From assembly GCA_905373785.1 (NCBI GenBank), contig CAJPUK010000001.1, positions 1-59,896 of the forward strand: 59,896 bases of DNA. The letters run 5' to 3'. Made by a program: the position numbers and the translations under genes. This document shows positions 1 through 59,896 of the stretch, in pieces. Position 1 is the stretch's first letter. Every line of letters begins with the position of its first letter. This stretch comes from an uncultured Johnsonella sp. (GTDB taxonomy: Bacteria > Bacillota > Clostridia > Lachnospirales > Lachnospiraceae). The notes beneath the pieces are model-generated. The model ran no database searches. It was given only the letters and a program-made list of their open reading frames with translations, and was not told the DNA's origin.

Positions 1-1
1 G

Positions 2-1042
2 CCTAAGATCAAAGGCATAGGTTTCCAAATTAATTTCTATACTTTTATTTACGATATAATCAAGCGGCTTTTCAAATATACTTTCAAGCTCCTTTATCGG
101 ATTAATTATAAGTTTATCATCCTTTAGGCTAAGCTCTCTAAAACAGGTCATGGCATGTTGCCAACCATCTTCTATGGTAGGAGCGGTATACTCCGCATCC
201 GGCATACCCATCCATGCAAGCATATATCTTTTATTATCCTTTTCAAAAGTTTGACAGGCATAAAAATCAAAACCGAAATCCAAATCCCTGTATTCGGATA
301 AGGTATACTCAGAGCGAAAATCTCCGTCAAGAATAAAATATCCGTTGGTATACACATTTTGAGCTTCAAATTCTTTTCTTTCTATACCCTGGGGAGATAA
401 AAGCAATACCCACTTGCCGTCAAGTAAAAAGAGGTCGGGGCATTCCCACATATAACCGAAGTCATAGTCGGTTTTTATGCTGTTTATGTAGTTCCAGTTA
501 TATAAATCTGTCGACTCATACACCAAGACCTGCCCCTTGTCATCCTTGCTTCTTGCACCAAGTACCATATAGAACTTGTCATCATAGGCAAATACTTTCG
601 GGTCTCTTACATGACAGCTCATATCGCTAGGATAGTCCTTGTTATAAAGCACTACCTGCCTACTTTCTGCACTCATACCGTCTTCACTTACCACAAGTAC
701 GGTATTGTGCTGCCTTCCCTCATATATATAGTCATAATCTCCTGCTTCTTTTACATTTCCCGTGTAGTAAATGTACAACTTATCTTCATGCACCAGAGCA
801 GAACCTGAGTACACACCGCTTTTATCAAAATCCTTATCAGGACTTAAGAAGATATCCAAGCTTTCCCAATTAAGTAAATCCTTTGAGCGAAAATGCCCCC
901 AATACTTAAGTCCTCCTACGGCTTCCTTACTATATTGATAATATACATGATAATATCCCTTAAAAAAACATAATCCGTTGGGATCGTTCATCCAACCCTG
1001 CTCAGGGTAAAGATGATATAAAAGTTTATAATTATTTCTCAT
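2..1042 (-). CDS. scrB: GH32 sucrose-6-phosphate hydrolase / beta-fructofuranosidase, 5' part (runs off the left edge)
   Basis: Not in the ORF track. Manual translation from ATG at 1042 gives MRNNYKLLYHLYPEQGWMNDPNG..., HVRDPKV (~600) and FGYMWECPDL (~445), the three GH32 catalytic motifs. The start overlaps the end of the PTS gene. Confidence 0.93.
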   Translation of the reverse strand, partial: MRNNYKLLYHLYPEQGWMNDPNGLCFFKGYYHVYYQYSKEAVGGLKYWGHFRSKDLLNWESLDIFLSPDKDFDKSGVYSGSALVHEDKLYIYYTGNVKEAGDYDYIYEGRQHNTVLVVSEDGMSAESRQVVLYNKDYPSDMSCHVRDPKVFAYDDKFYMVLGARSKDDKGQVLVYESTDLYNWNYINSIKTDYDFGYMWECPDLFLLDGKWVLLLSPQGIERKEFEAQNVYTNGYFILDGDFRSEYTLSEYRDLDFGFDFYACQTFEKDNKRYMLAWMGMPDAEYTAPTIEDGWQHAMTCFRELSLKDDKLIINPIKELESIFEKPLDYIVNKSIEINLETYAFDLR

Positions 1043-2978
1043 TAGCACTTACCTCAAATATTTGATTGTCGAGGTCTACTTTAGTATTTGCCTTAGTTTT
1101 TATATCTATGTCTTTAAATTCAAATGTATTGGTAACGATAACCGGTGTAACTATAGGATAACCCTCTTTCTTTATAGCTTCTATATCAAACTTAAGCAGT
1201 TTATCACCCTTCTTAACCTTATCACCGACCTTTACCAAAGCTTCATAATGCTTACCCTCAAGGGTTACGGTATTGATACCTACATGTACTATCATTTCCG
1301 CACCGTTAGCCAGTCTAAAAGCAACTGCGTGACCCATAAGAGTAACTATTTCGGCATCATCCGGAGCATACACCATGCCCTCGGAAGGAACTATGGCTAC
1401 ACCTTTTCCCAATATGCCGGCAATAAATGTAGGATCATTGGTTTCTTCCATATCTACAACTTCGCCTTTTAGAGGAGAGCTTATAATAGGACTTGCCGCC
1501 TTTGTCTCTTCTACTTTTTCACTGTCAACTTTTACTTCTTCACTCTTTTTAAGTTGTGCCTCACTTTTAGCCGCTGCTTCCTGTAAGCCTGCATCTATCA
1601 GCGTACTTGGTGTTATAAGCCATGAAATCACAAAGGCTACTGCTGATGAAAGTATAAAAAGTACTATATAGTGTAGCGGATAGTCAAGGAAAAGAAGTAT
1701 TCCGAAAATTCCCGTAACTCCGGTACCGGTAGCTCCTATATGTGTTAAAGAAGCATACATGGCACCTGCCGCACCACCTATACAACCTGCTATAAACGGT
1801 CTGAAAAATCTTAAGTTCACACCGAAAAGAGCCGGCTCGGTAATACCTAAAAATGCTGAAAGTGAAGAGGGAAGTCCAAGACTTTTTATCTTAGGATCTC
1901 TGGCTTTTAATCCAACTGCAAGACAGGCTGCACCCTGTGCTATATTACAAGCGGAAGCAAGGGGAAGCCAATAAGTAACTCCGAATTTTCCTATCTGACC
2001 TAAGTCTATAGTTGTATACATATGATGTATACCCATAACTACAGTAGGTGCATAGAAGATACCCATTACAAAAGAACCTATACCGAAAGGCAGTCCTATC
2101 AGGTACTGAACACCGTCAAGTATACCGTTTTCCAGTTTAACAAAGACCGGTCCTATAATACTAAGTGCAAGATAACCTGCTACGAATACGGATACTAAAG
2201 GAGTTACAAAAAGATCAAACATGGCAGGCACTACCTTATGCAGTCTTTTTTCTATCTCACTCATTACCCACACGGATATAATTATAGGGATAACATGACC
2301 TTGGTAACCTACCATTTCTATAGAATATAAGCCGAAAAATACCGGCTGCATAGCCTTAACACCCTCACTTGCTACAGTCCAAGCATTTTGAAGATTAGGA
2401 TGTATCATAATCATACCCATAACCGCTCCAAGGAAGGGATTGCCCCCAAATACCTTGGCAGCTGAAAAACCTATAAGTATAGGTAAGAATACATAGGCTG
2501 TATTGGAAAATAGATTAGCAAATACATATAAAGAACTTGAGGTATCTATATTTAAAAAATTATTATTGACCATAAAATCAAGCGAGTTCATAATACCCAT
2601 GAGGAAACCGCTTGCAACTATGGCAGGTATAATGGGCACAAATATATCACCCAGAGTCTTGATCATATACTGGAATATATTGCCCTGCTTTGCCGCCTGC
2701 TTTTTTAATTCCTCAGTACTGCTCGCACCTATATTACCAAGCTTTATAAACTCCTCATATACTTTGTTAACCTCACCGGTTCCAAAGATAATCTGCAGCT
2801 GCCCCTGCGCTTCGAACACACCCTTAACACCGTCAATGTTTTCAAGGGTTTTCTTATCCACCTTAGAGTTATCGGCTATAACAAGCCTGAGTCTGGTGGC
2901 ACAATGTGCTGCACTGACTATATTGTCAGCCCCACCTATGGCGTGTAACACTTCTTTTGCAGACTTTTGATAATCCAT
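1032..2978 (-). CDS. scrA: PTS sucrose-class transporter EIIBCA
   Basis: HCATRLR EIIB motif, GITEPALFG EIIC motif, C-terminal EIIA (VHVGINTV); coupled to the GH32 gene; AGGAGG RBS. Confidence 0.88.
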   Translation of the reverse strand: MDYQKSAKEVLHAIGGADNIVSAAHCATRLRLVIADNSKVDKKTLENIDGVKGVFEAQGQLQIIFGTGEVNKVYEEFIKLGNIGASSTEELKKQAAKQGNIFQYMIKTLGDIFVPIIPAIVASGFLMGIMNSLDFMVNNNFLNIDTSSSLYVFANLFSNTAYVFLPILIGFSAAKVFGGNPFLGAVMGMIMIHPNLQNAWTVASEGVKAMQPVFFGLYSIEMVGYQGHVIPIIISVWVMSEIEKRLHKVVPAMFDLFVTPLVSVFVAGYLALSIIGPVFVKLENGILDGVQYLIGLPFGIGSFVMGIFYAPTVVMGIHHMYTTIDLGQIGKFGVTYWLPLASACNIAQGAACLAVGLKARDPKIKSLGLPSSLSAFLGITEPALFGVNLRFFRPFIAGCIGGAAGAMYASLTHIGATGTGVTGIFGILLFLDYPLHYIVLFILSSAVAFVISWLITPSTLIDAGLQEAAAKSEAQLKKSEEVKVDSEKVEETKAASPIISSPLKGEVVDMEETNDPTFIAGILGKGVAIVPSEGMVYAPDDAEIVTLMGHAVAFRLANGAEMIVHVGINTVTLEGKHYEALVKVGDKVKKGDKLLKFDIEAIKKEGYPIVTPVIVTNTFEFKDIDIKTKANTKVDLDNQIFEVSANEK

Positions 2979-3105
2979 ACAGTTACCTCCTTAAAATTTT
3001 CCAAATTGATAAGCTCATTGTAAGATATATTATAATTTCTGTAAACATATAATAAGTTCCAAATATGTGTGTATTTTAATCTGTTTAATATAGTAAAAAA
3101 CACAA

Positions 3106-3148
3106 AAAAACTCTGATTTACGGAATATTTCCATAAACCAGAGTTTTT
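3106..3148 (-). terminator. Intrinsic terminator after rpsR
   Basis: AAAAACTCTG...CAGAGTTTTT inverted repeat with T tracts on both sides. Confidence 0.75.
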
Positions 3149-3149
3149 A

Positions 3150-3419
3150 TTATTCGTATAAATATGGGAGAAGTGCTACATGTCTTGCTCTCTTGATAGC
3201 AACTGTTATATCTCTTTGATGCTTAGCACAGCTGCCTGTGATACGCCTTGGTAATATCTTACCCCTCTCAGATATATACTTCTTTAATGTAGCTACATCC
3301 TTATAATCTATAGCCTTGTTCTCATCTCCACAATATATGCATACTTTTTTTCTTCTACGTAAGCCGCCCGGTCTTCTACTCTTAAGACCCTCTGACTTGT
3401 CTGTCTTCTTAAATGCCAT
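3150..3419 (-). CDS. rpsR: 30S ribosomal protein S18
   Basis: IDYKD...[12 protein letters not shown]...AIKRAR; Zn-binding CxxC form. Confidence 0.98.
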
Positions 3420-3438
3420 TATAGTCCCCTTTCATCTA

Positions 3439-3891
3439 CTAATTGAACGGAAGTCCCTCATCATCTACTCCGTCAGGTATATTCATAAATCCCTCGCTGC
3501 TTGCGTTCTCAGGACTCGGTCTGAAACTTTCGTTATAGCCTGAACCTGTAGAACTTCCTGATGAGTTCTTACTGTCTGCAAATTCTTGTTCTTCTATTAT
3601 TACCTCTGTTGTATAAACCTTCTGACCCTCTTTATTGGTATAACTTCCGGTTTGTATACGACCTGATATAAGTACCCTCATCCCCTGTCTAAAGTACTTT
3701 TCAGCAAACTCACCTGATTTGTCGAATGCTACACAAGGAATAAAGTCAGCTGTCTGCTCACTACCTTCACTTCTGCGCCCTCTTCTATCTACCGCTAATG
3801 TATATCTGGCTATAGCCATGGATCTCTCTCCTGAGGAATATCTAACTTCCGGATCTCTGGTCAGTCTTCCCATTAATATTACTTTGTTCAT
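3439..3891 (-). CDS. ssb: Single-stranded DNA-binding protein
   Basis: MNKVILMGRLTRDPEVRY start, acidic DDEGLPFN tail, rpsF-ssb-rpsR synteny. Confidence 0.98.
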   Translation of the reverse strand: MNKVILMGRLTRDPEVRYSSGERSMAIARYTLAVDRRGRRSEGSEQTADFIPCVAFDKSGEFAEKYFRQGMRVLISGRIQTGSYTNKEGQKVYTTEVIIEEQEFADSKNSSGSSTGSGYNESFRPSPENASSEGFMNIPDGVDDEGLPFN

Positions 3892-3926
3892 ACAAGCTCT
3901 CCTTTTATGGACTTATGCCCACAAGC

Positions 3927-4214
3927 TTATTGTCTTACTACTAAATATCTTAATACAGGCTCCATAATACGTATATGGTTTTCTAATTCATTAGGACAAT
4001 TTTTGTCTTCAGACTCAAACTGTATAAAGTAGTAAAAACCTTCTTTTACTTTCTGAATTTCATAGGCAAGTCTCTTCTTACCCCAGTCATCAACATTGCT
4101 TACAGTTCCGCCAAATCTTGTGATGTAAGACTGAACTTTCTCAAGTGCTGAGTTCTTTGCCTCATCTTCAAGCTTGCCGTTAAGCACAAGTGCCAATTCG
4201 TATTTATTAGTCAT
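3927..4214 (-). CDS. rpsF: 30S ribosomal protein S6
   Basis: WGKKRLAYEI motif and synteny. Confidence 0.98.
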   Translation of the reverse strand: MTNKYELALVLNGKLEDEAKNSALEKVQSYITRFGGTVSNVDDWGKKRLAYEIQKVKEGFYYFIQFESEDKNCPNELENHIRIMEPVLRYLVVRQ

Positions 4215-4218
4215 TTTA

Positions 4219-4264
4219 ACCTCCTTATGGTTTATTCAGCCTCCTTTTTTCGGAAGCAAGGAAT
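4219..4264 (-). promoter_or_regulatory. S6:S18 ribosomal protein leader RNA (autoregulatory element)
   Basis: Minus strand TTCCTTGCTTCCGAAAAAAGGAGGCTGAATAAACCATAAGGAGG: outer stem sequesters the SD, inner CTTCC/GGAGG hairpin, unpaired CC before the SD. Resembles the Firmicute S6:S18 leader as recalled; not searched. Confidence 0.7.
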
Positions 4265-4500
4265 ATGTTACGGTAGAATATTGTATCAAAAAAAAGAGAA
4301 ATAAGCAAGGGAATATAAAGATTTTTAGTTTTTTTGATGAAGATGAATTCACTACCTGAACTGTAACACATATTATACATATATCTAACAGGCTACTGCC
4401 AACATTCATCTTCGTCTAATTTATAAATAAGATTAAATATTTTTAGGTTGTTTTGACAAGTTATGAATGAGCTACCCAAACTGTAACACTTTGACATATA

Positions 4501-4527
4501 AAAACAGAGGGGCTTAAAGCCCCTCTG
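4501..4527 (-). terminator. Intrinsic terminator after the 525-aa surface protein
   Basis: CAGAGGGGC-TTTAA-GCCCCTCTG followed by TTTT on the minus strand. Confidence 0.85.
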
Positions 4528-4572
4528 CCGCAATTAGTATTTCTATTCGATTTTCTAATAGCTGTTTATTAA

Positions 4573-6150
4573 TTACTTACTGATGTAAGCACCTACAAGT
4601 TCTTTCTTTCCATCTACTACAAGATGTACTTCGTTTCCATCCTTCTTCTCGCCCTTACCTTGTAAAGCACCTGAAGATGAAACAACTACACACTTTGATA
4701 ATGCGATACCTGTAGGTACGAAAGAGGTTCTTGAACCTATTATCTTGTTATCGCCTAATGTTCTGTCAACTAAGTTAACAGAGTTAGAAACTTCTGCAAC
4801 TACCTTGTTGTCAGCATTAACTACAAATACCTTGTACTTGTCATCGCTGTCAGCCTTAACCTTCTTACCGTTTACATAGTATGTACTTCCGTCAAGTCCG
4901 TCGATACCTACACCCTTGTCACCGGAAGTTCTGAACTTAAATGCATAGCTATCGCCATCTATAGTAACATTTACATTACCTGTCTTCATAGCACCGTCTG
5001 ACTCATCACCAAAGTAGTATAAACCTGACTTAGGATCACTTGATGATGGACGTGCAAATGTAGATGCAGTTGAACTTAACTTAGTATACTCATTAAGCTT
5101 AGACTCTGAATCAAGCTCAACAGTTGCATTTGAACCTGAAGCTATCTTGTTGCTGCTATCAACTGTTAAGTACCAAAGTCCGCTAAGCATAGCACCCTTT
5201 TCATTAAATGCATACTTCTTACCGTTGATTGTCTTGATCTCGCTGTAAGCTAACTTACCTCTAGCGTCTGCGTAGTACCATAATTCCTTATCATCCTGGT
5301 TCTCTGAGTTCTTTGCATCAAATAACTCGTCCGGAACAGCCTTGAACCAAGTCTTTGATCTCATAGAACCATCTTCATTTGTTGATGAGAAGTTTTTGAA
5401 CTTATCAGCTGAAGTAGATCCTGAAGGTGTTCCAACCCACTTAGTTAACATGTTACCATACTCACCAAATGCATACTTCTTACCGTTGATTGTCTGACCT
5501 TCCCACTTGCTGGTATACTTCTTACCGTTAGCCTGGAAGTAGAACCAATAATCCTGCTCCGGATCATCCTTGGTTGAATCGTTTACATGAATCTGTACCC
5601 ACTTAGAGGTAGCTCTTGATCCGTCATCAGAAGCACCTAAATAGTACTCTGCATTCTGCCATGCATCATCGCCTGTAATTCTGTTTGAGTTTCCGTCTAC
5701 CCAACCGAAAAGCATCTTAGCATCTGAAGCAAATGCATAGTTCTTTCCGTTGATAGTCTTGAATGATGTGTTCTCTCCACCCTTGTATGCCTTACCATTA
5801 GCCTGGAAGTAATACCATACTGTTGCAGGAGCACTTTCTGAATCATCACTTGAGTTGTCAACTTCTACCCAGTTGTTAGTAACCATAACACCGTTAGCGT
5901 CTACGTAGAAGTAGTTCTCATTGTCCTGTACGATTGAATCTGTTGCCATATTTCCGTCAGCGTCAAGCCAAAACCACTTGTCACCTGACTTCTGCCACTG
6001 CTCTGTTACCTTCTCATTGAATCTGTTATAATATGACCATGTGCCGTTCTCTTCCTGCCATCCTTCAGCTGCAAGAGAAGTCATTGAAGCACCGATCGCA
6101 AGTAACGCTGCTGCTGATACGATTGCAGCTATCTTTGTCTGCTTTCTCAT
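4573..6150 (-). CDS. Secreted cell-wall-binding-repeat protein, possibly a major surface (S-layer-like) protein
   Basis: Signal peptide ending SLA-A; repeats WYYFQANGK, TINGKKYAF, YYVDANGVM. Codon use looks like a highly expressed gene (AAC/TAC/GGT/AAG, by eye). Paralogous to 35481-37103 and 49446-51113. Confidence 0.85.
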   Translation of the reverse strand: MRKQTKIAAIVSAAALLAIGASMTSLAAEGWQEENGTWSYYNRFNEKVTEQWQKSGDKWFWLDADGNMATDSIVQDNENYFYVDANGVMVTNNWVEVDNSSDDSESAPATVWYYFQANGKAYKGGENTSFKTINGKNYAFASDAKMLFGWVDGNSNRITGDDAWQNAEYYLGASDDGSRATSKWVQIHVNDSTKDDPEQDYWFYFQANGKKYTSKWEGQTINGKKYAFGEYGNMLTKWVGTPSGSTSADKFKNFSSTNEDGSMRSKTWFKAVPDELFDAKNSENQDDKELWYYADARGKLAYSEIKTINGKKYAFNEKGAMLSGLWYLTVDSSNKIASGSNATVELDSESKLNEYTKLSSTASTFARPSSSDPKSGLYYFGDESDGAMKTGNVNVTIDGDSYAFKFRTSGDKGVGIDGLDGSTYYVNGKKVKADSDDKYKVFVVNADNKVVAEVSNSVNLVDRTLGDNKIIGSRTSFVPTGIALSKCVVVSSSGALQGKGEKKDGNEVHLVVDGKKELVGAYISK

Positions 6151-6499
6151 AATTAATGCACTCTCCTTTAATTATTAATTTGAAATTCCTAATTGCGTCA
6201 AGGAATATAATACTATCAAACTTCGATTTAATCAAGCTGATTTTTTACTTTAAGTATTTTTCTCATCTCCTTGAGTACGAGCCTAGTATATACCACTTTT
6301 CATAGAATTGATATATATTTTCTATAGACAATTTCTTACGAAATTATTACAAACGGTCTTGGTTTTGTTTGTAGCTTGTATTAACCTTGCTTAAATCTAT
6401 AGTAGGAATTCCTTTACTTTCATGAATTTAAGCCACTTTAAGTGTTAATACTGTCTTATTTTAAATCATTACTTGTCCACAATACATTTATATAATGAT

Positions 6500-7330
6500 T
6501 TACTCTACATGCTCATGTGTATATAAATGATCCATACAATACTCAAGCCCTTCTTTACATTTTGAGCAGTATCTGAATTCCATATTCTCATCATCTTTTT
6601 CCGTCTTCCCGCATACCGCACATCTATGTCTGCTTTCATTTACCGGTCTTATCTTGACTCTGTACTGAGCTTTTCTTTGCATATTACTTACATCATTTAT
6701 TATATTTTTTCTTCTGCTGATAAAGTAGAATATTATAAAGTTAAGTAGTGAAAGTACTATTGTAACCTTACTTGAGATGCTTCCCACTATAAAGCTGTAG
6801 ATTTCCAAAAGTATATAGAAAAAAGCAAGGTACTTTGCCTTTACCGGTATGGCAAAGTATAGCCTGAATTCCATTTCGGGGAAGGTAAGTGCAAATGCCA
6901 AAAATATTGACAGGTTCAGGTTATCGGGTGTCAGATAACTGTATCCGCTTTCTTCTATTCCCATTCTTATTCCGTATACATACATAAGCAAGGCTCCTAT
7001 TATATGAAAAAGGCAGCCCATAAACATAAAAACATTAAATCTGAAACTTCCCCACACATTTTCCAGGGCAATTCCCAAACTGTAGTAAGTTATTATCATA
7101 AAAAGCCCGAAAATCATGCTGTTAGTCGGAGGATAGGCAAGCCATGTAATAAGTCTCCACACCTGACCTTCAAGTACCTTTCCTATATCAAGTGCCATAT
7201 ATTCATAGTAAATGTAAGAGTTCATTATACTTATAACAAAACCTACTACATAAAATATAACAAAGTAGTTCATCAGATTTCTAATGCTGTACTTTCCAAA
7301 GTTTCTTTCGAGTTTATAAAAAAACTTCAT
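6500..7330 (-). CDS. Rhomboid-fold-like membrane protein with C-terminal Cys-rich Zn-finger
   Basis: GQVWRLITW motif, about 6 hydrophobic segments, CAVCG...CSKC...C..H. Start moved to MKFFYK (AAAGG RBS). Confidence 0.7.
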   Translation of the reverse strand: MKFFYKLERNFGKYSIRNLMNYFVIFYVVGFVISIMNSYIYYEYMALDIGKVLEGQVWRLITWLAYPPTNSMIFGLFMIITYYSLGIALENVWGSFRFNVFMFMGCLFHIIGALLMYVYGIRMGIEESGYSYLTPDNLNLSIFLAFALTFPEMEFRLYFAIPVKAKYLAFFYILLEIYSFIVGSISSKVTIVLSLLNFIIFYFISRRKNIINDVSNMQRKAQYRVKIRPVNESRHRCAVCGKTEKDDENMEFRYCSKCKEGLEYCMDHLYTHEHVE

Positions 7331-7443
7331 AATAAATATTTTACCTTTCTTTGATTTGTATTTTTGTATTATAGCATATATAATTGTATTTAGGAAATGA
7401 GGGCATATACCCATTTCTTAATATTTATTTTATGGAGGTTTTT

Positions 7444-7821
7444 ATGAAGAAGGAAATTATTTCTACTGATAAGGCACCTGCTGCTATTGGTCCTTATGTT
7501 CAGGCAACTAAGTTAGGCGAGATGTTATTTACCTCCGGTGTTATTCCGGTTAATCCCGCAACCGGCGAGATTCCAAGCACCGTTGAGGAGCAGGCAAGAC
7601 AGGCTTTTTCTTCTCTTAAGGCTTTGGTTGAAGCTTCAGGCTCTTCTATCGAAAAGGTTGTAAAGACTACTTTATTTATTAAGAACATGGATGATTTCGC
7701 TAAGATCAATGCTATTTACGCCGAAGTTTTTGCTGAGCCTTATCCTTGCAGATCATGTGTTGAAGTGGCAAGACTTCCTAAGGATGTGTTACTTGAAATT
7801 GAGGCTGTTGCTCATCTGTAA
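7444..7821 (+). CDS. ridA: RidA/YjgF enamine deaminase
   Basis: APAAIGPYVQA, PCRSCVEVARLPKDVLLEIEA; GGAGG RBS before ATG 7444. Confidence 0.93.
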   Translation: MKKEIISTDKAPAAIGPYVQATKLGEMLFTSGVIPVNPATGEIPSTVEEQARQAFSSLKALVEASGSSIEKVVKTTLFIKNMDDFAKINAIYAEVFAEPYPCRSCVEVARLPKDVLLEIEAVAHL

Positions 7822-7840
7822 AAGCAGGATCTGACATTAA

Positions 7841-7980
7841 CTTTAATAGCAAAAACAGTAAAAAAGCAGGTTTATTTTGAGCATATTAATAACTTGGAAT
7901 TAGCTTTAATATCTAAAACAGTAAAAAAAAGCTTTGTTTTGATTATAGCAATAATTTGAAATTGACTTTAATATCTAAAA
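7841..7980. repeat. Degenerate ~62-bp tandem repeat, 2.2 copies
   Basis: CTTTAATA(GCA/TCT)AAAA starts at 7841, 7904 and 7966; the first two copies continue ...CAGTAAAAAA, the third stops where the 93-bp element begins. Confidence 0.65.
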
Positions 7981-8071
7981 AGAGGCTGTTGCACTAAGAA
8001 TAAAATATACAAAATACAGCAGTGAGTCAAAACCACTCTATAAAGTATTATTTTATTTTAATGCAACAGCC
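7979..8071. repeat. 93-bp palindromic element, copy 1 (MITE/REP-like)
   Basis: AAAGAGGCTGTTGCACTAAGAATAAAATA...TATTTTATTTTAATGCAACAGCC; identical to 8882-8974. Confidence 0.92.
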
Positions 8072-8312
8072 CTTTTTTTATAGCAAATTATAGATTGCGG
8101 TTTTTGTTAGTTTAGGAGGTTAGATATCCTAATACACAGCTGAAAGAAGTTTTATTTGGTATATTATACATGGATATTTATCGTACTGCTGTCGGCATTT
8201 ATCTTACTTCTAATTTAAACCTTTTTATTTTTTGACAAAGATAAATGACCTATCCTAATTATAAGATTCTTACTATATATCATTGTTATTTTGATAAAAG
8301 GAGGTATAATAT

Positions 8313-8585
8313 ATGATAAATATTCGTCCGGTATCTGACTTAAGGAATAAATTCCCTGAGATCGAAGAAACTGTTATTAATTCAAATGCACCTGTATTTC
8401 TTACTAAAAATGGTTATGGAGTAATGGTATTAATGAGTATTGAACAATATTCTGTACTTAGTGACAGCTTTGAGAAAAAACTTGATGAAGCTGATGCTTA
8501 TGCACAAAATTCTCCTATACGCCTTTCCAAATCAGAAGTCTTTAATAAAGCAAGGAAGATAATAGATGAAAAAGCAAAGCTATAA
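8313..8585 (+). CDS. Phd/YefM-family antitoxin
   Basis: IRPVSDLRN...PVFLTKNG; AGGAGG RBS; overlaps the toxin gene. Confidence 0.9.
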   Translation: MINIRPVSDLRNKFPEIEETVINSNAPVFLTKNGYGVMVLMSIEQYSVLSDSFEKKLDEADAYAQNSPIRLSKSEVFNKARKIIDEKAKL

Positions 8586-8883
8586 ATTAACTTTCCTTCC
8601 GCTTTTTGAAGAAGATTTAATTGCAATTACAGACTATATAGCTAACACGCTTAATAATCCAAATGCGGCGCATAACTTAATTGATGATATTGAGACTGCA
8701 ATCATCAATAGACTTAAAATGCCTCTTTCATTTGCTCCATATAAATCATCAAAATTAAGAAAGCATACTTACTATAGGATCAATGTTCGCAACTTTTCTG
8801 TATTCTATGTTGTAATCGGTAATACAATGGAAGTACGAAGGCTCCTGTACTCAAAGCAAAATATAGATGAGCTACTAAGTTAA
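8566..8883 (+). CDS. RelE/ParE-family toxin
   Basis: 105 aa, DL..I..YIA..L.NP.AA, YRINVRNFSVFY, VRRLLY; downstream of the antitoxin. Confidence 0.88.
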   Translation: MKKQSYKLTFLPLFEEDLIAITDYIANTLNNPNAAHNLIDDIETAIINRLKMPLSFAPYKSSKLRKHTYYRINVRNFSVFYVVIGNTMEVRRLLYSKQNIDELLS

Positions 8884-8974
8884 AGAGGCTGTTGCACTAA
8901 GAATAAAATATACAAAATACAGCAGTGAGTCAAAACCACTCTATAAAGTATTATTTTATTTTAATGCAACAGCC
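8882..8974. repeat. 93-bp palindromic element, copy 2 (could also terminate the TA transcript)
   Basis: Identical to 7979-8071; overlaps the toxin stop codon and is followed by a T tract. Confidence 0.92.
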
Positions 8975-9262
8975 TTTTTTGATTTTTCTGAGAAACTATT
9001 GTAGTGTATCATTGATATCCGACCTTATTACTACTTTGTTGATATATCGTAATACTATATAATAAGGAGAACTGAGCTTCGATTTAATAATCAACGATAT
9101 ATTACACTATTATGTTAATGTAACCTTTTTTATAATAACCTTGCTTATCATAGCAAATTCCATTTCTATTATTCTTTATACAGTTTTCCTTTATTTAATA
9201 ATAACCTCAATCTTTTTCTCCTTTATGTTTATCTGATTATCATGTATGCAGCCTAATTTTAT

Positions 9263-11227
9263 TTAATAATAACCTTGGCTATCATAACTTCCCCGGTCTT
9301 GGTTATCCTGTGGATATTGTCCTCCTTCCCATGCACCATTATCCCAAGAATTGTTTTCCCAACCATATTGTTCCCGATTGTCAAAGTTTCTGCCTCTTCC
9401 TCCTCTTGCATCTTGATTATTTGAAGAGCTGCCATGTTTGCCTTCTGAACTTCCTCTTCTGTCAGGCGGCTGCTGTCCGTTCGGTTCGCCAAAGCCGCCT
9501 ACTTGTCTTCTGCCGGGTCTGCTCTGTCCATTGCCTTGTGATCCGCCTTGACCGCCTCCTTGCGGTCCACCAAAGCCGCCGCCTTGTCTTCTGCCGGGTC
9601 TGCCCTGTCCGCTGTCTTGTGATCCGTCTTGACCGCCACCTTGCGAACCACCAAAGCCACCTCCTTTTGAGCTACCTTGGTCGCCGCCTTGTGGTCCTCC
9701 AAAACCACCCTGTCCGCCGGGACCTCCAAAACCTCCGCCTTGTGGTCCGCCCTGTCCGCCGGGACCTCCAAAACCTCCGCTACTTGTACCCAGACTTGAG
9801 CTTACTGAGTTTATAGTTACAGTTTGCTCTGTATCGCCCGTTTTTAGGGTGTAGGTTTTGCCTGTTTCAAGGCTTGGAAGTGAAATTACAGCTGTGGCGA
9901 ATTCTTTTTCAGCCACAAATTCTATCAACTTAGTTTGAGACTCATCACTTAAAGTTATAGTAGTTCCTGCTGCCTGTGTGCTGTCATAATACACATTTAT
10001 GAAGTTTTGGCTTGAGTCCTCCGAAAATGTTTGGAACATTCCAAAACTTCCGGCTCCTACATATACTCCCCCGCTAATCTTAGCTTCTCCGTTGTAATCC
10101 AAAGTGCCGTCACCACCGCTTGTAGGTCCGCTTATATAGGTTTCACCACCCTCTATATATAAGTCTCCGTTGGAGTCTATAGCATCTCCTGAGGCATTAA
10201 TATTAACCGTACCTCCTGCTATACGCACTTCTACACCGTCTTGGTCTTGGTTTCCAAGCATCTCTTTTTCAGCATCACTTACACTGTCATCGTACTTGGT
10301 TCTTGCGTTTATTCCGTCATCAGTTGCGCTTATATCTACATTTCCCCCGTAGATTTCTACAGTAAGACCCTCGAGACCTTCTTCTGATTTTTCTATATTT
10401 ATATCTCCGTCATATATATTGAGTTCTCCGTCTGAGGTAAAGCCTTTACCTGTTGCATTTACTTTGAAAGTTCCGGCTTCTACCGTAGGTGCATCCTTGG
10501 CTCTTACAGCATTATCCACTGATGTAAGGTCAAAATTTCCTGAAATGATTGCTAATGTATCCTTAGTCTTGATTGCGGTTTTATAATTTGCATTTACTTT
10601 AAGCGTACCGCTTCCGTTTATTACAAGGTCATTTTTTATAAATAAGGTCGCATCCGGCTCGTCTTCTCCATCCGCAAAGGTATAGTTACTTGTATCACTT
10701 AAGATATTTTCAGTCGACTCCGCTAAGGTAAGTATTACCTTTTTACCGTCAGCCGCATAAATTGCCGGACCGCTTTCACTGTTTATCTCCACTCCGTTAA
10801 GTACAAGGTGTACTACCGCACTGTCTTTGGCATCTATGTATACCTGACCTGTAAACTTACCGCTTAGCACATAGGTGCCTGAGCTTGTTATATTGACCTT
10901 GCCGTCAGAGTAATTAGCTCCCGAGCCTTCTATCTCAGCTTCGCTGCCGTTTAATGTAATTATAGTTGAACTTGACTTATCCCAACTTGTGTTAAGATCT
11001 TCTTCGGAATATATACTGCTTAGATCTCTGTTACTTGTACTTGTAGTCTTGGTTTCATTATCTTTGCTTTCAGTATCGCTACTCTTGACACTGCTTGTCT
11101 GCTGTACGCTTATGGTACTTTCATTGCTGCTGTTCTTTGCCGCATTTGCAGCACAACCTGTTATAGTAAATCCCATTAAGGATAGGCTAAGTAACCAAGC
11201 TGCCATTTTTATTTCACTTTTTTTCAT
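9263..11227 (-). CDS. Lipoprotein with Cthe_2159/DUF4353-type carbohydrate-binding beta-helix and Gly/Gln-rich tail
   Basis: Lipobox ITGC; ITSSGTYVLSG, DDGINA, DAIDSNG, LDYNG motifs; GGFGGPGGQ repeats at ~9480-9780. Confidence 0.85.
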   Translation of the reverse strand: MKKSEIKMAAWLLSLSLMGFTITGCAANAAKNSSNESTISVQQTSSVKSSDTESKDNETKTTSTSNRDLSSIYSEEDLNTSWDKSSSTIITLNGSEAEIEGSGANYSDGKVNITSSGTYVLSGKFTGQVYIDAKDSAVVHLVLNGVEINSESGPAIYAADGKKVILTLAESTENILSDTSNYTFADGEDEPDATLFIKNDLVINGSGTLKVNANYKTAIKTKDTLAIISGNFDLTSVDNAVRAKDAPTVEAGTFKVNATGKGFTSDGELNIYDGDINIEKSEEGLEGLTVEIYGGNVDISATDDGINARTKYDDSVSDAEKEMLGNQDQDGVEVRIAGGTVNINASGDAIDSNGDLYIEGGETYISGPTSGGDGTLDYNGEAKISGGVYVGAGSFGMFQTFSEDSSQNFINVYYDSTQAAGTTITLSDESQTKLIEFVAEKEFATAVISLPSLETGKTYTLKTGDTEQTVTINSVSSSLGTSSGGFGGPGGQGGPQGGGFGGPGGQGGFGGPQGGDQGSSKGGGFGGSQGGGQDGSQDSGQGRPGRRQGGGFGGPQGGGQGGSQGNGQSRPGRRQVGGFGEPNGQQPPDRRGSSEGKHGSSSNNQDARGGRGRNFDNREQYGWENNSWDNGAWEGGQYPQDNQDRGSYDSQGYY

Positions 11228-11497
11228 AATCTATCTGCCTTTCTGTTGCTGTCTTCTATATTCTTTTTTGTATTTAGTTTGAAATATCATAAATGTATCC
11301 AATATCCACTCCTTATATAAGCCTCTTTGTAGATCGGTGCTCAAAGAAAACGATGTACCGGTTCAACCACAACCGGCCCTCTTTTGGCAATCAAACAAGC
11401 TTTACAATCTGTAATAAATGTGTCGAAACTTTATTAACAGTACTACGAGTATGATTGAAATATGAGTGTTTTGACTGAGTGTCTATATTGCAACCTA

Positions 11498-12172
11498 TTA
11501 CAATTGCATATTCTCTACTCCCGGCTTAGCGCAGGTTATGTTAAGATTACCGTTTCTGACTCTTATGTCATCAAGCATAGCTTTTTCTTTACTTACATTT
11601 TTTTCTGTTATCAGGTAATGAAGCTCATAAAGGCTTCCCATGTTAATTGTTCTTACCTTTTGAAGTTCGGCTCTTTTGGTGTATTTATTAAATACCTCAT
11701 CAAATGCCGTATCGTAGTCCATATTTTCCGCTATAGTTATTTTAAGCTCTCTATCATTAACAGCCTTTGACTGTATGTAGCTTATGATAAGAGTTATTAT
11801 ACAAACCATTAAAAGTAAGATACAGCTTATTCCCACATAGCCCATACCGTTTGCAAGCCCCATTCCCATTGATATGAATATACTGGCTATCTCTCTGGAT
11901 GTACCCGGCATCGAACGAAATCTTACCAATGAAAATGCCCCCGCAACCGCAACTCCGGTTCCTAAGTTACCGTTTACCACCATGATTACCGATTGAACTA
12001 TTAAGGGTAATAATATCAGTGTCAAACTGAAGTTCAAACTTGTTTTATTTTTGTATGAATGAACCAAGGACAGCACTATTCCCAAAACCACAGAAACCGT
12101 TGAACATATTATAAATTCATTAAGGCTTATGCTTGAGGTTGAAGCCACCCTTGCAAGTATACTGTTAAGCAT
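11498..12172 (-). CDS. DUF4956-family membrane protein
   Basis: NGNLGTGVAVAGAFSLVRFRS, GLANGMGY; lies between the VTC and DUF4353 genes. Confidence 0.88.
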   Translation of the reverse strand: MLNSILARVASTSSISLNEFIICSTVSVVLGIVLSLVHSYKNKTSLNFSLTLILLPLIVQSVIMVVNGNLGTGVAVAGAFSLVRFRSMPGTSREIASIFISMGMGLANGMGYVGISCILLLMVCIITLIISYIQSKAVNDRELKITIAENMDYDTAFDEVFNKYTKRAELQKVRTINMGSLYELHYLITEKNVSKEKAMLDDIRVRNGNLNITCAKPGVENMQL

Positions 12173-12321
12173 TTTGCTCCTCCTGTTTTTATTTTTAGAT
12201 ATTTATTTTTAGTGTTGCTACACAGACACTGCTGCAAGTTTGCCTACCGCTATTTCTCTTATTTGCAGATGCAAACCTGCCTACCTCTATCTGCTTTTTA
12301 GATATTTATCGTTTAGTGATA

Positions 12322-13074
12322 CTAAACAGATGCCGCCGCACACCTGCCTACCGCTATCTTTCTTTTTGAAGCTATATTTATATTTTTATATATAGTTGAC
12401 TTATAGTATTCTCCATACTTGGAAAATGAACTTTGATATATATTAAGTTTTGATAATATATGACATAACCACAGCGGCATTGCCATATTGATTTTAACCT
12501 CCATTATATAAAAATCCTTTCCCAAAAGATCTATATTACATTGTCTTTTTGTTATATCAAGATTATAATCTCTTGCAACTATATTAGTGTCAAAGGTTAT
12601 TCTAAACTCCGCATCATCTATCCCATAATAAGCCAGTCTGTCATAGGCTATATATACCTTGGGTTCCAAATCAAGATTATGCTTCATGTATTCTATTTCT
12701 TTAAATATCTGTTCTTTTTTTAATTTTTCAGGGCTTATATTATTATATAAATACGCCCTTGCCTCATTAAGCTTTAATGCTATACGCCTTTTATATACTA
12801 CATGTTGATACTTTTTCTTTATTTCTATAAATACTTCACTTTTATCACTTGGCACTCCGTATGCTCTAAGTCTTAGTTTTTCTTTATATAAAGGTTTTTC
12901 CAATGAATGTCTTATCAAATAAAAATTCTCAGTATCAAAGTATATGTTTGATATAGTATGTTTGCCATAGTCATCAAGTTTCATATATTTTTTAATTTCC
13001 TGCATAAGTTCTTCATATTTGTACTTTGGAACTATATACTTCTTTTCTATTCTTTCAAATATTCGCTTTGCCAT
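12322..13074 (-). CDS. VTC-domain (polyphosphate polymerase-like, TTM fold) protein
   Basis: FERIEKKY, ISNIYFDT, KEKLRLRAY, EIKKK, RITFD, MEVK, FSKY; AGGAGG RBS before ATG 13074. Confidence 0.9.
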   Translation of the reverse strand: MAKRIFERIEKKYIVPKYKYEELMQEIKKYMKLDDYGKHTISNIYFDTENFYLIRHSLEKPLYKEKLRLRAYGVPSDKSEVFIEIKKKYQHVVYKRRIALKLNEARAYLYNNISPEKLKKEQIFKEIEYMKHNLDLEPKVYIAYDRLAYYGIDDAEFRITFDTNIVARDYNLDITKRQCNIDLLGKDFYIMEVKINMAMPLWLCHILSKLNIYQSSFSKYGEYYKSTIYKNINIASKRKIAVGRCAAASV

Positions 13075-13235
13075 ATCATCACCTCCTGTCGCATATAATA
13101 AAGTACTAAACTGAAAATACACTTAAAAAAGAAAATAAAATAATAAATCTCTTAGAGGTGCTTTATCCTGCCCACTTGATTGCAAGACGAAGTTCTCCAA
13201 AAGGTTATAGTTTCCGTAGAATATTTTTGCAAAAT

Positions 13236-13268
13236 AAAAAAGCACCCCTTTTACAGAGTACTTTTTTA
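13236..13268 (-). terminator. Intrinsic terminator after the SPFH gene
   Basis: Minus strand AAAAAGTACTCT-GTAAA-AGGGGTGCTTTTTT. Confidence 0.7.
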
Positions 13269-13304
13269 TTTGAGTGCATTATAATTTATAAATTTCTAAA
13301 ATAA

Positions 13305-14774
13305 TCAGATCTTGTCGTTTTCATCAAATATATCGCCGCAATTAGGGCAGAACTTAGGTGCAGCCGCTCCCGGTGCCGGTGTCCATCCACACTTATCACA
13401 CTTAAAGCCTCCTGTACTTTCAGGCTTCTTAGAACCGCAGTTTGAGCAGAACTTAGTTGTATTATGCTGACCGCAACCACATACCCACTCTCCATCTGCT
13501 GTTGCATTTACTTGAGTTTGTCCTCCAACCTGACCTACGAAACCGTCCGGCTGTGCCTGCTGTCCTTGCTGAGACATTCCCTGCTGCGGATAACCTTGTT
13601 GTGGCTGTCCCTGCTGCTGATAGCCCTGTTGAGACATTCCTTGCTGATAACCCTGCTGTGGCTGTCCTTGCTGGTATCCTTGCTGTGGCATTCCCTGTTG
13701 GTAGCCTTGTTGGGGCATTCCCTGCTGGTAGCCTCCGTATTGCTGATTTTGCATCTGTTGTTGCTGTGCCATACCGTAAAGTGCTGTAGAGTTAGCTCCG
13801 CCGGCAGCATTAGCCATGTTCATACCTGCAAATGCCATCATAGGACCGGTACTTGTATTGGAAGCTGCCGCCTTCATAGCATCGGCTTGAGCGCTTACAA
13901 GGTGTGCCGCTGCCATATCCGCACTTCTGAATACCGCGTTCTTTTGTAATTCCTTGATCATATTTTGATCTTCTTCAGAAGCTGTTGCTGAACGAAGAGT
14001 AAGCTTATCAAGCTCTACACCATAATCTTCTTTCCAATTCTCAAGTTCTTTTTTGGTTTCCTTGCTTATAACATCTACGTTACCTGTAAGTTGGTAATAT
14101 CTTACTCCCTGATCTGCAACTCTTGTAAATGCCGGTTGAAAAGCATGTACCAATTCCGCAGTAAGCTGCTTATTTAGATCTGCCTTGTCATATCTGTCCG
14201 TAACATTACCCGCAAGTTTCTTGTAGAAGATTATAGGGTCTGAAAGGGTATAACTGAATTCACCGTGGCTACGTATACCTATCTCTATATCAAGGCTTAT
14301 ATTCTTATCTATAACACGGAAAGGTATAGGGCTGGCTGTACCGTATTTATTATCTGTAATAATCTTGGTATTAAAGTAATACACTCTTTGGTCATGACCG
14401 GTCTCGCCACCGTAAGTAAACCTTCTTCCGAATTGCTTAAAGCTTGCTACGATACTTTCACCGAACTTACCTGCAAATATACTCGGCTCCGTATTATTGT
14501 GGAATACATATTCCCCGGCTTCGGCAGATACCTCAACTATAGCTCCGTTATCAACTATCATCATACACTGACCTTCATTGATGACTATTTTTGAGCCGTT
14601 GGAGATAATATTATCAGAAGCTTTGTTATTCTGCCCTCTCGAAGTCTGTACCTTGGTACCCTTTACCATCAAAGTATTATTATCTATAGTGTCACAATAA
14701 AAATACTCCAAAAATTGGTCGGATATTACTCCACCTGCGGTGTCCATAACTAATTTAATAAGTCCCATAAGCAT
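13305..14774 (-). CDS. SPFH/band-7 domain protein (YdjI-like) with Gln-rich repeats and double zinc ribbon
   Basis: NGSKIVINEGQCM, RVYYFN, YGTASPIPF; QQGY/QQGMP repeats; C-terminal CxC/CxxC pairs. Confidence 0.85.
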   Translation of the reverse strand: MLMGLIKLVMDTAGGVISDQFLEYFYCDTIDNNTLMVKGTKVQTSRGQNNKASDNIISNGSKIVINEGQCMMIVDNGAIVEVSAEAGEYVFHNNTEPSIFAGKFGESIVASFKQFGRRFTYGGETGHDQRVYYFNTKIITDNKYGTASPIPFRVIDKNISLDIEIGIRSHGEFSYTLSDPIIFYKKLAGNVTDRYDKADLNKQLTAELVHAFQPAFTRVADQGVRYYQLTGNVDVISKETKKELENWKEDYGVELDKLTLRSATASEEDQNMIKELQKNAVFRSADMAAAHLVSAQADAMKAAASNTSTGPMMAFAGMNMANAAGGANSTALYGMAQQQQMQNQQYGGYQQGMPQQGYQQGMPQQGYQQGQPQQGYQQGMSQQGYQQQGQPQQGYPQQGMSQQGQQAQPDGFVGQVGGQTQVNATADGEWVCGCGQHNTTKFCSNCGSKKPESTGGFKCDKCGWTPAPGAAAPKFCPNCGDIFDENDKI

Positions 14775-14781
14775 TTCTCCT

Positions 14782-15330
14782 TTAAATAGTTAGATTTCTA
14801 TAAGCATAAGCGCTTAACGCTGCTACTGTTTTACCGTCTTTTATGACTCCAGTATATACCATTTTCATCAAATCATCAAGTGCCCACGCTTCTATCTCAA
14901 TATCTTCATCTTCATCTAAGTTTTGTTTTGAAATTCTTAAGTTTTTTGCTATATATATTTCTATTTCTTCATCACAAAAAGCAACCGTAGTATTTACTGT
15001 TATAAGGTATTCCAAATCATCGGGACTTGCAACCTTGTATCCGGTTTCTTCTTCAAGCTCTCTAAATGCACACAACCTCTTATCCTCACCCGGACTGTCG
15101 ACCTTACCTGCCGGTATCTCTAAAGTAAACCTGTCAAGAGCATTCCTATATTGTCTGACCATCAGTATCTTGCCGTCTTCTCTTACAGGAATCACTGCGG
15201 CAGCACCGTCATGATGTATAAAGTCCCATATTACTTCCTTGTTGCTTTCGGTCTCCATATAGTCTTTATATACCTTTAATATAACACCCTGATATGCCAA
15301 TTCCCTTTTCTTTCTTTTAATACTTTTCAT
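14782..15330 (-). CDS. nudF: NUDIX hydrolase, ADP-ribose pyrophosphatase-like
   Basis: VRQYR, EIPAG...AFRELEEETGY Nudix box; start chosen by GGAG spacing. Confidence 0.85.
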   Translation of the reverse strand: MKSIKRKKRELAYQGVILKVYKDYMETESNKEVIWDFIHHDGAAAVIPVREDGKILMVRQYRNALDRFTLEIPAGKVDSPGEDKRLCAFRELEEETGYKVASPDDLEYLITVNTTVAFCDEEIEIYIAKNLRISKQNLDEDEDIEIEAWALDDLMKMVYTGVIKDGKTVAALSAYAYRNLTI

Positions 15331-15450
15331 AGTCATCTCCACAGTTTTCTTTTAATTTTCCGGATCATTGTTTTGAGTTTGCTTATCTAAGCTTGTTCAA
15401 TGTATTATAAACCGGTTGTACCTCAAGCCTGCCGGGCTTTTTAAACTCGC

Positions 15451-16026
15451 TTAAATGAATTCTTTTATATCACAATACCTATATCCCTGCCTTAAAAGGT
15501 AATTGATAACCTTTCTTTTTGAGTCCGCATCACTTAGATTATAATAATCCTTTTTTCTAAGCAGGGCTTCTATATTATCATACTCATTAAGATGTAATTC
15601 TTCAAGTTTTGCATCTATTACTTTTTTATCAAAGCCCTTTTCTATCAATTTATTTTTAAGGAAGAGTTTGCTTTTTTTAGTCTTATTGGCATTTATATAT
15701 CTTTCTATGTAATCCATATCATCTATATAATGCTTAGAGACGGCAAAGCTTACCGCCTCTTCCACCAAATCTTTCGGATAACTTTCCGTAAGCTTACGCC
15801 TAAGAGCATGGGAGTTATAATCTCTGGCACTTAAGAGATAGAGCAATCTTTTGTATATACGTTCTTTAAGTATAGGATATATTTTTTCATATAAATTTTC
15901 AAAGTACTCATTTTCTTTAAGTTCAAAAGTATCAACTTCTTTGTTATATAGACAAAAACTTATACCTTCTTCAGTAATGATTTTCTTCTTTGTACTGCTT
16001 ATAGAAATTATTTTTTTAATATACAT
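15451..16026 (-). CDS. recX: RecX regulatory protein
   Basis: Directly downstream of recA; LLSARDY, YIDD, L..KG, YLLRQGY repeats. Confidence 0.88.
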   Translation of the reverse strand: MYIKKIISISSTKKKIITEEGISFCLYNKEVDTFELKENEYFENLYEKIYPILKERIYKRLLYLLSARDYNSHALRRKLTESYPKDLVEEAVSFAVSKHYIDDMDYIERYINANKTKKSKLFLKNKLIEKGFDKKVIDAKLEELHLNEYDNIEALLRKKDYYNLSDADSKRKVINYLLRQGYRYCDIKEFI

Positions 16027-16048
16027 ATATTTGCTTTAGCATTAATAT

Positions 16049-17206
16049 TTATACCATATCATCATCAAAGATAGCGGCTTCATCTTCAGGAATTTCCACA
16101 GTCTCTTCCACAACTGTCTCCGCCTTCTTCTTATCGGTTTTTGACTTTTTAGCCGGCTTTTTGAAGTTACTGCTTACTTCCTCGTCATCTCTTTCAAACA
16201 ACTCATCACTGTTTTGCAGTGCATATAGCTCTCTTACTTTAAGTTCTATCTCTTTGCAAATATCCGGGTTCTCCAAGAGATAGTCTTTAGCCTTCTCTCT
16301 TCCCTGCCCGAGTTTTGCTGAATTATAAGCATACCAGGCACCGCTTTTATCTACTATATTAGCCTCTACCGCAAGATCAAGTATATCGCCCTCTTTAGAT
16401 ATGCCCTTACCGTAAAGTATATCAAATTCAGCCTCTTTAAATGGCGGTGCCACCTTGTTCTTGGAGACTTTTATTCTGACTCTGTTACCTACATTATCTC
16501 CGCCCTGCTTTACATAATCTACTCTTTTTACCTCTATTCTTATAGAAGAATAAAACTTAAGTGCACGACCGCCTGTGGTAACTTCCGGATTACCGAAACT
16601 TATACCTATCTTTTCACGCAACTGGTTTATAAATATAATAGTTGTATTGCCTTTACTTATAATACCTGTAAGCTTTCTCAGCCCCTTGCTCATAAGTCTT
16701 GCCTGAAGACCCATTTGCTGGTCAGCCATATCTCCGTCTATTTCGGCTTTAGGTACCAATGCTGCAACCGAGTCTATAATAATTATATCCATAGCACCGG
16801 AACGCACCATGGTTTCAGCTATCTCCAGTGCCTGCTCACCGTTATCCGGCTGTGATACATATAAATTATCTATATCAACACCTATTGCCTTGGCATATAC
16901 CGGATCAAGAGCGTGCTCGGCATCTATAAATCCCGCTATTCCGCCTCTTTTTTGTACCTCGGCAACCATATGCAAAGCTACTGTAGTCTTACCGGAAGAC
17001 TCATGTCCGTACACTTCTATAATACGGCCTCTAGGTATACCGCCTATACCAAGTGCTATATCTATACCAAGGCAGCCTGTAGGTATAGCCGCTACATTAA
17101 GCTGTCTGCTTGAATCTCCGAGTTTCATGATGGAGCCCTTACCATAGGCTTTTTCTATTTGTAAAATAGCCTCATCCAGTGCTTTTCTTCTTCCTTCTGT
17201 GTTCAT
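16049..17206 (-). CDS. recA: Recombinase RecA
   Basis: GHESSGKTT Walker [19 protein letters not shown]. Confidence 0.99.
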
Positions 17207-17222
17207 CTCGCCTCCATTTTCT

Positions 17223-17234
17223 GAACATATGTTC
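17223..17234. promoter_or_regulatory. LexA SOS (Cheo) box
   Basis: GAACATATGTTC matches GAAC-N4-GTTC, between the recA promoter and RBS. Confidence 0.9.
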
Positions 17235-17244
17235 CTTTGTTAGT

Positions 17245-17273
17245 AGTATATTAGTTTTAATATTATTTGTCAA
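17245..17273 (-). promoter_or_regulatory. SigA-type recA promoter
   Basis: TTGACA-17 bp-TATACT on the minus strand. Confidence 0.85.
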
Positions 17274-17282
17274 GTAAAGTAC

Positions 17283-17337
17283 TTGATTATATTTTAAGTA
17301 TGTGCTATATTTTATCATATAGTTTTTAAAACTATAT
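17283..17337 (+). promoter_or_regulatory. Promoter and palindromic operator of the HlyIII gene
   Basis: TTGATT-17 bp-TATATT (TG-extended), then the perfect palindrome ATATAGTTTT-T-AAAACTATAT at 17317-17337. Confidence 0.65.
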
Positions 17338-17393
17338 CTATTAGTTTTTAATATTATATGTTTTAGATTTGATATTATTGAAAGGGGTTTATT

Positions 17394-18053
17394 ATGCTTA
17401 AATTTATAGATAAATTAAAAGATCCGGGCAGTGCCTTGACACACTTTTTAGCCTTTATACTTACTCTTTTAGCTGCGGTATTTCTTTTTTCCAAGGCAGT
17501 GGGGCATCGTGTAGGCTCTATAAGTATGGCAACTTTTATAATTTTTATAATAAGTATGCTGCTTTTATATGCCGCAAGTACAACTTATCATTCCTTTAAT
17601 ATTTCTAAAAAGATCAATACTTTACTTAGAAAAATTGATCACATGATGATATTTGTACTTATTACCGGAACCTATGCTCCGATATGCTTAAGTGTACTTG
17701 GCGGGAAAACCGGCATAACACTTTTTAGTATGGTTTGCGGTATTTCTCTCTTAGGTATACTTATTAATATATTTTGGATTAATTATCCCAAGTGGATTTC
17801 TTCCGTGATTTACATAGGACTTGGCTGGCTTTGCAGTTTGGCTTTAACTAAGATTATAGCTTCCATGCCTAAAATAAGCTTTATATGGCTGCTTGTAGGC
17901 GGTGTCATCTACACTGTGGGCGGAGTGGTTTATGCACTTAAGCTTAAATGTTTTGATAAGTTTCACAGATATTTCGGGATACATGAGATTTTCCATTTGT
18001 TTGTGATGGGCGGAAGCTTTTGCCATTTTATGTTGATGTATTCATTAATATAA
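17394..18053 (+). CDS. Hemolysin III / PAQR membrane protein
   Basis: STTYH, DHMMIFVLITGTY.P, HEIFHLFV; about 7 hydrophobic segments. Confidence 0.92.
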   Translation: MLKFIDKLKDPGSALTHFLAFILTLLAAVFLFSKAVGHRVGSISMATFIIFIISMLLLYAASTTYHSFNISKKINTLLRKIDHMMIFVLITGTYAPICLSVLGGKTGITLFSMVCGISLLGILINIFWINYPKWISSVIYIGLGWLCSLALTKIIASMPKISFIWLLVGGVIYTVGGVVYALKLKCFDKFHRYFGIHEIFHLFVMGGSFCHFMLMYSLI

Positions 18054-18285
18054 CAGGGTAAAAAGGTTTTATGGACTTTCTTAGATTTTATAAAGATTTG
18101 TAAATAAATTACCCTCTTGGGGTCTCCTCGAAATATAAGATTATTGTACTATAATGTGAACAATTATGCAAGCAGTGTAGTTGGCAACATAAACAGTGGT
18201 CAGAAACACTCCCTATCCGCCGGTATCTTAGTCAACATAAACAATTATAAATATATCCTTTGTAACAGTAGCGTAATGGGAGATA

Positions 18286-18478
18286 AAAAAACTCCTTATA
18301 ATTCAATCTTTTTAGCGGTTAACCCTTTTGATAAAGCGAGGTACAAATTCCACAGACGAGGACTGTTCGAGTGCAGCTCGCCACGGAGTAGGCGAGCACA
18401 CGAGTTCCGCAGTCTGTGTGAATTTGTCGAAGCTTTGAAAAAGGGTTGCGGGTGTGATTGAATTATAAGGAGTTTTTT
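18286..18478. repeat. ~193-bp rod-shaped palindromic element (MITE/REP-like or structured RNA)
   Basis: Perfect 23-bp terminal IR AAAAAACTCCTTATAATTCAATC; nested stems AACCCTTTT/AAAAGGGTT, ACAAATTC/GAATTTGT, CACAGAC/GTCTGTG, GCTCGCC/GGCGAGC. Confidence 0.85.
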
Positions 18479-18516
18479 GTAAACTAATAACTACACCCAC
18501 AAACTATCATAATTGC

Positions 18517-18813
18517 TTATGTTCCCACAAGCTCTTCTTTCCTGCTTCTAGGCAGTCTTTTTATATACGCCTCTCTCTTCATAGCATCCGCCTTAGTCTC
18601 AAACTCCTCTATATAAACCGGACTTACTGGAAGTCTTGCTCTGGTATACTTTGAAGCTCTGCCTTCGTTATGGGCTTTAAGCCTTTTTATGGGATTATTT
18701 GTCCATCCGCAATAATAACTTCCATCCGCACAAAGAAGTATATAGGTATAATTTTTACACTTTCTTTTTGAGTGTTCAAGCTCATATAAAAGCTTTTCTA
18801 CATAAGTTGACAT
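18517..18813 (-). CDS. Small GIY-YIG nuclease (YazA/YhbQ-like)
   Basis: YTYILLCADGSYYCGWTN...RL..HN.G..SKYTR..LP, AMKRE..IK. Confidence 0.9.
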   Translation of the reverse strand: MSTYVEKLLYELEHSKRKCKNYTYILLCADGSYYCGWTNNPIKRLKAHNEGRASKYTRARLPVSPVYIEEFETKADAMKREAYIKRLPRSRKEELVGT

Positions 18814-18825
18814 GAATTGTTATGA

Positions 18826-19518
18826 TTACTTTCTTAAGAACTTAAGCTGTCTTTGCCTTTGTTTATTAAAAATAGTCTTGCTGTTTCTTTTTAATTTCTT
18901 CTCCATGCCTTCAAGCAAAGCCACTCTTCTTTGCAAATCTTCAATATTGTCCTCCATATTGAAAAGATCGCATTGTACACCTTTTTTCTCCACTGCAACT
19001 CCGGCTATCTTTACCGGCTTTGCGGGCACCCCTGCTGCCGTTATATCATTGGCAAGGGGCTTTAGGAGCACTGCATTGGCAGCTATGGTACAATTATCTC
19101 CGACTTCAAACGAACCGAGTATCTTGGCTCCGGCACCCACTGTAACATTCTTTCCGAGTGTAGGATGTCTTTTACCTTTTTTCACACCCACACCGCCCAA
19201 AGTTACACCCTGGTATATGGTACAGCCGTCACCCACCACGGCAGTTTCTCCTATCACCACTCCGGCGCCGTGATCTATAAGTATTCCCCTGCCTATCTTA
19301 GCCCCCGGATGTATCTCTATGTGGGTTATAAATCTGGATATTTGAGATATCAACCTTGCTGTAAAAAAATGCTTTTTTCTATATAGTCTATGTGCAAATC
19401 TGTGAAATATAAGAGCATGCACTCCTTGATATAAAAGTAATACTTCAAGAAAATTTCTGGCAGCCGGATCCCTTTGCATTACAGCTTTTACATCATACTT
19501 TATCTCTTTGAATATCAT
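18826..19518 (-). CDS. cysE: Serine O-acetyltransferase
   Basis: RDPAA, IEIHPGAKIG, IDHG.GVVIGETA, KRHPTLG. Confidence 0.95.
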   Translation of the reverse strand: MIFKEIKYDVKAVMQRDPAARNFLEVLLLYQGVHALIFHRFAHRLYRKKHFFTARLISQISRFITHIEIHPGAKIGRGILIDHGAGVVIGETAVVGDGCTIYQGVTLGGVGVKKGKRHPTLGKNVTVGAGAKILGSFEVGDNCTIAANAVLLKPLANDITAAGVPAKPVKIAGVAVEKKGVQCDLFNMEDNIEDLQRRVALLEGMEKKLKRNSKTIFNKQRQRQLKFLRK

Positions 19519-19537
19519 AAAAACCTCTCTGATTTAG

Positions 19538-19570
19538 AAAAAGGGAGCTGTTGCAAGCAACAGCCCCTCT
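19538..19570 (-). terminator. Terminator hairpin sharing the GCTGTTGC/GCAACAGC core of the 93-bp element
   Basis: Minus strand AGAGGGGCTGTTGC-TT-GCAACAGCTCCCTTTTT. Confidence 0.75.
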
Positions 19571-19585
19571 ATTACTTTAATTTAT

Positions 19586-20797
19586 CTATTGTGCAGCCTC
19601 AGTACTTTGTGCTTCGGCACTTGCATCTTCGGCATTTGACTCCGCCTCACTTGCAGGTTCCGGAGCAACTGCTGTGGTCTCAGCCGGTTTAATAGTCTTA
19701 ACCGCATTATCTGTTAAGAACTTTTCAACCTTTATAGACTTAACACTTTCATCTATAAATTCCTGACCGTATTGTAATACAAGATCATTCTTCTTCATTC
19801 CGCTAAGCTCTTCAAGTTTTGCATAATCCGCATCTTCCAAAGCCATATTCTCTTTTTCGAAAATTGCATCTATAACAAGTTTTTGCTTTGCTCTGTTCTC
19901 TGCACTTTCTTTTAATTTAGCATTGAACTCTTCCTCGGTCATATTACTGAGCTCTGCGAATTTCTTCATATCCATACCGTAGGATGTAGCCATTTGCTCA
20001 TATTGCTTTTTAATATCTTCAAGCTCTTTATTTACTCCGTCATCACTAAGCTCAAAGGTTGAATTCTCTATAACCTTGCTCAAAGCTGCAAGTTGTGCCT
20101 CTGTATCTGAAGATTCTTTTTTATACTTTGAAATCTCCGCCTTTATAGCATCTCTAAACTCTGCTGTAGTTTTTTGCTGACCCTGTGTTACCCTTTCGAC
20201 AAAGGCATCATTGAACTCTGCAGGTGTCTCCTTGTATATCTCATTAACGGTTACTGTAAATACTGTAGCCTTGCCTGCCAAATCAGGATTATTGTCATAA
20301 GGTGTAGGGAAAGTAAGATTAAGATCCCTGGTTTCTCCCTTGTTCATACCTATAATTTGCTCTTCAAAGCCGGGTATGAAACTTCCGCTGCCTATAGTAA
20401 GATCATAACCCTTTGCTGTGCCGCCCTCAAATGCCTTACCGTCAATTTTACCTTCAAAGTCTATATTAACCACATCTCCGTTCTCTACGGCTCTGCCTTC
20501 CACAGCTGTTTTATCCGGATTCATAGACACTGTAGACTGTATACGGGATTCCACCTCTTCATCGGTAACATTGGCATCGCTTACTTCAAGCTCCAAGCCC
20601 TTATACTCACCCAGAGTTACTTTTCCATAATCTGTATTATCGTATGACTTCCCGGCGCCTGAATCCTTATCCGATTTCTTACTTGATTCTTTATTTACAT
20701 CATTATTCTGTGCCTTGTTTGAGCAGGCAGTACTTGCAAACACTGCTAAAGCTGCAATACCACATACCGCTACAATATTTCTTATCTTCATTTTCAA
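19586..20797 (-). CDS. Lipoprotein trigger-factor paralogue (FKBP PPIase + C domain, no ribosome-binding domain)
   Basis: Signal peptide with STAC lipobox; GDVVNIDFEG, FEGG, FIPGFEEQIIG; no GFRxGxxP motif. Confidence 0.85.
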   Translation of the reverse strand: MKMKIRNIVAVCGIAALAVFASTACSNKAQNNDVNKESSKKSDKDSGAGKSYDNTDYGKVTLGEYKGLELEVSDANVTDEEVESRIQSTVSMNPDKTAVEGRAVENGDVVNIDFEGKIDGKAFEGGTAKGYDLTIGSGSFIPGFEEQIIGMNKGETRDLNLTFPTPYDNNPDLAGKATVFTVTVNEIYKETPAEFNDAFVERVTQGQQKTTAEFRDAIKAEISKYKKESSDTEAQLAALSKVIENSTFELSDDGVNKELEDIKKQYEQMATSYGMDMKKFAELSNMTEEEFNAKLKESAENRAKQKLVIDAIFEKENMALEDADYAKLEELSGMKKNDLVLQYGQEFIDESVKSIKVEKFLTDNAVKTIKPAETTAVAPEPASEAESNAEDASAEAQSTEAAQ

Positions 20798-20875
20798 TAT
20801 GTTCTCCTTAAATATAAAATTCCAAGAGGTACTTAAAAAATAAACACCTCTTAAGAGCTAAGATTATTCTTAGTT

Positions 20876-21038
20876 AATTAGGAAAGCACCGATTATTTGT
20901 CAACAGATGAACTAACAAACCGGACTTGCTACAGCCTGTAAAAACCGATAATAAAACCTATAGCCGGTTTTTACACAGCGTAAACCTCGGGCTGAGTAGT
21001 TTGTCTATCTACTTACCGTGCAGTACTTTCTCCTAATC
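20876..21038 (-). ncRNA. Putative ~163-nt rod-shaped structured RNA or palindromic element
   Basis: Nested stems GATTAGGA../..TCCTAATT, GTAGATAGAC/GTTCATCTGT, TGTAAAAACCG/CGGTTTTTACA; most mismatches resolve as G-U on the minus strand. Confidence 0.5.
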
Positions 21039-21051
21039 ACACTTTGTTTTA

Positions 21052-22440
21052 TTACGCATAAAATGCTTTAAATGCCTTGTATGCATTATACAAGTCTATT
21101 TTACTTGCCACCTCGCAAGGTGCATGCATAGCAAGTACCGGTATACCGAGATCCACCACATCTATATTGAGCATGGCAATAAACTGTGCCACTGTACCGC
21201 CGCCGCCTATATCAACGGCTCCAAGCTCGCCTATTTGCCAATGCACTCCCGCCTTATCCATTATGTCTATAACCTTTGCCATGAACTCCGCACTTGCATC
21301 CGAGGAGCTGTACTTGCCTCTTGCACCTGTATACTTGGTAAGCACACAGCCATGATTTAAGTAGCAGGAATTATTTGCCTCAAATACCGAATCAAAAGTA
21401 GGGTCATAGGCTGCATTGACATCTGAAGAAAGACAGGCGGAATTCTCACAAACCACCCTTACATCAGCCTTTTTATTAGTTGCAAGCATAGATATAAAGT
21501 CATATACAAAATTGGAATGTAATCCCGTATTGCCTACGGAACCTATCTCCTCCTTATCGGCAAGTACTGTAAGTGTGGTATACTCAGGCTTTTTGGTCTC
21601 TATCTCGGCTATAAGTGCCGGATAGGCACAGATCCTGTCATCCTGTCCGTAAGCTGCTATCAAAGAACGGTCAAAGCCCATATCTCTGGCTTTTAATGCA
21701 GGTACAAACTCTATCTCGGCTCTGGCAAAATCTCTTTCGGTAATACCGTATCTGTCATTTAAGAGTTTCATTGCATGCAGCTTTACCGCATCCTTTATGT
21801 CCGTATCATCCAAAGGCAGTGAAGCAACTATTATATTAAGCTCTTCGCCGTTAATGCCCTCGGCAAGCTTTCTCTCACCCTGTTTCATACCAAGGTGCGG
21901 AAGCAGGTCACTTATCATAAATACCGGATCGTCTTCAACCTCTCCTATATTTATCTCAACCTTTGTTCCGTCTTTTTTTACAACAACTCCATGCATGGCA
22001 AGAGGTATGGTAACCCATTGATACTTTCTGATACCTCCGTAATAATGTGTCTTGAAAAATGCCAATTCATTCTTCTCGTACAGAGGGTTGGGCTTAAGGT
22101 CAAGTCTGGGAGAGTCTATATGAGCGGCATTGATTCTAATGCCTTCATTTAAGTCCTTACTTCCGAAGGTAGCTGCCATTATAGCCTTACCTCTGTTGAT
22201 CTTATACACCTTATCTCCCGCCTTGTACTTTTTAGTTATATCAAATTCTTTATAACCTGCCTTAGTAAGCATCTCTTTGGCAAGAGCCACACATTCTCTT
22301 TCGGTTTTAGCTTTATTGAGAAATTCTTTATAAGCTGTTGAAAACTCATCCGACTTCTTGAATTCCTTCTTATCTTCCTTTGCTACATGCTTATACGAAA
22401 ATAACAACTCCTTAGATAATTTTTCCGTGTCCTTTGGCAT
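21052..22440 (-). CDS. apeA: M18-family aminopeptidase
   Basis: AHIDSPRLDLKP, HYYGGI, GQDDR, DKEEIGS, SSDV, MHAP.E. Confidence 0.92.
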   Translation of the reverse strand: MPKDTEKLSKELLFSYKHVAKEDKKEFKKSDEFSTAYKEFLNKAKTERECVALAKEMLTKAGYKEFDITKKYKAGDKVYKINRGKAIMAATFGSKDLNEGIRINAAHIDSPRLDLKPNPLYEKNELAFFKTHYYGGIRKYQWVTIPLAMHGVVVKKDGTKVEINIGEVEDDPVFMISDLLPHLGMKQGERKLAEGINGEELNIIVASLPLDDTDIKDAVKLHAMKLLNDRYGITERDFARAEIEFVPALKARDMGFDRSLIAAYGQDDRICAYPALIAEIETKKPEYTTLTVLADKEEIGSVGNTGLHSNFVYDFISMLATNKKADVRVVCENSACLSSDVNAAYDPTFDSVFEANNSCYLNHGCVLTKYTGARGKYSSSDASAEFMAKVIDIMDKAGVHWQIGELGAVDIGGGGTVAQFIAMLNIDVVDLGIPVLAMHAPCEVASKIDLYNAYKAFKAFYA

Positions 22441-22452
22441 AGTAAACTCCTT

Positions 22453-23160
22453 TTAGTCAAGTTTGATATTTTTAAACAGGCTTGCCAGACTCATGCCTAC
22501 AGAAGATTTTTCCTCGTATTTAAAGCCGTCAAAACCGGCTTTTTCTTCTTTTTGTCTTACTTCTTCCTCAAGTGCTTTTTTGGAAAGTGAGATCTTTCCG
22601 CCTTCATTAGCTATAACTTTGCACTTAACACTGTCTCCCTCTTTCAAAACTACTGAAGGATGCTTAATTCTGTTATGTGATATCTGAGAAATGTGTATAA
22701 GTCCGCTGACTCCGTCTCCAAGGTCAACAAAGGCACCGTAGTCACGTATGCTTTCAACCTTACCTTCTACTACATCTCCAACCTTCAGAGCTGCCGCCTT
22801 TTCTTTTCTTTCCTTGTCTCTTGCTTCTTTTTCAAGTTCTCTATGGCTAAGCACAAGTTTTTTCTTTTCTCTGTCAACGGTTATTATAACTACATCAAGG
22901 CTCTTTCCCTGATAGTCTTCAAGTTTTTCCACATAGCTTGTAGATAACTGACTTGCAGGTATGAATGCTCTGATTTCATCAACCAATGCAACACATCCAC
23001 CCTTGACGATTTCCGTTATTTTAACTCTGAGTACTTCTTTGTCTGCAAGCTGTTTTTCAAATACTTCCCACTTGCCGGCATCTTTGTCCTCGTAGTCTTT
23101 TATATTCTCCAAAGACTCATTGATCTCCTGTTCGAAGTCTTTCATACTTTCCTCTGCCAT
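22453..23160 (-). CDS. Two-S1-domain RNA-binding protein (short RpsA-like)
   Basis: RAFIPASQ and YGAFVDLGDGVSGLIHISQIS S1 motifs. Confidence 0.88.
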   Translation of the reverse strand: MAEESMKDFEQEINESLENIKDYEDKDAGKWEVFEKQLADKEVLRVKITEIVKGGCVALVDEIRAFIPASQLSTSYVEKLEDYQGKSLDVVIITVDREKKKLVLSHRELEKEARDKERKEKAAALKVGDVVEGKVESIRDYGAFVDLGDGVSGLIHISQISHNRIKHPSVVLKEGDSVKCKVIANEGGKISLSKKALEEEVRQKEEKAGFDGFKYEEKSSVGMSLASLFKNIKLD

Positions 23161-23384
23161 AAAAATCCCTCCTATATTTAAAATTTTTCAGAGAGTCCGC
23201 TACAGTTGGCATATCTGCATAGATTTCCTTTATAGAGCAAAGTACTTTCTGCAAGCCCCTCTTATATACATCTTTGTATTATAGCATAGAATATCCTTTG
23301 TAACCAGTACTTATAAGCAATCTTTATGAAAGTTTTGTGTATTTTATAATCGGCGACAACATAAACAATTGATTGGAAATACTG

Positions 23385-23777
23385 CTAATGTGTATGTTTT
23401 GCGGCACAATGTGAGCAGATACCGTAAAATATAAGTGAATGTGAGTCTGCAACTCCTACGCTTTCATCTACCAAACTATTGTCCACCCATGAATCTTTCG
23501 GCTCAAGGTCTGCTACATTGCCGCAGGACTTACACACAAAATGATAATGCTCATGAGTATTGTAATCATACCTTTCTATACCGTCTCCGCAACTTATCTT
23601 CAGTATCACTCCCATTTCAGTAAGGAGGTTTAAGTTTCTGTAGACCGTACCTAAACTTATCTTCGGATTATCTTTTCTCAGAGTCTGAAATACCAGATCC
23701 GCACTCGGGTGATCATGTCGGTTTTTCAAACATTCCACTATAGCTTCTCTTTGTTTACTGTACTTTAATTCTCTCAT
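23385..23777 (-). CDS. Fur-family regulator, PerR-like
   Basis: HPSA, ISLGTVYRNL, HYHFVCKSC, CSHC. Confidence 0.9.
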   Translation of the reverse strand: MRELKYSKQREAIVECLKNRHDHPSADLVFQTLRKDNPKISLGTVYRNLNLLTEMGVILKISCGDGIERYDYNTHEHYHFVCKSCGNVADLEPKDSWVDNSLVDESVGVADSHSLIFYGICSHCAAKHTH

Positions 23778-23801
23778 TTTTTTCCTCTTAGATTTAATTT
23801 T

Positions 23802-23851
23802 AATAATTATTCTTAATATTATATATTAAATAATTATTCCGGATATGTCAA
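23802..23851 (-). promoter_or_regulatory. Promoter with two Per/Fur-box-like palindromes (probable autoregulation)
   Basis: TTGACA(23851-23846)-17 bp-TAATAT; GAATAATTATT twice (23802-23812, 23829-23839). Confidence 0.6.
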
Positions 23852-23942
23852 GACTTTATAAGATTGGCAGAACTGCTGCAAACAGAGATTCTATCAAGGT
23901 TTATTTTATCAAATATAACTTTAATAACTGCATTTAAACGAG

Positions 23943-24028
23943 AAAAAGTAGCCCTAAGACTACTTATTCCCTGTTAGAGTGATATAGGAGTGCATAATGC
24001 ACGTGTGTAACTCAGTTTCCCTTGTTAC
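23943..24028 (-). ncRNA. Putative ~86-nt small RNA with anti-SD seed
   Basis: Own promoter upstream; 5' hairpin GUAAC..GUUAC; hairpin GUGCA-UUA-UGCAC; UCCUAUAUCACUCU linker; terminator AAGUAGUC-UUAG-GGCUACUU-UUU; no RBS-led ORF on this strand. Confidence 0.72.
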
Positions 24029-24034
24029 GACTAA

Positions 24035-24063
24035 ATCATACCATATATAAGTCTATATTGCAA
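24035..24063 (-). promoter_or_regulatory. SigA-type promoter of the putative sRNA
   Basis: TTGCAA-17 bp-TATGAT with TG extension. Confidence 0.75.
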
Positions 24064-24084
24064 GTCTTAAATTCTATTTTTTGC

Positions 24085-24133
24085 AAAAAAAGCCCGAAAC
24101 TTTTGCAAATCACGCTTAAGTCTCGGGCTTTTG
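24085..24133 (-). terminator. Terminator ending the surface-protein module 37103-24177
   Basis: AAAAGCCCGA...TCGGGCTTTTTT hairpin. Confidence 0.8.
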
Positions 24134-24176
24134 TTACAGCTATATAAATCAAGCTGCAGTATGTGGGTTTATTGCT

Positions 24177-27100
24177 TTATTGTATCCACTCTCCGTTTTC
24201 ATTTACCTTATATCCGTCGGGTGTGGAAGTACTTACATATAATGAGCCATATGGTTGATTATTACTTGCAGTATTTGACAGGTAATACCACTTGCCTCCA
24301 ATATTATACCAACCTACTACCATGGCACCGCTTTCGTCAAGATAGTACCATTTACCTGAAGTAGTGTCATAGTACCAACCTGTCAGCATTTCACCGTAAA
24401 AACCGTTATGAACTGTTGAAAGGAAGTACCACTTTCCGCCTGACTCAAACCAGCCGGCATCCATATCTCCGCCGGAGTTAAAGTGATACCATCCGGTCTT
24501 AGTTACTCCATTACTTGTATAGGCAAGTCTTGCCCAACCTGTTATCTTGGAACCTGAAGTTAAGTTAAAGTGCCAGATATGTCTTTGCTCGTCAACTAAT
24601 TGCCAGGTACCGTCGGTTCCTACCTTTATGCTCTTTCCGCTGTTGGTGGTCATAGCACCGCCACCGCCGGAGCCGCCGCCGGAACCGCCACTGCCGGAGC
24701 CGCCGCCCAAAAGTTCCATAAGCGTATTTCTAAGCTTGGTGTAAGCATTTCTAAGCTCCTCTTTGGAAGCCTTCCTCGGAGTTGACATATTGAGTACCTG
24801 ATTAGCCTCATCTATAGCATCCTGTATTCTTGCCTGAGTTCCGGGATTTGCACTTGCCGCTATGTTTGCAGCCTCAGTTATACCCTTTCTAAGCTCTCCG
24901 AATGCATCCTCTCTACTCTTCCTATCATTATCAAAGTAGATATATATTACACCGTCGGAATTTGCAATTTTTGTATCATCATATTCCACAAATTCCGTCC
25001 TGGAAGAAGACAGACCTCTGAAAATCCACGTAATACCGTTGATATCTATATCCGGTAAGGCTTTTTCTCTGTCAAGTTCCGCTTGGTACTTATCGGCATA
25101 ATCCGACAAGGACTTACCTCTTCTTACGAATACACCTATGTTGACACTTCCTTCTCTGGTACTCTTTATCCTTATGTTATAAGAAGGATGTTCAATATAT
25201 CCGAAAGTATACACACTTCCGTTTGTTATAGCGGTTTCAAATGAACCCGTATAATTAGCCTGTGTCCACTCGGCTTCATATGTACCGTTTAGCCTTGTAG
25301 CATTGGAAGCGGATGCCACCGACTCATAGAGTCTGTACTCTCTGTTACCCTGTGTCAGACTGCCGGTATTGAATGTAGCTCTTAGGGCATCTACATTGCC
25401 TGTGTAGGTTTCCCAGGCACTTCCGTTCCATACTTCCACTACAGCCTTTGCCTGCCATAAAGCGGTGTACGGTGTATCACCTTCTTGAGCTTGTATATCA
25501 TCCTTTATAGTATCGGGTACATTGGTATCTCTTACTATACGAAGTCTGTACTCACCCGGTGTGGTTATATTAGGAACTTCAACCGCTACTTTACCGTTTG
25601 ATTGGTCAAGTACAGGATTGCCTCCTGTTGATGAAGGAGGTGTGCCCGAATCCCAGGTTACTCCCGGTGCTGAGTAAACCGCCTGTACGGTTACATCATT
25701 ATTCGGCATGGTAAATGATATATAAGTACCTGTTATATTAGGATTTGTTATTCCTGTAGTAACAAAATTACCTGAGAAAATATTGTTGGTACTCATATCT
25801 ATACTTCTTAGTGTAATTTCCACAAGAGTACCCGGTTGTACACTGTTGAGCCTCTCAAGTTGTGCGGTTACCGAACTTCCGTCTAACTTCGCTACCTGAG
25901 GAAGCATACCGGAAGGAAGTATTAAACTAACCTTTCTCGGCATTACAAGCGGGGTTAGAGTTCCCGTATTGACTACAACACCCGCACTGTTAGGAGGTGC
26001 TGTAAGTGTATCTCCGCTTCTTCTCGGTACTACCGTATAGTTTACATTAGGATCAAGATCCGTAAATTCAACCTTGCCCGAAATCGGTGCTACATAATCG
26101 TAAACTTCATTTCCTGCGGCATCTACCAGTTTATATTCGGTGTCAGGTGCAACAGGAGTTATAATTATAGTTCTTCTTCCCGGATTATTCGGATCTTCTA
26201 TTACTGCCGGAGGGGTTGCGGTAGCCGGTACTGTAACATCGGGGCTTCCTGCCGATATATCGCTACCTGCAGCCGGTATAGGCTGTCCTACTGTTATACC
26301 TGCAGCTCCCGAAAGTGCTGTATGTACTCTATAAGTGTATCCCGGATTTATTCCGGTTCCGCTTATGTTACCGCCTGCAACCAAAGATGTACCCGGCACA
26401 TCAAGAACTACCCTGCCTGTTTGATCTGTTACTATGTATCTAAGATCCGTATCTATTGCAGAAGTAACTCTAAGTGAAGGTACTCCGCTTATAGGGTCAA
26501 CCACCGGTGTAACAGTCGGTACATTTACCGTACCTGTAGAAGGACTTACCGCATAAGCTTTGTAAGTTGCATTATTCACGAGAACCGAATCATTTCTCAT
26601 CTCCTGACTGTTCTCATCAAACCACTTAACAGTCTTACCTGCAGGTGCTGTAACGGCATTTTGCAGATCTGTCGTATTCACATCGCTCCACTTAAGTATC
26701 CTTGGAAGACCACCCTGTTTATTAACCAACTTTACAGATGTGGTTAAACCGTTATCAGTCAAGCTGCTGTCTGCAATCTGGAATCTGAAAGTTGACCACT
26801 GGTCGGGATCCTCTGCAAACCTCGCCTTAAACTTAACCAAGTCAGGTGTCGGAGGAACACTCGGAGTCGGATCCGGTAAAGTATAAGTTCCCGGTACGGT
26901 TATATCTACATAACCGTTGCCGTCCTTTTTATCAAGCTGCCAGCTCACAAACTTATATCCGTCGTCAGCTACCGGTGTAGGAAGCTTACCTGACGGTATA
27001 ACCAAATCATAGGTTCTCGGAGAGGCAATCTTATTTTGTTTTATAAAGCTTACCTGATGTGCAATATTGCTTGCATCATACTCCGTATTTCCTACCATGA

Positions 27101-28721
27101 GCTTTCCACCCATACTGCCCGCAAAGCTTGCGTTGGCAAGGTTATTGTTATCAAGGTTGTAAGTAACTACCACCTCGGCGGAACCTTGCGGAGCGGAACC
27201 TGCATTAACGGTAAAGACAGGAGTTCCTGTACTCCATCCGCTATTTGACGGAGGAGAAAAGTTTGAGTTATCATACTGTGTTGAATTACCTACAGATATA
27301 GCCGGCGGCGGATTGGTTGTATATCCGTCCAGTACCGGAGCATATACAGTATAGTTGCCTCCTGATGTAGGAACCTTATATACAAACTTGTCATTAGGAG
27401 TACCGACTGATGCACGTGCCGGTCTGGTAGCTGTAGATGAGTTAATGTCAGCCGCTATATTGCCGGCTACCTTAGCTGCAACTTTATCCGTAAGATTTAC
27501 ACCGTTGGTATCCTCATATCTTACTGACAAGGTCATATAGTAAGCAGGATTACTTGTATAATTATATGTTACCGTCAAACCTTGGTTGATCATCTTACCG
27601 GTAATCATACCCTTGGTGGCAATCGGATCCGTTACAGGTTTATAGGTAATTCCTCCATTGCTAAGTCCCAAAAGGCTTGAGCTGGAAGTGACCGCATTGT
27701 CGTCCGCATTCTTGATATCTACAGAACTCAGCATATACCTGGGTTCCGTATCTCCTCCAACCGGCTCTATAAGACTGCGATCCGGTTTGATATTTTTAGT
27801 GGCAAGATCCGTATTAACCGCAAACTCTCTAAGAGTTCTGTCTACAACAGGAGTACCTCCGTCAAGTTTATGCTTTACCTTGATACTGAATAATTGACTG
27901 TTATCAACCTCATACCTAAAAGCAACTTCAAGCGGTTTATTAACCATGGTACCGTTAACCTGACCGTTCTCATACTTAAAGTTCTTGCCGGTATCGCCTG
28001 CAAATATGTGATCTCCATTGGTGGTATCCTTAAAAACATCAGGATTGCTGCTCATCTTTACCTTTGAGCTTACACCGCCGACAGCGGCAAGCTTATAACC
28101 CGGTATAATCTTCGGTGATGCCTGCACACCTTCCAATACATGCCTGCTTTCAGTAATTTCTACATTCAACTCTGAAGGAACCACCACATCGGTACTTACA
28201 GGTTTGTGACTTTCTTTGTATTCATATACCTTATCGGTAGAAGGATCCGCAGCAAGTACCGCTATGTACTTTGTCCCATCTACATAAGGATAATATTGCT
28301 CATCCATAAAGTTTTTATTAGAATGATTATAAATTGATGCTTTATCCCTATACCAGCCGGTGATTACATAACCGTCAAGCTTAAAATCTTCACCATTAAA
28401 AGTTGCATGGTTACCTGTGTGGTTAAATCCCCCGTTCCAGTAAGGCATATATATATTGCCGGTACTATTAGCTAAAAATCTTCCTGTTGTCGGTGCTCCG
28501 GTAGTAGTAGGTATTGAATCACCTGGATTTTTAACTGGCGTAAGCTGATTTGGGTTTATAGTAATATTCTGCACCGTACCTACCGACGGAGTCATTTCTG
28601 TGAAATCAAAAGCTATATCACCTACAGCCGCATGTGCCGGCACTGCCGGTGCTGCCATGGTAAGCACCATGGCAGCAGTCAGTGTAACTGCAAGTTTTCT
28701 TTTAATATTTATCTTTTTCAT
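24177..28721 (-). CDS. Giant surface protein, shaft-only type (1514 aa)
   Basis: Signal peptide (AHA-A); MucBP-like and InlB-B-repeat-like units (GY...GW), FN3-like units, helical FIVAR-like segment, Gly/Ser linker, C-terminal cell-wall-binding repeats (GKWYYL, TPDGYKVN). Confidence 0.85.
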   Translation of the reverse strand: MKKINIKRKLAVTLTAAMVLTMAAPAVPAHAAVGDIAFDFTEMTPSVGTVQNITINPNQLTPVKNPGDSIPTTTGAPTTGRFLANSTGNIYMPYWNGGFNHTGNHATFNGEDFKLDGYVITGWYRDKASIYNHSNKNFMDEQYYPYVDGTKYIAVLAADPSTDKVYEYKESHKPVSTDVVVPSELNVEITESRHVLEGVQASPKIIPGYKLAAVGGVSSKVKMSSNPDVFKDTTNGDHIFAGDTGKNFKYENGQVNGTMVNKPLEVAFRYEVDNSQLFSIKVKHKLDGGTPVVDRTLREFAVNTDLATKNIKPDRSLIEPVGGDTEPRYMLSSVDIKNADDNAVTSSSSLLGLSNGGITYKPVTDPIATKGMITGKMINQGLTVTYNYTSNPAYYMTLSVRYEDTNGVNLTDKVAAKVAGNIAADINSSTATRPARASVGTPNDKFVYKVPTSGGNYTVYAPVLDGYTTNPPPAISVGNSTQYDNSNFSPPSNSGWSTGTPVFTVNAGSAPQGSAEVVVTYNLDNNNLANASFAGSMGGKLMVGNTEYDASNIAHQVSFIKQNKIASPRTYDLVIPSGKLPTPVADDGYKFVSWQLDKKDGNGYVDITVPGTYTLPDPTPSVPPTPDLVKFKARFAEDPDQWSTFRFQIADSSLTDNGLTTSVKLVNKQGGLPRILKWSDVNTTDLQNAVTAPAGKTVKWFDENSQEMRNDSVLVNNATYKAYAVSPSTGTVNVPTVTPVVDPISGVPSLRVTSAIDTDLRYIVTDQTGRVVLDVPGTSLVAGGNISGTGINPGYTYRVHTALSGAAGITVGQPIPAAGSDISAGSPDVTVPATATPPAVIEDPNNPGRRTIIITPVAPDTEYKLVDAAGNEVYDYVAPISGKVEFTDLDPNVNYTVVPRRSGDTLTAPPNSAGVVVNTGTLTPLVMPRKVSLILPSGMLPQVAKLDGSSVTAQLERLNSVQPGTLVEITLRSIDMSTNNIFSGNFVTTGITNPNITGTYISFTMPNNDVTVQAVYSAPGVTWDSGTPPSSTGGNPVLDQSNGKVAVEVPNITTPGEYRLRIVRDTNVPDTIKDDIQAQEGDTPYTALWQAKAVVEVWNGSAWETYTGNVDALRATFNTGSLTQGNREYRLYESVASASNATRLNGTYEAEWTQANYTGSFETAITNGSVYTFGYIEHPSYNIRIKSTREGSVNIGVFVRRGKSLSDYADKYQAELDREKALPDIDINGITWIFRGLSSSRTEFVEYDDTKIANSDGVIYIYFDNDRKSREDAFGELRKGITEAANIAASANPGTQARIQDAIDEANQVLNMSTPRKASKEELRNAYTKLRNTLMELLGGGSGSGGSGGGSGGGGAMTTNSGKSIKVGTDGTWQLVDEQRHIWHFNLTSGSKITGWARLAYTSNGVTKTGWYHFNSGGDMDAGWFESGGKWYFLSTVHNGFYGEMLTGWYYDTTSGKWYYLDESGAMVVGWYNIGGKWYYLSNTASNNQPYGSLYVSTSTPDGYKVNENGEWIQ

Positions 28722-28738
28722 CTGCTCTCCTTTTCACT

Positions 28739-31700
28739 CTAGCGTACCCACTCACCGTCATGGTTTACTTTATAACCATCCGGTGTAGTCTCGCTTATAT
28801 AAAGTGATCCATAAGGGCGTCCATCATTGCCGACACTGAAGTAATACCACTTATCACCTATCATGTGCCAGCCGACATACATCTCTCCCACTACCGGGTC
28901 GAGATAATACCACTTGCCGTCTTTATAAAGCCAGCCGATTTGCATAACACCGTTTTTCTTGCCGGCTTCTTCCGACATATAGTACCATTTGCCGCTGCTC
29001 TCATCCCTATACCATCCGGTTATAAGGCTTGATTGCTTGTCAAATCTGTACCAGTCTGTAACAAGTTTTCCTTTATCATTGCTATATTGGATCTTAGCCC
29101 ACTTATTATTAAGAGGCAGACCTCCTTGAAGTACGAATGACCATCTGCCGGTTACAGGATTTATCTCCCAAGCACCGTCTACTCCGAGAGTAAAGGTGAT
29201 TTGCGGATTAGATGTGAAAGCACTGGTCTTAGTACCCATTCCTCTTCCGCCGGAGCCTGAACCGCCACCGCCGCCGCCTATACGGGAGCTTAGGTTATTT
29301 CTTCTTTGATCGATAAGCCTGTTCATCTCGTCAACTATTCTTCTCAAGGCATCTATAGCATCTTGAAGCTCAGGGTAGTTAGCCATTCTTTCAGCTATTC
29401 TATCCCACTCGGTATCAAATCTGCCTCTCTTCCTGTCAAGAACATTTTGTGCTATTCCTATAGCTATCTTAAGTCTTTCAACTTCACCTTCCCTAAGATA
29501 CGGATCCAAGGTAAGATTATTAGCCACTCCTACAAGATCGGTCAGATCAACTCTTGCCTTTGCTACAGCCTTTTTATTGGTCTTATAGTAAGCATAGATA
29601 GGCATGGTCTTGGTAACCTCTGAATTCGAATCAAAGATAAGACCCGGAACCGGCTCGTTATCGGTGTCCACCGTATCTATGTTCTTCTTATACCAATCCT
29701 TAAAGATATAGGTTACACCATCTATTCCGTCAAACGGACTTTCAAGGTGCAAAGCACCGCTTCCGTCTACATAGCTTGTTACTACGCCGTAATCCGCAGC
29801 ATACTCACTTGCAGACACATGATCTTTCTTTCTTACCTTAATCTTCTTATAGAAGTTCCTGCTTGTATCATTATCAGGATATACAGAATTCTTTACCGGA
29901 GTATTATCGATAAAGTACAGCTTAAATGTCTTAGCGTATACCAATACATAGGTATGGTTAACGTTGGCATCGAAACTGAAGAGTCCGGCATTGTCCGCTA
30001 CAGGTTCAACTATAGCAATCTGTGTTGCTGTAGTAGGTGTTGTAGCATTCCATGTGGCATCTACATTAAGACCCAGATCCCAGATCTCATAGTCGAGCAT
30101 ATCTGTATCCTGGTTATCAAGCTGCACAACCGCCTTAAGATAAGCATTGGACGGTGAAGCATTTTGCACCAATCTTCCATCTACATATCTTTCTTCCTTG
30201 ATATCAAGGGCGAAGGCTGCCGTGAAAGCGTTAGGATATCTGTTCCATAAGGTTGAAGGCACAGCCTTAACTACATCAACTTCAGGAGTCTTGGCAGTTC
30301 TCTTATTAAATACTATCTTGTAACGTACATCAGCTCTGTTCACATTTATAAGGCTTACATCTGTAGGATTGCTGAGATCCTGCTCAAGCTGAGGTATTCC
30401 GTTAGGATCAAGTGCAAACTCGCCCTCTGAACCGCCTCTTGTAACTTCCTCTACAGGAGCTATCTTATCACCTGCCGGGTTAAATCTCGGAAGGTCGTAA
30501 ACCGCTCTGAATACTACATTACTCTTGCTTAACTTTCCTGAATAATCATTGGAATTTATTCTTCCGGTTACACCCGGGATTCTTCCGTTCATAATTATCC
30601 AATATAAGAAGTGATTACCGTTAGAGTCTGTAGGATCTGCATGTATGCTGAATTCATCATTCTCATGAATTTTGTCATAAGAAGGTGCATTTATAGCCTC
30701 GCCTCTTACGGTTCTTACTTCAACATTGGCACCTATTCCGTTAGTTCTGGTCTCTATGGTGTAGTTTATAGCCTCTACCATATCGCCCGGATTAGCTACT
30801 ACCTGAACACCTGCGTGAATATTTCCAAGCGGTGTCTCTGTAGGATTGCCTTTCTTTCTTGCAACCACTGTATAGGTCTCGCCTATATCAAGGTTATCAA
30901 ATGTTACTGTCGGAGGGTTATTACCCTTTGGTGTCATCCATCCGTTATCAGAGCCCGGATATTGAACTACATTACCGTTTGAGTCGATAAGTGCGTAGTC
31001 GGCATCGGGGTCAGCCGGATTGATTACTATTTGAGCCTTTCCTTCATTATTAGGATCGGCTCCGACAGCCTTGTTGGTATCTATAGAAGGTATGGTAACA
31101 GGCTTAGGTGCCGATACATTACTTCCTCCTATGCTGCTTTCAGGTTGTCCTATTGTAGCTGTTGTATCAGGTCCGCCTTCTCTTACATTGTAAGTTCTTC
31201 CCGGTACCAAGCTCTTAAACTCAAGCTCGGTTCCTGTAGGCGGTCCCGGAAGTACTCCTACTATTATGCCGTCCGGATCGCTTACTACATATACATTACC
31301 CGGTTGTGTACCGTGTACATGTATCTCACCGCTACCGTCAAAGCCTATATGGCCGGTAGCACTGAATGCTCCCGGAACAAGTCCCCAAGTTGAACCTATC
31401 TTACCGAAGTTAGCCTTGTAAGTACCTGCTGTTACGGTATCTGTAGGTTTCATGATACTTCCTGCAGGTGAGGTCCAATTCTTTAACTCATAGTTGGCTA
31501 TAGGAGTGGTAGGAGGTGTTACTACATTGCTCCATACTTCATCAAAGTGAAGATGCTGCGGACTTCCTCCCGGTATATATGTACCTGTAGGATTCACTGA
31601 ACCGAGTGCGGGGTCTGCAGTAACGAAGTCTATATCCACCCACTTGCTCGGATCTTCCACAAGTCTTACATAGATAGTTCTTACTCCCGGCGGCGGAACA

Positions 31701-34700
31701 ATTGCAAGCTTCATATTATCAACCATAGGTATGGTTCCTGCCGGATCCAAGTACCAACCTTCTACCATATGATAAGGATCGGGTGTTACTGTAGGCAGTA
31801 TACCAAGTGCCTTTATGGTTCCGAAGGTTTGAGCATATTGATCACCGGCAGCAGTTCCGTCACTAAGAAGCACAGGTCTTGCCGAGGTAGTCGGTGATAT
31901 AGTTCCCGTACCCAATGAATTAGTGGTAAATGCGAAATTAATATGCTGCCACTTACTCATATCCTTACTTAATCTGTAATCCGCTATAACTCCGCCTGAC
32001 AGAGGCATAGTTCCGAATAAGTCTCCGGTAGCCGGATTGGCTGAGACCTGTGTTCCCGGAGGTGTTATATTAACACTGGAATTCGTGTCATATACATATC
32101 CGTATAGCTGCGGCATACTTGCAATAGCCGGAACCGATACACTGCCGTTCGGTGTCTGGTTAGTCACATCACTGTGTATAACCTTGGTTAACTCCTCTCT
32201 GTCTGTAAATCTTCTTGTTATTGCAGAAGCGGAGTTTGAATTATAAATGAACTTAATTGTTACATCCTGGTTAGGCATATAGCCCTGTACCTGACCGTTA
32301 AGCTGGTCAATACCGGTAAGCAGCACTCCGTTAAGTCCTACTCTGAACTGACTTGGAATATCATCTGCACCGGCTGCTATCTCTGTTCTGAAATAGTCAT
32401 ATCCCGGTAAGGTTATCTTAGATACGGTAAATGGCTGCTCCGCTCTTCTTTGTAATGTTGGAGTGTTTGTCCTTATTATGTTACCGGCACTGTCCACATG
32501 TATTACATTAAGATTAAACAGTGTATTTGGATCTACCGTGTATCTGTAAAGCAAGCTTATTCCAAGAGGAGGCATGTTGCCGGTAAAGCTTCCGGTAGCC
32601 GGATCCAACACTCCCTTATTCGGAGTTCTTGAAGAAGTTGCATATCTGTAACCCGGTACATTCACAGGCATTTCATTTATAGGATCATCTACATGTAAAT
32701 TACGTGTATCCGTACCGAAGGTAAGCGGAAGTGAAGCTGTTGTATTCCTGTAGGTTATACCGATCGGATACGTTCCGCTTCCCGGAGACCACTTTGCATA
32801 GTACCTATGTGTACCTTCTGCCGAAGCATGGGGTACCAGATAAGCTGCAAGCTGTGTACCGCCGGGTACTTCTTCTCCGGCATCATACTTACCGTTTTGA
32901 GGATTGGTATCGTTAAACGGGAACCATCCGTCAAACTGGTAACCTGTCCTTTGTACCTGCGGTAATGCTCCAAGTGTGGAAGCAACTGCTCCCGGGTTAA
33001 CAGTTTCAAACTTATTTATAACCGCACCGCCGTTATTCGGATCGAATACATAATTAATACCGATCTTTTCCAGTTTGATAGTTATATTAACGTTTTTAGC
33101 CGGCATGGTTCCTGTTACATCACCGGTTGAAGAGATACTGACACCCTCACCGGTTGCAGTTGCCGGCTCTACGGTATAACTACTGTACTTCCAACCGTTA
33201 AAGATGGTAGGGAACGATTTATTAAGTATCATACCTGCCGCCGCATCCGACTTGTTTACATCCTGTTTCGGTCTGGAAGGCAGTTGGACAGCAAATTCAC
33301 TATGTACAACCGGATCCTGCATGGACTTACCGTTATGATCTACGTAGTAGATATTAAGTGAATACATACCTGCCTGTATGTATATACGTCCCGGTACCTG
33401 CGATTGGGTAGTACCTGTAATCGTATTGGCAGTTGATCCGCCTACGGTAGAAGTACCTTCTTTATCAGCTTTAAAGTTGCTTCCGGTATACGGAATGGTA
33501 GTTCCCGTAAAAGTTACCGCTTCTGTACCCTCAGTTGTCTTTGTAGGGGATTGTACAACAGATATACCTATCTTAGATGAAGAATCCAAGCTTTTTTTAT
33601 CGACATGGATAACTTTACCGCTTCCAAGCCTTACATTAGCTTGATTTCTGTTGTCTGCGGTAGTATCTTTGTTTTTATTGGCATCGATAGTTACTTCACC
33701 TGCTATATCCATAGCTTTAGCAGCTGTGCTATCTATGTGCACCGCTGAACCGTTTATAGCTTCGTTACCGGTGATAATACCGTCTCTCATCTCAAGAGTA
33801 GCTGTACCGGTAATTGAGATAGCACTTGCCTTATCGGCATTGGTTGCCACATCAGGATCAAGCTTATTGTTGATAAGCTGTGACTTCGCCCTGGTTTTTA
33901 CTTCACCGGCGGCAGCCGTAATCAAAGCTTCATTAGCTTTTACACCACCTGTACTGTTACCATCGATAATAACATCACCTACAGTCAGTTTGGCACCGCC
34001 TTGTACATTAAACAAAGCTCCTTTAAATTGCATTGCAGGATTATTTTTATCATGTTCAGATCTTATGATTTTCTTTCTGGGTGCAGTATAAGCTACCGGC
34101 TCAGGTATGGTAGTTTCATAACTATTAAGTGCCGGTGCATTGGCCGGTCTTTCAAATTCTGAAGTGGTAAGAGTAATATCCATACCTGAGGGAATATCAA
34201 CAGTCTCATCAATTTTAGCATCACTTTGAAGTGCTATATAACCCTTTGTAACACCATTAGTACTCATATGACTAACTGCTTCTTTTATAGACTTATACGG
34301 TTTTGCTATAAAGCCGTTAGAAGAACCCGTATATGTAGGGTCTACATAATAAACTGCCGTTCTCATTCTTACTGCAAATCTTGCAGTTTTGGTCTCATGT
34401 GGCTCCATATCCATATAGGCTGAGAAAGCTGCTGCGGAGTCTCCTACATTTGCGAAAGCTTTCTTACTCTTAACAAAGATAAAACCGTCATGATATACGT
34501 TTCCCGTTGCCTCCCAGTGCCCTATCCAGCTTCTAAGTTCACTTCTGTCCGTACCCGGTCTTTTTGTAATGCCTATACCGAGCTTATCGTTACCGGCATG
34601 GGTAAGAAGTTTAAAATCAGTAAACTGATAGGGATCTCCACCTTCACCCGCATCACCATGAGAAGCGAACATTGTAATACCCTGATCCTTATCTCCTGCA

Positions 34701-35464
34701 CCGGTTTGCTCGGTGACTATTATAGGACAGTCATCTGATTGATGCATCATAGTATCCGTCTCATTACCTATCCAAAAATCTATATGTGAAGCCGACTTAT
34801 TATGTACGGTATATTCGATAATTACATATTGCTCGTCATCGGATATCTTTACACTTCTTCTTACTTCTACTTTATTATTAGCATTATTCGGGTCAGTTAA
34901 CTCTGTCACCTTACCGTTACCGACATTGGCAGGAAAGTTTTGTAACCTGTTTTTAGTATCGTTTGTGATAGAAGTACTGCCGGGAGTAGAATTTGACCAT
35001 GATATGCTGGGGGTAACCTCAGTCTCGGTACCGAAAGCATACCTTGAGTGCCACCAGTTACCTACACTTATATTGCCCTTATAACCGGTAATAACATCCA
35101 AGTTATAACCTGCCTTAGCGTCAGTTCTGCTGGCTGCCGTTTTTACAGCTGAGATATTAAATGTAGCACTCTTTGCAGAATTATATTGTCTATTAGTAGT
35201 AGGACCATCACCACCACCAAGAGCTGAAGGATTGGGCTCATTTCCCACTACATAAGCCGTACTTTCACCACTGTCATAAACAGCCGGGGCACCGAACTCC
35301 GTTCCGGTCTTGGTATAATCCGTACTTATAGTCTCATCCTGCAACACTGTTGCCGCATGAGCCGTACTGCCTCCAAGTGCGGGCAGTCCGCTCAGTACCA
35401 TAGCCGCTGAAAGTATACCTGACAGCAGTCGCTTATGGACTTTGCTTAATTTTCTTAGTTTCAT
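28739..35464 (-). CDS. Giant surface protein, head + beta-helix + shaft type (2241 aa)
   Basis: Signal peptide; N-terminal head; YYVDP...PYKSI.EA beta-helix entry; GxMP repeats; FN3-like units; Gly linker; cell-wall-binding repeats. Confidence 0.85.
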   Translation of the reverse strand: MKLRKLSKVHKRLLSGILSAAMVLSGLPALGGSTAHAATVLQDETISTDYTKTGTEFGAPAVYDSGESTAYVVGNEPNPSALGGGDGPTTNRQYNSAKSATFNISAVKTAASRTDAKAGYNLDVITGYKGNISVGNWWHSRYAFGTETEVTPSISWSNSTPGSTSITNDTKNRLQNFPANVGNGKVTELTDPNNANNKVEVRRSVKISDDEQYVIIEYTVHNKSASHIDFWIGNETDTMMHQSDDCPIIVTEQTGAGDKDQGITMFASHGDAGEGGDPYQFTDFKLLTHAGNDKLGIGITKRPGTDRSELRSWIGHWEATGNVYHDGFIFVKSKKAFANVGDSAAAFSAYMDMEPHETKTARFAVRMRTAVYYVDPTYTGSSNGFIAKPYKSIKEAVSHMSTNGVTKGYIALQSDAKIDETVDIPSGMDITLTTSEFERPANAPALNSYETTIPEPVAYTAPRKKIIRSEHDKNNPAMQFKGALFNVQGGAKLTVGDVIIDGNSTGGVKANEALITAAAGEVKTRAKSQLINNKLDPDVATNADKASAISITGTATLEMRDGIITGNEAINGSAVHIDSTAAKAMDIAGEVTIDANKNKDTTADNRNQANVRLGSGKVIHVDKKSLDSSSKIGISVVQSPTKTTEGTEAVTFTGTTIPYTGSNFKADKEGTSTVGGSTANTITGTTQSQVPGRIYIQAGMYSLNIYYVDHNGKSMQDPVVHSEFAVQLPSRPKQDVNKSDAAAGMILNKSFPTIFNGWKYSSYTVEPATATGEGVSISSTGDVTGTMPAKNVNITIKLEKIGINYVFDPNNGGAVINKFETVNPGAVASTLGALPQVQRTGYQFDGWFPFNDTNPQNGKYDAGEEVPGGTQLAAYLVPHASAEGTHRYYAKWSPGSGTYPIGITYRNTTASLPLTFGTDTRNLHVDDPINEMPVNVPGYRYATSSRTPNKGVLDPATGSFTGNMPPLGISLLYRYTVDPNTLFNLNVIHVDSAGNIIRTNTPTLQRRAEQPFTVSKITLPGYDYFRTEIAAGADDIPSQFRVGLNGVLLTGIDQLNGQVQGYMPNQDVTIKFIYNSNSASAITRRFTDREELTKVIHSDVTNQTPNGSVSVPAIASMPQLYGYVYDTNSSVNITPPGTQVSANPATGDLFGTMPLSGGVIADYRLSKDMSKWQHINFAFTTNSLGTGTISPTTSARPVLLSDGTAAGDQYAQTFGTIKALGILPTVTPDPYHMVEGWYLDPAGTIPMVDNMKLAIVPPPGVRTIYVRLVEDPSKWVDIDFVTADPALGSVNPTGTYIPGGSPQHLHFDEVWSNVVTPPTTPIANYELKNWTSPAGSIMKPTDTVTAGTYKANFGKIGSTWGLVPGAFSATGHIGFDGSGEIHVHGTQPGNVYVVSDPDGIIVGVLPGPPTGTELEFKSLVPGRTYNVREGGPDTTATIGQPESSIGGSNVSAPKPVTIPSIDTNKAVGADPNNEGKAQIVINPADPDADYALIDSNGNVVQYPGSDNGWMTPKGNNPPTVTFDNLDIGETYTVVARKKGNPTETPLGNIHAGVQVVANPGDMVEAINYTIETRTNGIGANVEVRTVRGEAINAPSYDKIHENDEFSIHADPTDSNGNHFLYWIIMNGRIPGVTGRINSNDYSGKLSKSNVVFRAVYDLPRFNPAGDKIAPVEEVTRGGSEGEFALDPNGIPQLEQDLSNPTDVSLINVNRADVRYKIVFNKRTAKTPEVDVVKAVPSTLWNRYPNAFTAAFALDIKEERYVDGRLVQNASPSNAYLKAVVQLDNQDTDMLDYEIWDLGLNVDATWNATTPTTATQIAIVEPVADNAGLFSFDANVNHTYVLVYAKTFKLYFIDNTPVKNSVYPDNDTSRNFYKKIKVRKKDHVSASEYAADYGVVTSYVDGSGALHLESPFDGIDGVTYIFKDWYKKNIDTVDTDNEPVPGLIFDSNSEVTKTMPIYAYYKTNKKAVAKARVDLTDLVGVANNLTLDPYLREGEVERLKIAIGIAQNVLDRKRGRFDTEWDRIAERMANYPELQDAIDALRRIVDEMNRLIDQRRNNLSSRIGGGGGGSGSGGRGMGTKTSAFTSNPQITFTLGVDGAWEINPVTGRWSFVLQGGLPLNNKWAKIQYSNDKGKLVTDWYRFDKQSSLITGWYRDESSGKWYYMSEEAGKKNGVMQIGWLYKDGKWYYLDPVVGEMYVGWHMIGDKWYYFSVGNDGRPYGSLYISETTPDGYKVNHDGEWVR

Positions 35465-35480
35465 ATTACACTCCTCTCCT

Positions 35481-37103
35481 CTAGTTGAAAATCACAAATT
35501 GGGAGTCGGTTTTATCATCTGTGCCGTGCGCTGCAGTTATCCTGTCTCCAAATCTGTCATTGCCCTTTTTAGAAGAATCATACATATAATAAGATCCGTT
35601 CTTAAATTTAGGGGCACTTGGACTTTCAGAACTGCTTACTCTTGCAAAGAATTGATTATTCATTATTATTATCCAAGAGTCTGAGCCGTCTTTAAGCACT
35701 TTTTTATTACCTTTTACCACTCTGCCGTCTTTGTTTACAACAAACCATGCGTCACTTCCTTGATCGGCATCTTTTACTATTCCGTATCCGATATCTTCAT
35801 TGGCATCAAGTCTCAGACCGTTATAGTAGAACCTATTCAAATGACGCACCAATCTGAATCCTGCTCCGTATGCTATTCCGTTAGGCTTAAATCCGAATAC
35901 TGCCGGTCCGTCTGCGATTTCTATATAAATCTCATCGCCTGTCTTCATGGATCCGTCATTTAATTCGTCCGCTCCGAAGAGGTATAAGTTTCCTCTGTCT
36001 AATGCAGGGATCTCAGAGTGAGCCTTATCCGCAAGGAAGTCCGCCTTACTCCAAGTATCCACTTCATAAGCCTTAGCAAAGGTTCCGTCATAATACATAA
36101 TTACAAAACCTGTCTGCATACGTCCGAGCTTGTCGAAGGCATACTTTTTGTTATATACACTGTATATTTTATTCTTATAAAGTTTGCCCTCCGAATTGGT
36201 TCTGAACCAGCTAAACTCCTGGGCGTTGTAATCATGATCCGACATTCCCTCGTTGGCAACTCTAAATGACCAATAGTCTTTTTTAAGTTGTCCATCGTTG
36301 GAGTCTGCGGAATATCTGTACTTTGCATCGCTTGAGGTGGCATTTACTGTGGCATTGCTTACTGATATTCCGGGTATCATAATACCGTTCTCATCAAATA
36401 CATAAGTTTTACCGTCTATCTCCTTTGTCTTAGCAGAGGATAATGTATTGCTTTTCACCTTTTTGCCGTCTGTATCAAAGTACATCCACATCAGCCCATA
36501 ATCCGAGTATTCCCTTTGACCTAATTGACTGCGCATATCCGTTTCTGCAACTTCATTGTACAAATACCATTGTCCGCTGTACATAGCTCCGTCTTCTCCA
36601 AAGTAATATAAAGCATCTACGAATTTGTTACTTGTACTTTCATCCACCGGATATCCGTTCTCATTAACAAGTCCGGTAACCATCTTGCCGTCCCCGTCAA
36701 ATATGTACTTTTTCCCGTTTATTGACTTGGGTGCAATCTTTTCCGAAATACTCTTATAAGCTTTGCCGCTTTCATTAAAATAATACCAATTTGTAAGATT
36801 GGCATCATCCGCATCAGCCAGTCCCTTCCACTGGTTGACATACATGGCACCATCACTTCCCACATAATAGAGATTATCATTATCTTTTATAAGGCTGTCC
36901 TTAAGCATAAGTCCGTCTGCCCCCAGATAATAATATTTTTTATCCTCAGATCTTCTCCATGAGTCAGTTACGATGGTTCCGTCGTTCTCAACATACTTCC
37001 AACCACCGTCTTCTTCTTTCCATTGACCTGCAAGTGCAGGTAAACTTAAAGAAATTGTAAGCAGCGAAGTCATGAGTCCTACTTGCCAAAACTTAACTCT
37101 CAT
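35481..37103 (-). CDS. Cell-wall-binding-repeat protein, first gene of module (540 aa)
   Basis: Signal peptide ALA-G; INGKKYIFD, KYAFD.LGRMQTG, LNDGSMKTG; paralogue of 49446-51113. Confidence 0.85.
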   Translation of the reverse strand: MRVKFWQVGLMTSLLTISLSLPALAGQWKEEDGGWKYVENDGTIVTDSWRRSEDKKYYYLGADGLMLKDSLIKDNDNLYYVGSDGAMYVNQWKGLADADDANLTNWYYFNESGKAYKSISEKIAPKSINGKKYIFDGDGKMVTGLVNENGYPVDESTSNKFVDALYYFGEDGAMYSGQWYLYNEVAETDMRSQLGQREYSDYGLMWMYFDTDGKKVKSNTLSSAKTKEIDGKTYVFDENGIMIPGISVSNATVNATSSDAKYRYSADSNDGQLKKDYWSFRVANEGMSDHDYNAQEFSWFRTNSEGKLYKNKIYSVYNKKYAFDKLGRMQTGFVIMYYDGTFAKAYEVDTWSKADFLADKAHSEIPALDRGNLYLFGADELNDGSMKTGDEIYIEIADGPAVFGFKPNGIAYGAGFRLVRHLNRFYYNGLRLDANEDIGYGIVKDADQGSDAWFVVNKDGRVVKGNKKVLKDGSDSWIIIMNNQFFARVSSSESPSAPKFKNGSYYMYDSSKKGNDRFGDRITAAHGTDDKTDSQFVIFN

Positions 37104-37455
37104 AATACCCCTTTCTTAGTTTTGTAATTGCTTAAAACCCACATGCTGCAAGAACGATTATATAATTGCATCTTCCATACTTTGTCCTCCTTTTTTTAGG
37201 TGCATCCACTGTTTAAATTTAAATACATTTAGTGGATTATACCTGTATCTTAACATTTGGTAAGTAAAAATTCAATAGGATATCATCACTGTTATAATAC
37301 TGTAATAATTGTTTCATAAATTATATATTTCTGCCGGGTATTGACAGTTTACTTTATGTAATAAAAGCAGATAAAAGTGATTTAAATCGGCTGTTTGACC
37401 GCAGGATACTGTATGCCAAAAGGCGATATTTTAAGCACCACAGGCTTAAGATAAT

Positions 37456-37490
37456 AAAAAAAGAGGCTTAAGCCAAGGCTTAAACCCCTT
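37456..37490 (-). terminator. Terminator ending the surface-protein module 51113-37543
   Basis: Minus strand AAGGGGTTTAAGCC-TT-GGCTTAAGCCTCTTTTTT. Confidence 0.8.
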
Positions 37491-37542
37491 CTTTGTTTAA
37501 AGATAAGAATTGTTTATCTTTTTTAATTAATTCTGAAAATGA

Positions 37543-40500
37543 TTAAGGTGTCTCTCTTAACCATACTCCGTTAGCATCTACAGGGAAACCGTCAGGTGTT
37601 GTGGTATTTACATAGAGAGAACCGTCTCCTGCAAGTAAGTACCAATTACCTTCTACTTCCTGCCATCCTGTCATCATAGATCCTGTTACCGGACTTAAGT
37701 AATACCATTTTCCGGCACTGAAGATCCATCCTTTGACCATGGCTCCGTAGCTTGAACCCTGAGTATCTGACATGTAGTACCAAAGACCCTTATCATCCTG
37801 TATCCATCCGGTTCTCATATTACCTTGAGCATCGAAGGCATATGTTGCAAGGCTTTGACTCTCGCCTGAACCGTAAACTATAGCTGCCCATGAATTCTTA
37901 AGCGGTTCTGCACTGTTTTTAAGTACAAAGTTCCAACTACCGTTTGAATTCTGTCTCCAGTCTCCTTCGGTTTCATTTCTATAGGTCTTATAGTTAATTC
38001 CGGCTACAGTTGCATTCTTAGCCTTAGGTCCGCCGCCGCCGGAGCTGCTTCCGCCGCTGCTTCCGCCGGAACCGGAGTTATTGATCTTGGCTTTAACATC
38101 TCTGACGAGTTGCTCAAGTTCAGCCTTCTTAGCAAGGAGTTCGGCAATAGTTGCCTGTACCTGACTTGGATCAGCCGGATTGGAAGTTTTATCTCTTAGG
38201 CTTTCAGCCGCTGCAATAGCCTGGTTTATTGCATCTCTATCAGCATTGTTTAACTTGCTGTTAGGTGCAAGACCTCTAAGTTCGTTAATAACTGTGTTAA
38301 GTTCAACAACCTTATCAGCTCTTGCCTCAGCCTGATCTATAAGATCATTAAGTTGCTGTCTCATAGCATCTATCTGAGCCTGTGTAGCGCTCGGATCTGT
38401 TAAAAGCAATGACGCTCTGTCTCTTAAGTCCTCTATAGCTTGCTTGTCATCCGCACTTACCGGCTTTGTAGTATCTGCAAGTAAGGTATTGGAAAGACCT
38501 ATTGAGTTGTTAAGTTCGGTTCTTGAATTACCTATTGTGAGCGAGTTGTTAGCTGCATCTATAGCTGCCTGTACTGTAGTATCCTTCATAGCAGTAAGTT
38601 CTGCCGCAGTGGATATAGGACCTACCTTATCAATTGCAGAACGAGCCGCTACCTTAGCAGCTGTAAGCTGTCCTCTGGCTGCTGTTGAGATATTTGGATT
38701 ATTAAGTAAAGCATCTATCTCTGTAATCTTAGCCTCCAGTGCATCTATTTCAGTTCTTCTTGTCTCATGATACTGATAATGAGTATAAAGAGTTATACTG
38801 TCCGTTACTGTAGTCGTAGGCAAGAACTTATGGTTATTATTTTGATTCTGATTATCATATACTTGATTTTTGTAAAGTCCTAGTAACTTAAACTTTCTTC
38901 CGTCAGTCGGTGCTGTATCAATAATCGCATCTGTATCAAATCCTATAGCTGTGTAAGTTGCCACATCTTCAAGAGCTGAACCCTCAGGTACTTCTACAGT
39001 ATGTTCTGTTGTTCTTGCAGGATCGGTTACAGGAAGATAAGATTTGGTATCTATTATCTTTACTGTATTCTTTTTCTTATAAGCCAGTATGTAAGTTTCT
39101 CCTGCATTAGGATTTACTCCTGTCATCATAAAGGTCTCATCTGCAAGGTCACTAAGTCCCAGAGGTGATACATCGGTTACCGTTCCGGCTGCCACTCTGT
39201 AAAGCTTGTAGTCGAATCCGCCTCTACTTGAAGGATCAAGCTTTGCATATACGTTCATAGCCGGTATATTACTGCTGCCATCCAGTGCCACTATTGTTGA
39301 GTTAAATCTCCTTGTAAAACTTACATCTACTGTAAAGGCAAATCTGATAAGATCAGGATCGCTTGACAGTGCCCTTATTGCATTAGATTCCGATGCAAGA
39401 ATATTACGAGTATTAAACTTCACTACATAGTTTACCTTCCTGCTTGATTCTCTACCGCTAATAACAGCCGGAGGATCATTTATATAATCATGATCTGTAC
39501 TTGTACTGTTTACGATAGTATTCTTATAACTGTTTATCTGTGCAGGATCTATACTGAACCTACCGTTCATAGGTGAGAAGGTTAAACTACTGTTATATTC
39601 GTCAATTGAAGGTGCTGTTGCACCCGCTACAGAACTATCATACTTATGAACCGCATTTATGATAACATCTGATGAAGGCATATCAAAAGCATACTCACGT
39701 CCTGCACTTGTTATACCTGTAACCGGACCTCCTAAGTTTAATTCCCAGTTATTGAACTTCCATCTGTTCGGATGAGTTACTTCATTATCTGCTGTGATTC
39801 GTACTCTATCCTTCTTTTGAAGTCTGTCATAACTTGTACTTCCCGGTGTGAATCCATCTGCAGCTCCAAGTGGAGTTCCGCTTCTTGTAATTGACTCTAT
39901 CTTAGCACCTGAACCCGTTACGGTTATTTTATAAGTAGCCGCTACGGCTATACCTGAAGTTGTATATGTAGGTGTACCGCTTTCAAGTATGGCAGGATCT
40001 GTGAAACTTGTAGTATCTCCTGAAGGTCTTGCCACCAATACATAGTTGGTATTAGCTGTCAAACCGGCAAATACAAGCTTACCATTATCAAGGGTCGGAT
40101 TAGCTTTAACTTCTCCGGTTGCAGAGTTGACTAAAGCATATTCTGTATTTGCAACCGGGCTACTAAGAGTTACTTTATCACTTTGTGACTGTATTTTACT
40201 TGTAGCTGCTACAGGTACGATTACTTCTGCCGGATCACTCTTTGGATTTACCGCTGAAATATTGCCCGTAGAGGTTGTATCGGTAGCTTCTACTTCATAA
40301 ACCTTATACTTTCTTCCTATGGCAAGAGGTGCAAACTTACCACCGGAAAGTGCTGTTCCTGCCTTGTTGTCAAGTATATTGCCTGCAACATCTGTAAGTA
40401 TATACCTTCTTCTGTCGCTTAAACCGCTTACTGTTATAGTTCCGGTTCCGTTATTCTCATCATTGCCTGCATCAAGACTTGGTGCTATGTATACACCCGG

Positions 40501-42732
40501 TCTCGGGTCTATACCCTTGAATACTGCAACATATGTAAATACTGTATTTTCTGCTACATCTGAATCGGATACCTTTCTTGTCGGATCAAATGCCCCGGTC
40601 AAGCCATGTGCCGGGTCATATGTTGTAACCCTTGTAGTGGCATTGCCATGTTCATCTGCAAGATACCAACCATCAAACTGATAATTAGGCTTCGGATTTA
40701 CATTGGTTCCTATAACCGGTGCAAATGAAGCAACGGTGTCATTTATATTCTTTGAAGGGAATACTCTTGTTCCGCTGATAACTCCACCGCTACCTGCTCT
40801 AAACTGTACTTTAGCCCACTTTGCAGGGTCTTTTTTGAACTTAATTACTAAGGTTGCATTACCGGTGGTGTTATCAGCTATACCACCATTAGCCTCGGCT
40901 TTTAGGTTTACCGGAGCTGTAAGCTCTGTATACTTTGTATCAGGATGTCCCTTCCAGTATACACAATCAAAAAGATAGTCCTGACCTGCCGGCGGAAGTG
41001 ATGTAGCCGGTGTACCTGCAGTACCTAAAACATCAGCCAAGGTATTGTTTATAGAAACATTGGCAGCATTTTTAGGATCTTTCTTAAGGGCTCTTTGACC
41101 CGGTAAAGTAAATCCTGTTGCTGAAACTCCTTCCTGCTCAAAGTTAACCTTTGTCCAGAAACTCGCCACTGAGGTTCTCTCTATATAGTTTACCTTGATA
41201 GTTCTTCCACCTGCAGGTTCGCTTGTAGTTACCTTATATACCAGCTTCTTTTCTACAGTACCGTCAGGTTTTACAACACCGGTTGGTACTATATCCTGTT
41301 TTGCAAAGTCTGTAGTACTTGGTCCCAAATCAACGTTTGGAGGATACACATATCCTTCTTGTACAGGCAGCACTAACTCATATTCAGTAGGCACTTGCTT
41401 TGAACCTGACTCACTTGTAGCAGTTGAGGTCAAAGCAGGCATTGCAACATTATGATTGTCTACAAAACTTACCGCTACCGGTCTTGTTACACTGGTATCT
41501 ACATTGTACTTGGCTCTGATTATAATATTGTGGTTCGGCATCTTAAAGCTGAAACTTTTATTTGTAGTGTTAAAGAACTCTGAAGTACGCATATCCGCAC
41601 CTTCAGCCTTACCATTTATATACTGTATTGAGTATACACCGCTTGTAGCAAGTGCATTCGGTCTAAGACCCGCAAGGTCGACCATGTCCGTTACAGAGCC
41701 TGTCTGTAATACATAAAGTGAATGCGTATCATTTGCCGGCTTTTCAGGAAGAGTACCGGTAACCTGTGCTCCTGCATTAAATTGGTAGGTTGTATCATCA
41801 TCAGGTTTAAGTAGACTTCCATCATTTGCATTTACATACTGTATTCTAACGGTAAACTTCTTAGCTGTATCTACTTCATACTCGTAATCAACAGTCAAAT
41901 CACGGTTAGGCATGATACCTGATACTTTCTGAGTGGTAGTATCAAGCTTAGCCAAATCATTTGTACCAAAATCAGCTGTATCATCCCAGTTTCTGTACTT
42001 GGAAGCACTGATAGCAGAGCCTCCGTTAGCATAAGCTTTAACCTTATATCCCGGAATATCTCTAGCCGGTGTAGCACTTATTTGTTCATTATCTTTTTGA
42101 TTTGCGGTTACTAATTTATCACTTGCCCAAGAATCGTACTTAAAAGGTATAATTCTGCTGTCATTATGATTAAGCACATTATTGCCCTTAGTTACAGTAC
42201 CTGACTTTACAAAGTAATGTCTTACCCTAAAAAAGTGCTTTCCTGTCTCGGTAGATGTACTCCACTTTGCTTTAAGGTATGTACCGTCGGTTTGAAAAGC
42301 ATAAGGAAGATGTTGATATTCTTCATCATTCTCATCAAACCAGCCGTCAAAATGAAAGCCCTTCCATGTAGCACTATTTGCACTATTATCATACTTCGGC
42401 ATTGCAGGTCTTGGTCCTACACCATGATTATCAATTCTACCCTCTTTCCACACTGTTGCATCGTTAAATGGCGCTGTATCAATCAGTCGGTTACCTGCAT
42501 TACCAGATACTAAGTATTGATTGTTTCCATTCTTAGCTATAGGAAATCCTGTATTATAGTTAGTACTAAATGACAAATCCGGTCCATTTGCTACATCAAA
42601 CATCAAATTTCCCGGACCTGCCGGTGTTGCTGCATACACCTCTTTACCGGTAAGTCCGGTCATCATGCTCGAAAGCATGATGACTGAAAGTCCGGCAGAG
42701 ATTATTCTTTTGCTTTTTTGCAATAATCTCAT
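37543..42732 (-). CDS. Giant surface protein, shaft-only type (~1729 aa)
   Basis: Same domain order as 24177-28721 with additional helical FIVAR/GA-like repeats; GGAGGAG RBS before ATG 42732. Confidence 0.85.
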   Translation of the reverse strand: MRLLQKSKRIISAGLSVIMLSSMMTGLTGKEVYAATPAGPGNLMFDVANGPDLSFSTNYNTGFPIAKNGNNQYLVSGNAGNRLIDTAPFNDATVWKEGRIDNHGVGPRPAMPKYDNSANSATWKGFHFDGWFDENDEEYQHLPYAFQTDGTYLKAKWSTSTETGKHFFRVRHYFVKSGTVTKGNNVLNHNDSRIIPFKYDSWASDKLVTANQKDNEQISATPARDIPGYKVKAYANGGSAISASKYRNWDDTADFGTNDLAKLDTTTQKVSGIMPNRDLTVDYEYEVDTAKKFTVRIQYVNANDGSLLKPDDDTTYQFNAGAQVTGTLPEKPANDTHSLYVLQTGSVTDMVDLAGLRPNALATSGVYSIQYINGKAEGADMRTSEFFNTTNKSFSFKMPNHNIIIRAKYNVDTSVTRPVAVSFVDNHNVAMPALTSTATSESGSKQVPTEYELVLPVQEGYVYPPNVDLGPSTTDFAKQDIVPTGVVKPDGTVEKKLVYKVTTSEPAGGRTIKVNYIERTSVASFWTKVNFEQEGVSATGFTLPGQRALKKDPKNAANVSINNTLADVLGTAGTPATSLPPAGQDYLFDCVYWKGHPDTKYTELTAPVNLKAEANGGIADNTTGNATLVIKFKKDPAKWAKVQFRAGSGGVISGTRVFPSKNINDTVASFAPVIGTNVNPKPNYQFDGWYLADEHGNATTRVTTYDPAHGLTGAFDPTRKVSDSDVAENTVFTYVAVFKGIDPRPGVYIAPSLDAGNDENNGTGTITVSGLSDRRRYILTDVAGNILDNKAGTALSGGKFAPLAIGRKYKVYEVEATDTTSTGNISAVNPKSDPAEVIVPVAATSKIQSQSDKVTLSSPVANTEYALVNSATGEVKANPTLDNGKLVFAGLTANTNYVLVARPSGDTTSFTDPAILESGTPTYTTSGIAVAATYKITVTGSGAKIESITRSGTPLGAADGFTPGSTSYDRLQKKDRVRITADNEVTHPNRWKFNNWELNLGGPVTGITSAGREYAFDMPSSDVIINAVHKYDSSVAGATAPSIDEYNSSLTFSPMNGRFSIDPAQINSYKNTIVNSTSTDHDYINDPPAVISGRESSRKVNYVVKFNTRNILASESNAIRALSSDPDLIRFAFTVDVSFTRRFNSTIVALDGSSNIPAMNVYAKLDPSSRGGFDYKLYRVAAGTVTDVSPLGLSDLADETFMMTGVNPNAGETYILAYKKKNTVKIIDTKSYLPVTDPARTTEHTVEVPEGSALEDVATYTAIGFDTDAIIDTAPTDGRKFKLLGLYKNQVYDNQNQNNNHKFLPTTTVTDSITLYTHYQYHETRRTEIDALEAKITEIDALLNNPNISTAARGQLTAAKVAARSAIDKVGPISTAAELTAMKDTTVQAAIDAANNSLTIGNSRTELNNSIGLSNTLLADTTKPVSADDKQAIEDLRDRASLLLTDPSATQAQIDAMRQQLNDLIDQAEARADKVVELNTVINELRGLAPNSKLNNADRDAINQAIAAAESLRDKTSNPADPSQVQATIAELLAKKAELEQLVRDVKAKINNSGSGGSSGGSSSGGGGPKAKNATVAGINYKTYRNETEGDWRQNSNGSWNFVLKNSAEPLKNSWAAIVYGSGESQSLATYAFDAQGNMRTGWIQDDKGLWYYMSDTQGSSYGAMVKGWIFSAGKWYYLSPVTGSMMTGWQEVEGNWYLLAGDGSLYVNTTTPDGFPVDANGVWLRETP

Positions 42733-42745
42733 TATCACTCCTCCT

Positions 42746-45700
42746 TTAATTTATCAATGCACCGTCTGCTCCGACTTTATATCCGTCAGGAGTAGTTGTG
42801 TTAACATACATTGATCCCATTGGTTTCACTCCGTTATCAAGGTAATTCCACTGCTCTGCCTTAGCATCGTATGCATAGGTTTGAGCTGAAGCCTGGGTTG
42901 CAAAGTAGTACCATTTACCTGCTACTTCTACCCAACCGGTTCTCATCATTCCTGTATCAGGATCGAGATAATACCAATTCTTATCAGTATCGTTGTATAC
43001 CCAACCGGTCTTCATCTTACCTTGGAAACCGTCTTTATCTGTGTTGCAATAGTACCAATTACCCTTCTCATCCTGGAACCAACCTGTATCCATCAGTCCG
43101 TATGAGTTAAAGTGGTACCAACCGTCAGCTGAACGATCACCTGTGGAGTACTCTAACCTGCCCCACTTGCTTGTCAGTCTGATGCCTCCTGTAAGCACAA
43201 AGCTCCATCTTCCGTCTGCATGCTGCTCCCAGTTTCCGTTGCCGCCTACAGAGTAGGTCTTCGGTGCTGTAGGTATGAATGGCTTATCAGCAGTTCCTCT
43301 TCCGGTTCCGCCGCCGCCGCCGCTGCTTCCGCCGCTGCTTCTACTGCTTACTGTACCGGCATATCCTTCATATCTGGGATTAAGCTGTTGCTGGAAGAAT
43401 CTTTCAGCAAGTGCCGGCACTCTCTTTACTCTTTGCTTTGTTGCAGGATCTGTAACAGTAAATGACTCATATCTCTTGATAGCATCTATCTCTCTTAAGT
43501 TAGGCTTTCTCTTCATTAACTTATCGGCAACTGCCGGTGGCAATGTAGCTGCTATCTCATCAAGCTGTGCCTCCGTCATAGTTGCATATTTTTCAAAATC
43601 AGCCTTGAGTGCCGCATCAGCCGGATTAGTACTGTTAAGTATTGAAAGCATACCCGGTCTTGCAGCTATATTCTTAAGAGTAGCGATTCCTGCCTTCATA
43701 TCTGAGAACTCGCCTCTCTTTAAGAAGTTATCATTTCCGAGATTTACAAGTCTGTTTATTAAACCGTCCAAATCTCCTGACGCCTGCTGAACTTGTTCGC
43801 TATCATCATCATAAGCTGCATATACTACAGTCTTCTTTTGTATAGGTGACGCCGGGTCATATGCTCTGTATCCTGCCTTACCTACGGCTAAAGTATCTGT
43901 ATAGCTCCAACCGTTGCCTCTCTTGGTATATGTTATACCAAGTCTTTCATACGGGCTGAGTATAGGAGATTCGTTCATCCAATCTGTAAATGCATCATTA
44001 GAATCCGAACCTCTTCTTATCTTAACGGTATGAAGTTTGTGTGCAGGATTCTGGCTTGCTGTAGGATAGAAATCTACATGGTTGTTAACAAAGCTCAACT
44101 TAAATGCCTTATTGTATACAAGTACATATGAATGTCCTACTCTTGCCTGGAAGGTAAAGAGTCCGCTAATTCCGTTTCCTTCTGCAGGATTTCTGCTCAT
44201 AGCAACCTCTCCGACCACATTGCCGATAGTGTCGTCTATCTCATATAACTTGTAATCAAGCATATCTATATCCTTGTCATCAAGCTGTACATAGCTTGTA
44301 AGTGTACCCGGATAGTTTGAAGGATGTCCACTTGGAAGTTCAACCCTTCTTCCGTTTACATATCTTTCAATATTTACACCTATCTGCCATGCCGCTGTGA
44401 AAGCTTCAGGAGCAGCCGGTGTATAGATTGCCTGAATTGCATCGGATGCTGTAGCTGTAGCAGCTGACTTTTTGTAGATCACCTTATAAGTTACATCTAC
44501 ATGGTTTGTATCCATAAGCACTCTGTCTTCAGCTGTAGTTAAGTTATTCTGAAGTGCTTCAATACCTTCCGGATCAAGTGCTATCTGCTTAGAACTTCCG
44601 CCTCTTACCTCATCCTGTACATTAGCAAGACTTGGAATAGTTGGTTGCACATTGTAGACAGCTGATATTACAAGGTTAGCCTTTCTTATAGTTATATCAA
44701 GGTTCCTTTGTTGTGCAGCAGTACCTATAACTTCCGTAGCTGCACCTATAGTGACTTTCCACTCCTTAAAGGTATTGCCTTGAGCATCGGTTGCCGGTGC
44801 TAAAAGACTTACTCTATCACCTTCATGAAGCTCTTCATAAATATCTGTAGGAGATGAAAGTATATTGTTACCGTCTCTTGTTACAGACTGTATAGCCATA
44901 CCCGCTTTTCTGGTTTCTAAGATATAGGTAGGTACTTCCAATTCTGAACCCGGATCTGAGTTGAACTTGGAACCTCCGTCTATCCTATCCGCTACGCTGG
45001 CATTAGATCCTGCAGGTCTTGTAATTACTGTAAAGTTCTTACCAACCGGAAGGTTACTGAAAGTTACTGTCGCAGGATTGCCTCCTGTAGGTGTCTGCCA
45101 TCCGTTAGGTGCCTCAGGTGCTATAGTAACAAGGTTACCCGCATCATCTACTAAAGCATACTCCAGTGTCGGATCGGCAGGGTTAATAGTTATCTTGGTC
45201 TTTCCGTCATTATTAGGATCAGGTGTTACAGTATAGTTATTATCAAGTACAGGTACCGTAACCTTTGTCGGAGCTGATTTCTCTCCTGCCGGCACACTGT
45301 TTATTGATGCACCTGCTGCAATAGTTACAGATTCACTGACTTCATACACTTTATACTGTGTTCCTGCCTGTAAGTTATCGAACACTACTGTGTTCTCCAA
45401 AGCATTGCCCGGCTTAACATTAACTACATTGCCGTCCTTATCGGTTAATACATACTTGTATCCCGGCTTGGTATCATATACGGTTACTCTACCTCTACCA
45501 TTAGGAAGCAGACTTCCCTCTGCCTGTTTTGCACTTGGAGCAAGTCCGAATACCGAAGGATCAGGCTTTACCTCAAGCTTATAGGTCATACCGTTTTGAA
45601 CATTATCGGTTAATGCCACCGCATTACCGAACATGTACCAACCGTCATAGAGATAGTTAGGCTCTATGTCATAAGTAAGACCTGATGCTGCTATAACCTG

Positions 45701-48700
45701 AGCAAGTGTCTCTGTAGCTCTTGTGTTAACAGTATCAACACCTGCAGTCTTATTTATATGGTCACCGATGTCTAATGTTACATTAAACCATGCTCCCGGA
45801 GTCTTGATTACATTAGGGAGTACAGTTACATCATTGCTAAAATTACTACTGTCTTCCAGCAGGTTCTCATCACTGTCCTTCTTGCCATTGTTATTGGCAT
45901 CTATAAACCAACCGTCATGTACAAAATATGTATTATCTGCAAGTGTAACCTCAGGTACAAGGTTCATATCCTTAATGTTTTCCCAGGTATAACTTCTTGC
46001 ATCACCTGCCATAAGTACATCTACGTAAAGCTCGCCACCGTTTGTTACAAGATCGGCAGGTCTTCCTAAACCACGACCTAATGTAGCTCCCTCTACCGGC
46101 TTATAAGTGATTCTCTTCCACTTTGAAGCATCTCTTGAATAAGTATAGGTTACATTTATATCACCGCCTATAGGCATAAGACCTTTAAAATGATAGTCTG
46201 TATCAAAGTACGGTGAGGCTGAGGTATTGGACTTTGTCATACTATGCGGTGTAGTATTATAACCATATATATTCATATATGTAGTTATGTCCTGAGTCTC
46301 TATAGGCTGACCTGCCGATACCGCTGATACATTAGGATTATCAATATCTGTATTGTTGCTATCCTTAAGATTTGCTATTCTCTTAAGATTAGGATCCTGT
46401 GCATCATTATCTATATAACTTACATTAAGATTCTGACCTGAACCGGTTGCATTGTACTTAAATACCAATGTAACATCTTGGTTCGGCATCTTTCCAATAT
46501 ACGCATTCTGACTTGAATCATAAGCACCCTCTACAGCTCTTATGTATGTTCCTGGTAATCCGGGATTACCTCCCTGCTCTACTTCAACAGCCTCGGTAAA
46601 GGTAAGTCCTGCAACTGCTGAGCCTGTAAGAGGAGCTGCTCCTACTGATGCATTAATATCATCCTCAGCTGCCAGCTGTATAGTATTGATACCTATTTGA
46701 ACATTATCGGAAGTTCTTATATGCTTAACAGTTAAAGTCTTCTTAGCTGAAGGTGATGTATCAGGCACGTACCTAAAGTTTACATCAAGATCCTGGCTGG
46801 GCATATCTCCTGTATACTTACCGGTTCCGGCATTAAAACTTCCTATTCCTGTAGGAGTTGTATTACTTGTTGCTACATCCAGCAAATAGCCGGGTATAGA
46901 CAACTTATCAAAACTTAAATCATCTTCTACAGGATGTGGAGATTTTACAGGATCTGTAAACTCTATCGTTCCTGCTGCATTCTTATGAGTTACTTTAAGC
47001 TGAGATACAACATCAGGATCAACTTCCCATATAGCCTTGTAAGTTACTTCATCATCTGTAGGAAGACCTGCGGTCTGCCCCTTAGGGAATTTTTCTGGTA
47101 GTTCTCCGCCTGGCTGTATCTCACCTCCACTACTATTTGGTGTAGGATCCCAATTCTTCAATCTGTAACCATATTTGGTTACTGTCGGAAGGGTTCTGTT
47201 AGGATTATCACTAAGCTGTTTTCCTGATCTAGGAGCTATAGTAGCCGGGGTTCCACCATTAACATCAAACTTTATGGTAGAAGTCTTTCTTTCAAATCTA
47301 TAAGTTACAGTGACATCATTATTAGGCATGGTTCCCGTAAGCTTATATCCGTCTGCTTGCGGAACTGTAAGTGTGCCGCCACCGCCATCTATAATAGCAT
47401 CTTTAAATGTATACTTGGCACCTGCCGGCATAGCAGGAGGAAGTATGTTATCGGTAGTTACTGTAGCACCGTTCTCATATGACACCGGAGCAGGATTTGC
47501 TACAGGATTAGTTGTACCATCCCATAGTTGTGGCTCCAAGCTACCACCATCAGGAAACTCTACCAATTCAAAGTTTACTAACTTTCCTGCTTTTCTTACA
47601 ACCACCTTTTTCTTATTATTTGTAGTTGCACCCTGAACCTGTCCGTCAAAGTTATAACGTCCGCTTTCCAGTGTAAGTCCTGCTGCGTTAACCGTAGCCT
47701 CTTCATCAAAGCTGAAGTTTGCAAGGAAGGCAGGCACATCTGCAACACTACTCTCATAGCTTGCTGAAGGTTCAGCTACTATAATTTCCTGTGCCGGTGA
47801 ATTAATAGTAGTACCTACTGAAGCTGTAGGAACACCCTTTACAGTCACCTTGATATCAGCTGACGCTCCGGAATCATTATCAACTAACGGTCCTCCAACT
47901 TCTATTTTCTTACCTGCTGTAATAACCACGTTGAGTTCCTTACCACCATCATCTGTATTACCCTTAATCTCAACAGCATTTTTAACTGCAACTCTATTTA
48001 CATTATGACATACAGCGCCACCGGTCTTTGAAACGTTACCTGTGATTTTACCATAGTTCATTTCAAGTTCACACCCGGAAGCCATGTTTATTGCACTACC
48101 CTTGTTATCTGAAGTAACTTTATTATTTTGTAAAGTTGTTCCGCTTTGTATAAACACCTTGGCATTTCCGCTGGCTTCTATAAGTGCAGAATCGTTACCT
48201 GTAGCAGCACCTTTATTACCGTCTAAAATTATATTAGAAAGACGAAGACCACCTTGTACATTGAACAAAGGTTGATTATAACTTACACCTCTCTTTAAGG
48301 TTACATAGGTTCCCGGACTGACAGCAGCACCTGTATGATCGTAGTCGGCTGATTGTATAACTACAGTCTTACCTGCCGGTATATCCGGCATATGTTTATC
48401 TGCATCAGAAGTAAAGTCAGGATAATCTTGTATAAAGATATATCCCATTGAGCCGCCTATCTTACTAAAAGCATATGCTAAAGTTTTATATGGATGATCA
48501 GGTTCACCCGTACCTGTGGAATCATCATGTCCATGCAGGTAGCTTACATATAGTGAAGTACCTCTGGTTGCGAAAGCTACCTTTTTAACAACTTTTTGAT
48601 AAGCTCCCAAATTTATTTCCCATGAATAGTTAAGTCCGGAGTCACCCAGTCTACCACCATATGAATCTACAGAACTGTTAAATATGTTGCCTGTTAAACC

Positions 48701-49432
48701 ATCTTGTTGAAATAAATACCCCGATCTTGGAGAGTAGTTACACATATAGGTTTTAAAATCTCCGCCACCGGGAAATCCTAAGTTGGTTGCCTTATATGTA
48801 TTTTCTATACCCTGAGTGGGGTCATTGGTAACAAGTTCAAAGACCTCTTTACCGGCATTTCTGTTCTGCATTCTTATGCTGTTATTAGATCTGTATAACC
48901 AGGCAAAATCATCATCGCCTATCATAACATCCGCACCGCTACCAATTCTTACCACGTGTGGAGTAGCTGATCTATTGTAAGTAGTATACTCTACTACTAT
49001 CAACTTTTCATTTTTACTCGGATAAATCCTCATCCTAAGCTCTACATCACCATCTACTTTAACCTCACCATTTTGATATGGAAAACTTTGAGCTCCGCCA
49101 GAGCTGTCATTTCCATCAATCTTATAATTAGTTTGATAAGTTCCCCAGCCATAAATAGCCTGTACATTTGTAGAATAGTTTGCCGTATATGGGTCTGCAC
49201 TTCCGATTAATGTAGGGTCTTTAATACCTGCAATCCTATAATTTCCATTGCCACTCCACTCATAAGCCGACACCGTACCGCCATTATTAGTATCTGTGTC
49301 AATTTTAGGCGTAAGCTCTGTACTCGCCTTAGCTTCCATCCCTCCCACAGCGGGAAGTCCGCTTAGGGACAGCGCAGCTGCAAGGGTCAGAGCTAAGAAT
49401 CTCTTTCCTTTTTGAAACAATTTTTTCATCAT
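42746..49432 (-). CDS. Giant surface protein, head + beta-helix + shaft type (~2228 aa)
   Basis: True start MMKKLFQK (AGGAG RBS); collinear with 28739-35464 (IVVEYTTYN vs VIIEYTVHN, INPADP..YAL.D, ERYV.GR, IDMLDY). Confidence 0.85.
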   Translation of the reverse strand: MMKKLFQKGKRFLALTLAAALSLSGLPAVGGMEAKASTELTPKIDTDTNNGGTVSAYEWSGNGNYRIAGIKDPTLIGSADPYTANYSTNVQAIYGWGTYQTNYKIDGNDSSGGAQSFPYQNGEVKVDGDVELRMRIYPSKNEKLIVVEYTTYNRSATPHVVRIGSGADVMIGDDDFAWLYRSNNSIRMQNRNAGKEVFELVTNDPTQGIENTYKATNLGFPGGGDFKTYMCNYSPRSGYLFQQDGLTGNIFNSSVDSYGGRLGDSGLNYSWEINLGAYQKVVKKVAFATRGTSLYVSYLHGHDDSTGTGEPDHPYKTLAYAFSKIGGSMGYIFIQDYPDFTSDADKHMPDIPAGKTVVIQSADYDHTGAAVSPGTYVTLKRGVSYNQPLFNVQGGLRLSNIILDGNKGAATGNDSALIEASGNAKVFIQSGTTLQNNKVTSDNKGSAINMASGCELEMNYGKITGNVSKTGGAVCHNVNRVAVKNAVEIKGNTDDGGKELNVVITAGKKIEVGGPLVDNDSGASADIKVTVKGVPTASVGTTINSPAQEIIVAEPSASYESSVADVPAFLANFSFDEEATVNAAGLTLESGRYNFDGQVQGATTNNKKKVVVRKAGKLVNFELVEFPDGGSLEPQLWDGTTNPVANPAPVSYENGATVTTDNILPPAMPAGAKYTFKDAIIDGGGGTLTVPQADGYKLTGTMPNNDVTVTYRFERKTSTIKFDVNGGTPATIAPRSGKQLSDNPNRTLPTVTKYGYRLKNWDPTPNSSGGEIQPGGELPEKFPKGQTAGLPTDDEVTYKAIWEVDPDVVSQLKVTHKNAAGTIEFTDPVKSPHPVEDDLSFDKLSIPGYLLDVATSNTTPTGIGSFNAGTGKYTGDMPSQDLDVNFRYVPDTSPSAKKTLTVKHIRTSDNVQIGINTIQLAAEDDINASVGAAPLTGSAVAGLTFTEAVEVEQGGNPGLPGTYIRAVEGAYDSSQNAYIGKMPNQDVTLVFKYNATGSGQNLNVSYIDNDAQDPNLKRIANLKDSNNTDIDNPNVSAVSAGQPIETQDITTYMNIYGYNTTPHSMTKSNTSASPYFDTDYHFKGLMPIGGDINVTYTYSRDASKWKRITYKPVEGATLGRGLGRPADLVTNGGELYVDVLMAGDARSYTWENIKDMNLVPEVTLADNTYFVHDGWFIDANNNGKKDSDENLLEDSSNFSNDVTVLPNVIKTPGAWFNVTLDIGDHINKTAGVDTVNTRATETLAQVIAASGLTYDIEPNYLYDGWYMFGNAVALTDNVQNGMTYKLEVKPDPSVFGLAPSAKQAEGSLLPNGRGRVTVYDTKPGYKYVLTDKDGNVVNVKPGNALENTVVFDNLQAGTQYKVYEVSESVTIAAGASINSVPAGEKSAPTKVTVPVLDNNYTVTPDPNNDGKTKITINPADPTLEYALVDDAGNLVTIAPEAPNGWQTPTGGNPATVTFSNLPVGKNFTVITRPAGSNASVADRIDGGSKFNSDPGSELEVPTYILETRKAGMAIQSVTRDGNNILSSPTDIYEELHEGDRVSLLAPATDAQGNTFKEWKVTIGAATEVIGTAAQQRNLDITIRKANLVISAVYNVQPTIPSLANVQDEVRGGSSKQIALDPEGIEALQNNLTTAEDRVLMDTNHVDVTYKVIYKKSAATATASDAIQAIYTPAAPEAFTAAWQIGVNIERYVNGRRVELPSGHPSNYPGTLTSYVQLDDKDIDMLDYKLYEIDDTIGNVVGEVAMSRNPAEGNGISGLFTFQARVGHSYVLVYNKAFKLSFVNNHVDFYPTASQNPAHKLHTVKIRRGSDSNDAFTDWMNESPILSPYERLGITYTKRGNGWSYTDTLAVGKAGYRAYDPASPIQKKTVVYAAYDDDSEQVQQASGDLDGLINRLVNLGNDNFLKRGEFSDMKAGIATLKNIAARPGMLSILNSTNPADAALKADFEKYATMTEAQLDEIAATLPPAVADKLMKRKPNLREIDAIKRYESFTVTDPATKQRVKRVPALAERFFQQQLNPRYEGYAGTVSSRSSGGSSGGGGGTGRGTADKPFIPTAPKTYSVGGNGNWEQHADGRWSFVLTGGIRLTSKWGRLEYSTGDRSADGWYHFNSYGLMDTGWFQDEKGNWYYCNTDKDGFQGKMKTGWVYNDTDKNWYYLDPDTGMMRTGWVEVAGKWYYFATQASAQTYAYDAKAEQWNYLDNGVKPMGSMYVNTTTPDGYKVGADGALIN

Positions 49433-49445
49433 ATCACTCCTATCT

Positions 49446-51113
49446 CTACGGTCTGTAAAGTATTTCTTTTGTAGGAATAGCACTAAGATCAGGTGAGTTG
49501 GTAGGTGCAGCAACTATTAAATCTAAATACTTCTTGCTGTCACTATCATACTGATAGTATCCTGTAACTCCGTTCTTTGTGTGCCACTTCGGTGTATATC
49601 TTGACTCATAAGCCGCAAGCTTATTGTCCATTATTATAAAATATGCACCTTCCTTATCCTTTACCACTTTTTTGTTACCCTTTACTATTCTACCGCTGGT
49701 ATCTACTACTTGGTAGAACAGTATTCTTGGACTATATGCCACTTCCTCAGTTACAGCCACAACTCCGTAGCCGTAGTCTTCGTCGGCATCAAGTCTCAAG
49801 CCGTTAATATAATACCTGTTGGTTTTCTTACCTAATATATCCTTGCTTCCGTAAGCCTTTCCTGTAGTAGGAGAAAAGCCGAAGGTACGCACTCCGTCAG
49901 CAAGCTCTATTTGAATCTCTCCGGTTTGCATAGAACCGTCATTCAACTTATTAGGTGAGAACAAGTAGAGGTCATTTTTATTGCCGCCATAGATGTCACC
50001 GTTTGCAAATTGCTCCGATGTAAATGCATCCATGTCATATCTGGCAACAAATTGCACATCTGTATTGTTGAAAACCACAAATCCGGTCTGCATTCTGCCT
50101 AAGCCGTCAAAGGCATACTTCTTACCATTAATGGTACGTATGGTATTCTTAAGTATTTTACCCTTGGAATCTGCATAGAACCAACTGCTTTCCTGATCAA
50201 TAAAGTCTTTTTGATCCATGATCTCAGAAGGATACATCCAGATCCACTTGTTCTTAAGCATCTTGCCGCCATCATAGCCCGAGAAGTACTTTACATCATT
50301 CTCCATTGTCGGGTTGGCAGGCTGTGCATTGCTTACACTTGCCTTTGACCACCATGGAACCATAATTCCGTACTCATCGAAGGCATACAGCTCTCCGCCT
50401 ATTGTTTTTTCTTTTATGGTATCTGTGTCAGTAGCGAATTTTTTGCCCTCACTGTCGAAATACATCCACATACTGCCATAGTCAGAGTAGCTTCTTCCAC
50501 TTACAGTACTCTGTATATTAGAGCCGCCCACGCCTGTGGTATCACTTATATAACCGTAGTTAAGCCACTTATTGTTATATAAAGCTCCGTCGTCACTTGC
50601 ATAGTACATCGCTCCCACGAAGGGATCTTCAGTCTCTATAACATTTCCCGTCTTGTCTATAAAGCCTGTAAGCATCTTGCCGTTCTCATCAAAAGCATAA
50701 TCCTTACCATCTACTTTTCTCTTGAAACCACCTCCTTGATTTACATAGGCTCTACCATCTGAACCGAAATAGTACCAGCCCGGTTGATAGTTGCCGTCAG
50801 GATCCATCTCAGGGGTAACTTCCAGCCATGAGTTTTTCAGCATCTTGCCATCCCCATCTACATAGAAGGTACCGCTGCCCCATTTGAAAATGCGGCTTTT
50901 GAGTATGGTTCCCTCTGAAGAAAGATAGTACCAATAGCCCTTACTCTGTTTCCAGACATCTTTCAACGGCATATCATCCCTATCCAGATACTGCCACTCA
51001 CCGGTCTCGTTAGTCCAACCGGAAACCGCATGTGCCGTGCCTGAATAAGCAAAGCCGAGTCCAAGTGCCAAAGATAAAGCAAGTGCTGTCTTGATTACTC
51101 TTCTTTTTTCCAT
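49446..51113 (-). CDS. Cell-wall-binding-repeat protein, first gene of module (~555 aa)
   Basis: Signal peptide AHA-V; YSDYG.MWMYFD, LGRMQTGFV, LNDGSM.TG, NGLRLDA shared with the 540-aa paralogue. Confidence 0.85.
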   Translation of the reverse strand: MEKRRVIKTALALSLALGLGFAYSGTAHAVSGWTNETGEWQYLDRDDMPLKDVWKQSKGYWYYLSSEGTILKSRIFKWGSGTFYVDGDGKMLKNSWLEVTPEMDPDGNYQPGWYYFGSDGRAYVNQGGGFKRKVDGKDYAFDENGKMLTGFIDKTGNVIETEDPFVGAMYYASDDGALYNNKWLNYGYISDTTGVGGSNIQSTVSGRSYSDYGSMWMYFDSEGKKFATDTDTIKEKTIGGELYAFDEYGIMVPWWSKASVSNAQPANPTMENDVKYFSGYDGGKMLKNKWIWMYPSEIMDQKDFIDQESSWFYADSKGKILKNTIRTINGKKYAFDGLGRMQTGFVVFNNTDVQFVARYDMDAFTSEQFANGDIYGGNKNDLYLFSPNKLNDGSMQTGEIQIELADGVRTFGFSPTTGKAYGSKDILGKKTNRYYINGLRLDADEDYGYGVVAVTEEVAYSPRILFYQVVDTSGRIVKGNKKVVKDKEGAYFIIMDNKLAAYESRYTPKWHTKNGVTGYYQYDSDSKKYLDLIVAAPTNSPDLSAIPTKEILYRP

Positions 51114-51678
51114 ACACACTCCTTTTCATTATTTTAGTAAAATTACTATAACAAATCAAACACACCAAACACCCTCGAACCCTTAGGGCAATATTCGACA
51201 GGATCCGAAATGTAAATAGTTCGTATAAATAAAAATGAGCCAAAGTGCCAAAGACCGGATGGACAAACAAAACACCTTTACATACCTTATGGTTGAGTAC
51301 CACAAATAAATACGCAATAGTATACTACCGCCCATTCCAACTTCTGACACTCTAACCCATCAATATCTATACCTATATGTTGATTTGCTTTTATTGTACT
51401 ACATTTTCTTTTTTTTTTCTTCTATTTTATTAAGATTTTTTTATTTTTGTTTAATTTTAAAGCCTTGCTTAAGATTTGCTTAATGCTCATTGTGTATATT
51501 GTGTTTTTATCTTGATTTTATGTAAGATTATTTGTATATTTATTACAATTGTTTATTTGATTATATTATATATTAATATAAGGAATTGTTACTGTTATCT
51601 GCTATAGAGCTATGTTTTAGGCTTATGAGTTTATAAAGCCATATTATTACAAGCCTATTCCCGGAATATAAAAATTGC

Positions 51679-51739
51679 ATAAATAAAGCAAGTTTAAGCA
51701 ACCTGTTTAATAACCCGTGCTAAAACTTGCTTTATTTGT
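51679..51739. terminator. Long hairpin downstream of the rocB-like gene
   Basis: AAATAAAGCAAGTTT.AGCA...TGCT.AAACTTGCTTTATTT inverted repeat. Confidence 0.6.
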
Positions 51740-51789
51740 ATCTATATCATAATTTCCGGCTTATATATCACTTTAATTGATATATCGAT

Positions 51790-53439
51790 CTACTTAAGTA
51801 AATTCATAACTGTCTTATATACCAGTTCAGGTGCTACGGTAAATGAATACTTCTTTTCTATTCTCTCGGTGAACTTGTGAGCATCCTTTCCGAATGCACC
51901 TATATCGAGTACAGGTACATCAAGCTCTTGCATATCTTCAAGCGGAAGCTCGTAAAGCTTTCCGAAGCCCGGCATATTCGCCTTAAATGCGGCTATGACC
52001 GCAGGATCCTTGGGTGCTGAGCCGTAGCTTAGGTCTGAAATGTACGGGAAGAACTTTTTGTATACCAGTTTGTAGTCGGACTTTGTGGTATTGACCGCCT
52101 CGTCAACCGCATTAAGCAAGTTCTTTTCCTTCTCATTCTTTCCTTCTATAAATATATGCGGATAGTATGGAGGGTTGATGTAGGTTATTATTACCGGATT
52201 CTTATCCGACCAGAGGTTATGCACAAGCTCCACCACCTTCATAGCCTTATCTCTTTGGTCTATGCTTCTGTCTTCAAGGAGTTCATCGGTTAGGCTTTCT
52301 ATTCTCTTATCAAGCTCTTCTCCCATCTCCGCCTTTACAAGCTTGTAAAGCTCTTCATAACTTAATACCTTGGTCTTAAAAGGAAGCGGCTTATACGGTC
52401 TTTTTGCCAATTTACAAAAGCCTTCGTATCTCTCGTTAAGATCTCTTAATACATTATCGAAACATTCCTTTGCCGCATCCATCATCTTGGCAAGAACCTG
52501 ATCCGGAGTGCTTGTATGTGTTGCATAATTGAAGAAAAGATATGCACACTTTGAAGTCTGTACCGAATACTCAGGTTTTAGGTCTCTTTGCTTTAAGGTT
52601 ATAGGGGGCAATGTTACCTCGCCGTCCGCCACTTCACAAAACTCCGGATTAAGATTTATTTTTCTTGTAAGCTCCGCTGCAAGCTGGTTGGAGTCAAGCC
52701 CCTTAAAGGACTCACCCACATGGGTTTCTTTTCCTACTATATAAAAGGTAGGCATAAGCTTTCCGACTGTTCCCACATATACATATTTATTCTCATCTCC
52801 CTCATACTCCGAGGTCATATAGTCTGTATCAAGAAGTGCCAGGTAGTCGTAACCCTCTTCTTTTTTAAGTCTTGCAAGTTCAGGTACCGCACTTAACATA
52901 CCGCCGGAGTTACCCTCTTCATCACCTACAGCTACATAGATAAGATTGCCCTCAAATTCTTTTATATTTTTGGAAATGTCTTCCATTATCGCCATGATGA
53001 TAGCATCTCCTATCTTCATGTCAAAAAGTCCTCTTCCGAATAAGTAGTCTCCCGACTCAAGATCCGCCTTTACCTCAGGCGGAAGTTCCAAAGACTTGAA
53101 CTTTTCCATAAGTACCTCGGGCTGTCCGGCAAACTCTTTTAAATCTCCGTAGTCAGCTATACCTACCGTATCAAAATGTCCAAGCAGTATTACTGTTTTT
53201 TTACTCGGAGCCTTCTCTCCCTTCAATATTGCAACGACATTCTTCCTATTTAAAAGGGGATCATTCTTAAAGGGTACATACTTTAAATTCTCAGGATGCT
53301 TTTTCCAATAATCCATTTCTGAAAATATAGCATGTATTCTTTCGGCAACCGCTACCTCTCCTGCCGTATCCACTACACTTATATGTGATGTAAGGTCAAG
53401 GGCTATCTCCTCGACCCTCTTTGATACTTCTGTATTCAT
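51790..53439 (-). CDS. rocB: M20-family metallohydrolase, RocB-like
   Basis: GHFDTV, FGRG..DMK.G, DEE.NS.GM, GKETHVG, FPYISDLSY, GKDAHK.TER. Confidence 0.85.
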   Translation of the reverse strand: MNTEVSKRVEEIALDLTSHISVVDTAGEVAVAERIHAIFSEMDYWKKHPENLKYVPFKNDPLLNRKNVVAILKGEKAPSKKTVILLGHFDTVGIADYGDLKEFAGQPEVLMEKFKSLELPPEVKADLESGDYLFGRGLFDMKIGDAIIMAIMEDISKNIKEFEGNLIYVAVGDEEGNSGGMLSAVPELARLKKEEGYDYLALLDTDYMTSEYEGDENKYVYVGTVGKLMPTFYIVGKETHVGESFKGLDSNQLAAELTRKINLNPEFCEVADGEVTLPPITLKQRDLKPEYSVQTSKCAYLFFNYATHTSTPDQVLAKMMDAAKECFDNVLRDLNERYEGFCKLAKRPYKPLPFKTKVLSYEELYKLVKAEMGEELDKRIESLTDELLEDRSIDQRDKAMKVVELVHNLWSDKNPVIITYINPPYYPHIFIEGKNEKEKNLLNAVDEAVNTTKSDYKLVYKKFFPYISDLSYGSAPKDPAVIAAFKANMPGFGKLYELPLEDMQELDVPVLDIGAFGKDAHKFTERIEKKYSFTVAPELVYKTVMNLLK

Positions 53440-53495
53440 ACATTCTCCTCTCAAAGCTTATATAGGTTATTTATCAGTTTTTATTAAGTTTTATT

Positions 53496-54923
53496 TTAGA
53501 TTTTTCTTGCCTTCTTATCTTCCATATCTGCCATATAGTACTTACCCGGAGTGTTAAAGAACTCTTTGACCTTCGCAGCTACATCCGGAGCCATCATTAT
53601 TACGGCTATCATATTAGGTATAATTACAAGTGCAAGGAAGAAGTCGGTCAGTGAATAAAGCACACTTAAGTCTCCGAATATTCCAGCTCCTGCAAGCACT
53701 GCCGCTACGTATACAAACTTCCATATATTTGCAAACTTCTCTCCGAATAAGAACTCCGCCTGTCTTTGCCCGTAAAATACTATAACTATAATTGTTGATA
53801 ATACGAAAAGGAATACGCAAATAGTAACTACAACATCTCCTGCAACTCCGAATATAGAAGAGAATGCCATAGATGGTACTGCACCTATATTCTTTGAGCT
53901 GATGCCGACATCCTTCCACATACCTGTTGAAAGTACGCAAAGTGCGGTAATAGTACATACTATAAGTGTGTCCACAGTTACTTCAAACACACCCCAAAGT
54001 CCCTGTCTTACAGGGTGGTCGGTATTGGCTGTTGCATGTGCTATAGGTGAAGTTCCCATACCCGCTTCGTTTGAGTACACTCCACGAGCCGCACCCCATC
54101 TGAGTGCCATAGCCGTTCCCGCTCCTGCAAATCCGCCTACTGCTGCAGTTCCGGTAAATGCTCCCCGGAAGATGCTTACTATTACAGCAGGTATAGCAGC
54201 TGCATTTACAAATATTACCACCAATGCTCCGAGTATGTATACACAAGCCATAATAGGAACCAAGTTGTCGGTAACTTTTACCAGGGTCTTAAATCCGCCT
54301 ATAGCAACAATTAATACTATAACGAAAATAATTCCGGCTCCTACATAAGGATGCACATTAAGTGTACTTAAGTTGTCTATAGCTGAAGCTGATTGTGCAC
54401 CTATTGACGGTATTATCTCAACCATTAACCAGAATGCAAACCATAAACCTAAGAATTTTCCAAGTCCTTCCATCTTGTTCTTGGCAAATCCTTTTTGTAT
54501 GTAGTAGAAAGGTCCGCCTACATACTCGCCCTTGCTGTCTTTTTCTCTGTACTCTACACCAAGTACTATTTCGGCAAACTTGGTACCGCAACCTATCAGT
54601 GCAAGTACCCACATCCAGAATATAGCTCCCGGTCCTCCAAGGGCTATAGCCACAGGCACACCTACTATGTTGGAAGCACCTATACTTGATGCAAGTGCCG
54701 CCATAGCTGCCGAAAACGGCGATACTTCATTAGGGTTCTCAGGCTTTTTCAGCATTTTGCCGAAAGTCTGTGAACAGATGTAGGGAAACTTTGTAATCTG
54801 CAAGAAACCTATACGCAGGGTAATGTATACACCGCCGCCGCCGATAAGTATAAGTATAGGTATTCCCCAGAACCAGTCTGCAAAGCCTACCAAGTAACCT
54901 ATAATACTATTAATCACACCCAT
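53496..54923 (-). CDS. Alanine/glycine:cation symporter (AGCS) family
   Basis: GGPGAIFWMW, GGPFYYI, RGVYSNEAGMG, HPVRQG. Confidence 0.95.
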   Translation of the reverse strand: MGVINSIIGYLVGFADWFWGIPILILIGGGGVYITLRIGFLQITKFPYICSQTFGKMLKKPENPNEVSPFSAAMAALASSIGASNIVGVPVAIALGGPGAIFWMWVLALIGCGTKFAEIVLGVEYREKDSKGEYVGGPFYYIQKGFAKNKMEGLGKFLGLWFAFWLMVEIIPSIGAQSASAIDNLSTLNVHPYVGAGIIFVIVLIVAIGGFKTLVKVTDNLVPIMACVYILGALVVIFVNAAAIPAVIVSIFRGAFTGTAAVGGFAGAGTAMALRWGAARGVYSNEAGMGTSPIAHATANTDHPVRQGLWGVFEVTVDTLIVCTITALCVLSTGMWKDVGISSKNIGAVPSMAFSSIFGVAGDVVVTICVFLFVLSTIIVIVFYGQRQAEFLFGEKFANIWKFVYVAAVLAGAGIFGDLSVLYSLTDFFLALVIIPNMIAVIMMAPDVAAKVKEFFNTPGKYYMADMEDKKARKI

Positions 54924-55170
54924 AATATTCTCCTCTCATATACATATGTGATAAGTATATATTTAATTTTGTCTGATTGTAGCATATTCCTTGGTGTAAT
55001 TCAACAATTTTATTTATGTTTTTTTCATCTTTAATATGGAAATTTAACATTTATTATATTAAGATAATCAAGATGGTATTGTTAATAATTTATCTTGGTG
55101 TTTAATTGTTGCGATATTCTGATTTGTCGGGGAGTTGCAACATAAACAGTAGCCGGATTAAGCAGCTATG

Positions 55171-55704
55171 CTACTCATTGAGTATGTATACCATCTCATG
55201 CCAGCTTTCGCCGCCCCATGTGGAGTTCGCCTGTCCAAGGTCTGTGTAACCCATTTTCTTATACATCTCAACCAAGTGCTCAAGGCAGGTGAGTATAAGC
55301 TTTTTTCTGCCCTTTTTAGTCTCTCTTTCTACATAGGTGCTCATAATCTCCCTAGCCAAGTTCTTACCTCTATGTTCCTGTAAAACATCAAGCCCAAGCA
55401 GCATAATGTTCTTTCCGTCAGGTTTATTCATTTTGGAATTTTTAAAAAACTCATCCCTGAAACTTTCTTCATCTGTTGCCAAACCGTTCAAAAATCCCGC
55501 AAGTCTTCCTGTACTCTTGTCAACTGCCACAAGGAAAAGCTCAGGAGTTTCTGCCACTCTGGCTCTTATCTGCTCGGCTGAGCAGGCTTCATTAGGAGGA
55601 AAGCATAATCTTTCTATGTGTGCCGCCTGCTCTGCCTCATCAGCTCTTACGCTTCTAAGCTCATAACCCGATGCTAAAACTTTGATATCTTCTCTTTTAT
55701 CCAT
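55171..55704 (-). CDS. GNAT acetyltransferase
   Basis: CFPPNEA, GLDV...RGK.LA, LTC...LV..Y.K.G, WGGE.WHEM; start uncertain (55704 or 55755). Confidence 0.85.
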   Translation of the reverse strand: MDKREDIKVLASGYELRSVRADEAEQAAHIERLCFPPNEACSAEQIRARVAETPELFLVAVDKSTGRLAGFLNGLATDEESFRDEFFKNSKMNKPDGKNIMLLGLDVLQEHRGKNLAREIMSTYVERETKKGRKKLILTCLEHLVEMYKKMGYTDLGQANSTWGGESWHEMVYILNE

Positions 55705-55797
55705 GTTTATCTTATTCCTTCTATAATTAGTAGTAGTTTTTAAAACCCTCTCCAAGGCGTTTATATTTTTATCTTACAGCATTTGTAAAGCACAGTT

Positions 55798-55848
55798 TTA
55801 TAGCTTATTTCTCCTGTTTTTTACTTTAATATTTATAGCTCCTATCAT
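55798..55848 (-). pseudogene. 16-codon stub translationally coupled (ATGA) to the DUF4869 gene; probable remnant of its partner gene
   Basis: MIGAINIKVKNRRNKL*; ATG overlaps the TGA of the upstream gene. Confidence 0.4.
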
Positions 55849-56303
55849 TGTACCTTAGCTCCTTTAAGATACTTGTCCGCAGCATTTAAAAATTCCTTCA
55901 TATTGTGCACTACCAGCTTTCTGTCATTAAGAATACGGATATTAAATTCTTTTTTACCAAAATCCATTATATGGTATAAAGCTATGGTAAAATTCCTCTC
56001 TTCTCCAAGTTTTAGAATCCACTTCGCACAGTTATCCCCACAATTCGATGCATTAAATATTTTACCCGGCTCATTCTTCATGAGAATAAGAGCTTTGACG
56101 CCTCCGGATAGTTTATCCGGTGGGATTTGCCCAAGAACCGGACTTTTGATGGTATGGGCATCTAAGACCTCCGATCTGTCAATATCTTTAATTACGGTTT
56201 TTGCAAATTCATCTATAAGCCAACTATCCTCATACCTATTTTTAAAATATACGGATGTGTTATATATTACACTATCCCTATCACCAAACCATACTCTAAG
56301 CAT
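55845..56303 (-). CDS. DUF4869-family protein
   Basis: YF.N.YE..W, I.DID.S, SPVLG.I.P..LSGGVK.LILM, FNAS.CGDNCA.W. Confidence 0.8.
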   Translation of the reverse strand: MLRVWFGDRDSVIYNTSVYFKNRYEDSWLIDEFAKTVIKDIDRSEVLDAHTIKSPVLGQIPPDKLSGGVKALILMKNEPGKIFNASNCGDNCAKWILKLGEERNFTIALYHIMDFGKKEFNIRILNDRKLVVHNMKEFLNAADKYLKGAKVQ

Positions 56304-56877
56304 AACCTTCACCTTCCCGTCATACAATAAAGTCTTTATAAAAATAAACCTATATTCCGATTTAGAAGAACCTTACCAAGTCTTGAAATGCCAGTGTATA
56401 GTATCATTAATATTTAACCTTATTATTACTTTGTTAATGGATCATAACAAATATATAATAAAGAAATTTAAGATCTATCCTGTTATTTCTGACATTAATT
56501 AAAAGTCAATGATACAATACACTAGTTGATCTATCAGTAATGTGGTATTTCGATAGTATTTATTTTAAAATATCCACCTGTCCAAATCTCTTTTCCTTTG
56601 CCAGTGTAACATACACAGCTGCTTTTGTCGACTGTAGGCAGGGTCTGCACCTTTATCTAATGCTTTTACTGATTTCATACATATATTTTTTATCGACTTT
56701 AAGTCTCTTGATACAAGTAATCAGAGACTAAGCAAATTTATAATTTATAAGTAAAGTGCAATACTAAATGCAACTTTTTAGAAAGCCAAAATAAGTGTAA
56801 GACTAAAATCCACTTTGCCCCCTTCACAGTGGAAATAAACTTTTCACTTCACTACTCCCGATTTTTTCAAAAAACTA

Positions 56878-56906
56878 TTGTATTTTTTATATTTTTTTGA
56901 TATTAT
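56878..56906 (+). promoter_or_regulatory. Promoter of the abiF-like unit
   Basis: TTGTAT-17 bp-TATTAT with TG extension. Confidence 0.6.
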
Positions 56907-56915
56907 AACTTCAAC

Positions 56916-56958
56916 TGTACCCGACACGCCTCTCAAAGATGCGTACCATGTCGGGTCA
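56916..56958 (+). ncRNA. abiF-motif-like RNA hairpin upstream of the Abi gene
   Basis: ACCCGACA/TGTCGGGT outer stem, ACGC/GCGT inner stem, asymmetric bulge; GC-rich island in an AT-rich leader. Confidence 0.7.
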
Positions 56959-56981
56959 TTTAATTTATAGGGAGGTTACTC

Positions 56982-57851
56982 ATGGAACTTAAAGAGCAAC
57001 AAGAACCTTTATCTGTAGCGGAGCAAATAAATAACCTCAAAGAATTAGGACTCACCATTGAAGACGAAGCACTTGCAAACTCCTTCCTTAATGATGTGTC
57101 CTATTTTCGTTTTATCAAAGCATACAGCCTCGGACTGAAGTTAAAGAACGGAAACTACAATCCCAATGTCACCTTCAATCAACTTAGGGAATTATATCTA
57201 TTCAATTCCAACTTCCGTCAGCTTATTTTTTCGCAGATAGAGCGTATAGAGGTAAACTTGAGATGCAGAATATCTAACTACATTTCTACAACATATGGCG
57301 TTCTATCATATTATGACAGTTTCTACTTTTCAAACTCTAAGTATCACTCTGCGTTTATGTCAGATGTAAATTCTGAGATAAGCAGGAATAAGCGTTCTCC
57401 ATTCATATTTAACTTTCAGAAAAATTATGTGGATGGCAAGATACCATTCTATGCATTAGTTGAGATATTGTCCTTTGGCACACTGTCCAAGTTCTTTAAG
57501 AATATGAAAAATCCCGATAAGAAAGCCGTAGCCCAAACCTTCGGTATTGGATATGTCTACTTTGAGAGTTGGATTGAAAGTCTTTCATATATTCGTAATA
57601 TCTGTGCACATTATGGAAGATTTTATAATGCCAAACTAATCAAAACCCCCAAGCTATATACTCAAGACAGAAAAAACGGTATTGCCAATAACCGTATCTT
57701 CGGAGTACTTATTTGTATGGCTCATATTCTAAAGAAAGATATTGCATGGAATTTGTTTATTGTTTCTATTGAGAAACTATTTGAAAAATATCCACATGTG
57801 AAGAAAGATACCATGGGCTTTCCTGATAATTGGAAAGAGCTTATAGATTAA
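56982..57851 (+). CDS. Abi_2 (AbiD/AbiF) family HEPN abortive-infection protein
   Basis: EQI..L...GL.I, SYFRF..Y, IE.IEV.LR, P.Y..VE.LSFG.LS, RNICAH (RxxxxH), MGFP.NW. Confidence 0.9.
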   Translation: MELKEQQEPLSVAEQINNLKELGLTIEDEALANSFLNDVSYFRFIKAYSLGLKLKNGNYNPNVTFNQLRELYLFNSNFRQLIFSQIERIEVNLRCRISNYISTTYGVLSYYDSFYFSNSKYHSAFMSDVNSEISRNKRSPFIFNFQKNYVDGKIPFYALVEILSFGTLSKFFKNMKNPDKKAVAQTFGIGYVYFESWIESLSYIRNICAHYGRFYNAKLIKTPKLYTQDRKNGIANNRIFGVLICMAHILKKDIAWNLFIVSIEKLFEKYPHVKKDTMGFPDNWKELID

Positions 57852-57876
57852 AAATCAATAACCTGCTTCTCCCCAA

Positions 57877-57923
57877 ATAAAATAAGCCGCCTTCAACAGT
57901 TTTCTAAACCGTTAAAGGCGGCT
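57877..57923. terminator. Hairpin between convergent abi and grdX
   Basis: AGCCGCCTT...AAGGCGGCT; T-rich tail on the minus strand. Confidence 0.75.
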
Positions 57924-58005
57924 CGAGGGTAATATTATGACTTTTTCTTATTCAAGAAAATGTCAGATATATTTTTCCATAGCATAAATAATATTAATAC
58001 TGCTC

Positions 58006-58251
58006 CTACATATCCTTGGTATTATCCTCATCTGTAGGATATATAAGCACCGAGCGATAAGGAGTCTGGTTGGGCTTAAGGCTTGAAGCCTGAGGATGCG
58101 TAAGTAATTGATGTTTTTCATACACATAATCTCTTACTTTTATCAAGGTATCTTCATAGTCTTTTGTATAAATACAGGCAAGTTTATCCTTATACTTATC
58201 ATAAACTCTGTCATTATTTGTTATCAGTATGGCTTTTCTTAACTCAAACAT
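58006..58251 (-). pseudogene. grdX: GrdX-family protein, apparently C-terminally truncated
   Basis: ILITNN, L.KVRD, LLTHP..SSLKPNQTPYRSVLI; stops at 81 aa just after the motif; no grd operon in the window. Confidence 0.6.
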
Positions 58252-58316
58252 ATTTTCCTCTGTTTTTATCTATACTTTTCATCCGTGTTTCTTGTCACTT
58301 TTCCTAAAAGGCGGTG

Positions 58317-59675
58317 TTATATCATCCCCTTATCCCTTATAGCTTTAAGCCACTTGGGGAATTCTTCCAAAATTCTGGCATACAGCTCCTCATTGGACAC
58401 CTTTTTAAAATCATCCAATGCAAAAAATCCCGCATTGTCCACATAGCGTCCCTTCATACTGTCAAGTTTTTCCAATATGCCGTAACCGCTTCCGCCCACA
58501 CCTACAAACTGCCAAAAAATAGGCAGTTTAGAGGCTTCCGTAATGATTTTTTGTATCTCACTCTTTTTGCTTACTCCTCCGTCTGTGATAAAAAGCACAT
58601 ATACCGGAAGTTTTGTATCACGGTAAGTATCAAGCACCATTTTAAGAACAACCGGTTCATTATTACAGCCTCCAAGCTCTAACATCAGTTGTTTCCACTC
58701 CTTCGGTACGGCTTTGGTATAATTATCTAAATTTACACTGTCCATTCTTCTGGCTGTAGTTCCGTAATACCAGCAGTCAAGCTCTCCGTCATCATCAAAC
58801 TGCACTGCCAAAGGAAGTGTTTTATTGACGATTTCCTGTACCGTACCGTTTTTAAAACGGGCTGTCATAGAACCGGATATATCTATTACCAATCCCACTC
58901 TGGCTACCAATGTTTCAAGATTTCTCTTCTTTAATTCCACTCCCAAGGGCTTTGCCAGGCTTACAAGCTTCGGTGCCTTTTCCAACTTTTTCTCTAAGGA
59001 TACCTTAACGGCAGCTGTAGGTGATGAAATCTCTTTTTGGTCAGTTGCTTGTGGTGAAGATGACATTGCAGCAGTATCCATAGATGGAGCCGGCTTCTCA
59101 GAAATTGCTTGGGATAAAGGTATATTTGCAGCAGTATCTACCTGTGAACCGGTCGCAGTACCTTCTCCTACTTCCTCTCCGCCAAAATGCGCAAGCAGTG
59201 CAGACAGTCCGCCATCAAATCCTCCTGCCACACAGCCTATACGCCAAACATCTTTTCTGTAAATCTCTATAGCAATAACTGCCTTTTCCTTTGCAAAATC
59301 CCCTCCCGTAAGGCTAAGTTCAAGACTTTGAGATTCCTGCTGATATACCTTTGTAATAAAGTTTTCCATCTCTCCCATAGTCTGAGCCCCGTCAATACTT
59401 ACGGTAAATACCAGTTTATTGATATAGGCGGGAATAGCAGATAATTTTAATGTATATCTAACCCCGTCAGGCAGCTCTGTTATACTGACCTCTTTCTGCG
59501 GAGTGGTTTTTTGATTATAAAAGACCATATACCTGTCATCGGAAAGTTTACCTTCCGAATCTACTCCAAAGCAGCAAAAATCATATTCTGCATTGCCTCT
59601 GATCTTCATATCCACAAAAATATTCTCATTCAGATCTACATACTTTTCAAACTTATCTTTCCAACCTTTTACCAT
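58317..59675 (-). CDS. TerD-domain + vWA (TerF-like) stress protein
   Basis: N-terminal DFCCFGVD..GKLSDDRYMVFYNQ and EIYRKDVWR; C-terminal DISGSM MIDAS, FITDGG, LPIFWQFVGVG, RYVDNAGFF. Confidence 0.88.
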   Translation of the reverse strand: MVKGWKDKFEKYVDLNENIFVDMKIRGNAEYDFCCFGVDSEGKLSDDRYMVFYNQKTTPQKEVSITELPDGVRYTLKLSAIPAYINKLVFTVSIDGAQTMGEMENFITKVYQQESQSLELSLTGGDFAKEKAVIAIEIYRKDVWRIGCVAGGFDGGLSALLAHFGGEEVGEGTATGSQVDTAANIPLSQAISEKPAPSMDTAAMSSSPQATDQKEISSPTAAVKVSLEKKLEKAPKLVSLAKPLGVELKKRNLETLVARVGLVIDISGSMTARFKNGTVQEIVNKTLPLAVQFDDDGELDCWYYGTTARRMDSVNLDNYTKAVPKEWKQLMLELGGCNNEPVVLKMVLDTYRDTKLPVYVLFITDGGVSKKSEIQKIITEASKLPIFWQFVGVGGSGYGILEKLDSMKGRYVDNAGFFALDDFKKVSNEELYARILEEFPKWLKAIRDKGMI

Positions 59676-59896
59676 ACTTCCCCCTTTATAATACTTAATA
59701 TTTTTTAATCTAATGCAACTTATTTACCAATAGATACCTTATCTTAAAAACTTTATCATTATTATATCACAAGCAATAAAAGCATTCCATTGCTATGTCA
59801 AATCATTCACGACAAACGCATTAATTAACAAATTATAAACAAAACTTATAGTTATGCCAATAAAAATGGTTTTATACAGTTTTTTGTGTGTATTAT

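Follow-up and report, generated by a model that had tools for sequence, protein, structure and literature searches.

Anti-Shine-Dalgarno sRNAs of the Firmicutes include RsaE/RoxS and the streptococcal cia-dependent csRNAs. Bacterial sponges of sRNAs include RosA (for RoxS/FsrA), SroC (GcvB), AgvB, and the 3' external spacer of a tRNA precursor (RyhB); to our knowledge, these have only one or two sites each, and many are processing products of other transcripts. CsrB, RsmZ and CrcZ present many short motif repeats in one induced RNA and titrate a protein (CsrA, or Hfq/Crc), VR-RNA is a regulatory RNA driven by a LytTR regulator, and ciRS-7/CDR1as is a eukaryotic multi-site microRNA sponge. RNAIII, expressed from agr P3, is driven by the LytTR regulator AgrA (PMC4227749).

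The window is a 59,896-nucleotide stretch from the genome of an uncultured Johnsonella sp. (G000), and contains a minus-strand sRNA gene that resembles RsaE/RoxS and the csRNAs in several respects. The gene has a promoter and terminator of its own and would specify a short, free-standing RNA in which the unpaired segment between the stem-loops is rich in pyrimidines and complements ribosome-binding sites; as in the csRNAs, the complementarity reaches the start codon. It differs from both groups in that there is no sequence or Rfam relationship, its seed is U/C/A-rich rather than a run of C, about 40 nt are invariant across genera, and it has a dedicated multi-site partner RNA, referred to here as the array. 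We consider it probable that the sRNA is real and that its main conserved partner is this array RNA, acting through base pairing.

Anatomy and conservation of the sRNA gene

The unit spans positions 24063 to 23936 on the minus strand and is composed of an extended -10 promoter, two hairpins, a G-free unpaired stretch, and a terminator. The original prediction of a TTGCAA-17-TATGAT promoter, two hairpins and an intrinsic terminator agrees with what is present on this strand, as does its placement of the unit just past the terminator of the giant-gene locus. That terminator, which ends the surface-protein operon, is a directly upstream neighbor outside the sRNA (24138-24082, minus strand; -29.9 kcal/mol, z -7.1). 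The -35 hexamer is at 24058-24063 and the extended -10 (TG, one base, hexamer) at 24035-24043; a -35-like hexamer at 17-nt spacing and the TG-n-hexamer layout are found in all ten genomes read. The predicted transcript of ~88–93 nt (23936-24028) has a start placed 7 nt past the -10 and an end placed within the U-run, and corresponds to the predicted fold and to a covariance-model match at 23935-24030 (97.2 bits).

The 5' hairpin (24007-24028) is variable in sequence, with compensatory changes in seven of its eight pairs among 45 distinct sequences. Hairpin 2 (23990-24002; 5 bp and a 3-nt loop) carries an anti-start-codon triplet, and its five pairs are identical in all 45. Between it and the terminator is an 18-nt G-free single-stranded seed (23972-23989) with two anti-Shine-Dalgarno-like motifs, which is unpaired in both the minimum free energy (MFE) and consensus folds and is invariant in the alignments; the unpaired center thus reads as anti-Shine-Dalgarno and anti-start-codon, as originally proposed. 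The intrinsic terminator (23940-23971), a 14-bp stem followed by a U-run, has compensatory changes in 9 of 14 pairs. The minus-strand fold (~24028 to 23940) has an MFE of -26.5 kcal/mol (z -3.9), equalled by one of 200 shuffles.

A covariance-model search returned 86 sRNA matches representing the 45 distinct sequences. In their alignment the stems are paired in 96.9% of cells and have compensatory changes at 16 of their 27 pairs, a level reached by none of 500 shuffles, with slid controls pairing in 35–58% of cells; the covariation check proposed with the original prediction comes out in favor of an sRNA gene. Weak model matches in two other genomes (G025 and G153) were rejected, as they match mainly the terminator and the seed is absent. 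The core is present in all four congeners and in 7 of 401 family genomes (one per genus), with no control matches. An exact 30-mer of the core occurs in 18 named species records (Johnsonella, Lachnoanaerobaculum, and oral taxon 107), and an exact 23-mer in 61 metagenome contigs.

The opposite strand contains a 17-codon ORF (23997-24050, plus strand), as the original prediction had noted, with a Shine-Dalgarno sequence and start codon at good spacing. The locus could accordingly function through a peptide, perhaps a type I toxin, to which the minus-strand RNA is antisense, but we regard this as extremely improbable, and reject the ORF as a functional product. The original prediction had allowed that the peptide, instead of the RNA, might prove to be conserved; its conservation stops after codon 4, beyond which relatives differ in both length and sequence, and the first four codons overlap the invariant RNA core. 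There is thus no conserved small hydrophobic peptide of the type I toxin kind. Furthermore, changes at the locus are compensatory for the RNA stems, the G-U pairs of the terminator form on the minus strand only, in every genome it is the minus strand that carries promoter and terminator, and the plus-strand fold has a z of only -1.75.

The search of Rfam suggested with the original prediction places the sRNA in no described family: the sRNA has no match in Rfam 15 at gathering thresholds, and at E<=10 there is no credible overlap with minus-strand positions 23936-24028. The sole match of the window at gathering thresholds is abiF, at 56920-56956.

Having its own promoter and intrinsic terminator, conserved in position, and a conserved unpaired seed, the gene has the features of a trans-encoded base-pairing sRNA. 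The original description of a self-contained, orphan minus-strand sRNA is borne out by the retention of promoter position, covarying stems and terminator across genera, and on sequence evidence the unit is a real, highly conserved sRNA gene of oral Lachnospiraceae. Its description as locus-linked does not extend to relatives, as the surface-protein locus is beside the sRNA only in G000 and its nearest relative, G004. In seven other genomes (G001, G002, G003, G071, G072, G148 and G263) the sRNA adjoins a dihydroorotase gene, with clpB or mscL on the other flank in six of them. The unit is inverted in G072 relative to the same neighboring genes in G071, and therefore behaves as an autonomous unit.

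The array RNA and its promoter

A second RNA locus, missed by the original prediction, is a far stronger and conserved partner. In G000 it is on another contig (C102, ~2380-2870) following a branched-chain aminotransferase gene, and has its own promoter and terminator. Arrays contain 3–21 tandem sites complementary to the single-stranded stretch of the sRNA, and are C-poor and unstructured. The motif is an exact complement over 10–14 nt of the unpaired part, on the right strand and in several genera, and the sites of all seven arrays included in a mapping analysis fall on the seed (23972-23989). The predicted transcript, which would start and end at this promoter and terminator, thus bears the sRNA seed complement, as a sponge does.

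In G000 the array is the only cluster of seed-complementary 9-mers other than the sRNA locus itself, with 34 in its two 500-nt bins compared to nine in the next-best bin; other 9-mer clusters in this genome were rejected as chance matches. Tandem Repeats Finder reports a period of 38 and 7.7 copies. A CRISPR array with a tracrRNA-like partner was considered and rejected, the units being contiguous at this period with no unique spacers. Non-overlapping complementary 8-mers number 21 in G000, 16 in G004, five in G002, three in G071, six in G072, nine in G263 and 12 in G148, whereas dinucleotide shuffles average 0.3–1.05 and the opposite strands have none or one; the observed counts are reached by none of 1000 shuffles in each array, with the exception of G071 (5/1000). 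The G071 and G002 arrays were located by synteny without a motif search; those of G004, G072, G148, G263 and four named Lachnoanaerobaculum-group genomes were located by seed-complement searches, and site counts in these eight are therefore partly circular.

The arrays have a C content of 4–11%, and all end in a strong stem and U-run on the site-bearing strand. Cofolding 65-nt array windows with the sRNA gains -11.6 to -30.4 kcal/mol, compared to -14.0 kcal/mol at the first percentile of mRNA start regions. Where the flanks of the arrays were read, their ORFs code for the aminotransferase, a zinc-ribbon protein and a transporter, and an Rfam search of six array loci gave no matches.

Arrays are present in 11 of 14 sRNA-bearing genomes; searches of G001, G003 and G155 found none, although these have the sRNA. 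The sRNA core is equally invariant in these three genomes, and the array is therefore not the sole constraint on it. A paired-site pattern is present in 3 of 151 family genomes, all three with the sRNA, and gapped patterns missed some known arrays, that of G000 included, where the unit spacing exceeds the allowed gap. When 79 loci from metagenomes and genomes were scanned loosely for 7-mer clusters, in windows too short for a co-occurrence count, six clusters emerged. Four were rejected on inspection as AT-rich false positives, and the other two (L249 with 11 sites and L255 with eight) are taken as putative arrays. Single seed-complement sites in other genomes, which are mostly inside genes, were also set aside.

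Protein-titrating RNAs are characteristically unstructured and full of short tandem motifs, and the G000 array folds worse than its own shuffles (z +1.96). The array might therefore titrate a protein as CsrB, RsmZ and CrcZ do, or a single protein might bind both RNAs, with the sRNA complementarity being secondary. The likeness to CsrB, RsmZ and CrcZ is in the repetition of a short motif and in titration as the proposed mode. The array motif, though, is the Watson-Crick complement of another RNA rather than a protein site, matching the unpaired part of a conserved sRNA exactly and on the correct strand across genera, and its units do not have the GGA motifs repeated in hairpin loops that typify CsrB and RsmZ, the array being less structured than shuffles. 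Protein titration is thus a decidedly unlikely role.

Nor do we favor a role for the array as DNA, in which tandem 19-nt units would be iteron-like protein sites and the sRNA match a by-product. The units do have an iteron-like arrangement, but the array is part of the chromosome and keeps its place behind the aminotransferase gene in several genera, a promoter and terminator always flank it on the site-bearing strand, and its base composition is strand-asymmetric and C-depleted. In addition, the 30-nt sRNA core pattern, which does not include the array itself, has no match in viral contigs. A DNA-site function is very improbable, and we proceed with the array as an RNA partner of the sRNA.

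The binding sites of LytTR regulators are pairs of direct repeats ~12 bp apart that immediately precede promoters (PMC6193735, PMC4227749), the repeats being a few bp upstream of the -35 position (PMC6193735). Two direct repeats with a 21-bp period end 29–30 nt before the -10 in all seven arrays read, a layout fitting that given for LytTR-activated promoters in PMC6193735. The four Lachnoanaerobaculum genomes have two array units in tandem, with the same repeat layout before both. A weight-matrix scan of G000 identifies the array promoter only (score 33.1; the next best, 16.1, is inside a gene), with no second operator site found in this genome. A regulator with Response_reg and LytTR domains is represented by close orthologues in 11 of the 12 sRNA-bearing genomes searched and in 4 of 151 genomes of the family sample, all four having the sRNA and an array. 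We infer that the array RNA is switched on by this LytTR-type response regulator through the promoter repeats, with less certainty than for the pairing of the two RNAs. The carriers are all members of a single set of related oral genera, and shared descent alone may account for sRNA, array and regulator occurring together.

The direction of control is likewise less certain than the partnership itself, and the array could be a regulated target or an effector rather than a decoy. With polarity reversed, the array would be a LytTR-induced multivalent effector in the manner of RNAIII or VR-RNA, and the sRNA its antagonist or processing guide. An activator-type array promoter, a consensus-like sRNA promoter, and the tandem pairs of array RNAs in Lachnoanaerobaculum fit with this. 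The array evolves fast, though, with marked divergence between G000 and G004 set against an unvarying sRNA, which is the pattern expected of a decoy tracking a constrained regulator. Moreover, the array has no obvious mRNA targets of its own, being purine-rich and Shine-Dalgarno-like. Reversed polarity is therefore unlikely, and a decoy remains our preferred role for the array.

Candidate mRNA targets

The original prediction was centered on the adjacent surface-protein genes. All seven of these contain choline/cell-wall-binding repeats and are encoded on the minus strand, which makes the proposed pairing logically sound, and the six complementary stretches quoted for them are all present in the minus-strand reading. 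We ranked start regions in G000 by duplex energy with the unpaired stretch of the sRNA (RNAduplex) and by cofolding that includes intramolecular folding (RNAcofold), with genes called by a home-made ORF and Shine-Dalgarno heuristic; the 540-aa gene was left out, as the gene list has no usable entry at its start. The best candidate site is at the start of the gene for a 1514-aa cell-wall-binding protein (28707-28756; duplex rank 6 of 2006, cofold rank 4 of 2003), followed on duplex energy by those for the 2241-aa (35450-35499; 12 and 81), 2228-aa (49418-49467; 23 and 75) and 1729-aa (42718-42767; 43 and 120) proteins. The 555-aa protein gene (51099-51148) is a weaker candidate (223 and 23), and the sixth gene tested ranks 517 and 619. 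The duplex ranks are equalled by none of 20000 random sets of six. The claim that six of seven genes are complementary is too generous, with four clearly above background. The caveat that AGGAG is generic proves overcautious for the 7-base motif, which is rare (22 of 2006 start regions in G000), with four of the 22 in the locus.

Joint translational repression of these neighboring genes as the main job of a locus-linked sRNA is in keeping with the ranks, the random-set result, and the motif count, and with a modest class-wide shift among all cell-wall-binding-repeat proteins in two genomes (G000, n=30, Mann-Whitney p 0.016; G263, n=25, p 0.028). Several observations count against it. Among strong-Shine-Dalgarno genes the shift is lost or marginal (p 0.27 in G000, 0.06 in G263), and in G263 the genes orthologous to those for the 2241-aa and 1514-aa proteins have rank fractions of only 0.131 and 0.347. 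In three of the four best surface genes, the stop codon of an upstream, translationally coupled gene forms part of the match, and the genes are paralogues in one operon and therefore not independent. The sRNA is beside the locus only in G000 and G004, and the array is a much stronger partner. The proposal of coordinate repression thus holds to the extent that the start regions are enriched in G000, but the effect fades with Shine-Dalgarno matching and is not kept in the orthologues of a second genus. As the main function of the sRNA it is doubtful, and we return to pairing with the array as the principal role.

A different candidate is the secreted-protein gene located directly after the LytTR regulator. 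Its start region has cofold rank 1 of 2003 and duplex rank 20 of 2006 in G000, and ranks 16 of 2206 in G263, although the gene was noticed post hoc and these ranks alone would fail the attendant multiple testing. Duplex energies are comparable in G004, G002 and G071, and pairing in the Lachnoanaerobaculum start regions was judged by eye. A screen of 859 orthologue pairs (G000-G263 reciprocal best hits) found no significant conserved mRNA target (best q ~0.8).

The proposed circuit and known systems

We propose that window positions 24028-23936 (minus strand) code for a trans-acting sRNA of about 90 nt, transcribed from a strong and probably constitutive promoter. Its working part would be the 18-nt G-free unpaired stretch and the adjoining small hairpin, whose combined sequence is complementary to that of a ribosome-binding site with its start codon. 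A LytTR-type response regulator would induce the array RNA through the paired direct repeats, and the induced RNA would soak up the sRNA as a multi-site decoy or sponge, freeing mRNAs otherwise blocked at their start regions. Candidates for these are the secreted-protein gene following the clade-specific LytTR regulator and, in G000, also the four giant cell-wall-binding operon genes. It is possible, and we suggest it tentatively, that the whole forms a three-part circuit, in which a signal-responsive LytTR regulator acts through one or two multi-site decoys to titrate a constitutive anti-Shine-Dalgarno sRNA, permitting translation of secreted and surface proteins, including a product of the regulator's own operon in a positive loop. 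Provided that surface or secreted proteins are true targets, a cell-signalling regulator would in this way be connected to the surface of dental-plaque bacteria. The decoy role, if correct, would also account for the absence of drift in ~40 nt of the sRNA. The post-transcriptional circuit outlined here is concrete and can be tested in Johnsonella and Lachnoanaerobaculum, of which cultured type strains exist; Johnsonella ignava is a possible natural control, since it has the sRNA and no array was found.

A limited literature search found no description of this RNA, of sRNAs in Johnsonella or Lachnoanaerobaculum, or of tandem multi-site bacterial sponges. The array shares with RosA, SroC, AgvB and the RyhB-binding spacer the presence, in a second RNA, of the complement of an sRNA seed, by which it could titrate the sRNA. 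It differs from known sRNA sponges in being a free-standing gene with 3–21 tandem sites, selected to be unstructured, and with an activator-type promoter. As with RNAIII and VR-RNA, paired direct repeats are just upstream of a promoter that does not have a good -35 and that would drive a non-coding RNA. Unlike them, the array RNA seems to act as decoy of another sRNA and not to regulate mRNAs directly, binding by the regulator is putative, and no histidine kinase or peptide gene was seen adjoining the candidate regulator gene.

The closest parallel in logic, and in logic only, is with ciRS-7/CDR1as, where one RNA similarly presents many tandem sites for one small regulatory RNA; the bacterial array would be a linear, terminator-ended transcript and would act with no Argonaute. 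A dedicated inducible gene with up to ~20 tandem sites for one sRNA, maintained across genera, would indicate that multi-site competing RNAs of the animal type have also evolved in bacteria, and the three-part circuit, if true, would be a bacterial counterpart of multi-site microRNA sponges, previously undescribed in oral Lachnospiraceae.

The minus-strand sRNA unit and its conservation

The minus-strand unit was correctly described in the original prediction as a promoter, two hairpins and a terminator. By sequence reading, the promoter (24063–24035) has -35 and -10 hexamers with a 17-nt spacer and a TG before the -10, and the RNA start is predicted near 24028. The predicted fold comprises a 5' hairpin (24028–24007), a small hairpin of 5 bp (24002–23990), an unpaired G-free stretch of 18 nt (23989–23972) and the terminator (23971–23940), all on the minus strand, with a fold energy of -26.5 kcal/mol (z -3.9); the plus-strand fold of the locus is weaker (z -1.75). 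Just upstream, the giant-gene operon ends in a terminator that is strong by fold analysis (24138–24082), and downstream is a Fur-family regulator gene (23385–23777, minus strand; Pfam FUR, E 1.2e-28). The latter has its own consensus-like promoter (23851–23823), and is also the next gene after the sRNA in G004, the nearest congener. No Rfam family matches the sRNA; across the window, curated thresholds leave a single Rfam match, an abiF RNA motif at 56920–56956 on the plus strand (43.2 bits, cut-off 37).

The sRNA is present as a single copy in this genome (G000), and its core is found in all four genomes of the genus. Allowing three mismatches at most, a 36-nt pattern of the core matches 7 of 401 family genomes, one per genus, with no control matches. 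An exact 30-mer matches 18 species records, which by title include several Lachnoanaerobaculum species, Johnsonella including J. ignava, Lachnospiraceae oral taxon 107 and bins, and has no matches in viral contigs; an exact 23-mer matches 61 metagenome contigs. One sRNA-bearing record (L090) is titled as a Bacteroidaceae bin and scores 93.8 bits, equal to the Lachnospiraceae genome G155; it is probably a mis-binned or mislabelled contig.

About 40 nt are invariant (the small hairpin, the unpaired stretch and adjoining bases), and the 5' hairpin and terminator stem vary freely in sequence while keeping their pairing. Across 86 model matches (45 distinct sequences), 96.9% of alignment cells pair, with compensatory changes in 16 of 27 pairs, although fitting to a covariance model gives some bias toward structure; this level is reached by none of 500 shuffles, and slid registers pair in 35–58% of cells. 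The -35-like hexamer, 17-nt spacer and extended -10 lie at a constant distance from the sRNA in all ten genomes read, and the terminator G-U pairs are possible on the minus strand only. Of the opposite-strand peptide, which had been raised as an alternative conserved product, relatives keep just the first four codons, the part that overlaps the invariant core. By these comparisons, the orphan, self-contained unit is a real, conserved gene.

The description of the sRNA as linked to the surface-protein locus does not hold, as it is flanked by the giant gene and the Fur gene in G000 and G004 only, and dihydroorotase is nearby in seven other genomes. The neighbors are clpB and dihydroorotase in one congener (G002) and three other Lachnospiraceae (G071, G072, G263), and mscL and dihydroorotase in the congeners G001 and G003 (J. 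ignava); in G148 the sRNA is near dihydroorotase. The unit is flipped relative to the same neighbor genes in G072 compared with G071.

A tandem array complementary to the sRNA

A genome search with the complement of the sRNA core first indicated a tandem array on contig C102 of G000, between a branched-chain aminotransferase gene and a zinc-ribbon gene. The array has a 38-nt period and 7.7 copies, or about 16 half-units, each with an exact complement to 10–11 nt of the unpaired stretch; the final site reaches into the small-hairpin complement (27 nt, 89% identity), and an intrinsic terminator lies after it. Besides the sRNA's own locus, there is no other such site cluster in the genome. We note two isolated sites in G000: a 14-nt perfect complement to the seed 3' end and terminator foot (contig C55, about 3118–3132, plus strand), just past the stop of a 452-aa gene, which could be a 3'-UTR site or a chance match, and a 15-nt near-complement of the seed between divergent genes (contig C172, about 2900–2925, plus strand), resembling one unit near the C102 array end.

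A C-poor array with promoter and terminator occupies the same position in G004, those of G002 and G071 were located by synteny downstream of the aminotransferase gene, and arrays of the same kind are present in G072, G263 and G148. L. saburreum, L. orale, oral taxon 107 and strain OBRC5-5 have two array units in tandem. In the four Lachnoanaerobaculum-group records (L211–L214) one unit is short, an RNA of about 130 nt carrying 2–3 sites, and stands in tandem with a long array; each of the two has separate paired direct repeats, -10 and terminator. In G071, G072 and G263 the gene order is aminotransferase, array, dihydroorotase, sRNA and clpB, with at most about 5 kb between array and sRNA. Overall, 11 of 14 sRNA-bearing genomes have an array, and none was found in the carriers G001, G003 and G155; in a 151-genus sample the paired-site pattern occurs in three genomes only, all sRNA carriers. 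Because all carriers are related, this co-occurrence is not independent evidence.

Seven arrays contain 21, 16, 5, 3, 6, 9 and 12 non-overlapping complementary 8-mers, compared with shuffle means of 0.3–1.05 and 0–1 on the opposite strand; the observed counts are reached by none of 1000 shuffles, except in G071 (5 of 1000). The sites coincide exactly with the predicted unpaired stretch of the sRNA. The arrays are 4–11% C, that of G000 is less folded than its own shuffles (z +1.96), and on the strand that bears the sites every array terminates in a stem and U-run. When 65-nt windows of the arrays are cofolded with the sRNA, the gain is -11.6 to -30.4 kcal/mol, against -14.0 at the first percentile of mRNA start regions. 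None of six array loci tested matches an Rfam family.

The array promoter and a clade-specific LytTR regulator

Every array promoter, including those of both tandem units in L. saburreum, L. orale, oral taxon 107 and OBRC5-5, is preceded by a pair of direct repeats with a period of 21 bp. In seven arrays the second repeat ends 29–30 nt from the -10, with no good -35, and a weight-matrix scan of G000 picks out no site but that of the array promoter (score 33.1; next best 16.1). Published work describes LytTR regulators recognizing pairs of direct repeats, spaced about 12 bp, immediately upstream of promoters (PMC6193735, PMC4227749), as when AgrA drives RNAIII (PMC4227749). By analogy, a LytTR regulator may control the array promoter. 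Of the two in G000, one has close orthologues in 11 of the 12 sRNA carriers that were searched; in the 151-genus sample its close orthologues are confined to four genomes, each of which has both sRNA and array.

Immediately following this regulator is a gene for a secreted protein of no Pfam family. In G072 (L284, contig C6, 36431–37132) the LytTR frame continues without a stop into the secreted-protein gene as a 540-aa open frame, which reflects a gene fusion or else an assembly error. The start region of the G000 gene is the best sRNA partner by cofolding (rank 1 of 2003; duplex rank 20 of 2006) and its G263 counterpart ranks 16 of 2206, a post hoc link whose ranks alone would fail genome-wide correction. 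Energies are similar in G004, G002 and G071 and weakest in G001 and G003, the two of those compared that lack an array; by eye, the Lachnoanaerobaculum counterpart has a 9-base match with one G-U.

Surface-gene start regions and a proposed circuit

All seven surface genes originally named carry choline- or cell-wall-binding repeats on the minus strand, and every complementary stretch quoted for them is found once that strand is read. The 540-aa repeat protein gene (35481–37103, minus strand), already noted as a poor match, has a weak Shine-Dalgarno and little complementarity, and was left out of the rankings. These used a G000 set of 2020 genes from a simple ORF and Shine-Dalgarno heuristic. 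The 7-base motif is not common genome-wide, occurring in 22 of 2006 start regions, four of them in the surface locus. By duplex energy against the unpaired stretch, the six remaining genes rank 6, 12, 23, 43, 223 and 517 of 2006, matched by none of 20000 random sets of six, nor by any of 20000 restricted to strong-Shine-Dalgarno genes; with intramolecular folding they rank 4, 23, 75, 81, 120 and 619 of 2003.

The enrichment is real within G000, but is weakened in four ways. Three of the four best-ranked genes owe part of their match to the stop codon of the coupled gene upstream, and the genes are paralogues within one operon. Taking all 30 repeat-bearing proteins of G000 together, there is a modest shift (p 0.016) that is gone among strong-Shine-Dalgarno genes (p 0.27). 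The effect is also weak in a second genus: on the complete G263 contig, 25 repeat proteins give p 0.028 (Shine-Dalgarno-matched, p 0.06), and orthologues of the 2241-aa and 1514-aa genes lie at rank fractions 0.131 and 0.347. None of 859 orthologue pairs between G000 and G263 has start regions significantly complementary in both.

Most likely, the predicted sRNA is a constitutive translational repressor that would block translation through an anti-Shine-Dalgarno seed, and the array RNA an inducible decoy that would titrate it through many sites. A many-site partner would also account for the unchangeable seed. The best candidate mRNA targets in G000 are the gene after the regulator and four surface-operon genes.

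By sequence comparison, the sRNA and array lie outside any described RNA family. The new element is the predicted tandem multi-site decoy gene, for which the literature search found no published description. In the proposed reading, the sRNA would work like the anti-Shine-Dalgarno sRNAs of Firmicutes, the sRNA and array together would resemble sRNA-sponge pairs in their mode of action, and the putative induction of the array RNA recalls LytTR-driven regulatory RNAs.
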